DNA of 64,000 nucleotides from Nitrosopumilus sp. (GTDB taxonomy: Archaea; Thermoproteota; Nitrososphaeria; Nitrososphaerales; Nitrosopumilaceae): assembly GCA_965204345.1 (NCBI GenBank), contig OZ241981.1, forward strand, positions 640,001-704,000, in the 5' to 3' direction. The first letter of the stretch is position 1. Each line of letters starts with the position of its first letter. Below, one piece after another: positions 1 through 64,000 of the stretch. The notes beneath the pieces are model-generated. The model saw nothing but the letters and a program-made list of their open reading frames with translations, was not told the DNA's origin and did not search any database. The translations under genes were made by a program, and so were the position numbers.

Positions 1-2
1 AT

Positions 3-341
3 ATTGGCATGCATGTCTTTGACCTTGCCCATAAAATTCTCAGCAGACACTATTAATTCGGAGACTTCATCATCCAAATCCCTTAGGGAATCAGCAGTTT
101 CAGAAATTATAGAGGTAAAGTGGCGTAAGATTGAGCGCATCTCTTTTTTATCAGCATATTTGCACATCATAAAATCGGCAATTCCAACGATTTTATCCAG
201 ATCCTGCAACTCCTCAAGAGTTAGCCGGTCAATTTTAGAGTCATCTGGGGATTTTACTTTGGATAGTCTTTTATCAATTTTAGAGGAGACTGATCTGATG
301 CGCCCTAGATCCTTTGAAAAATTTCGCTTTGTGCTTAGCAT
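3..341 (-). CDS. Hypothetical protein, runs off the left edge (MLSTKRNFSKDLGRIRS...)
   Basis: Own translation of minus strand: ATG at 341, open to the window edge, directly downstream of 343..906. Confidence 0.6.
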   Translation of the reverse strand, partial: MLSTKRNFSKDLGRIRSVSSKIDKRLSKVKSPDDSKIDRLTLEELQDLDKIVGIADFMMCKYADKKEMRSILRHFTSIISETADSLRDLDDEVSELIVSAENFMGKVKDMHAN

Positions 342-342
342 T

Positions 343-906
343 TCAAGTGTTGCATAGTTTGAAAAAATCAAGATTAGGATACTGCTTATTTAATTTAGAG
401 TCCACCATCAATTTTACTTCATCAAGCAGGGATGAAGACTCTGCATTTGATTGGCCAAAGTCAAAACTTGCAGTAGTTAAAGACGCAGAATCAAGGGCAA
501 TACTGCCCAAATGAACTGATATTTCAGACAGCTTTTGACTGCAGTCAGGAAGAATCTCAAATAATTGTGCACTGACAGTCCTAATCATGGGAATGGATAC
601 AGGTAAAATTTCAGGTATGCTGCCCACATCAGATATTCTTCTTATACTGCTTTTTACCCGGAGAAGTATTTCCAAAGAATATGCAACAAGATGCTCTAGT
701 TTCAATGCATCAACGTGAGACTTTTCAGACTCGTCAAAGTCAAAAGACAGATCACTGTTTGATTTTTTTAAATCATCTAGTCTCTGAGAAAGAATCCCAA
801 CAATATAGTCTAACAAATTTACAGAATAGTCCAGTCTGGGAACTAGGGTTACAGAGTGGGAAATGTTTTCAGCCTCCAGCGAATTAACATTGCATTTTAC
901 CAACAT
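343..906 (-). CDS. Conserved hypothetical protein
   Basis: 187-aa helical ORF, co-oriented with neighbour. Confidence 0.65.
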   Translation of the reverse strand: MLVKCNVNSLEAENISHSVTLVPRLDYSVNLLDYIVGILSQRLDDLKKSNSDLSFDFDESEKSHVDALKLEHLVAYSLEILLRVKSSIRRISDVGSIPEILPVSIPMIRTVSAQLFEILPDCSQKLSEISVHLGSIALDSASLTTASFDFGQSNAESSSLLDEVKLMVDSKLNKQYPNLDFFKLCNT

Positions 907-1066
907 GCCAAGAGTTGCTTCTATATTTTGTATTTGAGGAACGGTGTAACAGGTAATTTAGTAACCACAGTTACATCCATCAGCAGATACAGTTTTGATT
1001 TTTTTTGAGTATTTGTGTAAAGGAATTTAGCTCTTGATTTTACCTAATAACAAATCAAGGAAAAAC

Positions 1067-2227
1067 ATGGTAAACGAGCATGTCTTAACAGTTAGCTTGG
1101 AGGAATTTGGATTAAGCAAGTACGAGGCACAGGCATATGTGGCCCTTATTGCAAAGGGCACAGTTTCAGCAAGCGAATTGGCATACTATTCGGAAATTCC
1201 GCGGACCAAGATTTACCCGACTCTGTTAAAATTGGAAAACAAGAAACTGGTTATTATCTCAAAAAGTAAGCCGATTATGTGTACTGCAACTGCGCCTGAA
1301 GATGCATTTGACGGAATAATCCAGGAGCAGATTAACAAGGTTAATGCGATGAACTCGTTGATTTCAAACTTGAAGAAAGCAAGCGAGGAAAGTAGAAAAT
1401 CAAGGGGATCAGAAGAAAAAAGGTATTCCCATCTGAGTGCAAACAATGTGTTGGCTCAGCTTCAGACAATGATAGACGGATCAAAGTCATCAATTAAGAT
1501 AATGGCAGACCAGTGGGGTTTTGGGCTATTAGGAGAGTGCAAGGAACAGCTATTGTCAGTTTCACGCCGCAATTTGGATGTCAAGATTCTTGTGTCACCT
1601 GCACAAATTTGTTCAGAGGTATACAGAAAGATGCCAGACGGGATTGAGGTTAGGGCCTCAGAGACGACCCAGAACTGCTTTATTTTTGATGAAACAGAAC
1701 TGCTGCTAATCAATAACAACAATGGAAGGGGCGCAGTCTTTTCATCTACGGAAATTTTAGGAGTAAATCAGGAGAAAATATTTTCAAATATTTGGAAAAA
1801 TGCAGTTAAGACAAAGGCTCTTGCAGACATGACAAAAACAGAGGCACTAGAGATTTACAAAATAATCAAGACAACAAACGAGGCAGGGCTAATGCACCTT
1901 CTAAGTTCTCCAGCCACATCAAAAAAGCCAGAATCAGAGATGAACAAGCTTTTAGAAAAGAACGGAATATCGCTGAAAACCAAGACATTTGAGGACGTAA
2001 TTGAGATAATGGATGCAGTGATGCAAATTACATGCTCAGGACACGTTAATTTTGAGGCAAATACCAGAAACATCACAGTAGAATCAAAGTTAAACAGCGG
2101 GCACTCATTGCCATGGGTGTCTATTTTGAACGGGTGTCTTCAAAAGCAGGGATACAAGACACGAACAGCATATCAAAGCAATTCCAATAAGGGTGAAAAA
2201 GTACACATCAAAATAAGCAAAAGTTAG
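1067..2227 (+). CDS. TrmB-family transcriptional regulator
   Basis: N-terminal LEEFGLSKYEAQAYVAL...SEIPRTKIYPTLLKLENK wHTH followed by PLD-like sensor region; ATG at 1067 preferred to TTG 1034. Confidence 0.9.
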   Translation: MVNEHVLTVSLEEFGLSKYEAQAYVALIAKGTVSASELAYYSEIPRTKIYPTLLKLENKKLVIISKSKPIMCTATAPEDAFDGIIQEQINKVNAMNSLISNLKKASEESRKSRGSEEKRYSHLSANNVLAQLQTMIDGSKSSIKIMADQWGFGLLGECKEQLLSVSRRNLDVKILVSPAQICSEVYRKMPDGIEVRASETTQNCFIFDETELLLINNNNGRGAVFSSTEILGVNQEKIFSNIWKNAVKTKALADMTKTEALEIYKIIKTTNEAGLMHLLSSPATSKKPESEMNKLLEKNGISLKTKTFEDVIEIMDAVMQITCSGHVNFEANTRNITVESKLNSGHSLPWVSILNGCLQKQGYKTRTAYQSNSNKGEKVHIKISKS

Positions 2228-2376
2228 ATTTCTAAAACAGAATGTCATGCTAAAATGGCATACATGCACTCATTGCAATACTAGGGGAAAAAAGTACCAA
2301 ATGCTTGCAAAAAAGCGGCAGATTTGCAGTCTGGTACATGCACCTATAATAAATAATTCAAAGCAATCAAGAGTAC

Positions 2377-2982
2377 ATGCAAACGGTTTCAATAAACTAT
2401 ATTCTAGAATGCATGAATGATCAAAGAAATTACTTTGGAGACATGTGGGAAACATGCCTTGATAACAAAAAGAGATTCAGCAGGGCCAAACTAAAGGAGA
2501 TACTAAAAAAGATGGAAATACTGGGACACATTGAAAAACACGGTTACAAAAACGATACTTACTATATCAAACACCATCATCACTCATTAGAGGAAAATGT
2601 CGGATTCATTAACAACGTAACTTTTAGTTACGAGTCTAAAATAACATCACTGTCAAAAAAACTAGAAAACAAAAAAATATTTTTAGACATATCAAAAGAT
2701 CTAAATTCGCACAAGCTGAGCAATCATGCAAAAACAGACTATGAATCATTGCTACTGGCAATGACTGGCATGTTTGAATTGGCATCATCAGTCGTGTGGA
2801 CCAGGGAAAATACCAAAGACAGGAATTTGAAAAAGGAATTAAAAAGATGCGTCAAGCAGATTCACGAATTCACAGAGAAGACAAATCAAAGACTGCTAAA
2901 CGGGAGAAAGACAAAAGAAAGGATAATACTGCAAAGGGATTTTAGCAGCAAAATTCCAAAAGCAGGATATCTCAAACTCTAG
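2377..2982 (+). CDS. Hypothetical protein, possible N-terminal winged helix
   Basis: 201-aa ORF; FSRAKLKEILKKMEILGHIEK resembles a wHTH wing. Confidence 0.55.
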   Translation: MQTVSINYILECMNDQRNYFGDMWETCLDNKKRFSRAKLKEILKKMEILGHIEKHGYKNDTYYIKHHHHSLEENVGFINNVTFSYESKITSLSKKLENKKIFLDISKDLNSHKLSNHAKTDYESLLLAMTGMFELASSVVWTRENTKDRNLKKELKRCVKQIHEFTEKTNQRLLNGRKTKERIILQRDFSSKIPKAGYLKL

Positions 2983-3162
2983 GATCACAAATGCTGCTAC
3001 TGCCAAAGTATAGCATGTACCGGATCCTATCACAAGTGCTACTAGAAGCACAACAGATCACATTTTTGCACCATACAGGATTTCAGTTGCTTCAGACACA
3101 ATAAAATGAGAAAGCCATCAGTGTAAAAACTAAAATCAGACAAAAATTTAGCAACAGTCGTC

Positions 3163-3618
3163 TTGATTGAAGAAAAACTTGAAGCCCTGGGAATTAGGCT
3201 GCCAAATCCGCCCACTCCTGCAGGATCATATGTTCCAGCAATAAAAACAGGGAACTTGTTATTCATTTCAGGACAGATTCCAATGGAGGATGGAAAGGTG
3301 ATATTTACAGGCAAGGTTTCAAACGAGAATCTGGAGACTGCCCAAAAATCAGCAAAAATGTGCGCAATTAACATCTTGGCGCAGATAAAAAGGGAATTGG
3401 GAGATCTGAACAAAGTTGCCAGAATAGTAAAAGTTTCGGGATTTGTAAATTCAATGCCGGAATTCTCTGAACACCCAAGAGTTATCAACCCAGCTTCGGA
3501 TTTATTCTTTGAGTTGTTTGGCAAAAAAGGAAAACATGCCAGAATCGCAGTAGGGGTTGCATGCCTTCCACTAGACTCTATGACTGAGATTGATGCAATA
3601 GTTGAGTTCTCACAATAA
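3163..3618 (+). CDS. RidA/YjgF family protein
   Basis: PAGSYVPA...LFISGQIP...HARIAVGVACLPLD motifs. Confidence 0.9.
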   Translation: MIEEKLEALGIRLPNPPTPAGSYVPAIKTGNLLFISGQIPMEDGKVIFTGKVSNENLETAQKSAKMCAINILAQIKRELGDLNKVARIVKVSGFVNSMPEFSEHPRVINPASDLFFELFGKKGKHARIAVGVACLPLDSMTEIDAIVEFSQ

Positions 3619-3666
3619 GGAATTTGTCTTAAATAGATTTTTGGAGCTAAAACATCCACGGTACAA

Positions 3667-3858
3667 ATGTGCAAGGGGCTGTGTGAACGCCTAAAATCAA
3701 CATCGTTTACAAGTAATCTGCGATACAAGATTGGACAGAAATGGTGCTCACTGTGTACACTGTTCTTTTTTACAAAAGAAAACACGTGTCCATGTTGTAA
3801 AACCAGATTAAGAACAAAATCAAGAGGAGGCAGTAAGCGTGAACTGCCCAGAATGTAA
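3667..3858 (+). CDS. Small Cys-rich zinc-ribbon protein
   Basis: CKGLC, CSLC, CPCC motifs and basic tail. Confidence 0.65.
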   Translation: MCKGLCERLKSTSFTSNLRYKIGQKWCSLCTLFFFTKENTCPCCKTRLRTKSRGGSKRELPRM

Positions 3859-4066
3859 CCATGAAAATGGGGGGGGAGGTTGCCAGTGTCTTTGTTGCTG
3901 CTGTTTGATTTCACAGATAGGATGCATGTATTGTATTCTTCCAGTTCTAGGGTACAGAGAAGTTAAAAAAATGCAAAGAAAAAGAAAAAAGCAGACATGG
4001 AATCAGGGATTAAGGGCCCATCCAATTAGAGAGATAATTCATATATCTCTACAAACAAGAGAAAAC

Positions 4067-4891
4067 ATGCCAAGGATTTTACTGCCAATGGTAATGATGA
4101 TTGCAGTTTCAATGATCTCAGCATCGGCATTTGCAGAATCGACAATGGAGTTAAAAGCATCCAGCGAGAACATAAAGGCACTAGACTCTGTAATAATTAC
4201 AGGCAAGATTACAGACGTGTCAAACTTTAAACCAGTAAAACTATCAGTAATGGCCCCAGACGGTGCCATTGTATATACCCCGCTAGTCACAATTGACGGA
4301 AATGGGGAATTTAAAAAAGTACTACATCCAACTCTTCCAAGTTTTAAATCCGGAACATACATCGTCACTGCAAGTCATGAAGATACGGAAGTTACAGCAC
4401 AGGCAGAATTTACAGTGACGTCTCAAGAAATACCAAGAAACCCAGCAAGCCAGCCAATACAGGAAAAACCAGTCAAAAGAGTAATCCCAGCAATTACAAG
4501 CAGCATCACAATGGCAGCAGATGCAATAAATGGATCAGACACAATAACAGTAACAGGAAATACGAGTTTTAGAGGAACAGACATTACATTGATTGTAAAC
4601 TCGCCGATTGGAAATGTCATTACAATTGCACAGGTAGCTCCTGATATCGACGGGGATTTTGAGTTGGAGGTTAACGTTGGAGGACCGTTATGGAAAGAAG
4701 ACGGGCTGTACACAATCACTGCAAACCAGGGCTCCTCATCAGAGCACAGAACGTCAATTCAAGTAGAAGTAAAAGACGGGCTAGTCGTACCGGAATTTGG
4801 AGTCATAGCATCACTGATTTTAGCAGTATCAGTCATCTCAATCATCATAGCATCAACAAAATCAAGGCTTGCAATACTGCCCAGATACTAG
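4067..4891 (+). CDS. PEFG-CTERM sorting-domain surface protein
   Basis: Signal peptide from ATG 4067, two Ig-like repeats, C-terminal VPEFG + TM helix + basic tail. Confidence 0.9.
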   Translation: MPRILLPMVMMIAVSMISASAFAESTMELKASSENIKALDSVIITGKITDVSNFKPVKLSVMAPDGAIVYTPLVTIDGNGEFKKVLHPTLPSFKSGTYIVTASHEDTEVTAQAEFTVTSQEIPRNPASQPIQEKPVKRVIPAITSSITMAADAINGSDTITVTGNTSFRGTDITLIVNSPIGNVITIAQVAPDIDGDFELEVNVGGPLWKEDGLYTITANQGSSSEHRTSIQVEVKDGLVVPEFGVIASLILAVSVISIIIASTKSRLAILPRY

Positions 4892-4903
4892 ACTTGGAAG
4901 AGT

Positions 4904-5278
4904 ATGACCGGGTCTAGCCTAGACAGTATAAAATCAGAAAAATACATCTTGCTTGAAACATACAGAAAAAACAGCCAAGCAGTCAAGACACCAGTATGGT
5001 TTGTAATAAGAGACGGCAGGATTCTAATTGTAACAAGAGAACATACAGGAAAAATAAAACGGCTTCAAAACAACCGTCAGGTCAGAATCGCAGCATGTTC
5101 AATCAGAGGAAAAGTTTCAGGCTCGTGGATATCAGGCACAGCAGAAATTTTGGCAGGCACAGATACGGCAAAAGCTGTAAAACTAAGAGATGAAAAATAC
5201 GGATTTTTATCCAAAATTGCCAAGTTGCTAACCAAGTCCAAAGGCAATCTAGTGGCAGTTTCAGTCAAGATAGATTAA
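4904..5278 (+). CDS. PPOX-class F420-dependent oxidoreductase
   Basis: LETYRKN...TPVWFV...GKIKRLQNNRQVRIA signature. Confidence 0.85.
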   Translation: MTGSSLDSIKSEKYILLETYRKNSQAVKTPVWFVIRDGRILIVTREHTGKIKRLQNNRQVRIAACSIRGKVSGSWISGTAEILAGTDTAKAVKLRDEKYGFLSKIAKLLTKSKGNLVAVSVKID

Positions 5279-5753
5279 GAGACTTTTGCAGGCTTTGCTC
5301 CTGCCTTAGTTTTAAGGCAGTCAATCCAGAAAATCCAAAAATAATTACCAAGCCAACATAGGCCAGGGCTTGGCTGTGCTCTATTAGTACTGCTGAAACA
5401 CCTGTCCCAACCACGCTTGGCAGCAAAGACAGTGCGTATAGCCACCAGCCGCAGCATCCCAGGGGAACCAGTGAAAAAAACGAAAAAAACGAGGTAGCAG
5501 CAGTGCTGCCACCATTTGCCCCAAGCGCCTTTTTCTTTACGTCAAGCTTACATCCTAGCACCTTGCTTTTTTCAGACAGAAACACTTGCAATCCAATTCC
5601 TGCCCCCATTCCGACAATTACAACAGAATTTAGCTGAAATGCAGCACTGACTGCATCTAGGGGTTCCAGTGCAGGAGTGGTAAGTACGACAACCAAAAGA
5701 TAAAGAATGACAGTAGTAATTCCAGCAAAAATCGCTTTTCTAAGAGGCCTCAT
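5265..5753 (-). CDS. Integral membrane protein with intramembrane CC motif
   Basis: About 4 TM segments, LGCCGWW; translationally coupled to 5753..6865. Confidence 0.7.
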   Translation of the reverse strand: MRPLRKAIFAGITTVILYLLVVVLTTPALEPLDAVSAAFQLNSVVIVGMGAGIGLQVFLSEKSKVLGCKLDVKKKALGANGGSTAATSFFSFFSLVPLGCCGWWLYALSLLPSVVGTGVSAVLIEHSQALAYVGLVIIFGFSGLTALKLRQEQSLQKSLNLS

Positions 5754-6865
5754 TATTTATCACCATAAAGCAGTGTGTCAGGGTGAAAAGCTACCCATTC
5801 AAACCAAAATCCGGGCTCAATGGGCATTCTGTTTAGCTGCTTTCCGGCAAGGTCCCCAGAGACAGACAGGCCGTCATAGTTCCATTCAGAACCAGTCTGA
5901 ACATCAAAAATTTTATCATCTGCAAAGACAAAATCCAAAATTTCATCATCATCTACTATTCGCTCAAAAGAACGGGAATTTTGTGCAAACAAGGAAACAA
6001 GCAATATTGGCACATCGCCAACATAGTCGTTAATCAGGGTGCTTGATTCAATATCAGCCTGCGTATATGCCTTGTAAATGCCGTTTTGATTAAAGCCAAT
6101 GATTATCTCCTTGGGGTGTAGCCTATCATCACTGTGCTCTACAGGGAAGATGATTCTAGGTTCGGTATAATAATTGCCGTAGGGATCAGTTGCATATGAG
6201 CGGATATGGCCTGTGTCAGTGGTGAGGACAACAGTATCAGGATGAAGGGATTTCCAGTCGCCCCATGTGATTACATCAAATGGAACCAAGTTTAACTGAT
6301 ATCCGCTTAGTTTGCCCTTAACTGCCATGCCAAGTGCCTGACTCCAGTATGACTCTGTAAATCTATCATACATTAACAGATTACTATTGTATAACTTTCC
6401 AGAAGTTCCAAACTCTACCTCCCGGCCGTCAATTACGCGCTCAAAGACCTGATTGGTATAACACAGTGGACAGTAGGTCACAGAGACTGGGATTCCGCCG
6501 ACATGATCATTGACAATTTCATGCCAGACTAAGATGAAGATGGGATAGGCCTTTGCCTGACCGTTTATCTCCAATCCAATAACAACATCAGAGTCGGACA
6601 TAAAATCAGAATCAGAGACACTTGCAAACACAGGGTTATCAATGGAGGGAATGCCGTCTTTTGGGGGACCGCCGCCCCTTATTTTGTCAAGGGGAATCAG
6701 GTGTTTAACCCCATTAGTCTCCATCAGAGACAGTGCAGCAGATGTTGGAACAAGAGCATCAGAGTCAGATGCAGAGATATCAGCTGAGGGTTCCTGGTAT
6801 TGAAGCACAACAAATATTGTAAGCATAACAAATCCAATCACAGGTATGAGCAACTTTAGATTCAA
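5753..6865 (-). CDS. DUF3179 domain secreted protein
   Basis: GGPPKDGIPSIDNP, HEIVND, TYCPLC, FGTSGKLYNSNLLMYDR motifs. Confidence 0.85.
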   Translation of the reverse strand: MNLKLLIPVIGFVMLTIFVVLQYQEPSADISASDSDALVPTSAALSLMETNGVKHLIPLDKIRGGGPPKDGIPSIDNPVFASVSDSDFMSDSDVVIGLEINGQAKAYPIFILVWHEIVNDHVGGIPVSVTYCPLCYTNQVFERVIDGREVEFGTSGKLYNSNLLMYDRFTESYWSQALGMAVKGKLSGYQLNLVPFDVITWGDWKSLHPDTVVLTTDTGHIRSYATDPYGNYYTEPRIIFPVEHSDDRLHPKEIIIGFNQNGIYKAYTQADIESSTLINDYVGDVPILLVSLFAQNSRSFERIVDDDEILDFVFADDKIFDVQTGSEWNYDGLSVSGDLAGKQLNRMPIEPGFWFEWVAFHPDTLLYGDK

Positions 6866-6911
6866 TTTTTAAATAATTTTCATTCACAAAATATTAAAAA
6901 ATTGTGCCAAC

Positions 6912-7388
6912 TTGATTTTAATTTGGATAAATCCTTTTAATGAATCTCAAAATCGTTTAGCCATGAAAAGTAGCGCAAGCCTGCTAAAAGAAAATGTGCT
7001 GCATGATATTACCCACTGGGGGATAAGCGCATCAGTTGGTGCAATATTCATAGTACACAGTCTGAAAAAATTTGACCCCAGTTGGCAGGAATGGCTAGTG
7101 AGCATAGGGATTCCACCAGAGTTGCAGTTGCCCATTGCACTAGCAGAGCTCATAGGGGGAATACTGCTAGTCGTGGGAGTACTAACTAGAATAACAGGCT
7201 CAATCCTTGCCATAATACTGCTGGGAGCAATATTTCACATTAGATGGGAAAACGGATTTTTTGTATCCAAAGGAGGATGGGAATGGGATCTGGTGATGCT
7301 AGCTGCAGTTCTTGCAATTATTGCAGCAGGTCCAGGCAGAATATCAATTTCACACATTGCAAAGAGGATTCCCAGGTTCCTGCAGTAA
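6912..7388 (+). CDS. DoxX family membrane protein
   Basis: AELIGGILLVVGVLTR...GGWEWDL...GPGRIS. Confidence 0.85.
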   Translation: MILIWINPFNESQNRLAMKSSASLLKENVLHDITHWGISASVGAIFIVHSLKKFDPSWQEWLVSIGIPPELQLPIALAELIGGILLVVGVLTRITGSILAIILLGAIFHIRWENGFFVSKGGWEWDLVMLAAVLAIIAAGPGRISISHIAKRIPRFLQ

Positions 7389-8537
7389 CTATCTTATTTT
7401 TTTGTTTAGTTCTGTAATGAATTTTTTTATTTTTGGTTTGGGAACTACGGCCCCGCATGCTTTATCATGGCCGCCACCAGAACCGCCAAGACTGGTTGCC
7501 AAGACATTTACAATTTTGCCCAGGTGAACTTTGCAATTTTTGGAACCTCGGACTGAGACGGCATAGATGCCATGATCAACGCGCTCTTTGTAGGCCACGC
7601 CAACATCTTTTCCGGAGAGACCCATTACAAAATTGACAGCGCCGCTTGCACCAGAATCCAGAATCTCCATATGGCCAAGATTTGACATGGTCTTCATTCC
7701 TTTCTTTACTTTGGCAATCATCTGAGATAGTTTTTCCACTTGAATTTGCGCAAACTCAAAAGTATTTGGAATGTCATGAGGGAACTTTGAATCGGCCAGT
7801 TCTTCAACCAGATACTGCAAATAATCAGGCTCCCTTTGGCGTCCTACAATATTATAAGTCATGACAGTTGCACTAATCAAAGCAAATTGACGGTCATAGA
7901 TTTGAAGCAGTTTTGAACCAAGTGGGCTATCCTCCATATAGTCAGTGATTGCAGCACATGTTGCAACAAAAGAGGCGTGATCTTCAAGTCTGGACGAATA
8001 GGCATGGTAAACCTGGACAGTGGTACACTCGTGAATATCATGAATTACCTTGACCTTGATTTTTTCTAGGGATTTTACAACGGCCGGATCAATATCATGA
8101 TGATCAATATAAGTAACTGAAACCTTGTTTTTTCTCAGGGCAGTCAGAATATCAACGAATTCATCCTGGGTCTTTTTACTTAATCCCAAGTCACATATGA
8201 ACAATGACTTTAATTTTTCATCTAAAGCTACCTGGTTTAATGCCTCCATTTGCCCAGGATAGTCAACGAGGATTGCATCACCGCCAAACGCTTGTCGGAT
8301 TAATGCAGCAGAACTGATTCCGTCACAGTCCTCCTTGTGGGAAATGCAGATAACCTTTGTCCGCTGCGTTTTAGAAGCTTTTTTGGTTACTTTTTTTGTT
8401 GTAGGCTTGCCAGTTGTTTTTTTAGCGGCAGTTTTTTTGGCTGCCTTTTTGGCCGCAGGCTTGATGGCTGTTTTTTTAGGCCTTGGGCTAGCAGCCTTTT
8501 TTTTGACAGGTTTCTTGGGTTTGGATACGGCAGCCAA
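7389..8537 (-). CDS. DHH/DHHA1 family phosphoesterase with Lys/Ala-rich N-terminal tail
   Basis: HKEDCDG, YIDHH, GGGHDKACG motifs. Confidence 0.85.
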   Translation of the reverse strand: MAAVSKPKKPVKKKAASPRPKKTAIKPAAKKAAKKTAAKKTTGKPTTKKVTKKASKTQRTKVICISHKEDCDGISSAALIRQAFGGDAILVDYPGQMEALNQVALDEKLKSLFICDLGLSKKTQDEFVDILTALRKNKVSVTYIDHHDIDPAVVKSLEKIKVKVIHDIHECTTVQVYHAYSSRLEDHASFVATCAAITDYMEDSPLGSKLLQIYDRQFALISATVMTYNIVGRQREPDYLQYLVEELADSKFPHDIPNTFEFAQIQVEKLSQMIAKVKKGMKTMSNLGHMEILDSGASGAVNFVMGLSGKDVGVAYKERVDHGIYAVSVRGSKNCKVHLGKIVNVLATSLGGSGGGHDKACGAVVPKPKIKKFITELNKKIR

Positions 8538-8583
8538 TACAGATTAAAAAATCACGAGCCCTCATTTAAATGAAGAATAAAAA

Positions 8584-8775
8584 TCAGGACTTTCTAAAAG
8601 GCTTCTTGATGCTTTGGTTAATCAAGGAACTTGAATCAATGTATACATCACAAAATGACAGCCCGTCCATCTGGGTTTGCTGATCAACTTCTTGAATTTC
8701 TTTTAATTTCTCAGGTGATGCGCCAAGCACCATCTCATCTAGTTTTTTTAGATGTTCACGCTCTTTGGGGGTCAT
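8584..8775 (-). CDS. Small hypothetical protein
   Basis: 63-aa ATG ORF filling the intergenic gap. Confidence 0.5.
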   Translation of the reverse strand: MTPKEREHLKKLDEMVLGASPEKLKEIQEVDQQTQMDGLSFCDVYIDSSSLINQSIKKPFRKS

Positions 8776-8893
8776 TTAATTTTTGATTAAAAATTCTCAT
8801 TTATTACCAAAAGTTGTCATATTAGACTAAATGCTAAATTCATAGACACGATTTTAGCAAAAACATAATAGAAGATTTTCACATAGGCTCAGC

Positions 8894-10057
8894 ATGGAGA
8901 CAAAAAATATCGGTCTGCGCGGCATTGAGGTAGCCGATACCAAAATTTCAAACATCGACGGAGAAAAAGGCAAGCTCATCTACAGGGGATTTGACATTTT
9001 AGATCTTACAAAAAATTCAACGTTTGAGGAAACAGCGTACCTGTTACTATATGACAACCTTCCAACAAAGCAGGAATTAGACGAATTTAATGCAAAATTA
9101 GTGGATGCAAGGTACATTCCAAAGCAAATGCAAAAAAACATGGGAAACTGGAGAAAGGATGCAGATCCAATGGACATGCTTCAGGCATTCGTATCTGCAC
9201 TTGCAGGGTATTATGATGAAGAATTTTCAAACAAGGATGCCAGCTATGAGAAGGCGATAAATCTTATTGCCAAAGTTCCGACCATCATTGCAAGCTGGCA
9301 GAGAATACGAAACGGGTTAGAGCCAGTAGAACCTGACGGATCCCTAAATCATGCGGCAAACTTTCTGTACATGATGTCAGGAGTAAAGCCGGATTCGGAG
9401 GTTGAGAAGATATTTGACGTGTGTCTGATTCTTCATGCAGATCACACTTTTAATGCATCGACTTTTACGGCAAGGCAGGTTGCATCAACGAGGGCCCACA
9501 TGTATTCAGCAGCCAGTGCAGCAATAGGCGCACTCAGTGGAGAACTGCACGGAGGAGCAAATACCGAAGTCATGAAGATGCTTTTGGAAATTGAAAGCAT
9601 GGACAAAGTAGAGGAATGGATCAAAAAAAGCATGAGCGCAGGAAACAGAATTATGGGAATGGGCCATGCAGTGTACAGAACATATGATCCAAGGGCCCAA
9701 GTGCTAAAAGAACTATCAAGGAAACTTGCAGAAAAAACCAAAGAGCCATGGTTTGCAATTACAGAAAAAATAGAGACTGCTACCATTTCAGAAATGAAAT
9801 CCCAAAAGGGCAAAGAGATTTATCCAAATGTGGATTTGTACAGTGCATCAATTTACTATATGCTAAAAATTCCAGTGGATCTTAACACGCCAATATTTGC
9901 AATTTCCAGGGTTGCAGGCTGGGCAGCCCACATCATTGAAGAAAAGTTTGCAGAGGCCGCGCCAAAACCGGCACTGTACAGACCCAAGGCAGTCTATGTT
10001 GGAAAATATTGCGGACCGCAGGGTTGCGAATACAAAACGCTAGACTTGAGAAAGTAG
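8894..10057 (+). CDS. gltA: Citrate synthase
   Basis: LHADHTFNASTF, LHGGAN, MGMGHAVY..DPR, YPNVD motifs. Confidence 0.97.
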   Translation: METKNIGLRGIEVADTKISNIDGEKGKLIYRGFDILDLTKNSTFEETAYLLLYDNLPTKQELDEFNAKLVDARYIPKQMQKNMGNWRKDADPMDMLQAFVSALAGYYDEEFSNKDASYEKAINLIAKVPTIIASWQRIRNGLEPVEPDGSLNHAANFLYMMSGVKPDSEVEKIFDVCLILHADHTFNASTFTARQVASTRAHMYSAASAAIGALSGELHGGANTEVMKMLLEIESMDKVEEWIKKSMSAGNRIMGMGHAVYRTYDPRAQVLKELSRKLAEKTKEPWFAITEKIETATISEMKSQKGKEIYPNVDLYSASIYYMLKIPVDLNTPIFAISRVAGWAAHIIEEKFAEAAPKPALYRPKAVYVGKYCGPQGCEYKTLDLRK

Positions 10058-10059
10058 TT

Positions 10060-10320
10060 TTAATTTCTTGTACTAAGCCAATCTTTTGCCGTAGAGTCTA
10101 CATTGTGTTTGTACAGTACCTCAAAGATCATTTCATAAAAGGTAATGCCCTTTTTGCGTGCCTCATGATCTAGCCATTTTATCCCATTGGCTAATTCAGG
10201 ATCATATTCTGAGGACTCTACTAGTTCATCTACCACCTTTGAGAAGAAGGAGTGGGACTCAAGCATGTCTAGACTTTTCAAACTATGATCATAAGGAGGG
10301 TATTCAAAATATATAGACAA
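10060..10320 (-). CDS. Conserved hypothetical protein
   Basis: ELANGIKWLDHEARKKGITFYEM; start may be the internal Met. Confidence 0.6.
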   Translation of the reverse strand: MSIYFEYPPYDHSLKSLDMLESHSFFSKVVDELVESSEYDPELANGIKWLDHEARKKGITFYEMIFEVLYKHNVDSTAKDWLSTRN

Positions 10321-11049
10321 AAAACCCCTTTTTGGTTGACAATTGCGCCATGTTTTTTATTCGGACTGCAATTCAGAGAAAATCTCTTTGATTATTCAAA
10401 CAAATCGATCAATTGTTGATCAAAATCAGGTACACATAGAGATTTACAGAAATAAAGTGACAGATCTGCAATCAAAGCATACAGCACACCACACAGGATT
10501 GTTCTGTGGCATAGGGTATTCATAATCAAAAATGAAGATGGGATCAAAATAAAAACAGACACAAATGAAATGTTTGATCAATTTACAACAAATGTGGAGA
10601 TTAAAAGATGAACTTGGCAAAAAACAAAAAGCGTTCATTAGCCAGTTAATCGTTTAAAGAAAACCAAGTGTCAGATTGGAGATAATTAATTTGCAAGGAA
10701 ATTTAGCTGTAGGAAGAACATCTAATGCAAAAGAGATTAAGACCAAAAACGATTAGTTATTTGGTGAGATCTCATTTGCAGTTTGTAATTTAGCTACATA
10801 CAAGAATGATAAAAAAAAAGTTCGTTGAACATAATTGACAACACTGAATGTTCAATTAAAGCGATCATGTAGAATTTTCAAAAAATTATTAAAAAACTGA
10901 TAAAAACTTCAATAATATTACAAAATCAATGTTTTGAAAATTAAATTACGAAAATATCATATTTCAGAGAAATTATTTGTAAAAATTAGCACAATATACG
11001 ATTTAAAACGATTAGATTTATTTAGCATGTATCAAGTCATGGATCAATT

Positions 11050-11769
11050 ATGGCAAGTATAGACAAAGCAGCAATAGTATTCTCAATTGCAATTACACTA
11101 GTCGGTGTAGGAATTGCAGTTATGGGAGCTTCTGCTGATAATTCGTCAACAAGTTCGATTCCAAGAGAATCTAGCATGATGGAAGAATCTAGCATGATGG
11201 AAGAATCTAGCATGATGGAAGAATCTAGCATGATGGAAGAATCTAGCATGATGGAAGAATCTAGCATGATGGAAGAATCTAGCATGATGGAAGAATCTAG
11301 CATGATGGAAGAATCTAGCATGATGGAAGAATCTAGCATGATGGAAGAATCTAGCATGATGGAAGAATCTAGCATGATGGAAGAATCTAGCATGATGGAA
11401 GAATCTAGCATGATGGAAGAATCTAGCATGATGGAAGAAGAAGTCATGATGGAAGAGCCAGCAGGACCAACAACACACATTGTTGATATTCCAGTAGGAA
11501 CTTCATTTGTAGGATGTGAAGAGAATAATGCATGCTACATTCCAGAAGATATCACAATTAATGCTGGAGATACAGTAGAATGGATTAATCTTGACACAGC
11601 AGTGCACACAGTGACAGGCGGAAATCCGGCTGATGGTCCATCTGGTGCATTTGATAGTAGTCTGGTCATGGTAGATGAAAATTATTCATTTACATTTGAT
11701 GAACCAGGCAGCTTCGATTACTTCTGTATGGTTCATCCATGGATGATTGGCAGTGTTACAGTGAACTGA
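11050..11769 (+). CDS. Plastocyanin/cupredoxin-domain protein with Met-rich repeat linker
   Basis: N-terminal TM; type-1 Cu ligands HTVT and YFCMVHPWM. Confidence 0.92.
   Translation: MASIDKAAIVFSIAITLVGVGIAVMGASADNSSTSSIPRESSMMEESSMMEESSMMEESSMMEESSMMEESSMMEESSMMEESSMMEESSMMEESSMMEESSMMEESSMMEESSMMEESSMMEESSMMEEEVMMEEPAGPTTHIVDIPVGTSFVGCEENNACYIPEDITINAGDTVEWINLDTAVHTVTGGNPADGPSGAFDSSLVMVDENYSFTFDEPGSFDYFCMVHPWMIGSVTVN
11167..11436 (+). repeat. Perfect 18-bp tandem repeat GAATCTAGCATGATGGAA x15 encoding (ESSMME)15
   Basis: Counted directly in the sequence. Confidence 0.95.
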
Positions 11770-11795
11770 CCAAAATTTTTCCTTTTTTCTTATTT

Positions 11796-13382
11796 TTATC
11801 TTATCTTGTTTTTCCTTATTGTTCGATTATATGCCACACCAAATCTATGGGTTTCATCCCGGGCATACTGCAGAATCTTCAAAGAGGAATTGTATTTTGG
11901 AATGACTATGGGATTTTTATTTTTAGGTACATAGACTTGCTCGTTTTCTTTTGCCAAAGAGATACAGGGCAGATCCAAGCCAAGGGATTCTAAAGCACTA
12001 ACAGCCGAACTGAGTTGTCCCTTACCGCCATCAATTACAATCAAATCAGGAAGCTCAGACTTTTCCTCCAGTAACCTAAAGTAACGTCTTTTTATAACTT
12101 CATTAATCATTCCAAAATCATCTCGCCCAGAGATAGTTTTGATTTTAAATTTACGATATCCGGATTTGTTTGGAACCCCGCCAACAAATCTAGACATTGA
12201 TCCTACGGCAAAATCAGCACCGTGGTTAGAGATATCAAAACACTCAATGACATTTGGAATTGCAGGCAGACTAAGAACTTCTTTTAGTTCAACTAGCCCG
12301 GGATCCCCACCTTTTGAATGGATTAATTGGATATTCTTTAAAATCAGATTAATAATGTCCTTTTTCTTGCCCCTAATCGGGGATAGTATTTGTACATTAA
12401 AGCCGGATTGCTCAGAGAATAAGGATTCTAGCAACTTGTGATTTTCAGGCAATTCACTAACAAAGATGAATTTGGGAATTTTATGGGTTGAATAATACTG
12501 GTATAGAAAATTTGAAAAAGAATTATCACCTACCAGATCAAAAAAGAATTTATCGCTGTCCCTAATCACGCCATTAATCATCCTAAAATTCATCACAGAT
12601 GCGGACTGTTCTTGGATGCCTATCCCAAAGTATTCCTCATCAGAATTTTCAACGTATTCCATTTTTTGCCTAGTTTGCAGGCTTCCAAGTCTAATCAGAG
12701 TATCGCGAATGTCTTTTGCACGCTCAAACTGTTGTGATTTTGCTGCCTGTTGCATCTCTTCCTCTAATTTTTTGGTAAAAATCCGGGTTTGGTTTTTTCC
12801 CTTAAGAACATCCTCCAATGCAGAAACATGCTTGGGATACCTGTCTTGAGCGTCCTCAAACTCGCAGGGACCCTCACAGTTTCCCAAGTGATATTCCAGA
12901 CAAACCTTTTTTGGAAGTGTTTTGCAGATTCGTATTTGAAATGCCTTTCTTAATGTGCCAATAGTCAGTAATTTGGAGCTGCCTTGCGTGAAAGGCCCAA
13001 AAGTTTTTCCCTTGGCTAAAAATTTTCCATCCCTGGTGCGTCTTGCAACCAATAGTCGGGGAAATTTTTCATCAGAGATTCTAAGATACGTATACCTTTG
13101 CTGGTCCTTTAGCTCAATATTGAATCTGGGCCGATACTTTTTGATCATGTTTGACTCTAAAAGAAAAGCCTCGCTTTCATTATCAGTTAAGACAAACTCA
13201 ATCTCAGAGATGTGCTCGACTAGTTTTTGCGTCTTGTAATTTTGATTCTTGTTAAAATAAGACCGAACCCTGTTTTTCAAGTTCTTTGCTTTGCCAATGT
13301 AGATTATTTTATCATCAGAGTCCCTCATCAGATAAATTCCGGGATCTGTCGGGATTGTAACTTTAGAGATATCAAAGGTCAT
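11796..13382 (-). CDS. uvrC: Excinuclease ABC subunit C
   Basis: GIY-YIG (PGIYLM...IYIGKAKNL), ECFDISN, IDGGKGQ. Confidence 0.97.
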   Translation of the reverse strand: MTFDISKVTIPTDPGIYLMRDSDDKIIYIGKAKNLKNRVRSYFNKNQNYKTQKLVEHISEIEFVLTDNESEAFLLESNMIKKYRPRFNIELKDQQRYTYLRISDEKFPRLLVARRTRDGKFLAKGKTFGPFTQGSSKLLTIGTLRKAFQIRICKTLPKKVCLEYHLGNCEGPCEFEDAQDRYPKHVSALEDVLKGKNQTRIFTKKLEEEMQQAAKSQQFERAKDIRDTLIRLGSLQTRQKMEYVENSDEEYFGIGIQEQSASVMNFRMINGVIRDSDKFFFDLVGDNSFSNFLYQYYSTHKIPKFIFVSELPENHKLLESLFSEQSGFNVQILSPIRGKKKDIINLILKNIQLIHSKGGDPGLVELKEVLSLPAIPNVIECFDISNHGADFAVGSMSRFVGGVPNKSGYRKFKIKTISGRDDFGMINEVIKRRYFRLLEEKSELPDLIVIDGGKGQLSSAVSALESLGLDLPCISLAKENEQVYVPKNKNPIVIPKYNSSLKILQYARDETHRFGVAYNRTIRKNKIR

Positions 13383-16216
13383 TTTTTTAACAATTTCTTG
13401 AGATATTTTCCAGTATAGCTTCCGGGGGCCTTTACAATGTCCCTTGGAGTGCCAGTAGCAACAATTTTGCCACCCTCATCACCGCCCTCAGGCCCAAGAT
13501 CAACTATCCAGTCAGAATTTTTTATCACATCCATATTATGCTCTATAACAACGACTGTGTTGCCAAGATTAACAAGGCGGTTAAGAACGTCAAGCAGTTT
13601 TTGAACGTCTGCAAAGTGCAATCCCGTGGTAGGCTCATCTAAAACATACAGGGTTTTTCCGGTTCCGCGCTTGGATAGTTCAGATGCAAGTTTTACCCTT
13701 TGGGCTTCGCCTCCAGACAGGGTGGTAGAGGACTGTCCAAGTTTGATATATCCCAATCCAACATCATAAACTGTCTGTAGCTTGCGTTGAATTGCGGGAA
13801 TATTTTCAAAGAAATTGAGCGCCTCATAGACTGTCATGTCCAAAATATCTGAAATGTTTTTGCCCTTGTACAGCACAGACAGTGTTTCAGTGTTGTATCG
13901 CTTTCCTTTACACTCATCACACTTTACATAGACATCAGAGAGAAATTGCATTTCAATTTGCTTTACGCCGTCTCCATCACAGGCAAAGCATCTGCCATCA
14001 GGGACATTAAATGAAAATTGCCCTGGTGCATATCCGCGCTCTTTGGATAATGCAGTGTGCGCATAAAGTTCACGGATGGGGGTAAAGGCGCCAATGTAGG
14101 TTGCAGGGTTTGAACGGGGAGTTCGTCCGATGGGGGACTGGTCAATGGCAATTACTTTGTCAATATTTTCCAGACCCGTAATGCTCTTGTGCATTCCAGG
14201 CCGGACAGTGGATTTGTAAAAATGATTTTCCAGTGATTTTAGCAAGATATCATTGATTAAAGTTGATTTTCCAGAACCTGAAACGCCGGTAATAGAAACA
14301 AAAAGACCCAAGGGAATTTCAACGTCAATCTCTTTTAGATTGTTTTCAGAGGCCTTCCTTATAGTCAGGGACCCGGAGGGACTGCGAGTCTTCTCATCTA
14401 GGCTTATCAGGGAATTGTTTTTCAGATACTTGCCAGTTACGGATTTTGCGTCTTTAAGAATTTGCTGTACGGTGCCCTCAAAGACAACACTGCCTCCATG
14501 GATGCCAGCACCAGGGCCCAGGTCAACCATCCAGTCTGAGTTTCGTATGACCTCTTCGTCATGCTCTACAACTATGACTGTATTTCCCAAATTTCGCAGC
14601 TTGTTTAGCGTTTTTATGAGCCGGGTATTGTCTCGCTGATGCAATCCAATGGTGGGCTCATCAAGAACATAAAGCACCCCGGTCAGATTCGAGCCAATCT
14701 GAGTTGCCAGCCGAATTCTTTGGGATTCGCCGCCAGACAGCGTGGAGCTTAGCCTGTTTAGGGTAAGATAGTTTAGTCCAACGTTCATTAAAAACTCAAG
14801 GCGTTCTCTGATCTCTTTTAGGACATCCCTTGCAATATGTTGCTCGTTTGCAGTTAGTCTCAGTGAGGAGAAAAAGTCAAAGCAGTGATCAATGGACATG
14901 TTGCATACCTCCATTATTCCCTTTTCATTAATCTTGACGGCAAGGGATTCGGGTTTTAGCTTCTTGCCATCACATGCAATACACGGAGTGTCCCGCATGA
15001 ACTGCTTTAGCCACTCTCGCTTGGACTCAGAGTCTGTTTCCATAAATGTGCGCTGTAAATTAGACAAGACACCCTCAAAACTGTTAGTTGACTGCCAGGA
15101 GGAATCGCCAGACTTTGAGCGATACGTAAAATCAATCAGATCGTCGGTCCCGTGTAAAATAATTTGGAGATGCTTGGACTTTATTTTATCAAAAGGCGTC
15201 ATTAAATCAAAGCCATACTTTTTTCCGACTGCCCGCAATGACTGTCGCCTAAATGCAGAGAATCTTCCGCTCCATGGGACAATGGCCCCATCCAAAATGG
15301 ATTTGGTTTTATCAGGAACAACCAAATCAGCGTCAAATTCCATTTTTACGCCCAATCCATTACAAGTCTTGCACATGCCAAACGGAGAGTTAAAGGAAAA
15401 TGAGCGGGGTTCTAGCTCCCCTACAGTCAGACCGCAATAGGGGCATGCGTTGTTTTGCGAAAAGATTTTTTCAGACTTGTCAGTTGCAATCATCACGTCT
15501 CCCTTTGATGCCTTGATGGCAGTCTGTATGGCCTCAAAAAGCCTCGATCTCTCTGATTTTTCAGTGGTGATCCTGTCAACTGCTATCTCAATATTGTGCC
15601 ATTTTTGCCTATCAAGGAGAGGAATCTCATCATCGCCATCTAGGCTCAAAATTTCACCGTTTAGACGGATTCTGGAATATCCGTCCTTTTTGATCTGCTC
15701 AAATAATTTTTCATATGTGCCCTTTTTTCTCTGAACAATGGGGGCCAAAATGAGAATTTTTTTACCTGAAAAGTCCTTGAGTACAGAATCACAGATTCTC
15801 TCTATGGACTGGGTTGATACCTTGCGTCCACAGTTGGTACAGTAGGGAATGCCAATCCTTGCAAACAATAGCCGCATATAGTCATATATTTCAGTAGTGG
15901 TTCCAACAGTGGAACGGGGATTTTTGCTGGTAGTTTTTTGCTGAATGGAAATTGCAGGAGAAAGACCATCTATTGAATCAACATCAGGCTTGTCCATCAT
16001 CTCTAAAAACTGGCGGGCATAAGCCGAAAGTGACTCAACGTATCGTCTCTGGCCCTCGGCATAAATGGTATCAAAAGCTAGGGTGGATTTTCCAGAACCA
16101 GACAGCCCGCTAATTACAACCAACCTGTTTTTTGGAATATCAATGTCCAAATTCTTTAGGTTGTGATGTCTTGCTCCGCGAATTTTTAGTTTATTTTCGG
16201 TCATTTTTAAACTCAA
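13379..16216 (-). CDS. uvrA: Excinuclease ABC subunit A
   Basis: Two ABC modules ([21 protein letters not shown]) and zinc fingers. Confidence 0.98.
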
Positions 16217-18146
16217 TCTCCTTTTTTATCCGCTCAATTTTATCCCTGCACTCAATGGCACGCTCAAAGTCCAATTCAGCGGAGGATTTTGTCATTTGTG
16301 CCTCCAAGTCAATCATTTCAGTGTTGAGGTCATGCATTGATTTTAACTTTGAATCATCTAGGGCAACCTCCTGAGAAGGGACAGACTTTGTAATAGTCCT
16401 TGGAACAATATTGTGCCTTTTGTTATACTGCATCTGTTTTTCCCTACGGCGTTTGGTTTCATTGATGGCATTTTTCATGGACTGTGTAGTGCTATCAGCA
16501 TACATGATTACGGTTCCATTTGCATTTCTTGCAGCACGCCCGCAGGTCTGAATCAGGCTAGTAAAATTTCTCAAAAAACCCTCCTTGTCAGCATCTAAAA
16601 TTGCAACCAGTGAGACTTCGGGAATATCAAGGCCTTCCCTAAGAAGGTTAATTCCCACCAAGACATCAAATTCCCCCAAGCGCAACTGCCGAATTATCTC
16701 AGTTCTCTGCAGTCCCTCTATCTCCGAGTGCATGTATCTGACTCTGACCTGTTTTTTTGACAGGTATTCGGCCAGGTCTTCTGCCATGCGTTTGGTCAGG
16801 GTGGTCACCAGGACACGCTCAGAATTGGCAGATCTTTTGTTGATTTCTCTTATTAAATCATCCATTTGATCCCTGGTGGGCCTGACCTCAACTAAGGGAT
16901 CAAGCAGTCCAGTCGGCCTTACAAGCTGTTCGGCAATCTGGGATGAAATTTTTTTTTCATATTCTGCAGGAGTGGCAGATACAAAGATGGTATTTTGGAT
17001 GTATTCTTCAAACTCTTCAAATTTTAGTGGACGGTTATCAAATGCGCTTGGAAGCCTAAACCCATATGTGACCAGCTCATTTTTTCTGGAATGATCACCC
17101 TTGTACATTCCATGAAGCTGTGGCAGCGTAACATGGGATTCGTCAATTACCAAGAGATAGTCATCCCCAAAAAAATCCATAAGACAGAATGCCTTTTCTC
17201 CAGCTTTTCGTCCATCAAAATGCCTTGAATAGTTTTCAATGCCAGAGCAATATCCCAGCTCTTCAATCATCTCTAGATCATATTTTGTCCTCATCTCCAG
17301 TCTCTGCCTTTCTAGTTCGTTTAGTTTAGGCAGGCGGGATTTTAACTCAGATTTGATTGATTGGACTGCCTTTTTGCGGATATCTTTTGCAATGAGATAA
17401 TGTTTTGCAGGATAAATCTTCATTTGGGAAATTTTACGTTTTTCTTTTAATGAGACGTGGTCTAGCAGGGCAATCTTTTCTATTTCATCCCCGAACATGG
17501 AAATTCTGACTAAATCCTCAGAGTATGCAGGAGTTACAGTAATGGTATCCCCCTTTACCCTGAAATTTCCAGGAGCTACTTCAGTATCATTTCTTTCATA
17601 TCTGGCATCTATGAACTTTCTAATGATGTCACTTCTCTTTATTTGATCACCGGAATTAAGGGTAATTGCCAGGTCTTCCCAGTCTTTAGGGTTGCCAAGA
17701 GAATAGATACAGGATACGGTAGAGACGATGATTGTCGGCTCCCCAGAGAGCAGCATGGCAGTTGCCTCTAATCTTAATTTTTCAATTTGCTCATTGATTT
17801 GGGTATCCTTTTCAATATAGGTATCTGTTTGAGGCAGATAGCTTTCAGGCTGATAATAGTCGTAATAAGATACAAAATAGCCAACGTTATTTTTTGGAAA
17901 AAATTGTTTTAGTTCAGAATAAAGCTGTGCTGCAAGCGTCTTGTTGTGAGAGATTACCAGGGTATTTTTCCCGGTTCGTGCAATCACGTTTGCCACAGAA
18001 AAAGTCTTTCCGCTCCCAGTCACACCAAGCAAAGTCTGAACGGTTCCCTTCTTCACGCCAGAAACCAAGGCATCAATGGCCTGAGGCTGATCCCCGGTCG
18101 GGGAATAGCCAGACGTTAGCTCAAAGGCAGTAATCTGTTCCAACAA
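16191..18146 (-). CDS. uvrB: Excinuclease ABC subunit B
   Basis: GVTGSGKT, YYDYYQPE beta-hairpin, DESH, GRAAR. Confidence 0.98.
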   Translation of the reverse strand: MLEQITAFELTSGYSPTGDQPQAIDALVSGVKKGTVQTLLGVTGSGKTFSVANVIARTGKNTLVISHNKTLAAQLYSELKQFFPKNNVGYFVSYYDYYQPESYLPQTDTYIEKDTQINEQIEKLRLEATAMLLSGEPTIIVSTVSCIYSLGNPKDWEDLAITLNSGDQIKRSDIIRKFIDARYERNDTEVAPGNFRVKGDTITVTPAYSEDLVRISMFGDEIEKIALLDHVSLKEKRKISQMKIYPAKHYLIAKDIRKKAVQSIKSELKSRLPKLNELERQRLEMRTKYDLEMIEELGYCSGIENYSRHFDGRKAGEKAFCLMDFFGDDYLLVIDESHVTLPQLHGMYKGDHSRKNELVTYGFRLPSAFDNRPLKFEEFEEYIQNTIFVSATPAEYEKKISSQIAEQLVRPTGLLDPLVEVRPTRDQMDDLIREINKRSANSERVLVTTLTKRMAEDLAEYLSKKQVRVRYMHSEIEGLQRTEIIRQLRLGEFDVLVGINLLREGLDIPEVSLVAILDADKEGFLRNFTSLIQTCGRAARNANGTVIMYADSTTQSMKNAINETKRRREKQMQYNKRHNIVPRTITKSVPSQEVALDDSKLKSMHDLNTEMIDLEAQMTKSSAELDFERAIECRDKIERIKKEIEFKNDRK

Positions 18147-18196
18147 AGTAAATCCCTAAAAACTGAATTTAAAGCAATGGTGATATCAAAAAAAGA

Positions 18197-18829
18197 TCAC
18201 CAGACGGGCTCATCAACCATATTTAGTCCTGTATCAGTTACCTCAAATCCCATAATTTTCAGAGTCTCTGATGCAGATGGGGAATTTCGCTTGAGGATCT
18301 TCTGAGCCAAGCGCAGTCGATCATCTGATCCTAGGTGCTGGCCAATCTTATATTTTCCATGAAGGGTTTTAGGAGTGATTTTGATCACAGATACGGCATC
18401 CAGGACGCGCATGTGGGATTCAAGTGGGTCATACTGTCCTTCAGGCTGATATTTCTCCATCAAGGCATTTAGTGCAAGGGTCTTTTCTTCTCTGTCAGAT
18501 ACAAGGGAGGATATGCCCTTGATTACAACGCTGATGTACAAGGTATCAGCCAGCGATGCATTATGGGGATCCTCAAAATAAGAGGGCAAGAACTCCAATT
18601 CTTTGTCGACTTCAAATCCCACCTTGTTGTCTCGGGAAATATTATCGAGTTTTTCTCCCCTTACATGAGAATGCATATAGACTGTATCATTAAGAAATAC
18701 AAAGTTCATGGGTATGATTTGGGGAAACCCGTTTTCATCTATGCTAGAGATGCGGCCAACGTGTTCCTGGTGTAAAAATTCCTTTACCTTCTCATGGGAT
18801 TTGATTTGAAGAATTCCGGTTAGCTGCAC
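18197..18829 (-). CDS. Pyridoxamine 5'-phosphate oxidase-like flavin-binding protein
   Basis: GRISSIDENGFPQIIPMNFV...GEKLDNI...VGFEVD. Confidence 0.8.
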   Translation of the reverse strand: MQLTGILQIKSHEKVKEFLHQEHVGRISSIDENGFPQIIPMNFVFLNDTVYMHSHVRGEKLDNISRDNKVGFEVDKELEFLPSYFEDPHNASLADTLYISVVIKGISSLVSDREEKTLALNALMEKYQPEGQYDPLESHMRVLDAVSVIKITPKTLHGKYKIGQHLGSDDRLRLAQKILKRNSPSASETLKIMGFEVTDTGLNMVDEPVW

Positions 18830-18906
18830 ACACTAGAGCAGGTAAAATAATATTATAAACCCTGATCAAAGAAACCTCTAAAACACACATCAGCCAAAAA
18901 AAATTT

Positions 18907-19131
18907 ATGGACGACCCATATCTTGACGAATTGCAAAAAGATTTCAAGGCATACTCTGATCAACTAAAGAAACTAAAAAAAAAGTTACTAAAAACAAGAT
19001 CAGGGGAGATGCAGGCAAAAATAATCAAGCAGGTTGACTCAATAGCAAAGAAGATGGAAAGGAATCAAAGACAGTCAGTCAAAGTGACAAAATCCAGAAT
19101 CAAACAAAGAAGAACAAGATCAAAGAAATAG
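18907..19131 (+). CDS. Basic coiled-coil hypothetical protein
   Basis: 74-aa ATG ORF. Confidence 0.55.
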   Translation: MDDPYLDELQKDFKAYSDQLKKLKKKLLKTRSGEMQAKIIKQVDSIAKKMERNQRQSVKVTKSRIKQRRTRSKK

Positions 19132-19310
19132 ACTGCTACTCTTCCTCATCTAGTTCTTTGGCCATTGCCTTAATTTCCAGAATTCGGCATTCTAATTCAT
19201 TGCATTTGGTTTTAAATTTATTGCCCATAAAACGACATTGCAAGAATAATCAAAAACAGGCAACATTCTAAAACTTGACTCTTATCATTCAAATTCTTCA
19301 TTAATGTAAA

Positions 19311-19757
19311 TTGCTAAATTTAGGACCGTTCAAATGCAAAGAAATGAGTAAATGTGATGAAGAGCGGGAGACGGCAACAAAGAAAATGCTTGATATTTTA
19401 GAAGAATGGGGATCAGAATCAAGATTCATCTGGTTTCGGGAACTGCACAGAATTACAGACATTGACAAAGGATTATTGCGAAACATTCTCAACGAACTAA
19501 AAAAATCAAAGGAAGTCAAAGAAATGCATGGGACAAACAACAGAATATTTTTTTGCCTAAGGAGGTACTATATCAAATGCAGGGACGTTGAATTTAGGTT
19601 CAAAGGAAAGGAGATCATGCTAAAGGATGGAAGCAAGACAAAGATTATTCAGGGCTCAACTAATGCAACAGAACGGACAAGAAAAAGACTGGAAAAACAA
19701 AAGAAAAAGCGCAGGGCCAAATCATTTACAAAGAACAAAAGGCCGCATAAATCATAG
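19311..19757 (+). CDS. Hypothetical basic protein, possible wHTH
   Basis: WFRELHRITDIDKGLLRNILNEL resembles an HTH. Confidence 0.5.
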   Translation: MLNLGPFKCKEMSKCDEERETATKKMLDILEEWGSESRFIWFRELHRITDIDKGLLRNILNELKKSKEVKEMHGTNNRIFFCLRRYYIKCRDVEFRFKGKEIMLKDGSKTKIIQGSTNATERTRKRLEKQKKKRRAKSFTKNKRPHKS

Positions 19758-19982
19758 AGAATTTTCAGCTTGTCTTCTAGTAAAATTAGACTCTGCACGT
19801 CTGAGTTTTGCAGAATCTGCAACATCTTCGGCCATATCATATAGGCTGTAAAGTTCCATGTCAGGAGTCAGCTCGTCTTCCTTTTGATCATCCAAATCAG
19901 ATTCAAAACCAGCTAAAACCTCAAGGTTTTCTTCTAAAAGATCAAGACATTTTTTTACAAGTTCGGAAAGATCTTCATCCAT
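19752..19982 (-). CDS. Small acidic hypothetical protein
   Basis: 76-aa ATG ORF. Confidence 0.55.
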   Translation of the reverse strand: MDEDLSELVKKCLDLLEENLEVLAGFESDLDDQKEDELTPDMELYSLYDMAEDVADSAKLRRAESNFTRRQAENSL

Positions 19983-20039
19983 GATGACATGTAAAACAAG
20001 GCAAACTAAATTACTTGCTGTGCGTGATAGAAAACAACA

Positions 20040-21140
20040 TTATTGCCTGGCTTTTTCACGCAGCACAGGCATCACATGACTTGCAAATTTATCAATAGAG
20101 CCAAAGTAATTCTTGCCCCAGAATCTAATTACAAAGTGATTTACACCAGCATCCATGAATCTCTCAAATGTGGGAATTATATCCTCAGGTGTACCAACGG
20201 CAGTAGATGAGCGTGCTATTGCATCAGGAATTTTGGTTGCAGCCTCTCTCATCTTTACAATCCAACTTTGATCAGACATTGAATACTCTGTAAAGTACTT
20301 TACAAAATCAAACCCTTCAATTTCTTTTAGTCCATGAACCCTCAGAATTTCAGGCTTGAACAGACTTACTTTGACTGCTTCTTTCATTTTGGCCCAAGAG
20401 GCCTCTGCATCTTCGGAGAAATAAACATCAATATCTAATGCAAATTGGAAATTGTCCTTGTCTTCTTGGGTCCTGTTGTTTGCATCCATTGAAACTTCAA
20501 TCTGCTTTTTGTGATCTTCAAATAGCTCAGGGGTGTAACCTATTGGCAGCCACCCATCTCCAAGCTTGCCAGTCAGTGCAAGGGTACGCTTGCCGCCAGA
20601 TGCCATGTATGTGGGAGGATGCGGCTTTCTAATCGGAGGTGCCTGCAGACATGCGCCTTCAAGTTGATAGTATTTTCCCTTGTAATCCACAGTGTTATCA
20701 GGGTTGGATTTGTATAGCGTATGAATGGTTTCGATTTGCTCTGCCCATTTTGAAACGGGTTTTTCAAACGGAATGCAAAATTCTTTCAAGTTTTGAGCCT
20801 CGCCTGCACCAATTCCAAGTATGGCTCTTCCCTTAGAAACCCTATCAAGGGTAATTGCAGCCAATGCAATGTTTGAAGGATGTCTTCGGATTGCATCAGT
20901 GACACATGTTCCCAACTCGACATTGTTTGTTACAGCTGCAATTGCAGATAGCATAACCCAAGGATCAAGGACGGTTGCATTTTTCCATTGGGGGACATTT
21001 GTGTGATCCATATAAAAGATAGAATCATAGCCGGTTTTATCGGCAAGCATGCAGGCAGTTAGGATTTGATCCTCAGTATAGCCTGCCCTTGCAACGTTAA
21101 GACCGTTTTGAATACCAAATTTCAGCTTGTTTTGAGTCAA
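20040..21140 (-). CDS. LLM-class (luciferase-like) flavin/F420-dependent oxidoreductase
   Basis: GYDSIFYMDH, DPWVMLSAIA, LDRVSKGRAILGIGAG, GDGWLP. Confidence 0.9.
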   Translation of the reverse strand: MTQNKLKFGIQNGLNVARAGYTEDQILTACMLADKTGYDSIFYMDHTNVPQWKNATVLDPWVMLSAIAAVTNNVELGTCVTDAIRRHPSNIALAAITLDRVSKGRAILGIGAGEAQNLKEFCIPFEKPVSKWAEQIETIHTLYKSNPDNTVDYKGKYYQLEGACLQAPPIRKPHPPTYMASGGKRTLALTGKLGDGWLPIGYTPELFEDHKKQIEVSMDANNRTQEDKDNFQFALDIDVYFSEDAEASWAKMKEAVKVSLFKPEILRVHGLKEIEGFDFVKYFTEYSMSDQSWIVKMREAATKIPDAIARSSTAVGTPEDIIPTFERFMDAGVNHFVIRFWGKNYFGSIDKFASHVMPVLREKARQ

Positions 21141-21243
21141 GTATACTTACAACAAAGAGTAAGAGTAAATAAGTTTTCAAAACAGATGGTATACAGGCAA
21201 ACAGATAAACGAATTTCGTTAAAGGCGTGTAAAATTTTAAAAA

Positions 21244-22335
21244 TTAAACAACAAGAATGCCATTTTCAACTAGATATTTAATTCCGCTTACAAAAGAGTC
21301 ATCATCAATCTGCTCATCTGCCCACCAACCCGCATTATGTCGTATCCAGTCAGGGATTTTGGCATCAGAGACAGAATCCAAGCCCACAGCCATCTCAATA
21401 GTAGAATCTGGGAAATGACTGTCAAACCATTCTTTGTATGAGGGCTCATTGTAGTATCGATCAAGATAGTGTTGTGGTCCTTTAGAGACATCGACAAAAG
21501 AAAAGACACTGTCAGGGGAATATTCAGGCAGATCAGGAATTTCAACAAGACCGGCATCCATGCAATATTTTATTGCAGCAATAAACGTGGAATCATCAAT
21601 TAGGCCATCAGCCCAAAAACCGGCATTATCTTTTACCCAGGCAGGCAAATTTAGTTCGGAATTTTTTTGAAAAGATACCAATCCTGGAGAAGGGGGGTCC
21701 GAATCAATCTCTAGTGCGTTTTGAAAATAATTAGTCCAAGCAGAGCGATTATGATCCCACATGTTTACCACAATGGGACTTGCATCAAAATCAGAAGTAG
21801 GAGTAAAGCTAAATGTGAGTGCAATTACTTTTTCAGTTACAGGATCTCCATCAACAAAAGAGGTAACACTGACATCAGAGATTAGTTCTGAGCCATCAGA
21901 TACATAAAATGATTCAGTGCCATCAAGGGTCTGTTCCCAAACAATTTGAACATCAGAAACGGGTATTAGCTGTCCGCCAACGAATTCTTCATTCTGGCCA
22001 AGCATCAATTTTACTGTAGACAGATAAAATGCGCCAGAGTTTTCATAAATGTTTAGAGTGATTTGAAGAGGTTGGCCTATTGCCGCACTTTGTGTAGGAA
22101 TTTGTTGTGTATAATGATCAACAGTAAAAGATTCGTCATTGATTATTAGCCCATCAGATACACCCTGAACATAGTTTTCAATCAGTCCCATAGAAGGTGG
22201 AATGCAATCTCCAGAACAGCCTCCGCCCCTACCTCCTCCGCTACTGCCATGATCAGCAAAGACAGGTGTGGCATATATCAAAAATGACATTGAAAATAAG
22301 ATTACAATATAAGATAATTTCATGATACAAACCAA
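21244..22335 (-). CDS. Secreted protein with two thaumarchaeal 'IPxWIxxNAGWWAD' repeats
   Basis: Signal peptide; LPAWVKDNAGFWADG and IPDWIRHNAGWWADE repeats. Confidence 0.8.
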   Translation of the reverse strand: MVCIMKLSYIVILFSMSFLIYATPVFADHGSSGGGRGGGCSGDCIPPSMGLIENYVQGVSDGLIINDESFTVDHYTQQIPTQSAAIGQPLQITLNIYENSGAFYLSTVKLMLGQNEEFVGGQLIPVSDVQIVWEQTLDGTESFYVSDGSELISDVSVTSFVDGDPVTEKVIALTFSFTPTSDFDASPIVVNMWDHNRSAWTNYFQNALEIDSDPPSPGLVSFQKNSELNLPAWVKDNAGFWADGLIDDSTFIAAIKYCMDAGLVEIPDLPEYSPDSVFSFVDVSKGPQHYLDRYYNEPSYKEWFDSHFPDSTIEMAVGLDSVSDAKIPDWIRHNAGWWADEQIDDDSFVSGIKYLVENGILVV

Positions 22336-25300
22336 CTCAAAAGTTGTTCCAACAAGCCAACTGGCTTTTTCTCAATATTTAATTCTGCATCATCATTTAC
22401 AGTGACTTTGCAGTATCCATCAACTAATACTGTGCCAACCCCACAGGTGGGGGCAGGTTCAGGGGACTTGGATGCGTCGGATTTAAGAGTTGCAGCAACT
22501 TGACAGTATCCATCAACTAATACTGTGCCAACCCCACAGGTGGGGGCAGGTTCAGATGACTTGGATGCGTCGGATTTAGGAGTTGCAGCAACTTGACAGT
22601 ATCCATCAACTAATACTGTGCCAACCCCACAGGTGGGGGCAGGACCGGATGACTCAGATGCGTCGGATTTCAAAGCAGATTCTGGTACAGGTGGTTCAGA
22701 AGTCACGATGTTGGATTCTGGTACAGGTGGTTCAGAAGTCACGATGTTGGATTCTGGTACAGGTGGTTCAGAAGTCACGATGTTGGATTCTGGTACAGGT
22801 GGTTCAGAAGTCACGATGTTGGATTCTGGTACAGGTGGTTTTGGTTCCATAGATACAGATTCATGTACAAAGGGTTCAACCAAAGCGACAGATTCATCAT
22901 GCATTAAGGATTCCACGTTATGCAAAGACGTAGAAATTTCAAGAGGCTCAAATGGTTTAAGATATTGAGCATCATCTCTTAATGGAAATGGTTCATTAGA
23001 GCCAAAACAAGCGTTTTTGGGGATCTTTACCAAATGAGCAGTATAGAATCCCATATCAGATTTATCATATACAGTAACCCAAAACTTGTCAACGTCAAAA
23101 GGAATTATTGCATCAAATACACGATAGGTAAATCCTGCAGAAGCCACACTATCAATATAATTAAGATATGAAACATCCTCAGTTACATCAATTGTACGAA
23201 TAAGGTTGTTATCAGCATGAATATTGGTAAGAATTTCACCACGGGAAATAGAGGAAGAAGTGATAATCCTTGCGACGCCATCAGAATTGGCATCACATGT
23301 ATTGTACAAAATCAGACTGGGATTCAGCAAAGCACTCAGTCCACCACGGCCACCGCCACTATTACTACCGCCACTAAAAGGAGTGCTGCTAGGATTATCA
23401 ACCCAACTTCCAAACTGAGACAGGTGAGAAGTCCAAATGACTAGGGCATCATTAGCATAATCGTCAAAATGGCATTCTCTATTTGGACCAGTATTAGCAA
23501 TCACTACACCGTTAACATTAGGCGTGTTTGCATCATCGCATTCGGCGGCAATTTCAATTCGTTGTGCACCATTGCTATAGAATGCACGATTTCCAGCATC
23601 GCCCACAAGATTAATTTTTACGGGAATGTTTAGATCTAAAGCAATTCCAGGCACACCTAGTTCTATGCAGCTTATAGAATTCTCCCCGGCGTTAAAGCTA
23701 GTGGTACAGGAAGATGTAGATGAGGAAGGCAAGGTTAAGAGTCCATCAAAATCTATGGAATTTCCAGTAACTTGAAGGCCAGCCGGAAGTTCTACAGATA
23801 CTTTATCATCAGTATTGTTTGCAGATAAAACAGTTAATGCATTAGACAGAGTGATTCTTGTTTTTCCAACTTGGGGATTAGTAATAGTGGAACTAAGATC
23901 TAATTTAGATTCAACATCATCAGGAATTACAAGATCAGATAATTGAGAATCAGCAGTAATAGAGACCGTAGAAGATGTGGGTGAAACTTGTAGCGGAACA
24001 TTGCCTAGTGCATTGTCAACAGTGATACGGCTAGGTCCATCATAGGCAATTCCAAGCAAATCATGAATGCCAGAAAGAACCAAAGTTCCAGTAGAATTTA
24101 CGTTTGTCAAAGATAAAGCAGGCAGGTTAATTGTTACAAGCCCGTTTCCTAAGGGATCAACAGATGTGACATTAGATGTGATTGCTATTTGGGTACCAAC
24201 AGGCATTTCCAACATTGTGAAAGGAGCATTCGTAGAATAACTCAATGCTTTGTCAAACAAAAGCAAGATTTTGGTGTCAGAAACAGCTCTGGCAGATAAC
24301 AGCGAAGGGGGATCACAAACAGCATTATCATGACCATTAACCTCAATCTGTCCGCGAATCATCCTTTGATCAACACCAGCAGAAGCATTATGAATTTGAA
24401 AGTACAGATCACCATTACACAGTTCAGAATAGTAATCACTCAAAGTGTCACCAGCAGTTGGGCCAAGACTTACTGCATCAGATGCATCATCACCCCAAAT
24501 ACCAGAAACGACACGAGTTCCATTATTAATTATAACATCAGGATCATCAGATGGGAACAGTATGTTAAACGCATGATTTCCTGAAACATCCAAGTCAGTA
24601 CCGTTATGGACGTGGATTTTGTGTAAATCATCAGAAGTATTGTTCAAGGTTTGTTGTTTAGTAGTATCAACTCCGGTAAATTGTAATTCATAGTAAAGTT
24701 GATCATAGGCATCATTAAACCACATGCTTACTTTAGCCTCAGGATTAATACCTGAACCACCATGACGGTGGGTGTCTGCATTGTCATCGTGGGTGTCTGG
24801 TTCATCGTCGTGACCGTGGGTGTCTGGTTCATCGCCGTGACCGTGGGTGTCTGGTTCATCGTCGTGGTCGTGACCGGCAGGCTCATCATCGTGACCGTGG
24901 GTGTCTGGTTCATCGTCGTGACCGTGACCGGCAGGTTCATCGTCGTGGTCGTGGGTGTCTGGTTCATCGTCGTGACCGTGACCGGCAGGTTCATCGTCGT
25001 GGTCGTGGGTGTCTGGTTCATCGTCGTGACCGTGACCGGCAGGTTCATCATCGTGACCGTGGGTGTCTGGTTCATCGTCGTGACCATGGGTGTCTGGTTC
25101 ATCGTCGTGGTCGTGACCGGCAGGTTCATCGTCGTGGTCGTGACCGGCAGGTTCATCGTCGTGGTCGTGACCGGCAGGCTCATCGTCGTGGTCGTGACCG
25201 GCAGGCTCATCGTCGTGGTCGTGACCGGCAGGCTCATCGTCGTGGCAAGTATGGCTTGCACCCACAACAGCTCGAATTTGATAACATTCGTTTAATGTCG

Positions 25301-27116
25301 CTGTAAAATCAGGGACTTGATCTGTTCTAAAGTCACATAATACGTTTTCAGGAGTTTTTAGAATTTGACCCCTAATTTCGCCATTTGTAAATCCTACGGT
25401 ACTGACATGAATGTAGACCTCATCTGAACACAAGGCATCTATGCTTGAAGTTAATCTCTTGGTTCTTTCATTTTCATTTGGAATAGATCCCTCATCGCCA
25501 TCATCCCATATTCCAAAAATAGTTCCGTTTCCAGGTTGCAAAATATAATCATTGTCAGAAAATTCAGGAACGCCAAAAATATTCAACAAATGAACGGGAC
25601 CACTGACACCTACAGGAGCATTACGAAAATGAACTGCATGTAAATCATCAGCAGTTGTTGCTAATGTTTGTACATCATCAGCATCCAATCCGTTAAGATA
25701 GATGTCATATTGCAACTCGTCCCCATGATAGCTGAATCTAAAATCAGCAGAACCTGTTGCAGCACTTCTGGTACCGCCACCTGCAATTTGATCTTCAGTT
25801 ATAAAAGATACAAAGTCACTGTGATTTGGATCAAAATCACACAAGTCATGATTGTCTAGCTCAATTTGGCCACGAATATTGCCATCACCAAAATGGGCCT
25901 GGAAATAAGATCTGTCATTACACAAATCACCTATATGATCAGATATTTTTTTGGAACGGGAATGATCAGTCGTGCCAGTACCCAAAGTTCTATCAGAATC
26001 ATCCCAAACACCAGAGATGCTATTATCAGATAAATTTACTTTCATTTGCGCATCATCGCAGGGATCAGTAATCGGGTCAGGCAGACCAGATACAAAACAG
26101 GGGGAGCCAAATACGTTTAGCAAATGATCGCCTTCTTCATCATATGCACCCTGATGGATATGCAATTTTTCAAGTGCGTTGCCGGCAATGCCTCCGGTAC
26201 CATCCAGATTAACATTATCTGAAAAAGTGATTCTGTAAAATAACGCACTTTGTGTGTGGTCAAAGTGTGCCTCGGCTCTTGCAGTTACAGCATCACCGGT
26301 CTTTGCAGTATCAGCACCAGCTAAAATTACCTTGCCAGCAGTAAGTGTGGATGAAAACTCGCTTTGTCCCAAATTAAAATCACACAATTCTGAGCGAGGC
26401 TCTATTTGGCCCCTAATTGCACCAGCAGGATTCCAGTTAGTGTGAATCTGAAAGTATAATTGGCCATCACATAATTTTTCTCTCATATCAGATAACTGTC
26501 TGCTACGGGCAGTATCAGAGGTCAAGCTGCCAGTGTCAATTTCGCCCCAGACCCCATGAACCTCATTATCATCAAGATGAATTCTCATTTCATCATCATC
26601 TTCTGCCGGTTCACCAAAAATATTCAAAGCATGAGGCCCGGTAGCACCTGCTGCACCCTGATGAATGTGAATTTTGGTTACAGCCTCCAATGCACTGCTG
26701 CCAGCACTAGTATCCACAGAAATGCCGGTTAATTCAATGTTATATCGTAAACGTTCTTGGTTTTCACTCCACAGCAAATGCACATGTCCAGAACCGGTAC
26801 TGTTAGTGATACCGCCTGCACTGGTAATTGCAAGTGCAGTTAAATCTGCCTCAAAGTCCTCGCCGCTTCCAGGAAAAGGATCACTTGATGCCTCATCAAC
26901 TACAGGCAACAAGGTGTCATCATCAATTCCATCCCCATCCCCATCATGGGCATAAACAAGACTAGAGATTGCAGAATTGTCATGAATCGACAAGGCAGCA
27001 AAGGATACACTGATGGCCAAAAATACCATTAGCCCATATCCAATTCTGCCCATTAAGAATAAAAAAATAAAATTACAATATAAAAAAAATGGTACATTTG
27101 ATAGTTGTACCAACAA
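22320..27116 (-). CDS. Large secreted protein with four CHRD-like domains and His/Asp-rich repeats
   Basis: Four segments with a HIH/HVH-type motif ending in IRGQI; signal peptide likely from the Met at ~27053. Confidence 0.85.
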   Translation of the reverse strand: MLVQLSNVPFFLYCNFIFLFLMGRIGYGLMVFLAISVSFAALSIHDNSAISSLVYAHDGDGDGIDDDTLLPVVDEASSDPFPGSGEDFEADLTALAITSAGGITNSTGSGHVHLLWSENQERLRYNIELTGISVDTSAGSSALEAVTKIHIHQGAAGATGPHALNIFGEPAEDDDEMRIHLDDNEVHGVWGEIDTGSLTSDTARSRQLSDMREKLCDGQLYFQIHTNWNPAGAIRGQIEPRSELCDFNLGQSEFSSTLTAGKVILAGADTAKTGDAVTARAEAHFDHTQSALFYRITFSDNVNLDGTGGIAGNALEKLHIHQGAYDEEGDHLLNVFGSPCFVSGLPDPITDPCDDAQMKVNLSDNSISGVWDDSDRTLGTGTTDHSRSKKISDHIGDLCNDRSYFQAHFGDGNIRGQIELDNHDLCDFDPNHSDFVSFITEDQIAGGGTRSAATGSADFRFSYHGDELQYDIYLNGLDADDVQTLATTADDLHAVHFRNAPVGVSGPVHLLNIFGVPEFSDNDYILQPGNGTIFGIWDDGDEGSIPNENERTKRLTSSIDALCSDEVYIHVSTVGFTNGEIRGQILKTPENVLCDFRTDQVPDFTATLNECYQIRAVVGASHTCHDDEPAGHDHDDEPAGHDHDDEPAGHDHDDEPAGHDHDDEPAGHDHDDEPDTHGHDDEPDTHGHDDEPAGHGHDDEPDTHDHDDEPAGHGHDDEPDTHDHDDEPAGHGHDDEPDTHGHDDEPAGHDHDDEPDTHGHGDEPDTHGHDDEPDTHDDNADTHRHGGSGINPEAKVSMWFNDAYDQLYYELQFTGVDTTKQQTLNNTSDDLHKIHVHNGTDLDVSGNHAFNILFPSDDPDVIINNGTRVVSGIWGDDASDAVSLGPTAGDTLSDYYSELCNGDLYFQIHNASAGVDQRMIRGQIEVNGHDNAVCDPPSLLSARAVSDTKILLLFDKALSYSTNAPFTMLEMPVGTQIAITSNVTSVDPLGNGLVTINLPALSLTNVNSTGTLVLSGIHDLLGIAYDGPSRITVDNALGNVPLQVSPTSSTVSITADSQLSDLVIPDDVESKLDLSSTITNPQVGKTRITLSNALTVLSANNTDDKVSVELPAGLQVTGNSIDFDGLLTLPSSSTSSCTTSFNAGENSISCIELGVPGIALDLNIPVKINLVGDAGNRAFYSNGAQRIEIAAECDDANTPNVNGVVIANTGPNRECHFDDYANDALVIWTSHLSQFGSWVDNPSSTPFSGGSNSGGGRGGLSALLNPSLILYNTCDANSDGVARIITSSSISRGEILTNIHADNNLIRTIDVTEDVSYLNYIDSVASAGFTYRVFDAIIPFDVDKFWVTVYDKSDMGFYTAHLVKIPKNACFGSNEPFPLRDDAQYLKPFEPLEISTSLHNVESLMHDESVALVEPFVHESVSMEPKPPVPESNIVTSEPPVPESNIVTSEPPVPESNIVTSEPPVPESNIVTSEPPVPESALKSDASESSGPAPTCGVGTVLVDGYCQVAATPKSDASKSSEPAPTCGVGTVLVDGYCQVAATLKSDASKSPEPAPTCGVGTVLVDGYCKVTVNDDAELNIEKKPVGLLEQLLSWFVS
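22400..22670 (-). repeat. Three ~90-bp repeats encoding PAPTCGVGTVLVDGYC
   Basis: Seen in DNA and protein. Confidence 0.85.
22681..22838 (-). repeat. 36-bp tandem repeat x~4.4 encoding PPVPESNIVTSE
   Basis: Seen in DNA and protein. Confidence 0.9.
24786..25244 (-). repeat. 27-bp tandem repeat x17 encoding HDDEP(AG/DT)H(D/G)
   Basis: Counted from the translation; GC-rich relative to flanks. Confidence 0.92.
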
Positions 27117-27134
27117 AAAAAAGTAGAAAAAAGA

Positions 27135-28079
27135 TTAAAGATTGCCTGCTTTGATGTCTTCAAGACATTTTATGACGTCATCTTTTGATATCGGGACTGG
27201 GTTTGGATCCAAATGCCCTTTATCAGTCATGACAGTGTCTGCAGCTTCTGAAACATCAGCCTTGAGTTCTAATTTATCAAACCCAAGTTTTGTCATTGCC
27301 TCTTTGAATCTATCATAGAAGATTGACTTGTTATGCTTGTGTGCAACGGTAGTACAGGAGGATAACGAATATCCATGAGGTACACCTTCATTTGAGAACA
27401 CGTATGACAATGCATGCCCAAGTGTCGTAGAGCAGTTACCAAAGCCCATTCCAGACAGCATTGATCCGTATGGATAGTTTTCTGGTTTGTCATTGATAAT
27501 TGCATCATACAAAATATCAAATGCCTGCTTACATAGGGTTCTTGTCAAGTCATTACCGAGCTTACTGTCATAACCCTCAGTAGCTTGAGCACATGCATCA
27601 CAGACAGAATTTTTCAAGACCTGTTCTGGAGTCCCATCCATAAAGTATGAGTCAACTACAGCCATGTCTGCTAAAAATTTGTCTTCGCGTAACAGTTTCT
27701 TTTTGCCATCAAATTTCAGAACGCAATATGTAGTCATTTCAGCTCCGGTTCCAAAGGTCGTTGGGATTAGGATTTTTTCTTTTTTCATCTCAGGTGCAGC
27801 ATATTTTACTACATCCATGGAACTTCCACCACCAAGCCCGATCAGGCAGGATGGATCCTTGTCTTTGAATTGTGAAATAACAGTATTGACATCCTCAATG
27901 GATGGCTCTGGCTTTACCTGGTCATACAGCATGTAATCCTGGATACCCATCTTTGCTAACCATTTGTCAGACAATGCCGGTGGAACGGTTGTGACAACTA
28001 GAGCATTTTTTGGATACTCTGTTTGACCAAGTGCATCTTCTCCAAAATTGATAACTTTTGGAATGCGTACTGTTTGCAT
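27135..28079 (-). CDS. Iron-containing alcohol dehydrogenase, probable malonic semialdehyde reductase of the 3HP/4HB cycle
   Basis: GLGGGSSMD, IPTTFGTGAE, GHALS, PHG motifs; substrate assignment rests on recalled similarity to the Nitrosopumilus enzyme. Confidence 0.8.
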   Translation of the reverse strand: MQTVRIPKVINFGEDALGQTEYPKNALVVTTVPPALSDKWLAKMGIQDYMLYDQVKPEPSIEDVNTVISQFKDKDPSCLIGLGGGSSMDVVKYAAPEMKKEKILIPTTFGTGAEMTTYCVLKFDGKKKLLREDKFLADMAVVDSYFMDGTPEQVLKNSVCDACAQATEGYDSKLGNDLTRTLCKQAFDILYDAIINDKPENYPYGSMLSGMGFGNCSTTLGHALSYVFSNEGVPHGYSLSSCTTVAHKHNKSIFYDRFKEAMTKLGFDKLELKADVSEAADTVMTDKGHLDPNPVPISKDDVIKCLEDIKAGNL

Positions 28080-28098
28080 AAGTCAAAGCCATCATTAA

Positions 28099-29409
28099 TT
28101 GTTATTATATCTTGCATTAGTGAGAAACAGCGTGATTATTCAAAATTTTGATGATTTGGCAACAACAGAGAAGAGAAGAGACTGCTTGGAAATTTTAGAG
28201 TCAGGATTGCAAGCGGCAAACCCTGAGAACATTATTCCGAAATTTGTAACCCCAAAAAAAATCAAGGTTGAGGGCAAAACACTTGATATTTCAGGATATT
28301 CAAGCATCTATTCAGTAGCATTTGGAAAGGCAGGGGACACCATGACTAGGGCAGTAAATGCCATAGTTCCAATAAAGAGCGGAATCATAGTAATCCCCAA
28401 AGGCTCAAGATCAAAAATTAGGGGTAAGAAATTTCAGATTTTCAACTCCAGACATCCAAAGCCGGATCAAACCAGCGTCAAAGCAGCTAAAGAGATTATA
28501 AAGTTTGTGCAAAACAAGCGGAGTGATGAATTGGTAATTTTTCTAGTGTCAGGTGGCGGGTCGTCACTTTTGGCACTGCCAGACAGCATTACCTTGGAAG
28601 ACAAGATTCATGCTACAGATGTCCTGCTAAAATCAGGGGCGGTAATCCAAGAAATCAACTGTGTAAGAAAGCATCTCTCAAAGATCAAGGGAGGAAAACT
28701 AGTTGAGAATCTAAAGTGCCATGGAATAAGTCTGGTAATGTCAGATGTTCAAGGGGATGATTTGTCATCTATTGCATCAGGTACAACATACATGGATGAC
28801 ACCACATATTCGGATGCCTTGGAAATTATAGACAGGTACAAGATCAGATGGAAGATGCCTGATGAGGTTCTAGCGCTTTTGGAGGAAGGAAGTAAAAAGG
28901 AGAATCCAAATGCGCCAAAAAAATCAAGAATTGAAAATTACGTTATTGCAAACAATGACAACTGTCTGGAGGCCATGCAAAACAGGGCCAAAGAGAAGGG
29001 ATACACGGTCAGCAGGATGTCACTTTTTGGGGACATTAAAGAGGCAGTGATCAAAGTTCTCAAAGAAATTTCAGAAAACGAAAAGACATGCATAATTTTT
29101 GGAGGGGAAACTACAGTCAGAGTACTTGGAAAGGGAATGGGGGGAAGAAACCAGGAACTGGTTTTGCGGCTGTTAAAAAATACCCAAAAATTAAAAAAAA
29201 TGGTCATTGCATCGGCAGGTACTGATGGAATTGATGGAAATTCTGTTTTTGCAGGAGCAATAACGGAGAATGCAAAAATGGATTTGAGTATAATGAAGGA
29301 ATTTCTCAAAAACAATGACTCGGGAAGGTTTTTTCAAAAGCAAAAGGGAAATATCATAACCAAGCCTACCCACACAAATCTAATGGATATTGGAGTCATT
29401 TTAAGATAA
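28099..29409 (+). CDS. Glycerate 2-kinase (MOFRL/DUF4147 family)
   Basis: AFGKA, SGGGSSL, SDVQGDD, GGETTV, GGRNQE, GTDGIDG, TNLMD. Confidence 0.92.
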   Translation: MLLYLALVRNSVIIQNFDDLATTEKRRDCLEILESGLQAANPENIIPKFVTPKKIKVEGKTLDISGYSSIYSVAFGKAGDTMTRAVNAIVPIKSGIIVIPKGSRSKIRGKKFQIFNSRHPKPDQTSVKAAKEIIKFVQNKRSDELVIFLVSGGGSSLLALPDSITLEDKIHATDVLLKSGAVIQEINCVRKHLSKIKGGKLVENLKCHGISLVMSDVQGDDLSSIASGTTYMDDTTYSDALEIIDRYKIRWKMPDEVLALLEEGSKKENPNAPKKSRIENYVIANNDNCLEAMQNRAKEKGYTVSRMSLFGDIKEAVIKVLKEISENEKTCIIFGGETTVRVLGKGMGGRNQELVLRLLKNTQKLKKMVIASAGTDGIDGNSVFAGAITENAKMDLSIMKEFLKNNDSGRFFQKQKGNIITKPTHTNLMDIGVILR

Positions 29410-29568
29410 ACTATAGAGTTTGAATTCAAAAAGAATCTACTTGCCTGTTTTTTATTTTGCCTTTTGAATATTTTTAGCAACTTTTAGTTTTAGTTTTTAA
29501 ATCCAATAACAGCTATTGTGTATCCTCACGAACTTTTTTTTCAAATCATTAGTCATCACAGATTAGAT

Positions 29569-29726
29569 GGGTTTGATAAATTTTGATCAGTTGAGTGCCG
29601 GAATTTGCCAGTAAATTCTCAGAGATAATTTTCTTAGAGTATCTAATCATCAAAAAAACTCAAAGAAGTGCAATTCCAAGACTTATATTTGTAATTTATG
29701 GCATGAGACACCGGAATTTGCCAGAC
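29569..29726 (-). repeat. Repeat copy A (full length, inverted)
   Basis: Reverse complement matches copies C-I along the whole length. Confidence 0.85.
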
Positions 29727-29811
29727 ATAATAACTTGAAGTGGTGTTGTTTTCACGATCCATTATTCCAAAGAGAGTTGTATTTTTGTATGAAACAGGAA
29801 TCCGATACGCA

Positions 29812-30318
29812 TTATGGGGGATTTATGGTTGCATAGACAAACAAATGGGTATCACCAATTTGCGGTTCCCAAGATGTGGATTCCTCTGGATATACACTCA
29901 TGCTATGACTTATTCTGATAATTCTACATTCAGGAGGTGGTTGGTACGTAGGAGAAAAAGAGGTGTGGGGACGTATGTGACTTATGATCTCACTTTCCAT
30001 GCCAGGATAGTAACCGCAATTACCAGATTTACGTTCAGGTACATCCCATACAAGGATCCCATTATTGGAACCGCCTTCTTTTAACGAGTACGGTGACTTG
30101 TTGAGTACAGTTATCTTGATTGGCTCTCCATGAGAATATACGGCTTTATCGAGGCTTAGACGAACAAAAGAGTTCTCTGCAATATGCGGAGTGTAGTTTG
30201 AATACAAAGTCAAAATCATAGCTTGTGGCAATGTAGGATAATATTGGAATACAAGGACAGTGCCAGCAGAAATAATAATTATTATAACAGCAACTGCTAT
30301 CAGAGTCTTCTTTCTCAT
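29812..30318 (-). CDS. Membrane-anchored hypothetical protein
   Basis: N-terminal TM; LDKAVYSHGEPIKITVLN Ig-like motif. Confidence 0.65.
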   Translation of the reverse strand: MRKKTLIAVAVIIIIISAGTVLVFQYYPTLPQAMILTLYSNYTPHIAENSFVRLSLDKAVYSHGEPIKITVLNKSPYSLKEGGSNNGILVWDVPERKSGNCGYYPGMESEIISHIRPHTSFSPTYQPPPECRIIRISHSMSVYPEESTSWEPQIGDTHLFVYATINPP

Positions 30319-30454
30319 GGTATGATTACCGCATAGGATTTATTATAATTATCCACATCAGATACTGTAACCCAAAAGACATGAGTTACTGAGAGCAGAA
30401 ATATGATTATCAGTAGGTGTATCAAATACATCATTACTTGCAAAAACATACAAG

Positions 30455-30641
30455 CCACATCCAGCTTTTGTATAAACATCAGAATACTGTTCATCAGAAC
30501 CATACAGTTTTGTTGAGGGTCTCTCTATCTACTGCTGAACTAATCAAACCTTCCTTCTGTAATCCCTTTAACATTAAAGGAAATTTTTTTTTCTAATTCA
30601 ACATGAATGAGTTTTACGTCTTCTTCAGAAAGGTCATTCAC
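30455..30641 (-). pseudogene. Doc (death-on-curing)-like toxin remnant
   Basis: Fragments across frames: LSEEDVKLIHVEL / GLQKEGLI / ERPSTKLYGSDEQYSDVYTKAG; catalytic HxFxDGNKR absent. Confidence 0.6.
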
Positions 30642-30824
30642 CTAACACTTGTCTAAAGCTTTAAAGACAATCATATTTTGATCAATAGTTTTACTTATAA
30701 GTTGACTCAGTTCTTTTCTCTCTACTTCACTTCTTCTTTTTCTCTCTACTTTACTTCCTCTTTCTCTGTCAACTCCACTTCCTCTTTTTCTCACTACTCC
30801 ACTTCCTCTTTTTCTCTTAATCAT
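30642..30824 (-). CDS. Putative antitoxin with four 8-aa basic repeats
   Basis: Stop abuts the Doc-like GTG start; RKRGSGVV-type 24-bp repeat x4. Confidence 0.45.
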   Translation of the reverse strand: MIKRKRGSGVVRKRGSGVDRERGSKVERKRRSEVERKELSQLISKTIDQNMIVFKALDKC

Positions 30825-30890
30825 TCAAAACACCTGTAGTATGAATTCCTGCTCATATATTAAAAATATTTGTATTTTATGATAGTCAAG

Positions 30891-30947
30891 GTGCAGTTTC
30901 GAGACTTGCATTTGTGATTTATGGCATGGAATACCAGATTTGCCGAA
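30891..30947 (-). repeat. Repeat copy B (left-end fragment, inverted)
   Basis: TTTGTGATTTATGGCATGGAATACC is the reverse complement of the copy E/I left end. Confidence 0.75.
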
Positions 30948-30971
30948 TTCAAAACAATGTGTAACTACAGT

Positions 30972-32675
30972 TTACGGATCAGATATCCTTCCCATAAACA
31001 AAATTGTACCACTCTCATCATCCTGAATTATAAACAAAAACGGATGATCTGCAATAAATTGTGGAGGTGGAGGAGGTTGACTGTATGGTGTACCAGTAGA
31101 GATAGTTGTTACGGCAGTCGCTTCTGTCCCTTCTTCATTTACGTCTATAAACGTGTCCTGCGCTGCAGCAGTCACGTATAGATTTTTTATAGAAATATCT
31201 GCAATTCCTCCAAGATCGGCATTATCTGAATCAAACACATCTGATATTCCAAGATTCATCAGTGGCCCGTTAAGATCATATCTTTCAGTTATTTGGAACT
31301 TTGGAATTGATACTAGAACTTCTTGTTGATTATACAAGTTCTGTGTCCATTGTCTAATCTGTTCATGTGATATAGAGTCCTCAACCTGTTTTAGGCCATC
31401 TGTATCGTCTGGCAGAATTACCAACATCGATAGCCTGTCGCCCTCATAGGGCATTTTTAGCATTCTAGCATCATCTAATAATCCAAAGTCGAATCTGCCT
31501 TGCACCGTCATAAAATCTACATCTACAGAATCCTCGCTATTCTTCCAAAAGGCGGACTCTGTGGTATCTTCCTCGGGGAACTGTGTTACCCATGTGCCCT
31601 TAAAGTATATGGCGTTGTTGATTACCATTGCAGTAAATTCGTCTACATCCGTTGGAGTGATTATTTTTTCAATCTTGCCGTTTGTGTTATCAGAGGCCCA
31701 CTGGTTTATCTTGTTTATGCCGTCATCTGCATCCAAAAAATCTACCTTTTCTGCGGTAGAGAGATATGTCTCTCGTGCCACAGAGATATAGGAATCATAA
31801 GATTCAAACCAGTCTGCAATCCAAAGTGCGTTTGCAGTATTCAGTTCTATGTGCGGATCATCTCGGTTTATCGAGGATATAAAATGTGACGTAGAGTTCT
31901 GACGCACATCTCTGTCTGGTTCAAATCCAAAGACATCCTGCATTTCTTGTGCAGTGTTTTCTCCGGCACCCTCATACAGTATTGAAAATGCCACATACAT
32001 GCTGACAGGTGAAAAGAATATGTTTTCATGATTGTCTGATATCTGTCTGTAAAAATCAATTGCAAACTTGTTGTTCGTAGATGTAATGCTGGTATTATCA
32101 AGTGGCTGCATCATTGTGATAGTATCCATATCAGTGTAATTTGCCTTGTATCTTTCCATCGCGTCGGCAACTTGTGCTGACGTGAAATTTGAGTGGTTTA
32201 AAATACGTTCTACATCATCCAATGGAAGACGTTTATTAAGAAGCCATTTAATTAAATCGTCATTAACTGTGCCAATCTCATTGACAACTATCTCGCCCAA
32301 AAGTCGCAGATGGTTAGCATATATTTCATCTACTCTTTCTTGCGTCAAAATCTCATCAATTATTTCATCTTTGGGTCTTGGTTCAATACCGAGTCTTTTA
32401 CCTTCTTCAAGTGTAAGATGTTCAGAACTAGAACCCATAGCTACAATAAGGTGATCCAAAAATGTGTATCCCTCATCCATATACTCATATCGGGATAGAG
32501 AATACTCATCAGATATTGCAAAGTTTACACCGCCACTAGGTTCTGCAGGATGAAATCTCAATGCGTCAATTTCGATAAATCCTTCTTTTAGAATTTCTAT
32601 AGTAATCAGCACGGTATAAGTCCTATCGGGCACTGGATCATTTACGACATATCCGACGTTATTATCAAATGGCAC
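30972..32675 (-). CDS. Serpin-domain protein (3' part of a frameshifted gene)
   Basis: NIFFSPVS, NAIYFKGTW, hinge EEGTEATAVT, FIADHPFLFII...ILFMGRISDP. Confidence 0.92.
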   Translation of the reverse strand: MPFDNNVGYVVNDPVPDRTYTVLITIEILKEGFIEIDALRFHPAEPSGGVNFAISDEYSLSRYEYMDEGYTFLDHLIVAMGSSSEHLTLEEGKRLGIEPRPKDEIIDEILTQERVDEIYANHLRLLGEIVVNEIGTVNDDLIKWLLNKRLPLDDVERILNHSNFTSAQVADAMERYKANYTDMDTITMMQPLDNTSITSTNNKFAIDFYRQISDNHENIFFSPVSMYVAFSILYEGAGENTAQEMQDVFGFEPDRDVRQNSTSHFISSINRDDPHIELNTANALWIADWFESYDSYISVARETYLSTAEKVDFLDADDGINKINQWASDNTNGKIEKIITPTDVDEFTAMVINNAIYFKGTWVTQFPEEDTTESAFWKNSEDSVDVDFMTVQGRFDFGLLDDARMLKMPYEGDRLSMLVILPDDTDGLKQVEDSISHEQIRQWTQNLYNQQEVLVSIPKFQITERYDLNGPLMNLGISDVFDSDNADLGGIADISIKNLYVTAAAQDTFIDVNEEGTEATAVTTISTGTPYSQPPPPPQFIADHPFLFIIQDDESGTILFMGRISDP

Positions 32676-32758
32676 AAATACGGTTGGATCATCAGAGCCA
32701 GCATTTGTTACGGCATCATCAAGAAACCGAACTTTGTCATCAGGATTAGAAAATACTT

Positions 32759-33274
32759 TTAGCGTAAATGGTTCATCGTATGGTTAATAGGTATATTATC
32801 AGTATAAACTCCGGTAAAATTCACCAATGCAGTCTGACCCACTTTGGGCCATATTGACAGTTCTGTAGAATAACTGTGTATAAGAGGTAGAAGTGGTTCT
32901 GATGACATTGAAACTTCTTTGTAATCAGCAATAATTTGTTTTTCTTCGTCAGTAAATACATGCGTGTCTGTCTGGCCTGTGATCTTTTCATTTAAAGGCT
33001 CATTGGCTTTGGGGGATGTTTCTGGCGGGTATATCGTGGCATAGCCCCTATCTGCTAATTGCATGGCAGAATCACTAGTTACGCAAACGGGCTTGCCTGC
33101 AGAAGTCACCATCAGAAGCTTGCCATCATTGCACTGAATCATATCTATTGGTATGCCTGCATGATACTGTTCCAGTGGCGAATCTTGGGATGCAGCATGT
33201 GCTGGTACTGCCACTCCCATTATCATCATCACTGTGGCCAAAACCAAAAATCCAGGCATTGCAATTCCAGCCAT
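32759..33274 (-). CDS. N-terminal part of the serpin gene (signal peptide + SPLxQ...C...C domain)
   Basis: Serpin frame stays open upstream to ~32783 and overlaps this ORF's end, so one frameshift joins them. Confidence 0.7.
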   Translation of the reverse strand: MAGIAMPGFLVLATVMMIMGVAVPAHAASQDSPLEQYHAGIPIDMIQCNDGKLLMVTSAGKPVCVTSDSAMQLADRGYATIYPPETSPKANEPLNEKITGQTDTHVFTDEEKQIIADYKEVSMSSEPLLPLIHSYSTELSIWPKVGQTALVNFTGVYTDNIPINHTMNHLR

Positions 33275-33337
33275 AGATAGTGTGAATATGCTTTGTTATT
33301 AAAAATGATCAAAAGAAATTCTGTCAAGTCAGGAGGA

Positions 33338-33490
33338 TTCTGATAAATTTTGTTTCATGCCATAAATCATATATTTAGAAATCTCTGAATTTCACTTTGA
33401 GATTTTTTTGATGATTAGATAATTTAAGATGATTATCTCTTGGCAATTTGTCGTTAAAGTATGGTGATCAATTCATCAAAATTTACCAAT
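33338..33490 (+). repeat. Repeat copy C (full length)
   Basis: TTCTGATAAATTTTG ... CAAAATTTACCAA. Confidence 0.88.
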
Positions 33491-33619
33491 CTTAAATTGA
33501 ACAGTGAAAACTCTATGTCATGTATTCTTAACAGTGCCTTTAAAACAGGCAAATGACACTAAGATTGAACAGTGTGGAAAAAAATGTTCCTTTATTAGCA
33601 AGTTGTAATTATTATTTTT

Positions 33620-33739
33620 ATGGCTGAAAAATCAACCAAAAAAACTCCTCCTAAATCATATTCTGATGTGATGAAAGGAAGTGTCGAGTCGACAGGTCCG
33701 GTCGGTGCAAAACCAAAAAATCCGCCTCCTGAGGAATAA
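33620..33739 (+). CDS. Possible 39-aa Pro/Lys-rich peptide
   Basis: Own translation MAEKSTKKTPPKSYSDVMKGSVESTGPVGAKPKNPPPEE. Confidence 0.35.
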   Translation: MAEKSTKKTPPKSYSDVMKGSVESTGPVGAKPKNPPPEE

Positions 33740-33997
33740 TAGATTTAATTATTTTATGTATGAAATTGACCATTCCTAGTAGACAAGTCTAACTAACTGT
33801 ACCATTTCAAGACGATATGTTTAATTTTCTTTCCACTTGATTGAGCAACCAATTGATGGATCAAAATCTTTTTTTAATTTTTTCTCCAACAATTAATTTT
33901 TCCATGTTGACAAATCATTGTTTTCTCGGTTGCTTGATCTTCTGGTTTCATAGCACTGTCTATTTTTTCATGAAAAACTAGCTGTTTTTGCGGTTAT

Positions 33998-34036
33998 ATT
34001 AAATTCCAGTGATCAGATCATCAAAATTTACCAGAA
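33998..34036 (+). repeat. Repeat copy D (right-end half copy)
   Basis: ATTAAATTCCAGTGATCAGATCATCAAAATTTACCAGAA. Confidence 0.85.
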
Positions 34037-34086
34037 CTGGTCATTGGTTCAAATTAATTAGAAGTACAACATGCAAAAGAATACGT

Positions 34087-34386
34087 TTAGAAACAAGATG
34101 AAATTGTTTTAATTCCTGCCCGGTTTAACTCATCTCTGAAAATTTTATCAGATATGCCTTTCTTCCCCAATCTTATTTTGAAGATTAAGTTAGGATCGAA
34201 ATATTTGCTGTATTTTTGCTTGTCTTTTTTGTAACCATCTGCAATAAGATCTAGTTTTTGTATCTCTGTCTGATAAAAATTCTTTGTATCTCTTTTGGCC
34301 TTTTCGTATCCAAATTTTGCAATCCTTTTCTTTCGCATAAAACTCTCAGATTCTGGAAGAGTAAGATGTGGGAATTTTTCTGCCAT
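34087..34386 (-). pseudogene. Truncated N-terminus of the S8-peptidase partner of the AAA ATPase (IetS-like)
   Basis: Coupled to ATPase stop; N-terminus resembles those of AAA-associated S8 peptidases; ends 50 bp before repeat D with no catalytic domain. Confidence 0.5.
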
Positions 34387-35288
34387 TAATCTTCATTTGA
34401 GATTGTCTTCTTGCGGCGTTTTTGTTCTGAAATTGCCCACATTATATGATCCCGTGAAACAGTCTTGTTGTTATTAATTATGCTTTTCTTAAGTGCATCC
34501 TCACAAATCTGTGCAATGTTTGCAGCAGAAAATCCTTTTGTTCTTCGAGCAAGCTCATCTAGAGTAAAATTATCTTCTCTTCGCAATACTCTTAGATATT
34601 TTCTAAACAGCTGCTTTCTCTTGGAGTTATCAGGCAAGTCAAAGTAGATAATATCATCAAATCTCCTCCAAACAGCCTTGTCTAGCAGGTGCTGATGGTT
34701 AGTTGCAGCCAGAATTATACTGGAGCCTTTGTAATTATCTAGCATCTGTATGAAATTATTTACGACTCTTTTAATTTCTCCATGTTCGTGAGGATCGTCG
34801 CGTTTTTTTCCAACAATATCAAATTCGTCAAAGAGAACAACAAATTTGCCGGTTTCAATGAAATCAAAAATTTTTCTTAGGTTTGTTGCCGTTTCACCAA
34901 GATAGGATGATAAAATAGAATCAAACATGACATACACAAAAGGGTAACCCATAGTACTGCCGATTATTTTTGCGCTAAGTGTTTTTCCCGTTCCAGGAGG
35001 ACCACAAAATAAAATTGTATTTTTTGGTTTCAACCCATATGAAAGTAATTTTTTGGCAGACCTGTTTTCGGTTATTATGTGACCCAGTCTTTCTTTTGTT
35101 TCCTTTGTCACAATCAAATCTTCAAAGTTAGAATACTGTTCATTAACATGCAATAGTGGAAATCCTTTTTCTGTATCTTTAGGGATTTTCAGTATGGAAT
35201 TATCAATAGAGTTCTTGTCTTTAAGAATGCGCAGCTTATGCTCGTTTTGTTCTTTAGCAAGATCATCCAAATTACTCATGGCAAGCAC
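34386..35288 (-). CDS. AAA+ ATPase (IetA-like)
   Basis: GPPGTGKT, SSYLGET, LFDEFD, GEIKRVVN, AATNH..LLDKAVWRRFD. Confidence 0.88.
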   Translation of the reverse strand: MLAMSNLDDLAKEQNEHKLRILKDKNSIDNSILKIPKDTEKGFPLLHVNEQYSNFEDLIVTKETKERLGHIITENRSAKKLLSYGLKPKNTILFCGPPGTGKTLSAKIIGSTMGYPFVYVMFDSILSSYLGETATNLRKIFDFIETGKFVVLFDEFDIVGKKRDDPHEHGEIKRVVNNFIQMLDNYKGSSIILAATNHQHLLDKAVWRRFDDIIYFDLPDNSKRKQLFRKYLRVLRREDNFTLDELARRTKGFSAANIAQICEDALKKSIINNNKTVSRDHIMWAISEQKRRKKTISNED

Positions 35289-35476
35289 AATCCATGTTCA
35301 TATTGTTATATTCGTTTCAATGTTTTAAGAAGTTTAAGATTGGTTTAATGTTTACAAGAGACCTATTTTTTCTCCTTTGAGGATATCAATGCCTCAAAGC
35401 CAAGTAAATCCATGACAAATGTAATTGGTTTTGTAAATGAGAGAAAAAGATGCACAAACTGGATACAGTACATATG

Positions 35477-35629
35477 TTCTGATAAATTTTGGTATTCCAT
35501 GCCATAAATTACAAATCTAAGTCTCTGAACTGCATTTTGGGATTTTTTGATGATTAGATATCTAAGAAAATAATCTCTTGGCAATTTGCTGCTAAATTCC
35601 AGCAATCTGATCATCAGAATTTACCAGAA
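35477..35629 (+). repeat. Repeat copy E (full length)
   Basis: TTCTGATAAATTTTG ... CAGAATTTACCAGAA, 13/15 terminal inverted match. Confidence 0.9.
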
Positions 35630-35737
35630 TCTCATAACCCGTCTTTATATCTGTCATAGGATATGTTTGATTTCTTTAGTTTGTAGGATAATTTCTAGAA
35701 ACCTTGGGTTGCAATGTCATTGATGTTTGATAAAAAT

Positions 35738-35965
35738 TCAATCATTTTGTGACTTGGATTTTATTCTTCTTATTATAACAACCAATAAACAAAACACGGC
35801 TTCTGAAATTAAAAGTAACATAAAATAACCCTCATTTTCATTCCAACAATTTCTAGGGATGTCTGAATAATTAGGGAAAGGATAACACCAAGAGGGCATA
35901 ATGATAAAAAATAGCAGTAAAAAATAAAATACAATTCCTGTAATTATTATACTGAAAAATATCAT
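35738..35965 (-). CDS. Small two-TM protein
   Basis: Two hydrophobic helices with a Cys pair in the loop. Confidence 0.5.
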   Translation of the reverse strand: MIFFSIIITGIVFYFLLLFFIIMPSWCYPFPNYSDIPRNCWNENEGYFMLLLISEAVFCLLVVIIRRIKSKSQND

Positions 35966-35991
35966 AATCCTAAAAAAATAGCAAATAGGAA

Positions 35992-36756
35992 TTAATTAAT
36001 TCCAAGTTCCTCTGCAATACCAAACCATGGACTGAATATCTTAAAGAGCTTATAACAATTACCATATGCATCCGTGAGATGTAAATGAAGAGATCCAGCA
36101 TCAATAATACACGAACTTCCAACGACAGTTCCTAACATGGTAGCAGTGCCATTGCCATGATTTTTGAATATAGGGCCGCCACTATCTCCACGTTGAGATG
36201 GATACGTAGCTGCAATTTGTTCAACAACCACATAATCACCGATGGAAGTGGTAACATTACTATACGTTATGTTACCAATGCCGTTACTATGTCTGGCCGA
36301 TACTTCGACTTCAGTACCACGGGCATAATCACCCCTTCCACCAAATCCAATAACTGAAAGTATACCATTATTGGTTTGAATCTCGTGGATTCGTGGAATT
36401 AATTCTTTATTGGTAATTTCCACCAAAGCAGCATCAGATTTTGTTCGTAAACCCCCTCCAACATCGGAATTCGCCAAAATAGTAGTGGTGCCGATCTCAG
36501 ACAAAACAAAACCTAATGGATCAATATCAAGATCAAGTACACGATGTCCATTGATGGATTTGTTTCTTTTTGCAGCTACTGTTTTGAGAACGCATGACAT
36601 AGCCCCCCACATCATCTCACTTGCTTTATGATAGTCTTTTTCTTTTAGATATTTTTCTGCATTATGACTATAGTGCAAGACCATCCCTGCATATTTGTCT
36701 GGCTCATTATCTGCTGCGTCTATTTGGCAGACATTAGTCATCATCATCTTCCTCAA
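35992..36756 (-). pseudogene. Chimera: PaREP1/HEPN-like N-terminus fused to trypsin-like protease C-terminus
   Basis: AEKYLKEKDYHKASEMMWGA...AAKR..GHR then SDAALVEI...GDSGGPIF; no catalytic His segment. Confidence 0.65.
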
Positions 36757-36961
36757 TTTCTACATCATTATATCCTGTTATTTTACCTGAATTTGCATTA
36801 ACCTTCACTTCTTTGAGTTGTTGACTCAAAAACCCCACATCAAAAACAAGGTGCCATGTTCCATTTTCCATTTCTGATGATTTTAGATTAATTGTGCTAT
36901 TGTGCCCCTCAAGAAATTCTTCTGCTTTTTCTATTGCATCTTCCATGTCGTATTCGGCCAT
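36734..36961 (-). CDS. PepSY-like small acidic protein
   Basis: EDAIEKAEEFL...WHLVFD...EVKVNANSGKI. Confidence 0.7.
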   Translation of the reverse strand: MAEYDMEDAIEKAEEFLEGHNSTINLKSSEMENGTWHLVFDVGFLSQQLKEVKVNANSGKITGYNDVEIEEDDDD

Positions 36962-37094
36962 GGATTAAATGATCAATAGTTGCATTAATTCTTTATCTAG
37001 TTGGAATCTTTTTATGTTTTCATAGCTTTTGCACTGGGAACTTGGAGAGGGTCTTAGCTGATTTCTGAAAAATCGATTGACTGCAAAGATTGGG

Positions 37095-37250
37095 TTCTGG
37101 TAAATTTTGGCCGTCATGCAATAAATCACATATTTAGGAATATCTGAATTGTATTTTTTTGAGATTTATTTGAAGATTAGATATTTTAAGAAAATCATCT
37201 CTTGCAACTTACTATTACATTTCAGTGATCAATTCATCAAAATTTACCAA
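37095..37250 (+). repeat. Repeat copy F (full length)
   Basis: TTCTGGTAAATTTTG ... CAAAATTTACCAA. Confidence 0.9.
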
Positions 37251-37323
37251 CCCCAACTTGAACAGCGTAAAGAATTTGATCTATAATCTGTTATCTTGAC
37301 AGGACCGCACTATTACTCTGAAA

Positions 37324-37713
37324 TTAATATAACCCAACATATTCTACATCAGGTATCTTTTTTGCAATGTCTGAAGCCTGTCGTGAACTAACATTGGGAC
37401 AAGTAAAATCTAAGTCATAATCAGTACGTTCCCCTTTCCCAACATTTAGAGTAAATTGATAAACATTAAGACACCCTGCCAACTGCAATTCTTTTCTAAG
37501 GGCATCAATAACCTCAGTATCAAAATTATTACGTTTTATATGAAATTTGTGTTCATAAGGCACTTCTCCAGGGGTTGGTGATTTGTTTTGTTCTTCAAAA
37601 CTATCTAAGACTAATAGAATTGCAGGAATCGTAAAAGATGCTATCAATAAAACCATAATGAGCGGGGGTATCACATCATAGACCCAGTCTGGTTTGTATA
37701 TCATTCCAAACAC
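37324..37713 (-). CDS. Membrane-anchored hypothetical protein
   Basis: N-terminal TM; sole intact ORF between repeats F and G. Confidence 0.6.
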   Translation of the reverse strand: MFGMIYKPDWVYDVIPPLIMVLLIASFTIPAILLVLDSFEEQNKSPTPGEVPYEHKFHIKRNNFDTEVIDALRKELQLAGCLNVYQFTLNVGKGERTDYDLDFTCPNVSSRQASDIAKKIPDVEYVGLY

Positions 37714-37756
37714 TTGACCATTAAGATTTTCCCAAGCGCTAAGACTTGTAATAACA

Positions 37757-37859
37757 TTCCATTTTCTATTTCTGAAGATTTTAGATTAATTGTGCTATGG
37801 TGTCCCTCAAGAAATTCTTCTGCTTTTTCTATTGCATCTTCCATGTCGTATTCGGCCAT
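37757..37859 (-). pseudogene. Truncated duplicate of the PepSY-like gene 5' half
   Basis: Near-identical to 36859-36961. Confidence 0.8.
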
Positions 37860-37991
37860 GGATTAAATGATCAATAGTTGCATTAATTCTTTATCTAGTT
37901 GGAATCTTTTTATGTTTTCATAGCTTTTGCACTGGGAACTTGAGGGTGTTTTAGCTGATTTCTGAAAATTCGATTGACTTGAAATGTAGGG

Positions 37992-38145
37992 TTCTGGTAA
38001 ATTTTGGCCGTCATGCAATAAATCACAGACTTGGTAGTATCTGAACTGCACTTTGAGTTTTTTTGATGATTAGATTTTTTTAAGAAAATCATCTCTGAGA
38101 ATTTGCTGTTAAATACCAGTGATCAGGTAATCAAAATTTGCCAAA
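37992..38145 (+). repeat. Repeat copy G (full length)
   Basis: TTCTGGTAAATTTTG ... CAAAATTTGCCAAA. Confidence 0.9.
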
Positions 38146-38451
38146 CTCTGTGTGTTGACTGCCAAAAGAAGAAGAGCAAGCATTAGTTTCACCCTTTTAA
38201 TGCAATTTTATACTATGTCATTATCATGTCAGAAGACAAAAAAACTCCACACAAGAATGGTGGTTTGGATACTTTTGGCTGTGGATAATCACGGGCATCA
38301 TTTGCTATGTACTGCACAATGACACAAATCCGCAATGAGTCACCTCATACACTCAAGAGGGTTTCCAATAGGCATGGATAACAATCTGGGTGACACTTGT
38401 GATGATCTCAGGCGATGCGATATCTGACTGGTAGTAGCAGTTCTGTGGTTT

Positions 38452-38491
38452 CTGTTAAACTCTGGTGATTAGATCATCAAAATTTGCCAAA
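38452..38491 (+). repeat. Repeat copy H (right-end half copy)
   Basis: CTGTTAAACTCTGGTGATTAGATCATCAAAATTTGCCAAA. Confidence 0.82.
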
Positions 38492-38632
38492 ACCAACAAT
38501 TCCCAACCTTTAAAAAATAAAAAGTGATATCATCATTACGGTTCCGTTAGACTATTCTAACTATGAGACTCAAAAGAGAGCTCAGGAATCACCAGAACCC
38601 TGTTTTGTTTATTGAATTAGTATATGATTGAA

Positions 38633-39568
38633 TTATTTTGTAACTATCGGCAATGACTTGACAAATGCTTTTCCCAAATGATTTTCAATAATTTTCAATA
38701 CTCCTGCATGAAATGTAATAGTTGTTGCATGATATACAGATAAAACTAAATCTTGGAAAGTTTGATCATCTTCCAAATCCTCTATAACCAGATTGAATAC
38801 ATCCCTCGCTGTATTTCTTTGCACATGTCGTGAGTGACTTTGAAACAAATCATGTTCTGCCATGCTTTTGGAAATAACCTTGATTTCTTCATCAGTTTTT
38901 ATACCTTTTAGCATCCATGACGATAACCAAGTTTTCACCAATGTTTCTGAAAGTTCTCTTGCTCTTTTACAATGTGTGAGTAATCCGGGACTGTATTGTT
39001 CCAATATTGGCATCCATGCACCTAATTTTTCAGGCTCATTTTTAGAAATTGTCTCTGCCTTTTTGAATTCATCCACAATGTCTTGTGCAGGCATCATACG
39101 AACTCCAAATTTCGTTTGAATAAATATTTGCGGATCAATTGGGCCTAATGAAGATTGTTTCCCCATAACAATTCTATTTGATGCACATGCAATCATAGTT
39201 GCGGCAGACATTGCAGCTTGAGGTATAATCACTCTAATATCTGAGAATTTCTCTCTAAGATACAAAATTATTGCTTCGGCTGCTTCAGGCGAACCACCTG
39301 GACTGTGTAAAATTAAATCTAGTTCTTCGCCTTGCAAACAATGAACCGTTTCCATAAATCCTTGTAAATCCTCGTCTGAAATTGAGAGGACTTCTGGATC
39401 TGCATTTGGTACACTTTGAGTCCAATTTGTAGCATAGATAATGGTATTGCGGTTTGTATGATGTTGTAATTTTAAAAGATATTTTCTTCTAATACCATCG
39501 AAATCAGGAGAACCATTGCCAACAATTGATTCTTCGACTTCTTTTATTATACTATCTCAAGTTGACAT
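38633..39568 (-). pseudogene. SDH-family Clp-fold serine protease with TGA at codon 4
   Basis: LILHSPGG, AMSAATMIA, LGPIDPQ; frame open upstream of the listed ORF to ATG 39568 except TGA at 39557-39559. Confidence 0.8.
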
Positions 39569-39580
39569 ATGTTAATGAGC

Positions 39581-39763
39581 CTAATCATATGTATTACTTG
39601 AAGTTGTCGTCTGTCTGTATCTTGTAATTTTATGTTGTGATTTTTGATATTTATGAAGGTGCGCTTGTATGTTTCTGACAGTTTCAACACCTGCTCTTTC
39701 TTTGGCTTTTTGCAGAATCTCTTCAAATTTTTCATCTGTTTCATTCATACTCATTTTAAACAA
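39581..39763 (-). CDS. Small hypothetical protein upstream of the Clp-fold protease
   Basis: 60-aa ORF ending 12 bp before the protease start. Confidence 0.45.
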   Translation of the reverse strand: MFKMSMNETDEKFEEILQKAKERAGVETVRNIQAHLHKYQKSQHKITRYRQTTTSSNTYD

Positions 39764-39863
39764 TTCTCACTCAAAAAATTAGTGTAAAAACCTTTCCAAT
39801 AAAAAACTGAAAAAATGTTGGGTTTTTTAACTCTGATCAAGCAATGTTCTATAAGATTTGGTG

Positions 39864-40022
39864 CTCTGGCGCATTTCGGTGATCTATCCATGCCATAAAT
39901 CACAAATTTAGTAATCTCTGAATTGCATTATGAGATTTTTTGATGACTAGGTAATTTAAGAAAATTATCTCTGAGAATTTGCTGTCAAACGCCAGTGATC
40001 AATTCATCAAAATTTGCCAAAC
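39864..40022 (+). repeat. Repeat copy I (full length, degenerate left end)
   Basis: CCATGCCATAAATCACAAAT ... CATCAAAATTTGCCAAAC. Confidence 0.88.
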
Positions 40023-40601
40023 CCTGTGTGTTGACTGCCAAAAGAAGAAGAGCAAGCATTAGTTTTAGCCCTTTTAATGCAATTTTATACTATGTCATTA
40101 TCATGTCAGAAGACAAAAAAACTCCACACAAGATAATGGTGGTTTGGACACTTTTGGCTGGGGATAGTCCCGAGCATCATTTGCTATGTATTGTACAAGG
40201 ACACAAATCTAGGCTGCAAGGAGTCACCTCATACACTCGATATGGTTTCCAATAGTGACATTGATGGTAATCTACATAGTTTTCATAATAATGCTAGGCG
40301 ATGTGATATCAGACACGTCTGAGTGGTAGTAGCAATTATGCCAGAAAGATTCTCTGGATCATGAATCTTGCAATTATAGAATGATTATTTAGAGAATTCT
40401 AAGGGATTGTTCTAGTCTTAAAAATTGTTCTGGAGTAGTTGATTTATTTGGAAAAGTTATAATTTTATTTTCTTCAGACATAAAATATCCTCTTCAATTA
40501 ATTACATTAGTATTGCTGATACTGGCATCGCCATTTTGAATAAATTCGAGTCTTATTTGTATATGGAATTGTTTGAGTCTACTTCAGGATATTTTACTCC
40601 T

Positions 40602-41048
40602 TCATCCATGACGATAAAGATTTTTACTATTTTTTCTTGCAAGCACAATATTCAGAAAAAGTGAATCCAACAAAGATTGATATGATAGATTTTGAATAAG
40701 AAAAAATTTCATGTTTTGAACGGATTTATAATCTTCTGAGAATCTGTATTCTGTTTTGAATTGCTCAGGATAGATTTCATCAAATGTTCCCATTGTAAAT
40801 TCAATTTCTTCCTTTGATAGTTTTTTCAAAGCCTGTTGAATTTTTGGAGTGGTCACAATTATACATGTCACCCTGATGCAATCTATATTTTTAAATTTCT
40901 CAATGGCAAAACTGCACAGATCAGTATTAAATGGATGCACCATGATTGAAAACCCTATTGCATCATCCTCTAATTTTCTTTCTTTGCATGGCAAGAATTG
41001 ACTGATCATTTTTATGATTCGTTCTTGTAAAACTCCATGCTTGACCAT
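40602..41048 (-). CDS. Hypothetical protein
   Basis: 148-aa ATG ORF. Confidence 0.55.
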   Translation of the reverse strand: MVKHGVLQERIIKMISQFLPCKERKLEDDAIGFSIMVHPFNTDLCSFAIEKFKNIDCIRVTCIIVTTPKIQQALKKLSKEEIEFTMGTFDEIYPEQFKTEYRFSEDYKSVQNMKFFLIQNLSYQSLLDSLFLNIVLARKNSKNLYRHG

Positions 41049-41231
41049 GAAATGTTTTTATCAAGCTTACATGTATTGCATTATATGAAAAAGTTAAAAC
41101 TCAGATCTTTCACTGTTGGTGACGGGCTGGTTGTAACTGAAAATGAATCTCATGCCATTCTTCGCCAGATTTTTAACAAGTATCAATAACACCGCTTTTT
41201 CTGAAACATTACCATATGCTTAATTTAGCGA

Positions 41232-41453
41232 TCATATAATCCCCTTCTTGGTTTCCAAAGAGTTATTGCGGAAGAGTGAAAGCATGTACAGGCATTTGTT
41301 GCTGTGCGTGTCATCAATCCTGTCAAATATAATCTTGTATGCCCCAAAATAAAATTCGTCCCTAGGCACGGCATCACGAATCATCTTTCCAAGAACCGTT
41401 CTCTTGCAGTCTATCTTGTCACATATTTTTGCATATGCTTCCTTGCGATTCAT
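41232..41453 (-). CDS. Small hypothetical protein
   Basis: 73-aa ATG ORF. Confidence 0.45.
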   Translation of the reverse strand: MNRKEAYAKICDKIDCKRTVLGKMIRDAVPRDEFYFGAYKIIFDRIDDTHSNKCLYMLSLFRNNSLETKKGII

Positions 41454-41609
41454 TACAACACATCAAAGAAAGTTTTTGCTTTAAAGGATATTTTATGGTG
41501 GTGATGGTGGTGACAGGCAAAAGTTCCCAAAGATTCAGAAACACATTACCTGAACAGGCAGAAAAGCATGGAAATAATTGTGATCTAATGGATACCAGTA
41601 CACGATAAT

Positions 41610-42104
41610 TTAGACCAATGTTAGTTGTGCAGCACTAAGAAAAATTACAAAAATAAATGCAAGTAAAAAGAACAGACCAACAACTAAGATCCACACAGAA
41701 TAAGACATCTTCTTTAAACGGCCTTCATGTTTTGAAATAACATAACTTTGAGATATGTTGTACTGTCTAATCAATGACCACATGATGTCTTTTTCTTTAT
41801 CCTTGACATCAATGTCCCCTTCTAAATCAATTCTTATCTCTTTGAGGCTTGCCGCAGGAGTTACAAATCTAACAAGTATCAAAGTAGATACAATAACAGA
41901 ACATGAAGAGGCTGCCAGTAGCAAAAATGTAAAAACATCTAGTGAATCTTTTATTATCCCAATTCCAATAAAAATTACCGATAATAGCAATCCGTTTAAT
42001 TGTAAAAAATTATGGGATTTGTGATTTAGTTCAGTCCAACTAGTCAGTTGGCGTGTATATTCTGCTTTGACTTCTTCTAAAAGAATCTCTTCGCTAATCT
42101 TCAT
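41610..42104 (-). CDS. Three-TM membrane protein, weakly PycTM/DUF5706-like topology
   Basis: Helix-TM-TM-loop-helix-TM layout; start at MKISEE. Confidence 0.55.
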   Translation of the reverse strand: MKISEEILLEEVKAEYTRQLTSWTELNHKSHNFLQLNGLLLSVIFIGIGIIKDSLDVFTFLLLAASSCSVIVSTLILVRFVTPAASLKEIRIDLEGDIDVKDKEKDIMWSLIRQYNISQSYVISKHEGRLKKMSYSVWILVVGLFFLLAFIFVIFLSAAQLTLV

Positions 42105-42610
42105 CTTTTTTCTTCTTTTCTGTGTGGTGAACGTCTTTAAAGACTCGTTTTGTACCAATTATTATGCCCTTTGCAGGTCTTTCATCGTCTTCGGACAATA
42201 ATAATTAAAAGTCAAACTGTTATAAAAAAGTAAACAACATTATAGCTTCCAGTTTTTACGCGATAACCGATATGAATTAAACATGAACCAGTAGCAACAT
42301 ATCAATCTCTTCTGTATGTCCATATCCACCTTTCTCCCTATAAATGACATACAGCAATACAAGCCCCATTACAAAATACAATAGTCTTAGCGGCGCGACG
42401 TCAATCTAATCCTCAGGAGATGTCCCAACTGTGACGTGGCCCGTGACGTTTGTGGCACTTGCAATTCCGCCTCATCGTTTACTGCCATAATGTCTGCACT
42501 CCCAGTATCATCCAAGAATACGACACATCAGCTACCGCATGTGATCATGGTATGGTTTGCCATTGACATACAGCTGTGAGACACTTAAGAATACGTGAAT
42601 GGGGTTTTCA

Positions 42611-42653
42611 CTGTTAAATTCCAGTGATCAGCTCATCAGAATTTGCCAAACCC
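42611..42653 (+). repeat. Repeat copy J (right-end half copy; island boundary)
   Basis: CTGTTAAATTCCAGTGATCAGCTCATCAGAATTTGCCAAACCC. Confidence 0.85.
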
Positions 42654-42754
42654 GATATGCTTGTCAGTAGGGGATTTGAGAGAATCTTCAAAAATCAACA
42701 TGTTACTTTGCATGCTGTTTTTATAGATAAGAGTGCCACTTTAACCAGATTACC

Positions 42755-42994
42755 GTGCTAGAAAAACAGTTCAATCCAGACGTGCTATACAACAGAATAG
42801 TGCACTTTTACATGGACAAAAAAGGGTATGCAAAAGACAGGGCAAATGAAATTGCACAGTCAGTTGTGCAAAAGGAGGCACAGCGTAGAATTTGTAAAAA
42901 TGAAAAATGCAGACATTTTGCACACGATCACATAAGAAATGCCGAGACATGCCTGGTGCAAGACTGCAAATGTATGAAATTTACTACAAAATAA
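42755..42994 (+). CDS. Small Cys/His zinc-binding protein
   Basis: CKNEKCRH..DH...CLVQDCKC. Confidence 0.7.
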   Translation: MLEKQFNPDVLYNRIVHFYMDKKGYAKDRANEIAQSVVQKEAQRRICKNEKCRHFAHDHIRNAETCLVQDCKCMKFTTK

Positions 42995-43970
42995 AATCAT
43001 CCAAAGAATCTTTCAGTAATGGCTGAGCATTAATCCCCCGTTCTCTCAGGTCTTCTGCAAACTCATCTACAAACCCGTGAATTGTGTAAACTTGTTCTGC
43101 ACCGGATTGTACCACCACGTCAATTAGCTCATTATAGTCACAATGATCACTTAGGGGAATAGAGTAATCGGTGCGTCGTCCAAAAGAAAATTTGGATGAC
43201 TGTGCCCAGCCGCTAAATCCTATTGTGACTGCGCCATATCTTGATTTCATATCCTGCACAAATTTATTTTTGCTAGATAGCATGGGGGCCACCATAATCC
43301 AGGGTTTTTTCTCAAGCAGGCCATTTTTTTCAGCCTCTGCATAGCCAATTCCATCACGCAGTGACACGCCAAGTTTCTGATGAAGCAGATTCATATCCTT
43401 TACAGAGTCATGCAAATACAATGGTCCCCAGTGACCAAAAAACTGAGTAATCGTTTGGGCTTTTCCAAGCTGATATCCCATTAAAATTACAGGTATGCCC
43501 CTCCCATAAAGCTCAGAAATTAGCTCATTGACTTTTTTTAGAGTGTCATCAAGTTTGGGAAATACAAATTCAGGCAGTCCAAACGTGCATTCAGTGATGA
43601 GGGTTTTGCATTTAGGGATTTTTGCACCTTTCAGAAAACCCCTGTCCCGGGTACAGATATCGCCAGTATAGAAAATATCATCAAAAAAAAGTCCCTTTGC
43701 GCCTAGTATGTGTCCGCTGTCAATAAGAGAGAAGGCATCCAAAGACTCGACATGGTTTTCCATTTTAAATCCACGAAGACTAGCTATTTGATTGGTTTCA
43801 ATGGATGACAGGATAGTTCCACCATTTCTTGAGGGCAGATGATCAGTGTGGGCATGTGAGACAAAGTTAATCGTGGATGAATCACTGTTTTTTGGATCCA
43901 AATGAACCTGTTTTTGGCCAGCTCTGCACAGGATTCCGTTTTTTGTCATCCTGACTTTTCTAGGCAACAA
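42984..43970 (-). CDS. MBL-fold (beta-CASP-like) nuclease
   Basis: SHAHTDH, SGHILGA, YTGD, ECTFG, LSDHCD. Confidence 0.88.
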   Translation of the reverse strand: MLPRKVRMTKNGILCRAGQKQVHLDPKNSDSSTINFVSHAHTDHLPSRNGGTILSSIETNQIASLRGFKMENHVESLDAFSLIDSGHILGAKGLFFDDIFYTGDICTRDRGFLKGAKIPKCKTLITECTFGLPEFVFPKLDDTLKKVNELISELYGRGIPVILMGYQLGKAQTITQFFGHWGPLYLHDSVKDMNLLHQKLGVSLRDGIGYAEAEKNGLLEKKPWIMVAPMLSSKNKFVQDMKSRYGAVTIGFSGWAQSSKFSFGRRTDYSIPLSDHCDYNELIDVVVQSGAEQVYTIHGFVDEFAEDLRERGINAQPLLKDSLDDFIL

Positions 43971-44025
43971 AAGTGAAAATAATTAGATTTGATATAAATT
44001 GCAGGTTTGATTTAGTGTTGACTAG

Positions 44026-44643
44026 TTGCTAAATCTAGGAATTCTAATCTCAGGGCGCGGGAGCAACATGGAATCCATTCTAAAGGCAGTTAAGAAAAAA
44101 AGGATTCCAGTTAATCCGGCAATAGTTATCTCAAACAGGCCAGATGCTGCGGGACTAGGAATTGCCGAGAAATTGGGTGTGAGAATTGAAGTGATAGACA
44201 GTAAGGGATTCAAGGGAAACAGGGCAGAATACGACAGGAAGATAATTTCTGCCCTAACAAAACATGGAGTTACGCCTAAAAACGGCTTGGTTTGTCTTGC
44301 AGGGTTTATGAGAATTTTAAGCCCAGAATTTGTTAAAAAATACAAAAACAGAATCATCAACATCCATCCGGCGTTACTACCTGCATTTCCTGGGTTAAAT
44401 TCACAAAGACAGGCATTGGAATATGGAGCCAAGGTTACGGGATGTACCGTACATTTTGTAGATGCAAAAATGGATACAGGTCCCATAATCATTCAGGCCG
44501 TTGTAAAAATAGGCAAAAAGGATACAGAAGAGTCACTGTCAAAAAAAATTCTAAAAGAAGAGCACAGAATTTATCCAGAGGCAGTAAGATTGTTTGTCAA
44601 AAAGAAGATCAAGGTTGTGGGACGAAGGACAGTAATCAGCTAG
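44026..44643 (+). CDS. purN: Phosphoribosylglycinamide formyltransferase
   Basis: ISGRGSN, LAGFMRIL, NIHPALLP, DTGPII. Confidence 0.96.
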   Translation: MLNLGILISGRGSNMESILKAVKKKRIPVNPAIVISNRPDAAGLGIAEKLGVRIEVIDSKGFKGNRAEYDRKIISALTKHGVTPKNGLVCLAGFMRILSPEFVKKYKNRIINIHPALLPAFPGLNSQRQALEYGAKVTGCTVHFVDAKMDTGPIIIQAVVKIGKKDTEESLSKKILKEEHRIYPEAVRLFVKKKIKVVGRRTVIS

Positions 44644-44960
44644 GAGTCAGGACCGCCAAAAAAATACAAGACTCTGAGTTCCCGGGTGTTGCCATGAAAG
44701 TGGTGCTCTGCATTCTTGCCAACAAAAAATAGCTTGCCCTGAGTAACCTTGTAATCCCTGTCTTTGATTTTCAAATAGCCATTCCCAGAGATAACATAGT
44801 ATGTCTCATCACTGTCATGGGGTGCTTGGGTATCCTCCTCCCCAGGTTTGAGAACCAGTACCCCGGCAGCTAGTCCGGGCCTGTCGATAAATGTGTGAAA
44901 ATACGAATCAGAATTTTTGACTTTGTTAAGATATGCGTCTATGTCGTGTTCTAGCTTCAA
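44640..44960 (-). CDS. Cupin domain protein
   Basis: PHDSDETYYVISGNG...EHHFH. Confidence 0.85.
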   Translation of the reverse strand: MKLEHDIDAYLNKVKNSDSYFHTFIDRPGLAAGVLVLKPGEEDTQAPHDSDETYYVISGNGYLKIKDRDYKVTQGKLFFVGKNAEHHFHGNTRELRVLYFFGGPDS

Positions 44961-44962
44961 TT

Positions 44963-45247
44963 TTATTCAGCAGCCACAGTATAAGTTTGTCTTTGAGGGT
45001 CTGCACTCATAAAGGAATGTCCGACCGGATGAACCCTTTGGTGCTCCGGACTCTGATGCATTTTGATAAACGTCTCCTTGCTTTGATGCTCTACTAGAAT
45101 TGTACATCTGCCATCAGGGGACTTTAGGAATCTTCGGGAAATAAAACCTGGAAAGTCACGCAGTACCTTGTTTGACTCTGCAAACCATTTCTTAAAATCC
45201 TCCTCAGCGCCATCCTTGAGCTGAATATCTGCAATCATTACAAACAT
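44963..45247 (-). CDS. Antibiotic biosynthesis monooxygenase (ABM) family protein
   Basis: FPGFISRRFL...HQSPEH. Confidence 0.8.
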   Translation of the reverse strand: MFVMIADIQLKDGAEEDFKKWFAESNKVLRDFPGFISRRFLKSPDGRCTILVEHQSKETFIKMHQSPEHQRVHPVGHSFMSADPQRQTYTVAAE

Positions 45248-45340
45248 GAGATACTTGGGGAAACGGCCACTTAATTTCTTTTCTGATATTTTCTAATAGT
45301 AACTCCAAGAATTAAATATCTACTAGTCAAAAACAAAAGC

Positions 45341-46201
45341 ATGACAGGAGTCAAAATTGACGGCAAAGTCATATCCCAATCAGTCAAGGACAGGGTCAAA
45401 AAAGCTGTTGAAGAGTTAAAAAGTCAGGGAATATCACCGTGCCTGGCCACAGTACTGATTGGGGATAATCCGGCTTCTGCCACATATGTCAAAAACAAAC
45501 ACAGGGCATGCCAGGAAGTAGGGATTGCAACAAAAGATCACAAGCTGGTTGCAAACATCACACAGCAGGAGCTGACCAAAATTATTGATGAGTTAAACTC
45601 TGATAAGACGGTGCACGGTATCCTAGTGCAGCTTCCACTGCCAAAGCAGCTAGACGAGTTTGTAACAATATCGAGAATCTCACCGCTAAAGGATGTTGAT
45701 GGCCTAACCCCGCACAATGCAGGACTGCTTGCAATGAAAAAGGCGGCACTTGTTGCATGCACGCCATCAGGGGTAATGGAGATGTTTGATTATCACAAAA
45801 TTAACCTAGAAGGAAAAAATATCGTACTGATTAACAGAAGCAATCTAGTTGGAAAGCCGCTGTATCATCTGCTGCTAGAAAAAAATGCAACCGTTACTAC
45901 ATGCCATTCAAAGACAAAAAATTTAACGGAATTGTGCCAGGCAGCAGATATCATAATTACGGCAGTGGGGGACAGAGAGAGGTTCACATTGACATCAGAG
46001 ATGATAAAGCAGGATGCAATAGTAATTGATGTGGCAATTGCAAGATTTCAAGAAAGACTAGCAGGGGATTCAGACTATCAGGACATTATCAAAAAGGCAT
46101 CATTTGCAACACCTGTTCCGGGGGGAGTAGGCCCAATGACAGTTGCAATGCTGTTAAAAAATACAATTACAGCAGCATCACTGGGCAGTCAAATTGGATG
46201 A
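45341..46201 (+). CDS. folD: Methylene-THF dehydrogenase/cyclohydrolase
   Basis: YVKNK, GILVQLPLP, KDVDG, TPVPGGVGPMT. Confidence 0.96.
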   Translation: MTGVKIDGKVISQSVKDRVKKAVEELKSQGISPCLATVLIGDNPASATYVKNKHRACQEVGIATKDHKLVANITQQELTKIIDELNSDKTVHGILVQLPLPKQLDEFVTISRISPLKDVDGLTPHNAGLLAMKKAALVACTPSGVMEMFDYHKINLEGKNIVLINRSNLVGKPLYHLLLEKNATVTTCHSKTKNLTELCQAADIIITAVGDRERFTLTSEMIKQDAIVIDVAIARFQERLAGDSDYQDIIKKASFATPVPGGVGPMTVAMLLKNTITAASLGSQIG

Positions 46202-46757
46202 TAACCCACAAAAGGAATCCTTACGGAACCTGCTCTTGGAGAAGCGGGACAATACATCCTTTGATTTGATGAAGATTGCCAGCAAAAAGATTCAAAAAAG
46301 GATAAAAAAGATTCATGCATTCAGAAATGCCCAAAAAATTGGCGCATACTATCCAATAGGAAGCGAGGTATTCACAGAGGACATAATTCAAGAGTTGATC
46401 AGCCAAGGAAAGCAGGTATTTTTGCCCAGGGTAGTTGGAAGCAAGATGGAGTTTAGAAAAATTACTGACTTTTCGAGCCTGGAGCAAGGCAGTTTTGACA
46501 TTATGGAACCCAAAGAGAGCTGTCCAACAGATAACAGCCTAGATGTAATCTTGGTGCCAACAGTTGGGATCTCACCAGCAGGAGTAAGGCTTGGATACGG
46601 ACATGGCTTTTATGACAAATTTTTGGCAGAAAACAAGACTGTTACAATATCACTTACACTAGAAAAACAGGTCATAAAAAATATTCCAAAATCAGGACAC
46701 GATGTTCTAATTGACTGGATTGTTACAGAAGATCAGATGATACAGACTCAGAGATAA
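46194..46757 (+). CDS. 5-formyltetrahydrofolate cyclo-ligase
   Basis: RLGYGHGFYDKFL, HDVLIDWIVTE. Confidence 0.93.
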   Translation: MDDNPQKESLRNLLLEKRDNTSFDLMKIASKKIQKRIKKIHAFRNAQKIGAYYPIGSEVFTEDIIQELISQGKQVFLPRVVGSKMEFRKITDFSSLEQGSFDIMEPKESCPTDNSLDVILVPTVGISPAGVRLGYGHGFYDKFLAENKTVTISLTLEKQVIKNIPKSGHDVLIDWIVTEDQMIQTQR

Positions 46758-48013
46758 GACAAACCCTTTTTGCCAATGTCTGTTCTGTTGTACTTGTGAG
46801 ACCAGGTAATCTTCTTAGCTGCTGCATACGCACTAGTTATGGCAGAACTCAAATCATCGCCTAGTGCAGTGACGCCCAAGACACGTCCGCCATTTGAGAG
46901 AACTTTGCCATCGGATTTTTTTGTTCCGGCATGAAAGACAAATGCATTCTCTGCTGTTAAATCAAGGCCGGTTATTTCATCATGTTTTGGATAGGATTGG
47001 GGATAACCCTTTGATGCCAGCACCACGCATACGGCATATTGGGATTTCCACAGAGTGGGAGGCAGTGATGATAGCGTACCATCAGCACTTGCAGCCAAAT
47101 ACTCGTACAAGTCAAAGTCCATTCTCATTGTGATTGGCTGGCATTCAGGGTCGCCCATTCGCACGTTGTATTCCAAAACAAATGGTTTGCCATCTCGAAT
47201 CATGATTCCTGCATACAAGAATCCCTTGAACAAGATTCCCTCATCCTTCATTGCGCGGATTGTTTTTTCAATAATTTCCTCCTGAATTATACTAGATAGA
47301 CTGTCATCTATTACTGGAGTTGGGGAATACGCACCCATGCCGCCGGTATTTGGACCCTCATCACCATCAAAGATTCTCTTGTGATCCTGACTGGAGGCCA
47401 TGGGAACAGCCACCTCACCGTCAGACAATGCAATGTAAGAGGCCTCAATCCCATCAATTCGCTCCTCAACAATTATTTGGTCTCCTGCATCACCAAATGC
47501 CTTATCCACCAAAATAGCTTGTATTGCATCTGCTGCCTCCTCACTTCCACTACAAACAATGACACCCTTTCCAGCAGCCAATCCGTCTGCCTTTACAACT
47601 ACATCATACTCAAGGGACTTGGCATATTCTTGGGCCTTTTGTGCATCATCAAAAATCTCAAAGCGGGCAGTAGGAATGTTATTTCGCTTCATAAAATTTT
47701 TTGCCCAGACCTTGCTTGATTCAAGCTGGGCAGCCTTTTTGGTAGGGCCAAAAACCCTGAGATTTAACTTGTTAAACACATCAACAATTCCTGCAGCAAG
47801 CGGAACCTCGGGACCAACGACAGTAAAACAGTTATTTTTTTGGGCAAAATCTGCAAGCTCATCTAAATTATCGACTGGGATTGGTACGTTGTTTTGGGTG
47901 CCGCCATTTCCAGGCGCAGTAAAGACAGTTTTGACCTTGTCACTTTGGGACAACTTCCAGGACAGTGCATGTTCCCGTCCTCCAGAGCCAATTACAAGTA
48001 CGTTTACCAACAA
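46748..48013 (-). CDS. purD: Phosphoribosylamine-glycine ligase
   Basis: GSGGREHA, KADGLAAGKGV, NTGGMGAYSP, RMGDPE. Confidence 0.97.
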   Translation of the reverse strand: MLVNVLVIGSGGREHALSWKLSQSDKVKTVFTAPGNGGTQNNVPIPVDNLDELADFAQKNNCFTVVGPEVPLAAGIVDVFNKLNLRVFGPTKKAAQLESSKVWAKNFMKRNNIPTARFEIFDDAQKAQEYAKSLEYDVVVKADGLAAGKGVIVCSGSEEAADAIQAILVDKAFGDAGDQIIVEERIDGIEASYIALSDGEVAVPMASSQDHKRIFDGDEGPNTGGMGAYSPTPVIDDSLSSIIQEEIIEKTIRAMKDEGILFKGFLYAGIMIRDGKPFVLEYNVRMGDPECQPITMRMDFDLYEYLAASADGTLSSLPPTLWKSQYAVCVVLASKGYPQSYPKHDEITGLDLTAENAFVFHAGTKKSDGKVLSNGGRVLGVTALGDDLSSAITSAYAAAKKITWSHKYNRTDIGKKGLSYL

Positions 48014-48096
48014 AAATTATTCCTTACCCAATTATATAATCCAAGTCCAGACAGGCCAATTTAGCTTTATAATGCCACAGACACATCAGGATTCAG

Positions 48097-51000
48097 ATGG
48101 AACTTTCTGCAAAGTTTGATGCAAAGGCAATAGAGTCCCAGGTTCGGGAATACCTAAAGTCAGTTGACTTGAAAGGACAAATCTTTGCATCAGAGAGGCC
48201 TGAAAAAATCAGATTCATAGAGGGACCCCCAACAATGAATGGAATACCTCACGCAGGGCATCTGAGGGGCAGGGTAATCAAGGATTTTTGGTACAGGTTT
48301 AACACGCTGCAGGGAAAAAAGATAGAGTTTAACGGGGGCTGGGATACGCAGGGACTCCCAGTGGAATTGCAAGTGGAAAAGGAGCTTGGGGTGTCAGGAG
48401 GCAAGACAGAGGCAATCAAGGAGTTTGGGATAGAGAGAATAGTTTCAGAATGCAAAAAGGTTGTAGAAAAGTTTAACAAGGCATGGCTGGAGGTAGATGA
48501 CCTGCTTGGGATGTCCTTTAATCATGAAAAGGCATACTGGACTTTCAGGGATGAGTTTATTGAAAGGGAATGGCAGGTGCTCAAAAAGGCACATGAAAAC
48601 AAAATTCTAGAAGAAGACTATACTGTAATTGCATACTGCCCAAGCTGTCAGACCTCGCTTAGTCATGCCGAAGTGAATCAGGGGTATGAGGAAGTCAGAG
48701 ACCCATCGCTGTATTACAAGGTAAAGCTGGTGAATGAGGATGCATTCTTGATTGTATGGACTACAATGCCATTTACACTGGTAACAGATGCAATGGTAGG
48801 ACTGCATCCAGAAGAAGACTATGCATACATCAGAGTTGAAGACGAGACATGGATAGTTGGAAAGACAAGACTAGAACAGCTAATGGAGGAACTAAAAATC
48901 GCAGAATACAAGATTGTAAAGACTGTCAAGGGCTCTGAATTTGAGGGGAAAAAATACGTTCATCCGTTGTTGGATTTGATTCCGGAGCTAGGTGAGATCT
49001 CAAAGCTGGAGAATTACCACGTTGCAGTATCTGAGACATTTGTTGATGCAAGTACGGGCAGCGGACTGGTTCACCTCTCGCCTGCAAACGGGGAGGAAGA
49101 CATCAAGATTGCAAACAAACGCAAGGTGAAGATTTTCAGCCCTATAAATGACGAGGTAAAATTCACACAAAATGCAGGCAGATACCAGGGCATGTTTGTC
49201 AGAGATGCAGACAGACAGATAGTTGAGGACCTAAAGGAACGCAGTGCCCTAGTCAAAATAGGCAGAATCAAGCACAAGTATCCGCTCTGCTGGAGGTCAC
49301 ATCACCCAATAGTCTGGCTTGCCAGAAGGGGATGGTTTTACAAGATAGACAAACTAGATGACAAAGTAATTGATGCTGCAAAAAGCGTGGAATACTTTTT
49401 TGAGCAGCCAAAGAACAGATTTCTTGGAATTATCAAGGAGAGACACCCATGGTGCATCTCCCGTGAGAGAATCTGGGGATGCCCACTGCCTGTCTGGGAC
49501 TGCAAGGACTGCGGGGAGAAAAACTGGCTGTTTACAAGAAAGGACATTATAGACTCAGCAGACAAGCTGCCTGACGGCCCGGACTTTGAGCTGCACAGAC
49601 CGTGGATTGATAACATTACCATAAAGTGCAAGAGATGCGGCGGGGTCAACACAAAAAGGGAAGAGTATGTCTTAGATACGTGGCATAACAGCGGCTCTGC
49701 ACCGTATTCGTCACTGACTGACGAGCAATATGCAAATGAGATTCCGGCGCCATTCTTTACGGAAGGAATTGATCAGACCAGGGGATGGGCATACACGCTG
49801 CTGATTGAAAATGTCATCCTAAATAACTCGGCGATACCTCCCTACAAGGCATTTTTGTTCCAGGGTCACGTGTTAGACGAGAAGGGTGGCAAGATGAGCA
49901 AAAGCAAGGGAAATGTTTTGGAGGGGGCAGAACTGTTGCAAAGGTATCCGGCGGATCTTATCAGGCTTTATTTCATGGGAAAGGCAAGCCCGATTGAGCC
50001 GCTCAGTTTTAGCACAGACGAGCTAATGTCAAGGCCGTACCAGGTAATCAATACGCTGTTTAATCTGCATCTGTATTTTAAGCAGAACAGCCAGTATGAC
50101 AAATTTGATAAGACAAACACGGTAGAGTGGGCAAGGCAAAAAGATTTGTTGACATCGCCTGACATCTGGCTTTTATCAAAGCTTCAAAAACTAATCCAGA
50201 TGGTGACTCAAAAGAACCAGTCATGCAGGTTCCACGAGGGTGCAAAGGCAATGGATGACTATATAATTAATAATCTTAGCCAGATATACATCCCAATTAC
50301 AAGGGGGGAGTTATGGGATGAGGATGAGCAAAAGAAAGACAGGAGGCTTGCAATCTATGCAGTACTAGGCCTAGTGCTCAAGACATTGGATGTTCTGATT
50401 CATCCATTTTGCCCATTTACCAGCGAATATCTCTACCAAACGGTATTTTCTGCAAGACAGAGCATACTTTTTGAGGGATGGCCCGCATACCAAGAGTCGC
50501 TAGTCAACAAGGAGATTGAAGAGTCATTTGACATCATAAAGGACATTGTATCAGTCTCATCTGCTGCAAGAATGAAGGGCAAGCTAAAAAGAAGGTGGCC
50601 ATTAAATGAGGCGCAGGTTTGTGTAAGGGAGGGCCAGAAAAAGAAACTGGAATCACACTCAAAACTGTTACAGTCCCAGCTTAACGTGGAGAGATTCAGC
50701 ATTGTTCAGACACAAGAGGAGTCAGGATTAAAGCAGGTATCAGAACTGCAGCGACTGGGACTGCCCGTAATGGGAACCGTAGAGCTTGAAAGAAAAAGAA
50801 TAGGACCAAAGGCAAAGCAGCACATGGGAAGACTTGTATCTGCATTTAATGAGACAGACCCCCAGGAGATCATTGCGGCACTGCAAAAAGATGGCAAGTA
50901 TGACTTTGAGATAGATGGCGAGAAAATTTCATTGGATAATGAGGACTTTGTCATAGACTTTGATGCAAGTGAAAACTATGCAGCGGCAAAAAGAGACGGC

Positions 51001-51294
51001 TATATCGTGTTTATCTCCACATCAAGAAACAGGGAGATGATGGCAAAAGGGCTAGTCAAGGACATTGCAAGAAGACTCCAGACACTAAGAAAGGAGAGGG
51101 GATACACGCCAACTGATATTTTGGAGACTGCATCAATTCTTGAGCTAGACGAGGAATCACTTGGGATGGTAAAAGAAAAGGCAGAAGAGCTGGCATTTCT
51201 AGTCAGAGTAAGGCAGGTCAGCTTTGCAGAATCCTGCAAGGAATACAAGGAAGACGACATTGACGGTCAGAAGATCAGAATTTCAGTCGAATAG
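48097..51294 (+). CDS. ileS: Isoleucyl-tRNA synthetase
   Basis: EGPPTMNGIPHAGH, WTTMP, WCISR, EGIDQTRGW, KMSKS. Confidence 0.96.
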   Translation: MELSAKFDAKAIESQVREYLKSVDLKGQIFASERPEKIRFIEGPPTMNGIPHAGHLRGRVIKDFWYRFNTLQGKKIEFNGGWDTQGLPVELQVEKELGVSGGKTEAIKEFGIERIVSECKKVVEKFNKAWLEVDDLLGMSFNHEKAYWTFRDEFIEREWQVLKKAHENKILEEDYTVIAYCPSCQTSLSHAEVNQGYEEVRDPSLYYKVKLVNEDAFLIVWTTMPFTLVTDAMVGLHPEEDYAYIRVEDETWIVGKTRLEQLMEELKIAEYKIVKTVKGSEFEGKKYVHPLLDLIPELGEISKLENYHVAVSETFVDASTGSGLVHLSPANGEEDIKIANKRKVKIFSPINDEVKFTQNAGRYQGMFVRDADRQIVEDLKERSALVKIGRIKHKYPLCWRSHHPIVWLARRGWFYKIDKLDDKVIDAAKSVEYFFEQPKNRFLGIIKERHPWCISRERIWGCPLPVWDCKDCGEKNWLFTRKDIIDSADKLPDGPDFELHRPWIDNITIKCKRCGGVNTKREEYVLDTWHNSGSAPYSSLTDEQYANEIPAPFFTEGIDQTRGWAYTLLIENVILNNSAIPPYKAFLFQGHVLDEKGGKMSKSKGNVLEGAELLQRYPADLIRLYFMGKASPIEPLSFSTDELMSRPYQVINTLFNLHLYFKQNSQYDKFDKTNTVEWARQKDLLTSPDIWLLSKLQKLIQMVTQKNQSCRFHEGAKAMDDYIINNLSQIYIPITRGELWDEDEQKKDRRLAIYAVLGLVLKTLDVLIHPFCPFTSEYLYQTVFSARQSILFEGWPAYQESLVNKEIEESFDIIKDIVSVSSAARMKGKLKRRWPLNEAQVCVREGQKKKLESHSKLLQSQLNVERFSIVQTQEESGLKQVSELQRLGLPVMGTVELERKRIGPKAKQHMGRLVSAFNETDPQEIIAALQKDGKYDFEIDGEKISLDNEDFVIDFDASENYAAAKRDGYIVFISTSRNREMMAKGLVKDIARRLQTLRKERGYTPTDILETASILELDEESLGMVKEKAEELAFLVRVRQVSFAESCKEYKEDDIDGQKIRISVE

Positions 51295-51344
51295 AATGAT
51301 GAGAAATGTAATATTTTTATTAGAATCACAGATTTCATAATCAA

Positions 51345-51929
51345 ATGTCCGAATCAAATCCAAACGTTGTTGGAATTAACGTTCTAAGACAAAACGGCCT
51401 GGATGTTGATGAGTTGGTAAAGGAACTGATAAAGAATGCGGCAGTCGAATTCACTGCATATTATTACTTTACCAATCTCAGAGCACACTGTACAGGCATA
51501 GAGGGAGAAGGATTGAAGGGAATCATCGAGGATGCAAGACTGGAGGATCTCAGCCACTTTGAATCGTGCCTTGAGAGAATCTACCAGTTGGGAGGCGCGC
51601 TTCCAAATGATGCAACTGAGTTTATCAAGATTTCAGGCTGTGAATTCCTGCAGCTTCCGGCAAATCCGACAGACCACAAGGAGATTCTAGAAAAGTGTCT
51701 CAAGGCAGAGCAGGGCGCAATAGTCAACTGGAACAGAATTTGCCAGATGACACTGGGAAAGGATCCTGCCACATACGATATTGCAAAAGATATCCTGGCC
51801 GAAGAGATCGAGCACGAGTCCTGGTTCCTAGAGCTAATCTACGGAAGGCCATCAGGACACATGAGAAGAAGGTATGCAGGCGAAAGGCCGCATACAAGAA
51901 AACATTCCAGAGCACTAGACATGGCATGA
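51345..51929 (+). CDS. DPS-like (ferritin superfamily) protein
   Basis: EFTAYYY, EDLSHFE, EEIEHESWF, PSGH. Confidence 0.9.
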   Translation: MSESNPNVVGINVLRQNGLDVDELVKELIKNAAVEFTAYYYFTNLRAHCTGIEGEGLKGIIEDARLEDLSHFESCLERIYQLGGALPNDATEFIKISGCEFLQLPANPTDHKEILEKCLKAEQGAIVNWNRICQMTLGKDPATYDIAKDILAEEIEHESWFLELIYGRPSGHMRRRYAGERPHTRKHSRALDMA

Positions 51930-52041
51930 GTCCCAAACTCACTTTCTTTATTTTTGATTATCTTAGGTGACTTTATTGACGACAAGTTGTGAAGATGCGT
52001 TGTTTTATCAGGGTTAAATAGAAAAATCACGTACAGGTAAC

Positions 52042-52371
52042 ATGGTAAAACAGATTAGTCTTGATGCATGGCAGATGCAGCATCTATCAGACCTGTTAGA
52101 AAAGGGATCAGGCATTGTTGCAAAGACAAACAGGCCCATTGTTCTGTACAGACAGACATTAGAAGAAGAGGACGAGTCCTATGAGGAGATTGTATGCACG
52201 TTAACCCAAGGGTATGTAATTGAGCAGATGGTTGCATCCGGCGGGATTCTTGTTCCAAGCTTTCACCAGCAGTTTGTATTTACCATAAAAGAATACCCCC
52301 AAGAACTGTTGAGAAAAAGCAAGGACCGCTTTTTGGAAATAATTGATCTTCTTGAGGAGCAATTAAAATAA
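52042..52371 (+). CDS. Conserved hypothetical protein
   Basis: 109-aa ATG ORF in core context. Confidence 0.65.
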   Translation: MVKQISLDAWQMQHLSDLLEKGSGIVAKTNRPIVLYRQTLEEEDESYEEIVCTLTQGYVIEQMVASGGILVPSFHQQFVFTIKEYPQELLRKSKDRFLEIIDLLEEQLK

Positions 52372-52411
52372 CATCATAATTAATAAAGACCGTAAAATTC
52401 ATCAGTTTTGC

Positions 52412-53518
52412 ATGCAACTATTAGAATTTCAGGCCAAGGAGCTGTTCAGGGAATACGGAATCAATCTGCTTGAGAGCAGGTCATCATGCAGTATCGAGGA
52501 AGGCAGAAGACATGCAAAAGAGTTGGGATATCCATTTATGATCAAGATTCAGGTGCCAGTAGGCGGAAGGGGAAAGGCAGGAGGCATCCAAAAGTGCCAA
52601 AACGACGACGAGTTTGAGATAAAGTACCCCCAAGTAATGGACTTGACAATAAAGGGTGAGAGAGCAAGGGCAATCCTGCTTGAAAAGATGGCAGATATCA
52701 AAAAAGAGCTGTATCTGTCGCTGTTTTTGAATCGCTCAAAGAGATGTTACACCGTTATTGCATCAGCAGAGGGCGGAGTTGAGATTGAATCAGTGAAAAA
52801 CCAGATTATTAGGGAGGTGGGACTCGGTAAAGTCTCAGATGAGCTGGCAGGAGAGATTGCAAAGGAGATTGGACTGGAAGGAGATACAGCAAAGCAGTTT
52901 GCAGATACGCTAAAAAAACTATCAGAACTTACAATTCAAAAGGAGGCAGAGTTGGTAGAGATTAACCCGCTTGCAATAATGCAGGATGACTCAGTTATGG
53001 CACTGGATGGAAAGTTTGTGACAGATGACAATAGTAATTTCAGACATGCAGAACTGCAAAAGTATCAGGAAAAGACAGCAATAGAGGAGCAGGCAGAAAA
53101 GAGCGGATTCTCACTGGTAGAGCTTGATGGGGACATTGCAGTTGTTGGAAACGGTGCAGGACTGGTAATGTCCACACTAGACATGCTATCAGACAACGGC
53201 GGAAAGCCTGCATGCTTTTTGGACATTGGTGGCGGCGCAACTACTGAATCAGTGTATGAGGCATTAACTTTGATTAGCAAGCTTGAGAGGGTAAGGGGAA
53301 TTTTGGTAAATCTTTATGGCGGCATTGTAAAGACTACGGTGGTTGCCGAGGCATTTCTAAAGGCATATGAGAATAATCTAATTGACCTGCCGGTATTTGC
53401 AAGACTAAAGGGTACAGAGTCAGAAAAGGCAAAAAATATGCTAGAGGGGTCTAGGACCAACATATTTGACTCAGTAGAGGAGGCAATTAACGCGGCAGTT
53501 ATGGGAATAAAAAAATGA
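52412..53518 (+). CDS. sucC: Succinyl-CoA synthetase beta subunit
   Basis: EFQAKELF, GGRGKAGG, EINPL, NGAGL. Confidence 0.95.
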   Translation: MQLLEFQAKELFREYGINLLESRSSCSIEEGRRHAKELGYPFMIKIQVPVGGRGKAGGIQKCQNDDEFEIKYPQVMDLTIKGERARAILLEKMADIKKELYLSLFLNRSKRCYTVIASAEGGVEIESVKNQIIREVGLGKVSDELAGEIAKEIGLEGDTAKQFADTLKKLSELTIQKEAELVEINPLAIMQDDSVMALDGKFVTDDNSNFRHAELQKYQEKTAIEEQAEKSGFSLVELDGDIAVVGNGAGLVMSTLDMLSDNGGKPACFLDIGGGATTESVYEALTLISKLERVRGILVNLYGGIVKTTVVAEAFLKAYENNLIDLPVFARLKGTESEKAKNMLEGSRTNIFDSVEEAINAAVMGIKK

Positions 53519-54432
53519 CGGATATTTTTGAGCTACTAAGGGGAGACCCAAAAGATACTGATTACCAAAAAAAAGGGGTCATAGTGCAGGGAATTACAGG
53601 CGCATATGGCTCGCTGCACGCAAAACAGATGATGGCATATGGGACAAACGTGGTGGCAGGTGTCACGCCAGGCAAGGGAGGCCAAAAGTTTGAAGGTGTG
53701 GTTCCAGTGTACAATACCATGGGGGAGGCAGTGGATGCAACTGGTGCCAAGATATCAATCATATTTGTTCCAGCAAAGTTCTTTTTATCAGCTGCAAGGG
53801 ATGCCTTGGAATCTGGAATAAAGCTGCTTGTTGCCATTCCAGAGCATGTTCCAATCAGGGATACGATGGAGGCACTAGAGCTGGCAGGCCAAAAGGGTGC
53901 GGTAATCATCGGACCCAATACTCCCGGAGTCATGATACCAGAACTAATCAAGATTGGAATCATGCCCTCAATGCCATTTAAGGCAGGAAAGATTGCAGTC
54001 CTCTCAAAGAGCGGCACATTGCTATATGAAATCTCTGATGCCCTGACAAACTCTGGGTTTGGGCAGTCAATTACAATTGGTATCGGGGGAGACCCAATTA
54101 ACGGCACAAGACTGGTTGACGCATTTGAGATGGTCAAGGACATTCCGGACTTGGAGGGACTGGTGGTAGTAGGTGAGATAGGAGGGGATGCAGAAGAGAT
54201 TTTAGCTCAGAGAATCATTGATTGCGGATTTGACAGGCCGACTGTGGCATATATTGCCGGGCGTGCAGCACCAAAGGAAAAGAGGATGGGCCATGCAGGA
54301 GCAATCGTCATGGGAACATACGGCTCTGCTGAATCCAAGGTATCAATGTTTAACAAGGCAAACATTCCAGTGGCAAAGAGGCCTGCAGAAGTGCCGGTTC
54401 TGCTTGCAGGCAAGATGGAAAAATCCGATTAG
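53515..54432 (+). CDS. sucD: Succinyl-CoA synthetase alpha subunit
   Basis: QGITG, GVTPGKGG, GPNTPG, MGHAGA. Confidence 0.96.
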   Translation: MTDIFELLRGDPKDTDYQKKGVIVQGITGAYGSLHAKQMMAYGTNVVAGVTPGKGGQKFEGVVPVYNTMGEAVDATGAKISIIFVPAKFFLSAARDALESGIKLLVAIPEHVPIRDTMEALELAGQKGAVIIGPNTPGVMIPELIKIGIMPSMPFKAGKIAVLSKSGTLLYEISDALTNSGFGQSITIGIGGDPINGTRLVDAFEMVKDIPDLEGLVVVGEIGGDAEEILAQRIIDCGFDRPTVAYIAGRAAPKEKRMGHAGAIVMGTYGSAESKVSMFNKANIPVAKRPAEVPVLLAGKMEKSD

Positions 54433-54463
54433 ATTAAAAGAGAGAGATAAGATACACAATCAA

Positions 54464-54631
54464 ATGCCGGTTACAGACCCTGAAAAGAAGAGAATTGCAC
54501 AGCAGGCACGTCTCGTAATGAGAATCTGCTTTAAGTGCGGGGCAAGAAACGATATTGGCGCTACGCGGTGCAGAAAATGCAGAAACCCGTACCTGAGACT
54601 AAAGAACAGAAATCTCGGCGTTAAAAAGTAG
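54464..54631 (+). CDS. rpl40e: 50S ribosomal protein L40e
   Basis: ICFKCGARN...RCRKC...LRLK; ATG at 54464. Confidence 0.92.
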   Translation: MPVTDPEKKRIAQQARLVMRICFKCGARNDIGATRCRKCRNPYLRLKNRNLGVKK

Positions 54632-54720
54632 GACCAGATATCACTAGTCTTTGCATGTAACTTGTAATTGCAGATTTTAGTTTGCTGTAATGTATACAAG
54701 TGATTTTGCATTATCATGAC
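54603..54720 (+). repeat. Direct repeat copy 1 (rpl40e 3' end plus decayed 3' end of the convergent gene)
   Basis: 28-bp exact core AGAACAGAAATCTCGGCGTTAAAAAGTA, then a diverged match to 55654-55750. Confidence 0.85.
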
Positions 54721-55019
54721 TTTGGTTCGTTAAAAGGCAGCTGCAAATATCAGACTTGGCATGTTATCTTAACCTCTTTAGTGCAGCAATTTTTTTTGGC
54801 TTGTCTGCCAAGACACAGAAACTTGCAATTATCAAAAGTAGACAAAGACACGATTACTAATTTAAAACTCGTCGAGCCCATCCGTTCTCAAATCTTGGAT
54901 TTTGTTCTTTAATCACGCCATTGATCATAAATAAAAATTCAAACACAGCAAAAAAGACGAATCAAAATCAGGACTGGATCATGCCTGAAATTCCCATCAA
55001 GTATTTTTTTAAAAATCTG

Positions 55020-55469
55020 TTATCTGCTAAAATCTGATTTTAATTTCTTTAACAATCTCCTAATTACAGAGGATCTATACAGTAAAATTCCTCCAACAGA
55101 CAATTCAACAATGGATATCATTGACGATAAAATTAACTGATCCCAAATATATGGTTGGTCATAGTCAGTTAGAGACAGCATTGTTGATAAAGATGCTAGA
55201 GATGAAAGTAGATTGAGAATGCCAAGATATAGCAATGATCCTGCCAATGCCAGGATAAAATAAGGCCTTTTAGGAATATTTTTTCTCTTTAGAATAAAAA
55301 AAGGCACTGAAAATAATAACAATACGGTAAAACCCAATGAATATCCTGCAGATATCACATCACCGATGATGCTGATTGCCAGCTGTTCCATTCTGTCTGG
55401 CGTTCCAGTCCATGAACCAATGCCATCTTCAGTATCCCATACATGTGAACTAGCTAATGTATCAGTCAT
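55020..55469 (-). CDS. Membrane protein, probably with a frameshifted 5' end
   Basis: Three TM segments; an upstream hydrophobic MKIGFLII start lies out of frame. Confidence 0.55.
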   Translation of the reverse strand: MTDTLASSHVWDTEDGIGSWTGTPDRMEQLAISIIGDVISAGYSLGFTVLLLFSVPFFILKRKNIPKRPYFILALAGSLLYLGILNLLSSLASLSTMLSLTDYDQPYIWDQLILSSMISIVELSVGGILLYRSSVIRRLLKKLKSDFSR

Positions 55470-55625
55470 CCAAGGAACCTGTACAAGAAAGAACTAATGA
55501 TTATCAAAAATCCAATTTTCATTTTCTCATGTATCTCATGCTGGGGTATGTTGTTTCCTACAAATGACAAGACCTGCAATTGTAATGATTCAGGCAAGGA
55601 CCAAACAAGTGATACTTTAGACTGG

Positions 55626-55750
55626 AGAACAGAAATCTCGGCGTTAAAAAGTAAGACTAGATATCCATCAATCTTTGCCTGTAACTTGTAATTGCAGATT
55701 TTAGTTCATTGTGATACTGCAATACAAATGATTTTGCAGCATCAGGACTG
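55626..55750 (+). repeat. Direct repeat copy 2
   Basis: Same 28-bp core at 55626-55653. Confidence 0.85.
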
Positions 55751-55905
55751 TCCAGTTCCTCAAAAGATAATTGCAAGTCATCAGGCAGCTGCTCATTCAT
55801 TTGAAACAGCATCTTGGCAGCCTCTGCATATTGCCCTAAATTATCAGCATACTCAAAAGCTAGCTTCATTCGATCAATTAGGATGTCAAACTCTTGCAAA
55901 GACAT
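55657..55905 (-). CDS. Conserved hypothetical protein
   Basis: 82-aa ATG ORF. Confidence 0.65.
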   Translation of the reverse strand: MSLQEFDILIDRMKLAFEYADNLGQYAEAAKMLFQMNEQLPDDLQLSFEELDSPDAAKSFVLQYHNELKSAITSYRQRLMDI

Positions 55906-55999
55906 GAAGATAGTCTTTTGGCATTAGTAGAAAAGACATGGGTAATTGTGATATAACTAGACGCAAAGACAAAAAAACTCCTCTTTTGGTAATCTTGTT

Positions 56000-56095
56000 G
56001 GACCGGTCGTCTAGTTTGGTTTGGATGACGCACTCACACTGCGTAAGAGATGTATTTCTCCGCAAGGGTCGTGGGTTCAAATCCCATCCGGTCCA
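56000..56095 (+). tRNA. tRNA-Val(CAC) with a 21-nt intron at position 44/45 (56046-56066)
   Basis: Acceptor GGACCGG/CCGGTCC, anticodon arm ACGCA-CTCACAC-TGCGT, T arm GTGGG-TTCAAAT-CCCAT; BHB motif around the intron. Confidence 0.93.
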
Positions 56096-56250
56096 CCTCC
56101 TATAAAGAATGGACCCCTAAATTTTAGATCTCAGTATTTTTAGGCTAAATTTTGCCCAATTAACAGATACCTTTTTGATCCCATATCTACAAGTAATGAA
56201 CCACTTGTTCCTTTTATGCAAATCGACATCTTCCGTAGGAGAAAGAAAAA

Positions 56251-56514
56251 TTGCAGATAGTAAAGCAAACCCGTGACAAACCAACCAAGAGTGGACATAA
56301 AAAATTGCTTGCAGAACCAGACATTAGAAGAAGGTACCAAAACATTGCAAGAGAAAGTACCATGACAGCAGATGTTAGACTGCGTAGATTTGGGGTTTAT
56401 TGTGAGAGAGCAGATACAACTTCAAAAGAGTTTGTACAAACAGGAATTGATAATCTCAAAAATGCAGACGACGTCTTGCAGAATTTGCTGTCCAAATTTT
56501 TCTACTTGAATTAA
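56251..56514 (+). pseudogene. N-terminal remnant of an archaeal tyrosine integrase
   Basis: LLAEPDIRRRYQNIARESTMTADVRLRRFGVYCE resembles the N-domain of thaumarchaeal/Thermoplasmata integrases; next to a tRNA 3' end; no catalytic domain. Confidence 0.6.
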
Positions 56515-56704
56515 TCAAGTTATACCCAATCACAACAAATACCAAATAATGCCAACTTGAAATTACAAGAATTTTGATTTGACAGTATAGTACAAAATGT
56601 ACATGAGATGAAATAATCAAGTTGAAAAATGGAATGAATACTTTATAGGAATGAAAATTATTTAAAAAAATTTGAAATGTACCATACCCTCAAAAAAAAT
56701 TTCT

Positions 56705-57592
56705 TTACAAGTATTGCTTGTTTTCTTTGATATAATATTTCATGAACCATTTCAGAAAGTGTATCTCATCATGATTTAATTGTGATTTCTCTAATGATTT
56801 GAAATAGGGCCTTCTGTCTGCATTTTTTATCATCAATAAAGGATAATTGTATTTCAACAAAATATAGTTCATGATGAGTCGTGAAATTCTGCCATTTCCA
56901 TCTCCAAAGGGATGTATCGATACAAACTTGTAGTGTGCCATGCATGCAAAATCTACGACATTTTTCTCTGCATCATATTGACAAAGCCAGTCAAAAAATT
57001 CTGTTAATTTTTTTGAAATTTCTGGAACGGGTGCAAAGTCTATTTTCTCATTAGTGATGATTCCCACCCTGTATGATCTAATATATCCTGCTTCTCCTAT
57101 CTTTGTCTGATCAAAGATTTCTCTGTGCCATTGAAGCACAATTTTTTTTGTAAGCTTTGGTTTTTTTTCGGATGTTACTAGTTTCATGAATAATTGATAG
57201 TGTTTTTTTGTCTCTATGGTATCAATCTCGGATTTCTTTGCTGAGGTCACGCCAAATACAAGCAGGTCTTTTGTGTCTGTTTTTGTGAGGCTGGAGCCTT
57301 CAATTTTTTGAGTATTGTAAGTAAATGAGATTCCAAAACTCTCAAAATTTTTCAATTGGATCGATTTTGGTATTTTTTTTATCTCTTTTTGGTATTTTTT
57401 GCCAATTGACTGTATCTTTTCATCCCAGTCCTCACAGTAAAATTGTTTTAGAAAGTCTTTTTTGAGAGACTCTATATTTTTTGGAATGATCTTACCTAGA
57501 TATTTTCTCTTTTCTTTTCCCTGTATGTGGTGTTTAAGATAGTAAAACCCCCTTTCTTTTACTATACTCACCATAAATATAATACATATCAT
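56705..57592 (-). CDS. Fic family protein
   Basis: HPFGDGNGRISR catalytic motif; TYNTQKIEG inhibitory-helix-like motif. Confidence 0.93.
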   Translation of the reverse strand: MICIIFMVSIVKERGFYYLKHHIQGKEKRKYLGKIIPKNIESLKKDFLKQFYCEDWDEKIQSIGKKYQKEIKKIPKSIQLKNFESFGISFTYNTQKIEGSSLTKTDTKDLLVFGVTSAKKSEIDTIETKKHYQLFMKLVTSEKKPKLTKKIVLQWHREIFDQTKIGEAGYIRSYRVGIITNEKIDFAPVPEISKKLTEFFDWLCQYDAEKNVVDFACMAHYKFVSIHPFGDGNGRISRLIMNYILLKYNYPLLMIKNADRRPYFKSLEKSQLNHDEIHFLKWFMKYYIKENKQYL

Positions 57593-58489
57593 AAATAATA
57601 AAAAAGTTTAGAATTATTGATAATATGATATGTAATAAATTTATGATTGTTTGCCTAATGTTGTTTAGTTTTACTTAGATATTTTTCTGAATTGCATTTT
57701 AGTAAAATTCAAACAGGAGGGATTTTTGATTTTATACTAGAGATATGAAAGAGAAACTTAGAGTTGTAACTTGAGGTTAAATGTAAAAACTGCTTTAATG
57801 CAATTCCAAAGAAGAAATCATCTCACATAGCCAAAAAGAATGCAAAATATGTCATAAATGAAATGAAGTGGCAAGATGATGATCTTGACTTTGATGAGGT
57901 ATCAAAAAGGATAGCAGAGTGGAGCATGAAAAATGAAAGACCGTTAATCCAAAGAAAAAGAAACGACAGAGTATCATTCAAACAGAAACATGATTGAGTA
58001 TTGGGTAGTCTGTTCATCAATGTGGGATGTATGCAGAGTTGCTCAGATTGATTGGAGAAACAATCAAATCTAAATCAATAAAACGCAACAAAAATTCTTT
58101 TGGCTTTGAGGTAATACAACATGCTACAGCATAGATTTAAAAAAGAATTATTTACAATCTAAAAACAAGCCAAAGAATAATTATTAAAAATATATTTTGT
58201 TGTAAACCATTCAAATGCTGCTAGATTATTAATTGAAAAATTTCTTTTAATAATTCAGTAATTTATTTAAAGTTAAAACATATTTTTGATAAAATAATTG
58301 CAAGTTGAAGTATTGAAATTCATCAAACCTCTTAACATTCTATTTATGATTCTATAGTGTTGTTTGAGACATCAAAAATTTCTTCTATGTTATTCATAAT
58401 TTCATATGATATTTTTCTTCAATAAATCTATGTTGTCATTTTAATGATAATTTGAGGTTTTAATCGCATAAACAAATTTTACATTTTGA

Positions 58490-59504
58490 TGATAATTTAG
58501 TTTTAATTTTAATTGGGGTAGAGTATATCTTCAATATTTTTTCTGTACTTTCTTTTTTATTGAGAATTTTGTATACTAAATTTTGTAATTGTGTTCTTGA
58601 AATATTATACATAAGACCCCGTGCTCCGACATAATGACAATTTAAAGATGCTAAACATTGTCCTAAACGTAGTGCCTTTTGTAATTTTTTATCTGTAATC
58701 TTCGCTTTTGCCCCCTTTTGACCTAATTCATGAATTAATCCTGCTGTGAGCCAGTCTCCTGAACCTGCCGCATCTACCAGGCTCTACTGAGAAAGCAGGT
58801 AATTCAGTCCATATGGTTTGTCCTAATATGTTGGCTCTATATCTTAATCCTTTTTCTCCCATAGTATGAATTTCAAGTGGAATTTTCATATTTAGGGAAT
58901 TGTTGTTAGATTTTAAATCATAACAATGCTTTACAATATCTGCAATTTCAAGACAATTTTTGAAATTTTTATCATCTAGCAATCGTGGAGGCTCAAAAAT
59001 AACCAATGCTCCTTTTTCTTTTTGTCGCTTTGCTAACAATAATGAGCTTGGGGTTGCTCTATCCATGTAGTAGACTTTAGATGCAGGAATCTGATCTTCG
59101 ATTTGCTTTAGTGAATCTAAAAGAAATGATTTTCTATCTAAAAGCCATTTTACATGTAAACACTTTAATGAAAAACTATGTCTTGGATTTTTTCCAGAAT
59201 ACGCTTTTTCAATAATTCTTGGTGATGATATTTTTGGATCTTTTTCTACAAATTTTGTTTTAACTCCCCATTTTTTCATATCTTCAATTATTCTATCCCC
59301 TTCCACATCTTTTCCTAATCGAGATACAGGTAATGAATTCCATCCTAAATATGATAAAATTGTTAAAACATTACAACAAGAACCTCCTGCTAGAAACTTT
59401 GGATTGTTTGGATCTCCATTGAAAATTACATCCAATGCAACTAATCCGGCACCTGTACAAACTGGTTTTTTTGAACTCTGTATTTTTGATATGCTATTCA
59501 TCAT
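58490..59504 (-). pseudogene. PfkB-family kinase, frameshifted near the C-terminus
   Basis: AGGSCCNV N-motif; the DAAGSGDW signature lies in another frame after ~58785; left coordinate approximate. Confidence 0.75.
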
Positions 59505-59630
59505 AACATCCTCCTGTCAATCACATAGTACATTCTTGTATAGAATTATGATGTTTAATTCATGCTGTTTTTAGTTAAATTATTGTACATTTTGTAAATT
59601 CAATAATTCCTTATTTGGAACTTTTTACTC

Positions 59631-60137
59631 TATTGTACGAAAATTATGTCCGCCTAAGCTCAAGTTTGAGGCAAGGGATTATTATCGCATATATCGATCA
59701 CAAATAATGAAGAGAACCAGACTGGAAAGAACCAGACTGGAAAGAACCATACCAGATACATCATACGGCAGCGTCAGAAGGGCACGGGTGCAACAGCAGT
59801 TCTGGCCCAGACCATGCAGGTCAGCGCAAGGCACATCAGACGCATATTGGTGACCTACCGCAAGACCGGAACAATACACCCCCACCGCCCGCAGACCAAT
59901 GGCAAGATTGAGAGATTCTTGAAGACACTTGAGGGTGAGCTTGTACACTTTAAGACGATCTGAGAGTTCATGGATTTACAACGAGGATAGGCTGCATTTT
60001 TCTCTGGACATAGAGAACTGCCAATACTCTTGATGGCATTTAAGGCCAAAAAGGTTCCTGATGCAATCAAAAAAAGCAACCAAAAATGGATGGAGGCAGA
60101 CATGAATGACTAGCAGACATGATTTTCATATAATACA
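59631..60137 (+). mobile_element. Internally deleted IS481-family element
   Basis: 23-bp TIRs (19/23); + strand remnants VSARHIRRILVTYRKTG joined to HRPQTNGKIERFLKTL and YNEDRLHFSL. Confidence 0.8.
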
Positions 60138-60223
60138 AGAGTGTAATTGCTCCTTACCATACTTTAAGAGTATTTCAACAAGTAGATTTTTTAACCAAAT
60201 TCATATTTTCAGAGGGATAAATA

Positions 60224-61062
60224 ATGATGAAAACAGAATTAAGATCTAAATTAGACCAGATTAAAGATAAAGTTGGAAAACCATATTTTAGTTCAGGTAA
60301 CGTACTGCTCTACAAAATGGATTGTACAGAGTTCATGGAATCCTTGAATTCAAATATTATTGATCTTACCATTACATCACCTCCATATAACATTGGAAAA
60401 GAATATGAAAAAACTGTTAAAAATGAAGATTATTTAGAATGGTGTGAAAAATGGCTGAATCAAATTTATCAATCTACATCTCAGTTTGGAAGTTTTTGGT
60501 TGAATTTGGGATATTTTGAGTTCCTGAAAAAGGAAAATGCGTTCCAATATCATATTTACTTTGGGATAAATCTCCTTTTTATTTTCTGCAGGAAATCGTC
60601 TGGAGTTATGGTGCAGGCGTTGCGACAAAAAAATATTATTCGCCTAGAAATGAGAAATACTTGTGGTACGTAAAAAATCCCAATAGATATATTTTCAATT
60701 TAGATGATGTACGAGACAAAAATGTCAAATATCCAAATCAGAAGAAGAATGGAAAACTAAAATGTAATCCACTCGGAAAAAATCCAAGCAATGTTTGGAA
60801 CATTCCTAAAGTTACATCAGGAAGAAATCGTTCTTCAGCAGAAAGAGTGGATCATCCTGCACAATTCCCAATTGCAATTCTAGACAGAATTATCAAGGCA
60901 TCTAGCAATAGGGATGACTTGATCTTTGATCCTTTTATAGGCTCAGGAAGTGTTGCAGTTTCTGCAATTCAAAATGACAGAATGGTAGTTGGTTGTGAAA
61001 TTAATGAAAAATACCTAGAAATTGCAAAAGATAGAATCAGAGAATTTCTAAAGTTCAAGTAG
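60224..61062 (+). pseudogene. Beta-class amino (N4C/N6A) DNA methyltransferase, frameshift at ~60520
   Basis: TSPPY in the first ORF; HPAQFP and DPFIGSG in the second; frames overlap via VPEKGKCVP. Confidence 0.88.
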
Positions 61063-61628
61063 TTTCAAAGTTTCAGCCTCTGAAGACAAATTTGCTTTCT
61101 GGCCTGTAGCTTTGCTTTGACCCCTCCAGTCAGCATGATCCAACCAACCAAACCGAATCTTTATAATTTTAGGTTTTGTATTTTTCTTTATAGGCTGATT
61201 ATTTATTGCCAAATAATAACCAGATTTTTTCTTTTTTACATTAGAACTTGCTTGTGCGTAACTTCTATTTCCAAAAATTTTATTTGGATTAGAGGATGTT
61301 TTTATTTCTATAGAAAAAGTCTCATCAGTTAAACAAACCAGATCTTTATCTGAAGATGTTTTTTCACTCTGCCATAGTTTAGGATATTTTTTTTCAAAAT
61401 GCAATGAAATTAATTTTTGAAGAAGAAATCCAAGCATTTGTTGGCTAGGAAAGATATCTTCTCCTATTTGTAATTGGGTATACTAGTTTTTAGTATGGAA
61501 TTCCAAGATTCCAAAATCACTTTTTTTAATTCGTCTGTGGAAACAGGATGTTTTTTGATAAGATTTTTGATAATTTCTTCCCATTTATCTGAATTTTTGT
61601 TTGTATATGGGGAAAACTCAATAGTCAT
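61048..61628 (-). pseudogene. ScaI-family type II restriction endonuclease, frameshift at ~61480
   Basis: SPY..W...LIKKHP...LESWNSI / IGEDIFP..QMLGFLL...DKDLV...SIEIKTSS...FGNRSYAQ. Confidence 0.75.
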
Positions 61629-62030
61629 ATACTAATCTCTTCTAGTCGTTTTTGAGATGCTAGATGTCATTTTTTTATTGAAACGCTCATATTTTTTTGA
61701 ATTAGAAGAGCTGCAAAACTAGATGTAAAAATTGAATTGTGAATTAGTTAAGATCTCCTGTCGTAACAATTCTAAAAGAATACAGGATTAACCGTACAAA
61801 AAAGGACACACTGCAGCAGATAAAGACATTCCTTTTGGCAACAAACATCATTTCTAATAACATACGATAACTTTTGGAATAATCATAAAAAAAAGAGACG
61901 TCATGTATCCTCAGGGCAGGTTTGGATTTTATTAATTAAATTCATGCAATGCTTGCAATATTTTAAATTCGATCATATTATTGTCAAATTTTTGAGATGA
62001 AAAACACAATGTACATCATGTAATCTTTGA

Positions 62031-62855
62031 TTATCTGACTAGTATGTTTCTACGTGACCTTCTTCTAATTACAATTAATATCGTAATAACCGGCATTAAA
62101 GCCATCACTAAAACCAGGATTCCTATTGAGACATAGTCATTTACAAATAATTTTGTATCAAGCCATGCCTTTGGTAAGATTGTAAGGAGATCACCGCCAG
62201 AAAAATCCTCAATGGTTCCAATTGCCAGGCTATACTTGCCTCCCTGGTTTTTTTCATCCATTACAATGATGAAATATTTTCCATCAGCAGGAATTTGACT
62301 TTTAACCTCTTGTCTTTCCCAGTATGTTACCTGACCAAAGGGCTCATAGAATTCATTTCCCGGAAAGTTTCCCTCATACAGAAATTTTTCAGTATTTGGT
62401 TTTTCAGTCAAGTCAGACTTGTTGCTTTCAAATATTTCAGAATTCATTAGAACCAGTGATGGGGAATATTCCTCCAATCCTCCAATCTTTGGAACTACAA
62501 TGCTTGCATAAAACGAGTCTCCCTGCTTTGCATCAAATGAGTAAAATTTGGCCTCGTTTGGTCCCAAATTCTCATAAATTGCCCATGAAATCTTGTGATC
62601 AGGGATTTGTAATGCAGAATCATAGCTTGTATGCGTGTTATCATGATTGATTAATTTGTGCCCATATGCCGGACTAGTTGAAACAACTGCAAGGATAAAA
62701 AACATGATCATAATTTTTTTCACAGTTTTCTTACTTGGAATCAGTATTTTAACTCCAAGAAAAATTTCCCAGTTAGCACTAGTCTGAATGCCATCATAAC
62801 ATATGTGAAAAATTTGCAGCTGCCACAAAAATATGGTTTTGTTACAAAAATGCAA
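62031..62855 (-). CDS. Secreted protein with C-terminal membrane anchor
   Basis: Signal peptide from ~62710 (AYGH cleavage site), FYEPFGQVTYW, C-terminal TM + Arg tail. Confidence 0.75.
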   Translation of the reverse strand: MHFCNKTIFLWQLQIFHICYDGIQTSANWEIFLGVKILIPSKKTVKKIMIMFFILAVVSTSPAYGHKLINHDNTHTSYDSALQIPDHKISWAIYENLGPNEAKFYSFDAKQGDSFYASIVVPKIGGLEEYSPSLVLMNSEIFESNKSDLTEKPNTEKFLYEGNFPGNEFYEPFGQVTYWERQEVKSQIPADGKYFIIVMDEKNQGGKYSLAIGTIEDFSGGDLLTILPKAWLDTKLFVNDYVSIGILVLVMALMPVITILIVIRRRSRRNILVR

Positions 62856-63579
62856 TGAATGTAAAAGAGAATTCCAAGTGTGGATTTTTGATTATTGTTC
62901 CAAGTCTATAATTCAGAGAACAAAGAGATGAAAGTGCTTTTGACCAATAGTATCCAAATGATCTATCCTGATATATCTTTTAAGCAGATTTTGTTCATAA
63001 TTAATAATCGTGAAAAAAAGCAGAGTCAGTAATTGCTGCACTTTGAGAACTCTTTGCACATGAGAGCGCTAGAATACTTTGGTCTTGCCAAAGAAAAGTC
63101 TACAGTAAGATAGTATAGCAGGCAAGAGCCGTACAACTGCATTTAGAGGTATCAAGATGTTGGATATGACATGATTGTACCATCAGGCAAAGTCAAGTCT
63201 CCCACTTGAAAAACTGACCTGAAAAATCCATTAAACAAAGTAATCCAAGTTATCAAACGTGCAAATTGCAGACAGACAAGCTATATGCAAAAATATCCTA
63301 CTGCCAAATAGAGTATAGCTAGACACAGATGCGCTAAATGCTAGGAAAAAAACTTTTCAGCAACAAACTTGGATTAGCTAAAAATATGAACACTGAAATG
63401 TCTTTACAGTAACATCAGCAATCTGATTTTCATTTGTCTTTTTTTGAGTCTAGATGGTCAAAAATCACTCTATTTTTTTACAAAAAGTAACCTGATCCAT
63501 ACTGAGAGATTGAATATGGAAAAATCCATCTCTTGCAAGTCACAGATATGTTAGGATTTGAGTCTCTGACTGCTGGTTT

Positions 63580-63999
63580 TCATCTGTTCCCAATTAACTC
63601 TAGCAGCTCATCTGGAAGGCTGCCAAACTTTTCATTGTATTCTTTGATCCTCTTCTCGGTAATCTCTGACTCTATGCCATCATTGACAATCCGATGCGCA
63701 ATTCCTCTTAGCAAGTCCAATTTTTCATCTTCGTCCCAATCTTTTTGAATATCTTCTGGATTGTCAGACTCAAAGAAGGCATCAATGGATTCAAATCTCT
63801 TTTCACTCATTTTCTTGCCAAATTCATAGATGGATTGTCTCCATGGATCCAAAGGAATGACGCAAAACTCGTCTAGCTGGAGACTGGCAACAATGTCGTC
63901 TTGGTTGAAGGATTGATGCATTTCATCATTTTCAACATTTGTGCAAAGCAAATAATCAACGTCTTCCATGATCTCATCTGTGCAAGTGTTTCCATGCAA
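63580..63999 (-). CDS. Acidic hypothetical protein, 5' end outside the window
   Basis: ORF open to the right edge. Confidence 0.6.
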   Translation of the reverse strand: MHGNTCTDEIMEDVDYLLCTNVENDEMHQSFNQDDIVASLQLDEFCVIPLDPWRQSIYEFGKKMSEKRFESIDAFFESDNPEDIQKDWDEDEKLDLLRGIAHRIVNDGIESEITEKRIKEYNEKFGSLPDELLELIGNR

Positions 64000-64000
64000 T

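Follow-up and report, generated by a model that had tools for sequence, protein, structure and literature searches.

In bacterial TIME-COMPs, in integron mobilization units and in pairs of a 439-bp Acinetobacter MITE, two short non-coding copies with terminal inverted repeats (TIRs) bracket cargo as one unit, much as at the archaeal locus considered here, and PMC13367494 and PMC3934969 describe the transposase of such MITE-bounded composites as supplied in trans. IS6/IS26 arrays, pseudo-compound transposons and translocatable units share with the locus repeated elements split by cargo, often without flanking duplications, and GG tips; indeed GG tips, arrays and structures without target-site duplications (TSDs) are features which the IS6 review lists (PMC7986276). 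The resemblance to integron cassette arrays lies in short gene modules punctuated by a repeat, mostly in a single orientation, and in an imperfectly palindromic site; that to REP, BIME and REPIN elements in short intergenic palindromes devoid of TSDs and targeted by an IS110-family element. IS110 relatives target REP elements, and IS1111-type elements target attC sites. As for the hosts, sponge-associated ammonia-oxidising archaea are rich in serpins and transposases, according to PMC6790972 and PMC7848895; the words "MITE" and "IS6" are absent from the main text of PMC6790972, a single, unrelated paper in the literature searched contains both "miniature inverted-repeat" and "Thaumarchaeota", and there is so far no description of how such genes of host interaction gain copies and come to differ from strain to strain.

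The locus is an island of about 13 kb, variable among strains, in a 64-kb window (the whole stretch of DNA analysed) from a sponge-associated ammonia-oxidising archaeon, Nitrosopumilus sp. Its features, in window coordinates, are the following:

28099..29409, + strand: left core gene, glycerate-kinase-like (DUF4147+MOFRL; Pfam); congener homology ends at its stop codon
29410..29568, no strand: residual spacer, in long and short conspecific alleles, not alignable to congener spacers
29571..29726, - strand: full repeat copy in inverted orientation; the left-hand break of the 7.5-kb variant falls at the outer terminus of this copy
29812..30503, - strand: cargo, 168-aa and 62-aa ORFs, no family
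30886..30952, - strand: partial repeat copy (profile match 30886-30944, positions 6-67 of the model, in its 5' part); its terminus abuts the serpin unit and is where the 3.1-kb variant breaks on the left
30953..33337, - strand: serpin unit, with serpin ORF (30972-32675) and WING-49-domain ORF (32759-33274)
33338..33491, + strand: full repeat copy, 64 nt upstream of the start of the 171-aa ORF
33988..34035, + strand: mini repeat copy, reduced to the 3' hairpin, where the 3.1-kb variant breaks on the right
34087..35288, - strand: cargo, 99-aa ORF and 300-aa AAA ATPase (Pfam)
35476..35628, + strand: full repeat copy
35738..36961, - strand: cargo, 75-aa ORF, 254-aa ORF (weak trypsin/PaREP1) and 75-aa PepSY ORF (Pfam)
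37094..37253, + strand: full repeat copy; the right-hand break of the 7.5-kb variant falls at the 5' TIR of this copy
37324..37713, - strand: cargo, 129-aa ORF, no family
37757..38371, + strand: recombinant unit, holding full repeat copy 37992-38146
38449..38491, + strand: mini repeat copy, 3' hairpin only
38633..39744, - strand: cargo, 240-aa SDH/ClpP-like serine protease and 65-aa ORF (Pfam)
39864..40022, + strand: full repeat copy
40602..42158, - strand: cargo, 148-, 73- and 182-aa ORFs, no family
42607..42651, + strand: mini repeat copy; outer terminus about 17 nt from resumed congener homology (42670-42672)
42755..43970: right core genes, a conserved 79-aa ORF (+) and a 328-aa RMMBL/beta-CASP-like gene (-)

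The six full and four partial copies reported by an earlier, sequence-only reading were all recovered, each within a few bases of its original position (find_repeats, MAFFT, profile search), and the core blocks are free of the repeat, as had been noted, the profile search finding no copy in the window beyond 29571-42651. Twenty ORFs were scanned, 17 in the island and three flanking core genes; neither these 17 nor searches of the genome yielded an integrase or transposase in the island, in agreement with the same reading. Its proposed enrichment in toxin-antitoxin functions was not confirmed, no such family being found (Pfam, NCBIfam) for the 10 unannotated ORFs, nine of them small ones of the island and the tenth the 79-aa ORF beside it. 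The serpin has 567 aa, including a 200-aa N-terminal extension (Pfam), and the second ORF of its unit encodes a WING-49-domain protein of 171 aa; the trypsin and PaREP1 matches of the 254-aa ORF are weak, below the Pfam cut-offs, and the 168-aa ORF has a paralogue, 83% identical, at C1:301878-302361, on the main contig (C1).

The repeat is 150-165 bp long (about 155 bp) and non-coding, the only ORFs over it being short overlapping frames; its termini, defined by the alignment and the flanks, are inverted repeats of about 20 nt (GGTTCTGGTAAATTTTGGTG... / ...CAAAATTTACCAGAACC), and mean column identity across the six full island copies is 77% (MAFFT). With a third, inner TIR-like arm, the last ~45 nt of the repeat form a hairpin, which gives the "mini" form, i.e., the palindromic 3'-terminal hairpin of about 45-47 nt, made of the inner and outer TIR arms. 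The terminal stem is predicted in four of five folded copies, the predicted folds otherwise varying from copy to copy, and the hairpin arms carry a conserved asymmetric mismatch in the studied genome (G000) as well as in G158 and G002. The tip reads GG, followed by CTGGT/CTGAT and then TAAAT at the IS6-motif positions; since the IS6 inverted repeat is described (PMC7986276) with a GG tip and the motifs cTGTt and caaa, the motif is only partly matched (CTGGT/CTGAT versus cTGTt).

The profile search of the whole genome proposed by the sequence-only reading found 91 copies (E<0.01): 31 full, 27 hairpin-only, 12 with the 5' part only, 18 5'-truncated and three others. The island is their densest cluster, with 10 copies in 13.1 kb, where the genome-wide density would predict 0.55; the runner-up among stretches of that length outside it has five. 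Of the pattern that was to speak against the sequence-only reading, an ordinary MITE scattered evenly and with TSDs, the genome-wide scatter is observed, but the spread is uneven (6.9, 0.87 and 7.1 matches per 100 kb for three sectors of the genome), and TSDs of k=6-9 occur in 0-2 of the 31 full copies, near the shuffled-pair control (8-nt flank matches, 1/31 versus 0.10; 4-nt flank matches, 8/31 versus 7.6). Mean pairwise identity is 73% (465 pairs), and all seven pairs at an identity of at least 0.948 have flanks common to both members, so that recent transposition is not demonstrated. The repeat is also patchy in a few congeners, and in G158 it bounds a 5.4-kb composite.

None of the 30 full copies on C1 overlaps an ORF of at least 90 aa, such ORFs occupying 83% of the contig, and all are intergenic; the 5' end points to a gene start in 21 of these 30, which are not independent because their flanks are shared. 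This orientation bias could point to a selected regulatory role and, with the intergenic position, the 47-nt palindromic minis and the lack of TSDs, speaks for a REP/BIME-like or regulatory repeat, a palindrome retained for a role in transcription, termination or mRNA stability, which either gene conversion or a Y1 (RAYT-type) enzyme would have spread. We regard this as very unlikely: the Y1 transposase family (PF01797) has no match in the studied genome or in G002, being present among these and G158 only in the latter, and the predicted folds are inconsistent between copies beyond the terminal stem.

The flanking core genes lie 284-618 bp apart in 11 of the 21 congeners carrying both on a single contig (about 440 bp in the closest ones); in the remaining 10, where the repeat is absent, the distance is 1.4-20.7 kb; congener homology breaks at 29409/10 on the left and at 42756 or 42670 on the right. 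Seven hotspot stretches from six relatives' genomes contain no shared punctuating repeat, and in G009 a tyrosine recombinase is found at the hotspot. The "integron-analogous gene-capture array" of the sequence-only reading would require the repeat to be an attC-like site, at which a recombinase encoded elsewhere moves cassettes in and out; the common orientation of eight of the 10 island copies, the 0-3 genes per module, cargo indels at repeats with no TSD, the conserved arm asymmetry of the terminal hairpin and the targeting of the repeat by an IS110-family IS in G158 are all consistent with it. However, 81 of the 91 copies lie beyond the array, mostly single and intergenic; the two leftmost island copies are inverted; copies occur upstream as well as downstream of genes; an Rfam search with the repeat gave no match; neither the island nor its immediate surroundings contain a tyrosine recombinase, the three PF00589 matches of the genome all being elsewhere (C1:234142, 1199069, which is degraded, and 1882979); and the hotspot varies in congeners devoid of the repeat. 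The integron analogy is therefore not supported, and such a system is very unlikely.

No transposase-bearing unit with the repeat's termini was found in the studied genome, in G158, in G002 or at eight loci of other assemblies; as the assembly has no cognate transposase with matching ends, this is probably a fossil family in the studied genome. Zn-finger IS6/IS240-type DDE transposases (PF13610) occur at nine genome loci, five with intact frames of 377-450 aa, sizes which correspond to the long clade of the IS6 review (PMC7986276); none of the nine is bounded by the repeat's exact termini. A second MITE ("family 2"), carrying the TIRs of an IS6-type IS from the studied genome, has the same GGTTCTG tip as the repeat and fits the published IS6 motif better than the repeat does. 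In both G158 and G002, a Zn-finger IS240-type transposase gene adjoins a repeat end with its 3' end, and the arrangement is the same in the two. An IS5-like IS with 9-bp TSDs and the IS110-family IS of G158 were rejected as partners, each being an insertion into the repeat; in the latter case, the repeat TIR is the insertion site of an archaeal IS110-family element.

The comparison of cargo breakpoints suggested by the sequence-only reading was carried out on assembled conspecific sponge-metagenome contigs, where presence or absence, with no polarity of gain or loss, breaks at the repeat termini. A 7.5-kb block is present or absent with breakpoints within them, the join 29567 -> 37114 being found in a contig of run X8 (2294 nt) and in one of run X5, with a junction of 24 letters reading as the repeat 5' TIR; depth over the unique parts of the block is about 14 in X5 versus about 200-250 elsewhere, 0-0.7 in X8 and even in X6. 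Likewise, a 3.1-kb serpin block is present or absent, again with breakpoints within repeat termini, the join 30928 -> 34025 (X5, depth 14.3; X6, 33.8) leaving out the serpin block between two TIRs. The serpin unit is itself multi-copy and repeat-bounded units recur at other loci: paralogue homology (BLAST) ends at 33441-33489 or begins at 30910-30963, i.e., at repeat termini, and repeat matches adjoin the paralogues at C1:1680913-1682770, 1971775-1973552, 164440-165798, 1772911-1774258 and others. The copy at 37992-38146 is recombinant, its left flank and first ~35 nt matching the 37094-37253 copy region (93-100%) and its right part and flank the region of the copy at 39864 (87-100%).

These observations have to be weighed against a view in which the copies are passive debris, decayed MITE remnants surviving where insertions are tolerated, with cargo never moved by any transposase and the flux of cargo coming from integrative elements and from homologous or short-homology recombination between dispersed copies. 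The age of the copies, the missing cognate transposase, the crossover inside the recombinant copy, the tyrosine recombinase of G009 at the same hotspot and the sharing of a flank, on at least one side, with another copy by 71 of the 91 copies, as expected from segmental duplication, all agree with it. Yet of the two copies that bound the 7.5-kb variant one is inverted and the other direct, an arrangement in which crossing over of entire copies would yield an inversion, not a deletion; the join of this variant falls in ~20-nt TIRs matching at about 11 of 14 core bases, a poor substrate for homologous recombination; and the limits of both variants and of the serpin paralogues coincide with termini instead of falling at arbitrary points within the 155 bp. 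Recombination acting on debris only is thus a possible, if doubtful, account.

On balance, the locus is probably best explained by an old, orphan MITE-like family whose ends are the joints of composite cargo units within a strain-variable hotspot insertion, and the sequence-only suggestion of a "MITE-driven cassette hotspot" with an enzyme provided in trans agrees with a TIR element that is dispersed and non-coding and at whose termini the cargo variants break. The repeat would be an old non-autonomous transposon-like element, spread through flexible parts of the genome; the island is a strain-variable insertion at an intergenic hotspot between two core genes, where copies have accumulated and now delimit blocks of cargo. 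The terminus-bounded blocks would represent composite (pseudo-compound-transposon-like) units, duplicated elsewhere together with their own repeats and gained or lost between conspecific populations via joins inside the TIRs. While the anatomy and distribution of the repeat, its lack of TSDs, the hotspot, the breakpoints at termini, the repeat-bounded serpin paralogues and the recombinant copy are observed, the agent of the joins is inferred: it would be a DDE transposase working in trans on pairs of TIRs, and the Zn-finger IS6/IS240-type enzymes are the best candidates; homologous or short-homology recombination between copies would account for further rearrangement, and the present-day flux may be recombinational. 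It is unlikely, but worth stating, that the repeat is a portable recombination joint still active in sponge-associated populations, a Zn-finger IS6/IS240-type transposase or an as yet unrecognised recombinase working in trans on its TIR or hairpin and thereby inserting and excising circles of repeat plus cargo beside resident copies; if so, the island would be a TSD-less integron-like array of host-interaction genes, and an archaeal analogue of IS26 translocatable units derived from a non-autonomous element.

Compared with the known systems, REP, BIME and REPIN elements with RAYT differ from the present case, which has no Y1/RAYT gene in the genome, only 91 copies, and 155-bp full units with an unrelated interior; integrons differ from it in that here there is no adjacent integrase, the sites are genome-wide and on either side of genes, and the architecture is that of a TIR transposon. 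Unlike IS6/IS26 elements, the repeat has no transposase gene of its own and lacks the 8-bp TSD typical of them, and its TIR agrees with their motif only partly. From the bacterial MITE composites the island is set apart by the lack of TSDs, by the failure to find a transposase and by the divergence of its copies (73%), as well as by its archaeal host and by a cargo of serpin, protease and ATPase genes rather than resistance genes. The island lends itself to the study of orphan MITEs that lack TSDs, and makes a vehicle visible: repeat-bounded modules, one with a serpin, which differ between natural populations exactly at the repeat ends.

The repeat family that the sequence-only reading had described between two core genes is real: direct and inverted families were both recovered by repeat finding on 28000-44000 (bare coordinates are window positions), and a profile built from the six full copies (~160 aligned columns, 77% mean column identity) gave exactly ten matches in the 64-kb window, all within 29571-42651, namely six of full length, one 5' fragment and three with the last ~45 nt only. 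The features needed to place the island are:

28099-29409, left core gene, glycerate-kinase-like
30886-30944, inverted, 5' fragment of the repeat (profile match)
42984-43970, right core gene, RMMBL-like

The ends of the repeat are inverted repeats of ~20 nt, starting GGTTCTGG; the last ~45 nt include an inner TIR-like arm that faces the outer arm, and the copies made up of this 3' part (mini copies) are therefore small palindromic forms instead of random stumps. Rfam gave no match at E<=1 over 28000-44000. Immediately 3' of two copies (33491-33510 and 37254-37271) lies a short motif (…TTGAACAG…), which is the end of the unit bearing 450-aa IS240-type transposases (C1:286268-287620 and others, C1 being the main contig of the studied genome, G000); thus, ends of different elements abut. 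Four tandem 24-nt units were seen at 30714-30817, within a small minus-strand ORF (30642-30824).

Across the G000 assembly (2.12 Mb, 9 contigs), where the window occupies C1:640001-704000, the profile found 91 matches at E<0.01, 63 on the plus and 28 on the minus strand, made up of 31 full-length, 27 hairpin-only, 12 5'-part only, 18 5'-truncated and three other copies. Their density per 100 kb is 6.9 at 0-0.71 Mb, 0.87 at 0.71-1.63 Mb and 7.1 at 1.63-2.04 Mb, and the island is the densest cluster (10 matches in 13.1 kb vs 0.55 expected; the second densest window has five). ORFs of at least 90 aa make up 83% of C1, yet all 30 full copies on that contig lie clear of them; in 21 of these 30 non-independent cases the 5' end points to a gene start. 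The reading of the repeat as a REP-like or regulatory element is one that we consider very improbable. Target-site duplications (TSDs) are absent: of the 31 full copies, one is flanked by an 8-nt match (0.10 in shuffled pairs) and eight by a 4-nt match (7.6 in shuffled pairs). The mean pairwise identity of full copies is 0.73 (465 pairs); the only seven pairs at or above 0.948 all have flanking DNA in common and are therefore segmental duplicates, while at least one flank is common to another copy in 71 of the 91. Congener DNA is only about 78% identical even in genes, so that intergenic DNA is too diverged for empty-site comparison of single copies. The repeat is a MITE-like, orphan and old family.

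In 21 congeners the two flanking genes share a contig, and their spacing there, computed from gene-match coordinates, is 284-618 bp in 11 and 1.4-20.7 kb in the other ten, the value for G000 being 13.6 kb. DNA homology to congeners ends at 29409/29410 and restarts at 42756 or, in two relatives, at 42670-42672, about 17 nt past the outer terminus of the final mini copy. In seven hotspot stretches from six relatives' genomes there is no comparable punctuating repeat, and the cargo (TFIIB, TPR and fn3/HYR proteins, an IS1595-type transposase) is unrelated to that of the island; in one congener, G009, the hotspot contains a 20.7-kb insertion bordered by a 570-aa tyrosine recombinase (L014:1622-3334), suggesting that the site is also used by integrative elements. 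The hotspot is independent of the repeat, and the island is a hotspot where repeat copies accumulated. Next to the right border, ~110 nt upstream of a 79-aa ORF, conserved and coding-looking in congeners, are largely replaced or diverged in G000 (42654-42755).

The island cargo includes a 567-aa serpin (Pfam E 1.7e-116), a 171-aa ORF with a WING-49 domain and, by Pfam, an AAA ATPase, a PepSY ORF, an SDH/ClpP-like protease and a weak trypsin/PaREP1 match; the toxin-antitoxin functions earlier listed there were not confirmed by family searches of the island ORFs. No transposase or integrase gene lies inside the island, as had been noted, and the integron-like system then proposed as one explanation of the array seems to us very improbable indeed. 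The stretch 30953-33337 (serpin and 171-aa ORF) is multi-copy in G000, and its BLAST homology to paralogous loci, which runs from 30910-30963 to 33441-33489, has both limits at or inside the repeat copies that enclose the stretch. Repeat profile matches likewise abut the paralogous units C1:1680913-1682770, 1971775-1973552, 164440-165798, 1772911-1774258, 1737817-1739054 and 1840425-1841679, and one side of C1:345912-347119. The copy at 37992-38146 is recombinant, the switch falling inside the element. On the left, its flank and initial ~35 nt match the region of the copy at 37095 (93-100% identity); its right part and right flank match that of the copy at 39864 (87-100%). A module at 32132-33309, with the first ~181 serpin codons and the 171-aa WING-49 ORF, recurs at about eight loci, which adjoin very large internally repetitive regions (e.g., C1:1730690-1739054 and 1759160-1774256); surface-protein operons seem to share it as their 5' module.

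Island DNA is present in sponge-metagenome runs of several studies, and Logan contigs were compared with 28000-44000 for three DNA runs, each from a different study (X5, X6 and X8), and for one RNA run (X13). Two variants were read from contigs, not from reads, and each may be a gain or a loss. In variant (a), an X8 contig of 2,294 nt spans 28363-29567 and then 37114-38177, with 24 letters in between that read as the 5' TIR of the repeat; on the left the break is at the inverted copy at 29569, at its outer terminus, and on the right it is at the copy at 37094, in its 5' TIR. The same join occurs in X5 at depth 243, and over unique parts of 29602-37077 the depth is 9-20 in X5 vs about 190-340 elsewhere and 0-0.7 in X8, with X6 covering all bins of this interval at 13-115; joins and depth together indicate one allele lacking 7.5 kb. 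Variant (b) joins 30928 to 34025 and is found in X6 (depth 33.8) and, on the minor long allele, in X5 (depth 14.3); the serpin block is missing from it, and the two ends are the terminus of the partial inverted copy and a mini copy's 3' TIR. Many other repeat-to-repeat joints, with sides of 24-52 letters, were treated as cross-mapping of paralogous copies and left unused; a 26-nt anchor of the left spacer had no match in metagenome contigs. Small identical contigs in X13 (37657-37848, 38804-38986, 39422-39667 and 41958-42185) show that these stretches occur in an RNA library but do not show transcription. The units that are duplicated, and that are gained or lost between strains, are cargo blocks with repeat termini at their ends. 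Recombination alone is a possible, rather doubtful account of how cargo moved.

Outside G000, BLAST gave weak fragments only, in two of 40 relatives, and terminal matches in only G002 and G158 among 150 congeners; a diverged full copy was found in G158 by profile search, and the terminus pattern (<=3 mismatches) was counted 40 times in G158, 39 times in G002 and 0-1 times in the control. Among about 186,000 species genomes the exact terminus pattern is found at seven loci in four Nitrosopumilus assemblies, besides one isolated match in a Planctomycetota MAG; the exact internal motif pair has no match in species-representative genomes, and eight further loci of other assemblies hold only ~170-bp MITE forms. 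Two candidate partners in G158 were discarded. A 328-aa DDE_Tnp_1 gene seemingly bounded by repeat termini belongs to an IS5-like IS (1,076 bp) that has TIRs and 9-bp TSDs of its own (four identical copies compared; L045/L050, L046 and L052, stretches of G158); one copy of this IS interrupts a 47-nt mini copy at its centre. A 371-aa DEDD transposase between two repeat termini belongs to an IS110-family element (nine intact and four partial copies; L064, L067, L069, L071, L073, L075, L077) whose body ends inside the TIR arm each time; since the insertion point is the same in all seven copies compared, this element uses the repeat as a specific target. A 5.4-kb G158 unit (L063:3254-8684), flanked by two inverted full copies, encodes a C5-methyltransferase-like ORF (by sequence motifs only), a 635-aa ORF and a 540-aa Zn-finger IS240-type transposase, of which G002 retains a remnant at the same position relative to the repeat end; this arrangement is suggestive, not proof, of a link between that transposase and the repeat.

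Searches of G000 found no DDE_Tnp_1, no Y1 transposase and no match to the TnpB-type domain PF07282, and no transposase gene there is bounded by the repeat's own termini; IS110-type genes are reduced to a 54-aa remnant (C1:367344-367505). TnpB or a tyrosine recombinase as local actor was set aside, with PF07282 at zero and three PF00589 matches far from the island. The genome has nine IS240/IS6-type loci, five of them intact (377-450 aa, Zn-finger N-termini) and located at C1:271015-272148, 286268-287620, 289907-291259, 332454-333800 and 1027507-1028652, and another, ~1.05-kb rve-type IS, with about seven full copies elsewhere and two adjoining fragments at 59626-60145. An IS6/IS240-type IS (C1:~1061230-1062345 and 1027507-1028652; a 381-aa transposase and a deleted derivative) has the same ~29-nt TIRs as family 2, a second MITE of ~325 bp (six copies and two variants), which has the GGTTCTG tip in common with the repeat and contains a nested piece of it. 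We lean towards a history in which an IS6/IS240-type DDE transposase, a candidate enzyme class only, once acted on the repeat in trans, with recombination between copies in addition.

According to PMC7986276, the IS6 family has GG tips, the motifs cTGTt and caaa, TSDs of 8 bp and long clades with Zn fingers, and its arrays or translocatable units may lack TSDs; the repeat fits these features only in part. No MITE family in sponge Thaumarchaeota was found described in the literature searched, in which serpin and transposase enrichment in these organisms is already published (PMC6790972, PMC7848895), and in bacteria, as PMC13367494 and PMC3934969 report, composite structures bounded by two MITEs are already known.

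Follow-up and report, generated by a model that had tools for sequence, protein, structure and literature searches.

The question raised by this locus is what three short copies of a repeat represent, and why all three begin at nearly the same internal point of its longer form. The window (the whole 64,000-nt stretch of DNA analysed, C1:640001-704000) comes from a host that carries amoA and so is an ammonia-oxidising archaeon. At 33.3-42.7 kb it contains eight copies in the same orientation, and of the ~160-nt repeat D, H and J have in common just the last 47-51 nt (Table 1). A preliminary description took these three for halves left by breakage at a small dyad. However, each of D, H and J is a complete unit, an imperfect palindrome of 23+1+23 nt running from GGTT to AACC, and the ~160-nt full copy is this 47-nt palindrome interrupted, 4 nt into its left arm, by ~112 nt. 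The three are best read as diverged solo copies of the palindrome and not as halves from breakage. The palindrome is probably REP-like, with long copies carrying an insert at a likely IS110-type site-specific junction and short copies being solo units.

Table 1. Repeat copies and the strain-variable segment, in window coordinates
Feature	Coordinates	Strand	Details
Segment missing from dominant strain	29568..37113		two independent sponge metagenome runs
Composite full copy	29568..29727	-	other end of the strain-variable 7.5-kb segment
Left part only of composite copy	30886..30948	-	model positions 3-62
A, composite full copy	33336..33492	+	left arm, ~110-nt insert, inner left arm 33447-33469, centre, right arm
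D, solo 47-nt palindromic unit	33992..34038	+	left arm 33992-34014, centre 34015, right arm 34016-34038
E, composite full copy	35475..35631	+	inner left arm 35585-35607
F, composite full copy	37093..37254	+	inner left arm 37208-37230
G, composite full copy	37990..38148	+	spacer of the preliminary description 38105-38110
H, solo palindromic unit	38447..38494	+	48 nt, left arm +1 base
I, composite full copy	39860..40024	+	inner left arm 39978-40000
J, solo palindromic unit	42603..42653	+	51 nt, left arm +4 bases

The short and long forms

D, H and J lie where they had been placed and do keep the right-hand part only, but their length is 47-51 nt, not the ~40 given earlier. Of an nhmmer model built from the five window full copies (A, E, F, G and I) they match only positions 112-153, 108-155 and 108-159, respectively. 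The arms are complementary at 15 of 23 positions in D and H (equalled by 1 and 3 of 5000 shuffles) and, ungapped, at 12 of 23 in J (27 of 5000). Their left arms are poorly conserved, with J needing a 4-nt gap, and as folds of single-stranded DNA the three do not outdo shuffled sequences (z -0.5 to -0.8). All three open with GGTT, as the full copy does at its outer end, and 6 of the 10 short lineages carry this tetramer at their outer limit (P = 6e-8). Because both termini are present and the unit stands alone in other species, the short form is read as basic, or unoccupied, and the full copy as derived, or occupied; it is the distribution of the two forms, not a set of orthologous empty and filled sites, that suggests the short form to be ancestral. 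The three did not come from the copying of a single truncated locus, each having unique sequence on either side and a core whose nearest relative is not one of the others. The H locus is spanned in the same context by contigs from three runs.

In the full copy, the consensus left terminus agrees with the reverse complement of the right terminus at 19 of 23 positions. The segment just left of the centre (spacer plus right arm) agrees at 14 of 23 both with the left terminus (reached by 25 of 20000 shuffles) and with the reversed right terminus (12 of 20000), as a second, inner arm. The insertion is seen in G, where 112 nt are bracketed by the heptamers CTGGTAA (37994-38000) and CTGTTAA (38106-38112). 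Its right junction falls within the supposed spacer, which the second heptamer overlaps. The spacers quoted earlier are all present (GTCGTT in A, GCTGCT in E, GCTGTT in G, GCTGTC in I); that of F reads ACTATT. The left part of G is like F and its right part like I, the right flanks of I and G are paralogous, and segmental duplication connects F, G and I. None of the 29 full copies inspected, out of 30, has a target-site duplication.

The family in the genome and in congeners

The repeat family is real: nhmmer gives 93 matches on both strands of the 2.12-Mb genome, 30 of them full length and 29 beginning at model position 95 or beyond. With 87 of the 93 intergenic, and termini that are multi-copy in some of 120 congeners, the family is abundant, extragenic and lineage-restricted in the manner of REP sequences. 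Orientation to neighbouring ORFs is not fixed (33 opposite to both, 23 the same as both, 17 and 14 mixed). A core 22-mer gave a single chance match in each of the genome-contig and metagenome-contig collections, from which the window's own or a very near genome is possibly absent.

The predicted clustering of breakpoints was borne out genome-wide. When partial copies keeping the right end are sorted by common flanks into lineages (the grouping is our own), 10 of 23 begin within the 11 model positions 105-115 (binomial P = 3e-5 against a uniform spread); C1:509991 is left out of this bin, since the model can still be aligned to the sequence upstream of it. Reciprocal left halves had also been anticipated, and three left-only lineages do end near the same place, but 3-4 nt left of the heptamer and none at it. 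Around the core of the repeat, flank families of the left and right sides occur in varying combinations.

A 17-nt terminus (at most 2 mismatches) is multi-copy in several of the 120 congeners, with 33, 20, 18, 17 and 13 matches against 0-2 for the reversed control. All 11 inverted pairs fetched from three congeneric genomes are exactly 47 nt long with unique flanks, a short imperfect palindrome with sharp ends as expected of a REP-like element. An 8-bp direct repeat flanks one of them (L033); the other ten are without target-site duplication. The unit is solitary and sharp-ended in G097 and G007, and full-copy DNA had no match in G007 (40 genomes were searched, a set that did not include G097). 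Composites occur as well. One in G117 (L040) has the same architecture as the window full copies and is homologous to them (E = 2e-14), while two in G136 (L041 and L043) share the architecture and the place of insertion but have an interior unmatched by the full-copy model. In G136 an 18-nt perfect direct repeat is formed by the arm copies on either side of the insert, which could reflect a duplication mechanism of another kind. The Y1 transposase domain of RAYT proteins (PF01797) is absent from this genome and from G116, G097, G136 and G007, and present, among these five relatives, in G117 only.

An insertion sequence at the same position

G117 harbours ~10 copies of an IS whose product matches PF01548 (2e-25) and PF02371 (5e-21), and so is a DEDD transposase. 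The nine copies compared start with CTG(G/T)TAAC and finish with TGGATAA. In five of the nine the left flank ends GTT or GGT, and in four the palindrome resumes to the right of the IS with what is left of its left arm, followed by centre and right arm, so that in 4 of 9 an intact IS110/IS1111-type element sits at the composite-insert position of the palindrome; another 4 of 9 lie outside any palindrome. The nine copies behave as IS110-type elements do: insertion is at one specific sequence, there is no long target duplication and the ends share a short core with the target. As in the IS1111 group, the inverted repeats are subterminal and a long non-coding region follows the gene on its 3' side. 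That region, of 206 nt, contains the heptamer CTGTTAA, and by eye its match to the left end of the IS reaches 9 nt.

In the window copies the insert is deduced to occupy the equivalent place, the second heptamer of G corresponding to the IS insertion point in the congener palindrome. Because the intact IS sits there, the junction is most likely the site-specific recombination point of an IS110/IS1111-type family. On this reading the basic repeat is a palindrome common to several species of this genus, its two 23-nt arms, the left opening with GGTT and the right closing with AACC, lying on either side of a single central base. In the full copy the ~112 nt lie between GGTT and the remainder of the left arm, where an IS110-type recombinase would have placed them; both junctions have a heptamer (CTGGTAA or CTGTTAA), and the insert mimics the arm at its left end. 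The composite arose once and then multiplied whole, and the apparent common break point is the right-hand junction of the insertion. Distances in the insert and in the palindrome part co-vary (Mantel r = 0.42; 0 of 5000 permutations). The founding insertion being a single historical event, the junction in this genome carries no statistical test of its own. A relic of the IS is present here (172 nt, C1:367344-367515, 82% identity); an intact IS110 transposase is not, as judged by PF01548 across the genome. Model positions 19-60 weakly match a composite element housing a G117 IS copy, a similarity that does not demonstrate homology of insert and IS.

Alternative explanations

The recombinase originally invoked was a tyrosine recombinase (XerA, integrase or integron-type) exchanging strands in the 6-nt spacer between AATTT and AAATT, with D, H and J as right-hand products. 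The clustered boundary would fit this, as would the left-only lineages ending within 4 nt of it, the reassorting flanks and two intact tyrosine recombinase paralogues elsewhere in the genome. However, the dyad does not hold up as a recognition structure: only 21 of 52 spanning copies have arms complementary at 5 of 5 positions, all 42 changed arm positions break pairing with none compensated, and perfect 5-6-5 A/T dyads are no rarer than chance (one per 651 bp of genome). Nor is this a Xer/dif-like core site, with two conserved inverted arms around a 6-8 bp spacer, since the arms are 5 nt and the copies show neither conservation nor compensation of them. The conserved outer GGTT is kept on what should be the foreign side. 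No recombinase is near: Phage_integrase has three matches genome-wide (C1:1199069, 1882979 and 234142), all of them beyond the window and none beside the array. Orientation to genes is random. The match to the integron core GTTRRRY is at chance level (one per 759 bp, both strands together) and confined to some copies. The attC site has conserved RYYYAAC ... GTTRRRY ends in fixed orientation relative to the cassette ORF; here the similar words come in reverse order. A tyrosine recombinase acting at this spacer is thus very improbable. What survives of the proposal that D, H and J are recombination products is the overlap with a plausible site-specific junction; as complete palindromes with both termini they are not broken halves.

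It is unlikely, though less so, that the full copy is primary and the short copies are recurrent internal deletions losing ~112 nt, by slippage or by recombination of the left terminus with the inner arm. The two arm-like segments, alike at 14 of 23 positions including the heptamer and TAAATT, would permit it, several short copies (C1:1638789, for example) are exactly the predicted product, and full-length and internal-deletion size classes are described for Neisserial Correia elements (PMC1797815). But J and C1:88940 misfit a simple direct-repeat product, and deletion does not account for sharp-ended units standing alone in G097 and G007, the latter without full-copy DNA, or for the different insert at the same place in G136. 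Rather improbable, too, is that both size classes are DDE-type MITEs with 23-nt terminal inverted repeats, the inner arm serving as alternative left end and the short unit being separately mobile. The termini do form such repeats, the copies are dispersed, on both strands and mostly intergenic, the direct repeat at L033 could be a target-site duplication and the genome has 14 rve-domain matches. Against this, such duplications are otherwise lacking both here and in the relatives, no element of this genome encloses a transposase between these termini (of the rve loci, one was inspected), and a DDE IS beside such termini in G117 has different inverted repeats of its own and sits in the palindrome centre with a 9-bp duplication.

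Strain variation and known systems

The repeats coincide with strain-level differences in gene content of a sponge symbiont. In runs X5 and X8 a joint from 29567 to 37114 skips 7546 nt; its depth in X5 is 243, against 14.3 over 34324-35291, and in X8 a contig of 2294 nt covers 29000-29567 plus 37114-38177. The skipped segment, with genes for a serpin, an AAA ATPase and a trypsin-like protein, is bounded by the left terminus of F at one end and by a minus-strand full copy at the other.

The closest likeness is to the bacterial REP sequences targeted by the IS110-family elements ISPpu9, ISPpu10 and ISPa11 (PMC1525189, PMC12288879), where a short imperfect palindrome is multi-copy, extragenic and lineage-specific, a DEDD-transposase IS enters it at one fixed position with no evident target duplication, an IS end has a target-like palindrome and small non-autonomous modules occupy similar sites. 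According to PMC12288879, ISPpu9 inserts in REP sequences, the box at its left end holds a target-like palindrome, and small non-coding modules sharing its end boxes are also met with on their own. The present case differs in its archaeal ammonia-oxidising host, its 47-nt unit, the lack of a RAYT-type Y1 transposase here and in four of five relatives, and an IS of IS1111-like layout that is only a relic in this genome. Neisserial dRS3/RS arrays (PMC1797815) also have short inverted-repeat units flanking many families of variable modules in arrays that differ between strains, the units being proposed or known targets of phage or IS recombinases. The reassorting flank families and the repeat-bounded variable segment recall them, but sequence and host are different, the unit is 47 nt instead of 20 nt and regular dense arrays are absent. 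Integron cassette arrays are resembled in the imperfect palindromic sites between small genes, in the eight copies of one orientation and in the GTTRRRY-like word of some copies. Unlike cassettes, however, F, G and I are related through segmental duplication and not independent capture, and the window has neither an integron integrase nor another tyrosine recombinase.

The repeat landscape is then to be reread, with short copies as the unit and long copies as occupied units, and the family, at first a candidate for a new recombination system, falls in with the REP-like palindromes under IS110-type targeting that are well documented from Pseudomonas. For ammonia-oxidising archaea no such description was found in the main texts of the literature on Thaumarchaeota repeats and MITEs and on Nitrosopumilus IS110. 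Should RNA guide the targeting, as it does in other IS110 elements, target, donor and non-autonomous passenger would be available together, as a natural set, in one archaeal genus. A bolder reading, which we hold to be doubtful, is that the 47-nt palindromes are the archaeal REP counterpart and RNA-guided IS1111/IS110 landing pads, that the insert is a selfish non-autonomous module, possibly an ssr9-like small RNA gene, and that these recombination-prone units border strain-variable cassettes (serpin, proteases, ATPase) in a sponge-associated ammonia oxidiser. Were the landing-pad and cassette-border reading true, it would amount to a repeat-mediated cassette-exchange system in archaea.

A dispersed family of composite repeats

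The window (C1:640001-704000) lies in a 2.12-Mb genome (nine contigs, GC 0.387) with archaeal amoA, and near-identical DNA occurs in sponge metagenome runs. A model built from the window's five full copies (A, E, F, G and I, each ~160 nt) matches the genome 93 times on both strands. The family is dispersed, with 30 full-length members, 29 that begin at model position 95 or later and a remainder of other partial forms. A crude ORF map places 87 of the 93 in intergenic DNA and shows no bias in their orientation with respect to the adjacent ORFs (33, 23, 17 and 14). Among 29 of the 30 full copies, none is flanked by a target duplication. [Exact-pattern scans of one collection of genome contigs and one of metagenome contigs gave one chance match each, both within unrelated sequence.] Segmental duplications link F to G and G to I (Table), so these three are not independent insertions; G is F-like on its left and I-like on its right. 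The paralogous segments that follow G and I do not form a clean filled/empty pair: they differ at the short copy H and, by eye, homology does not resume past it, which does not fit a simple insertion.

The short copies D, H and J lie where the preliminary description placed them, their match to the model being confined to its right end. After copies with shared flanks were merged into lineages, 10 of the 23 right-end-bearing partial lineages begin at model positions 105–115 (P = 3e-5 against a uniform spread), so the shared boundary described earlier is borne out. D, H and J have flanks unique on both sides and cores that are not mutually closest, so they do not duplicate a single truncated locus.

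The full-copy termini are 23-nt inverted repeats (consensus 19/23). The stretch just left of the central base, which comprises the spacer and right arm of the dyad described earlier, repeats the left terminus in direct orientation. It agrees with the left terminus at 14/23 positions (25/20000 shuffles) and with the reversed right terminus, also at 14/23 (12/20000 shuffles). Since it matches both, each full copy ends in 47 nt that form an imperfect palindrome of their own. The short copies have arms of this kind (Table), and 6 of the 10 short lineages have GGTT at their outer edge (P = 6e-8); together these features indicate that they carry both termini. They are thus intact units rather than the 'half-copies' for which they had been taken.

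A function as RNA or hairpin was rejected because RNAalifold gives no consensus structure for 28 full copies, left and right termini within a copy show no covariation (mean 12.70 of 17 for a copy's own pair, 12.67 for cross pairs; 2251/5000 permutations reach it) and Rfam at gathering threshold matches only one tRNA in the window. C/D-box sRNA and promoter readings were dropped after a look by eye only.

Table. Coordinates and properties of features (plain numbers, window; C1, genome contig; G-prefixed, relatives)
Feature	Position	Remarks
Short copy D		exactly 23+1+23, GGTT at start; arms 15/23 complementary, 1/5000 shuffles
Short copy H		one extra base; arms 15/23 complementary
Short copy J		four extra bases; arms 12/23 complementary, ungapped
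Duplication, F to G	36859-37157 and 37757-38054	left
Duplication, G to I	38079-38440 and 39955-40340	right
Heptamers in copy G	37994-38000 and 38106-38112	112 nt apart
Dyad spacer in copy G	38105-38110	overlaps the second heptamer
Strain-variable segment	29568-37113	7.5 kb; serpin, 171-aa paralogue-family gene, AAA ATPase, trypsin-like, PepSY
Tandem repeat, in frame	11094-11507	period 18 nt
Tandem repeat, in frame	22397-22857	period 36/93 nt
Tandem repeat, in frame	24702-25299	period 27 nt
tRNA-Val (CAC)	56000-56097	98 nt, hence probably intron-bearing
IS110/IS1111-type relic	C1:367344-367515	172 nt; 82% identity to the G117 element; no palindrome adjoining
Tyrosine recombinase pseudogene	C1:1199069	TGA stops
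MITE-like repeat	C1:1701047-1701361	~315 nt; own terminal inverted repeats; nested 47-nt unit
MITE-like repeat, at least seven other loci, e.g.	C1:187527, 1199515, 1437323, 1711694, 2016768	1199515 adjoins the recombinase pseudogene
rve matches	C1:1406407, 1410005, 1413603	3.6-kb spacing
Insertion sequence L027	G117:C7:689205-690336	DDE_Tnp_1 (328 aa) in centre of 47-nt palindrome; 9 bp direct repeats
Short derivative L039	G097:C1:801764-801964	inverted repeats as in L027; in centre of 47-nt palindrome; 8 bp direct repeats
Tandem array	G092:C1:188951-189027	three terminus motifs, one strand, 30-nt spacing; not a palindrome

The proposed dyad and tyrosine recombination

The common boundary had been attributed to strand exchange by a tyrosine recombinase across a six-base spacer. 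The dyad on which this rests is real in no more than a trivial sense. Each arm consists of five A/T bases, and the genome has one perfect 5-6-5 dyad per 651 bp. Among the 52 copies that span it the arms are perfectly complementary in 21, and each of the 42 changes at arm positions disrupts pairing, none being compensated. Folded as single strands, D, H and J reach z of -0.5 to -0.8. The integron-type core GTTRRRY, also brought forward, is found once per 759 bp. The window has no tyrosine recombinase gene; the three matches in the genome, a pseudogene and two intact paralogues far from the window (563 aa at C1:1882556-1884247 and 436 aa at C1:233836-235146), lie elsewhere. Both the integron and the Xer-type readings lack the defining features of those systems.

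Strain variation, as seen in contigs, has its breakpoints in the repeat termini and not at the dyad. In contigs of two sponge metagenome runs, independent of each other, the dominant strain lacks the variable segment, and the joint lies in the termini of a minus-strand copy and of F; in X5 the depth is 243 for this form against 14.3. In a second variant the DNA between a partial minus copy and D is replaced. [Most other contig joints between repeat copies, with sides of 24–52 nt, were left out as probably other genomic copies; the letters at the joint 35571->34001 resemble the copy at C1:1949468.] The families of left and right flanks are found in new combinations around the repeat core, as when the two halves of the MITE-like repeat occur with other partners.

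The palindrome in other species

Among 40 relatives (24 congeners) nothing is comparable to a 171-nt full copy, two weak partial matches apart. Several of 120 congeners carry the 17-nt terminus in multiple copies (G117 33, G116 20, G097 18, G136 17, G007 13; reversed control 0–2). All 11 inverted pairs fetched, from G097, G117 and G007, are exactly 47 nt, near-perfect palindromes that run from GGTTCTGG to CCAGAACC in unrelated flanks, one with an 8-bp direct repeat beside it. Longer elements of G117 read full left arm, insert, left arm without its first bases, centre, right arm, and one such composite (L040) is truly homologous to the full copies of the window (E = 2e-14). Composites in G136 share this architecture with interiors unmatched by the full-copy model. 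The centre of the palindrome is a second insertion hot spot, as the elements in L027 and L039 indicate.

An IS110-type element at the junction position

G117 has an IS, in about ten copies, with a 371-aa DEDD transposase gene (PF01548 2e-25, PF02371 5e-21). Nine copies were compared for ends and flanks. The element starts with CTG(G/T)TAAC, 14 nt upstream of the ORF, ends with TGGATAA past a 206-nt non-coding region, and has subterminal inverted repeats. GTT or GGT closes the left flank in 5/9; the right flank is left-arm remainder, centre and right arm in 4/9, arm remainder only in 1/9 and without palindrome in 4/9. These flanks place the insertion point at GGTT ^ heptamer ^ rest of arm. Copy G of the window carries both heptamers (Table), so a full copy is built like a palindrome with its IS target position filled.

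No homology of the insert to this IS was shown. A full-copy model match (positions 19–60) beside the IS in L026 was rejected as IS-end homology: the IS starts later, and the match lies in the composite that houses it. Flanks of IS110-family loci in G097, G116 and G136 lack a significant match to the model (one, E = 0.42, in L047). IS110 transposase is absent from the genome of the window, where the relic is the only trace of the IS110/IS1111-type family.

The closest known system is that of REP sequences that serve as targets for IS110-family elements and their small passenger modules (PMC1525189; PMC12288879). The A box of ISPpu9 resembles its REP target (PMC12288879), and in the window full copies the left end of the insert resembles a palindrome arm. 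Looser parallels are the Neisserial dRS3/RS mosaics and Correia elements (PMC1797815).

Spread of the composite

Searches of this genome revealed no autonomous partner of the repeats. Y1_Tnp, TnpB zinc ribbon, IS110, resolvase and DDE_Tnp_1 are all absent from this genome, and a RAYT-type gene is absent here and in 4/5 relatives. Self-BLAST of 1453 ORFs of at least 150 aa reveals no multi-copy transposase; the largest families it yields seem to be spurious frames within repetitive genes for surface proteins. [By composition the window's long tandem repeats lie in such surface-protein-like genes, whose antisense frames are the largest 'paralogue families' in naive ORF clustering.] Of 14 rve (integrase-core) matches, the sole one inspected (C1:1765173) is not bounded by repeat termini. 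Two termini separated by 1.8 kb (C1:1824146/1825968) proved to belong to a 3.9-kb tandem gene duplication.

Over 27 full copies, insert distances co-vary with those of the palindrome part (r = 0.42; 0/5000). The composite must therefore have a single origin and have spread whole, the junction in this genome being one historical event; the polarity of short and full form is inferred from their distribution. The preliminary observation is confirmed in part and its interpretation partly supported: D, H and J are intact units, and the position picked out earlier may well be a site-specific junction. If so, the enzyme would be a recombinase of the IS110 type, with a REP-like palindrome as its substrate.
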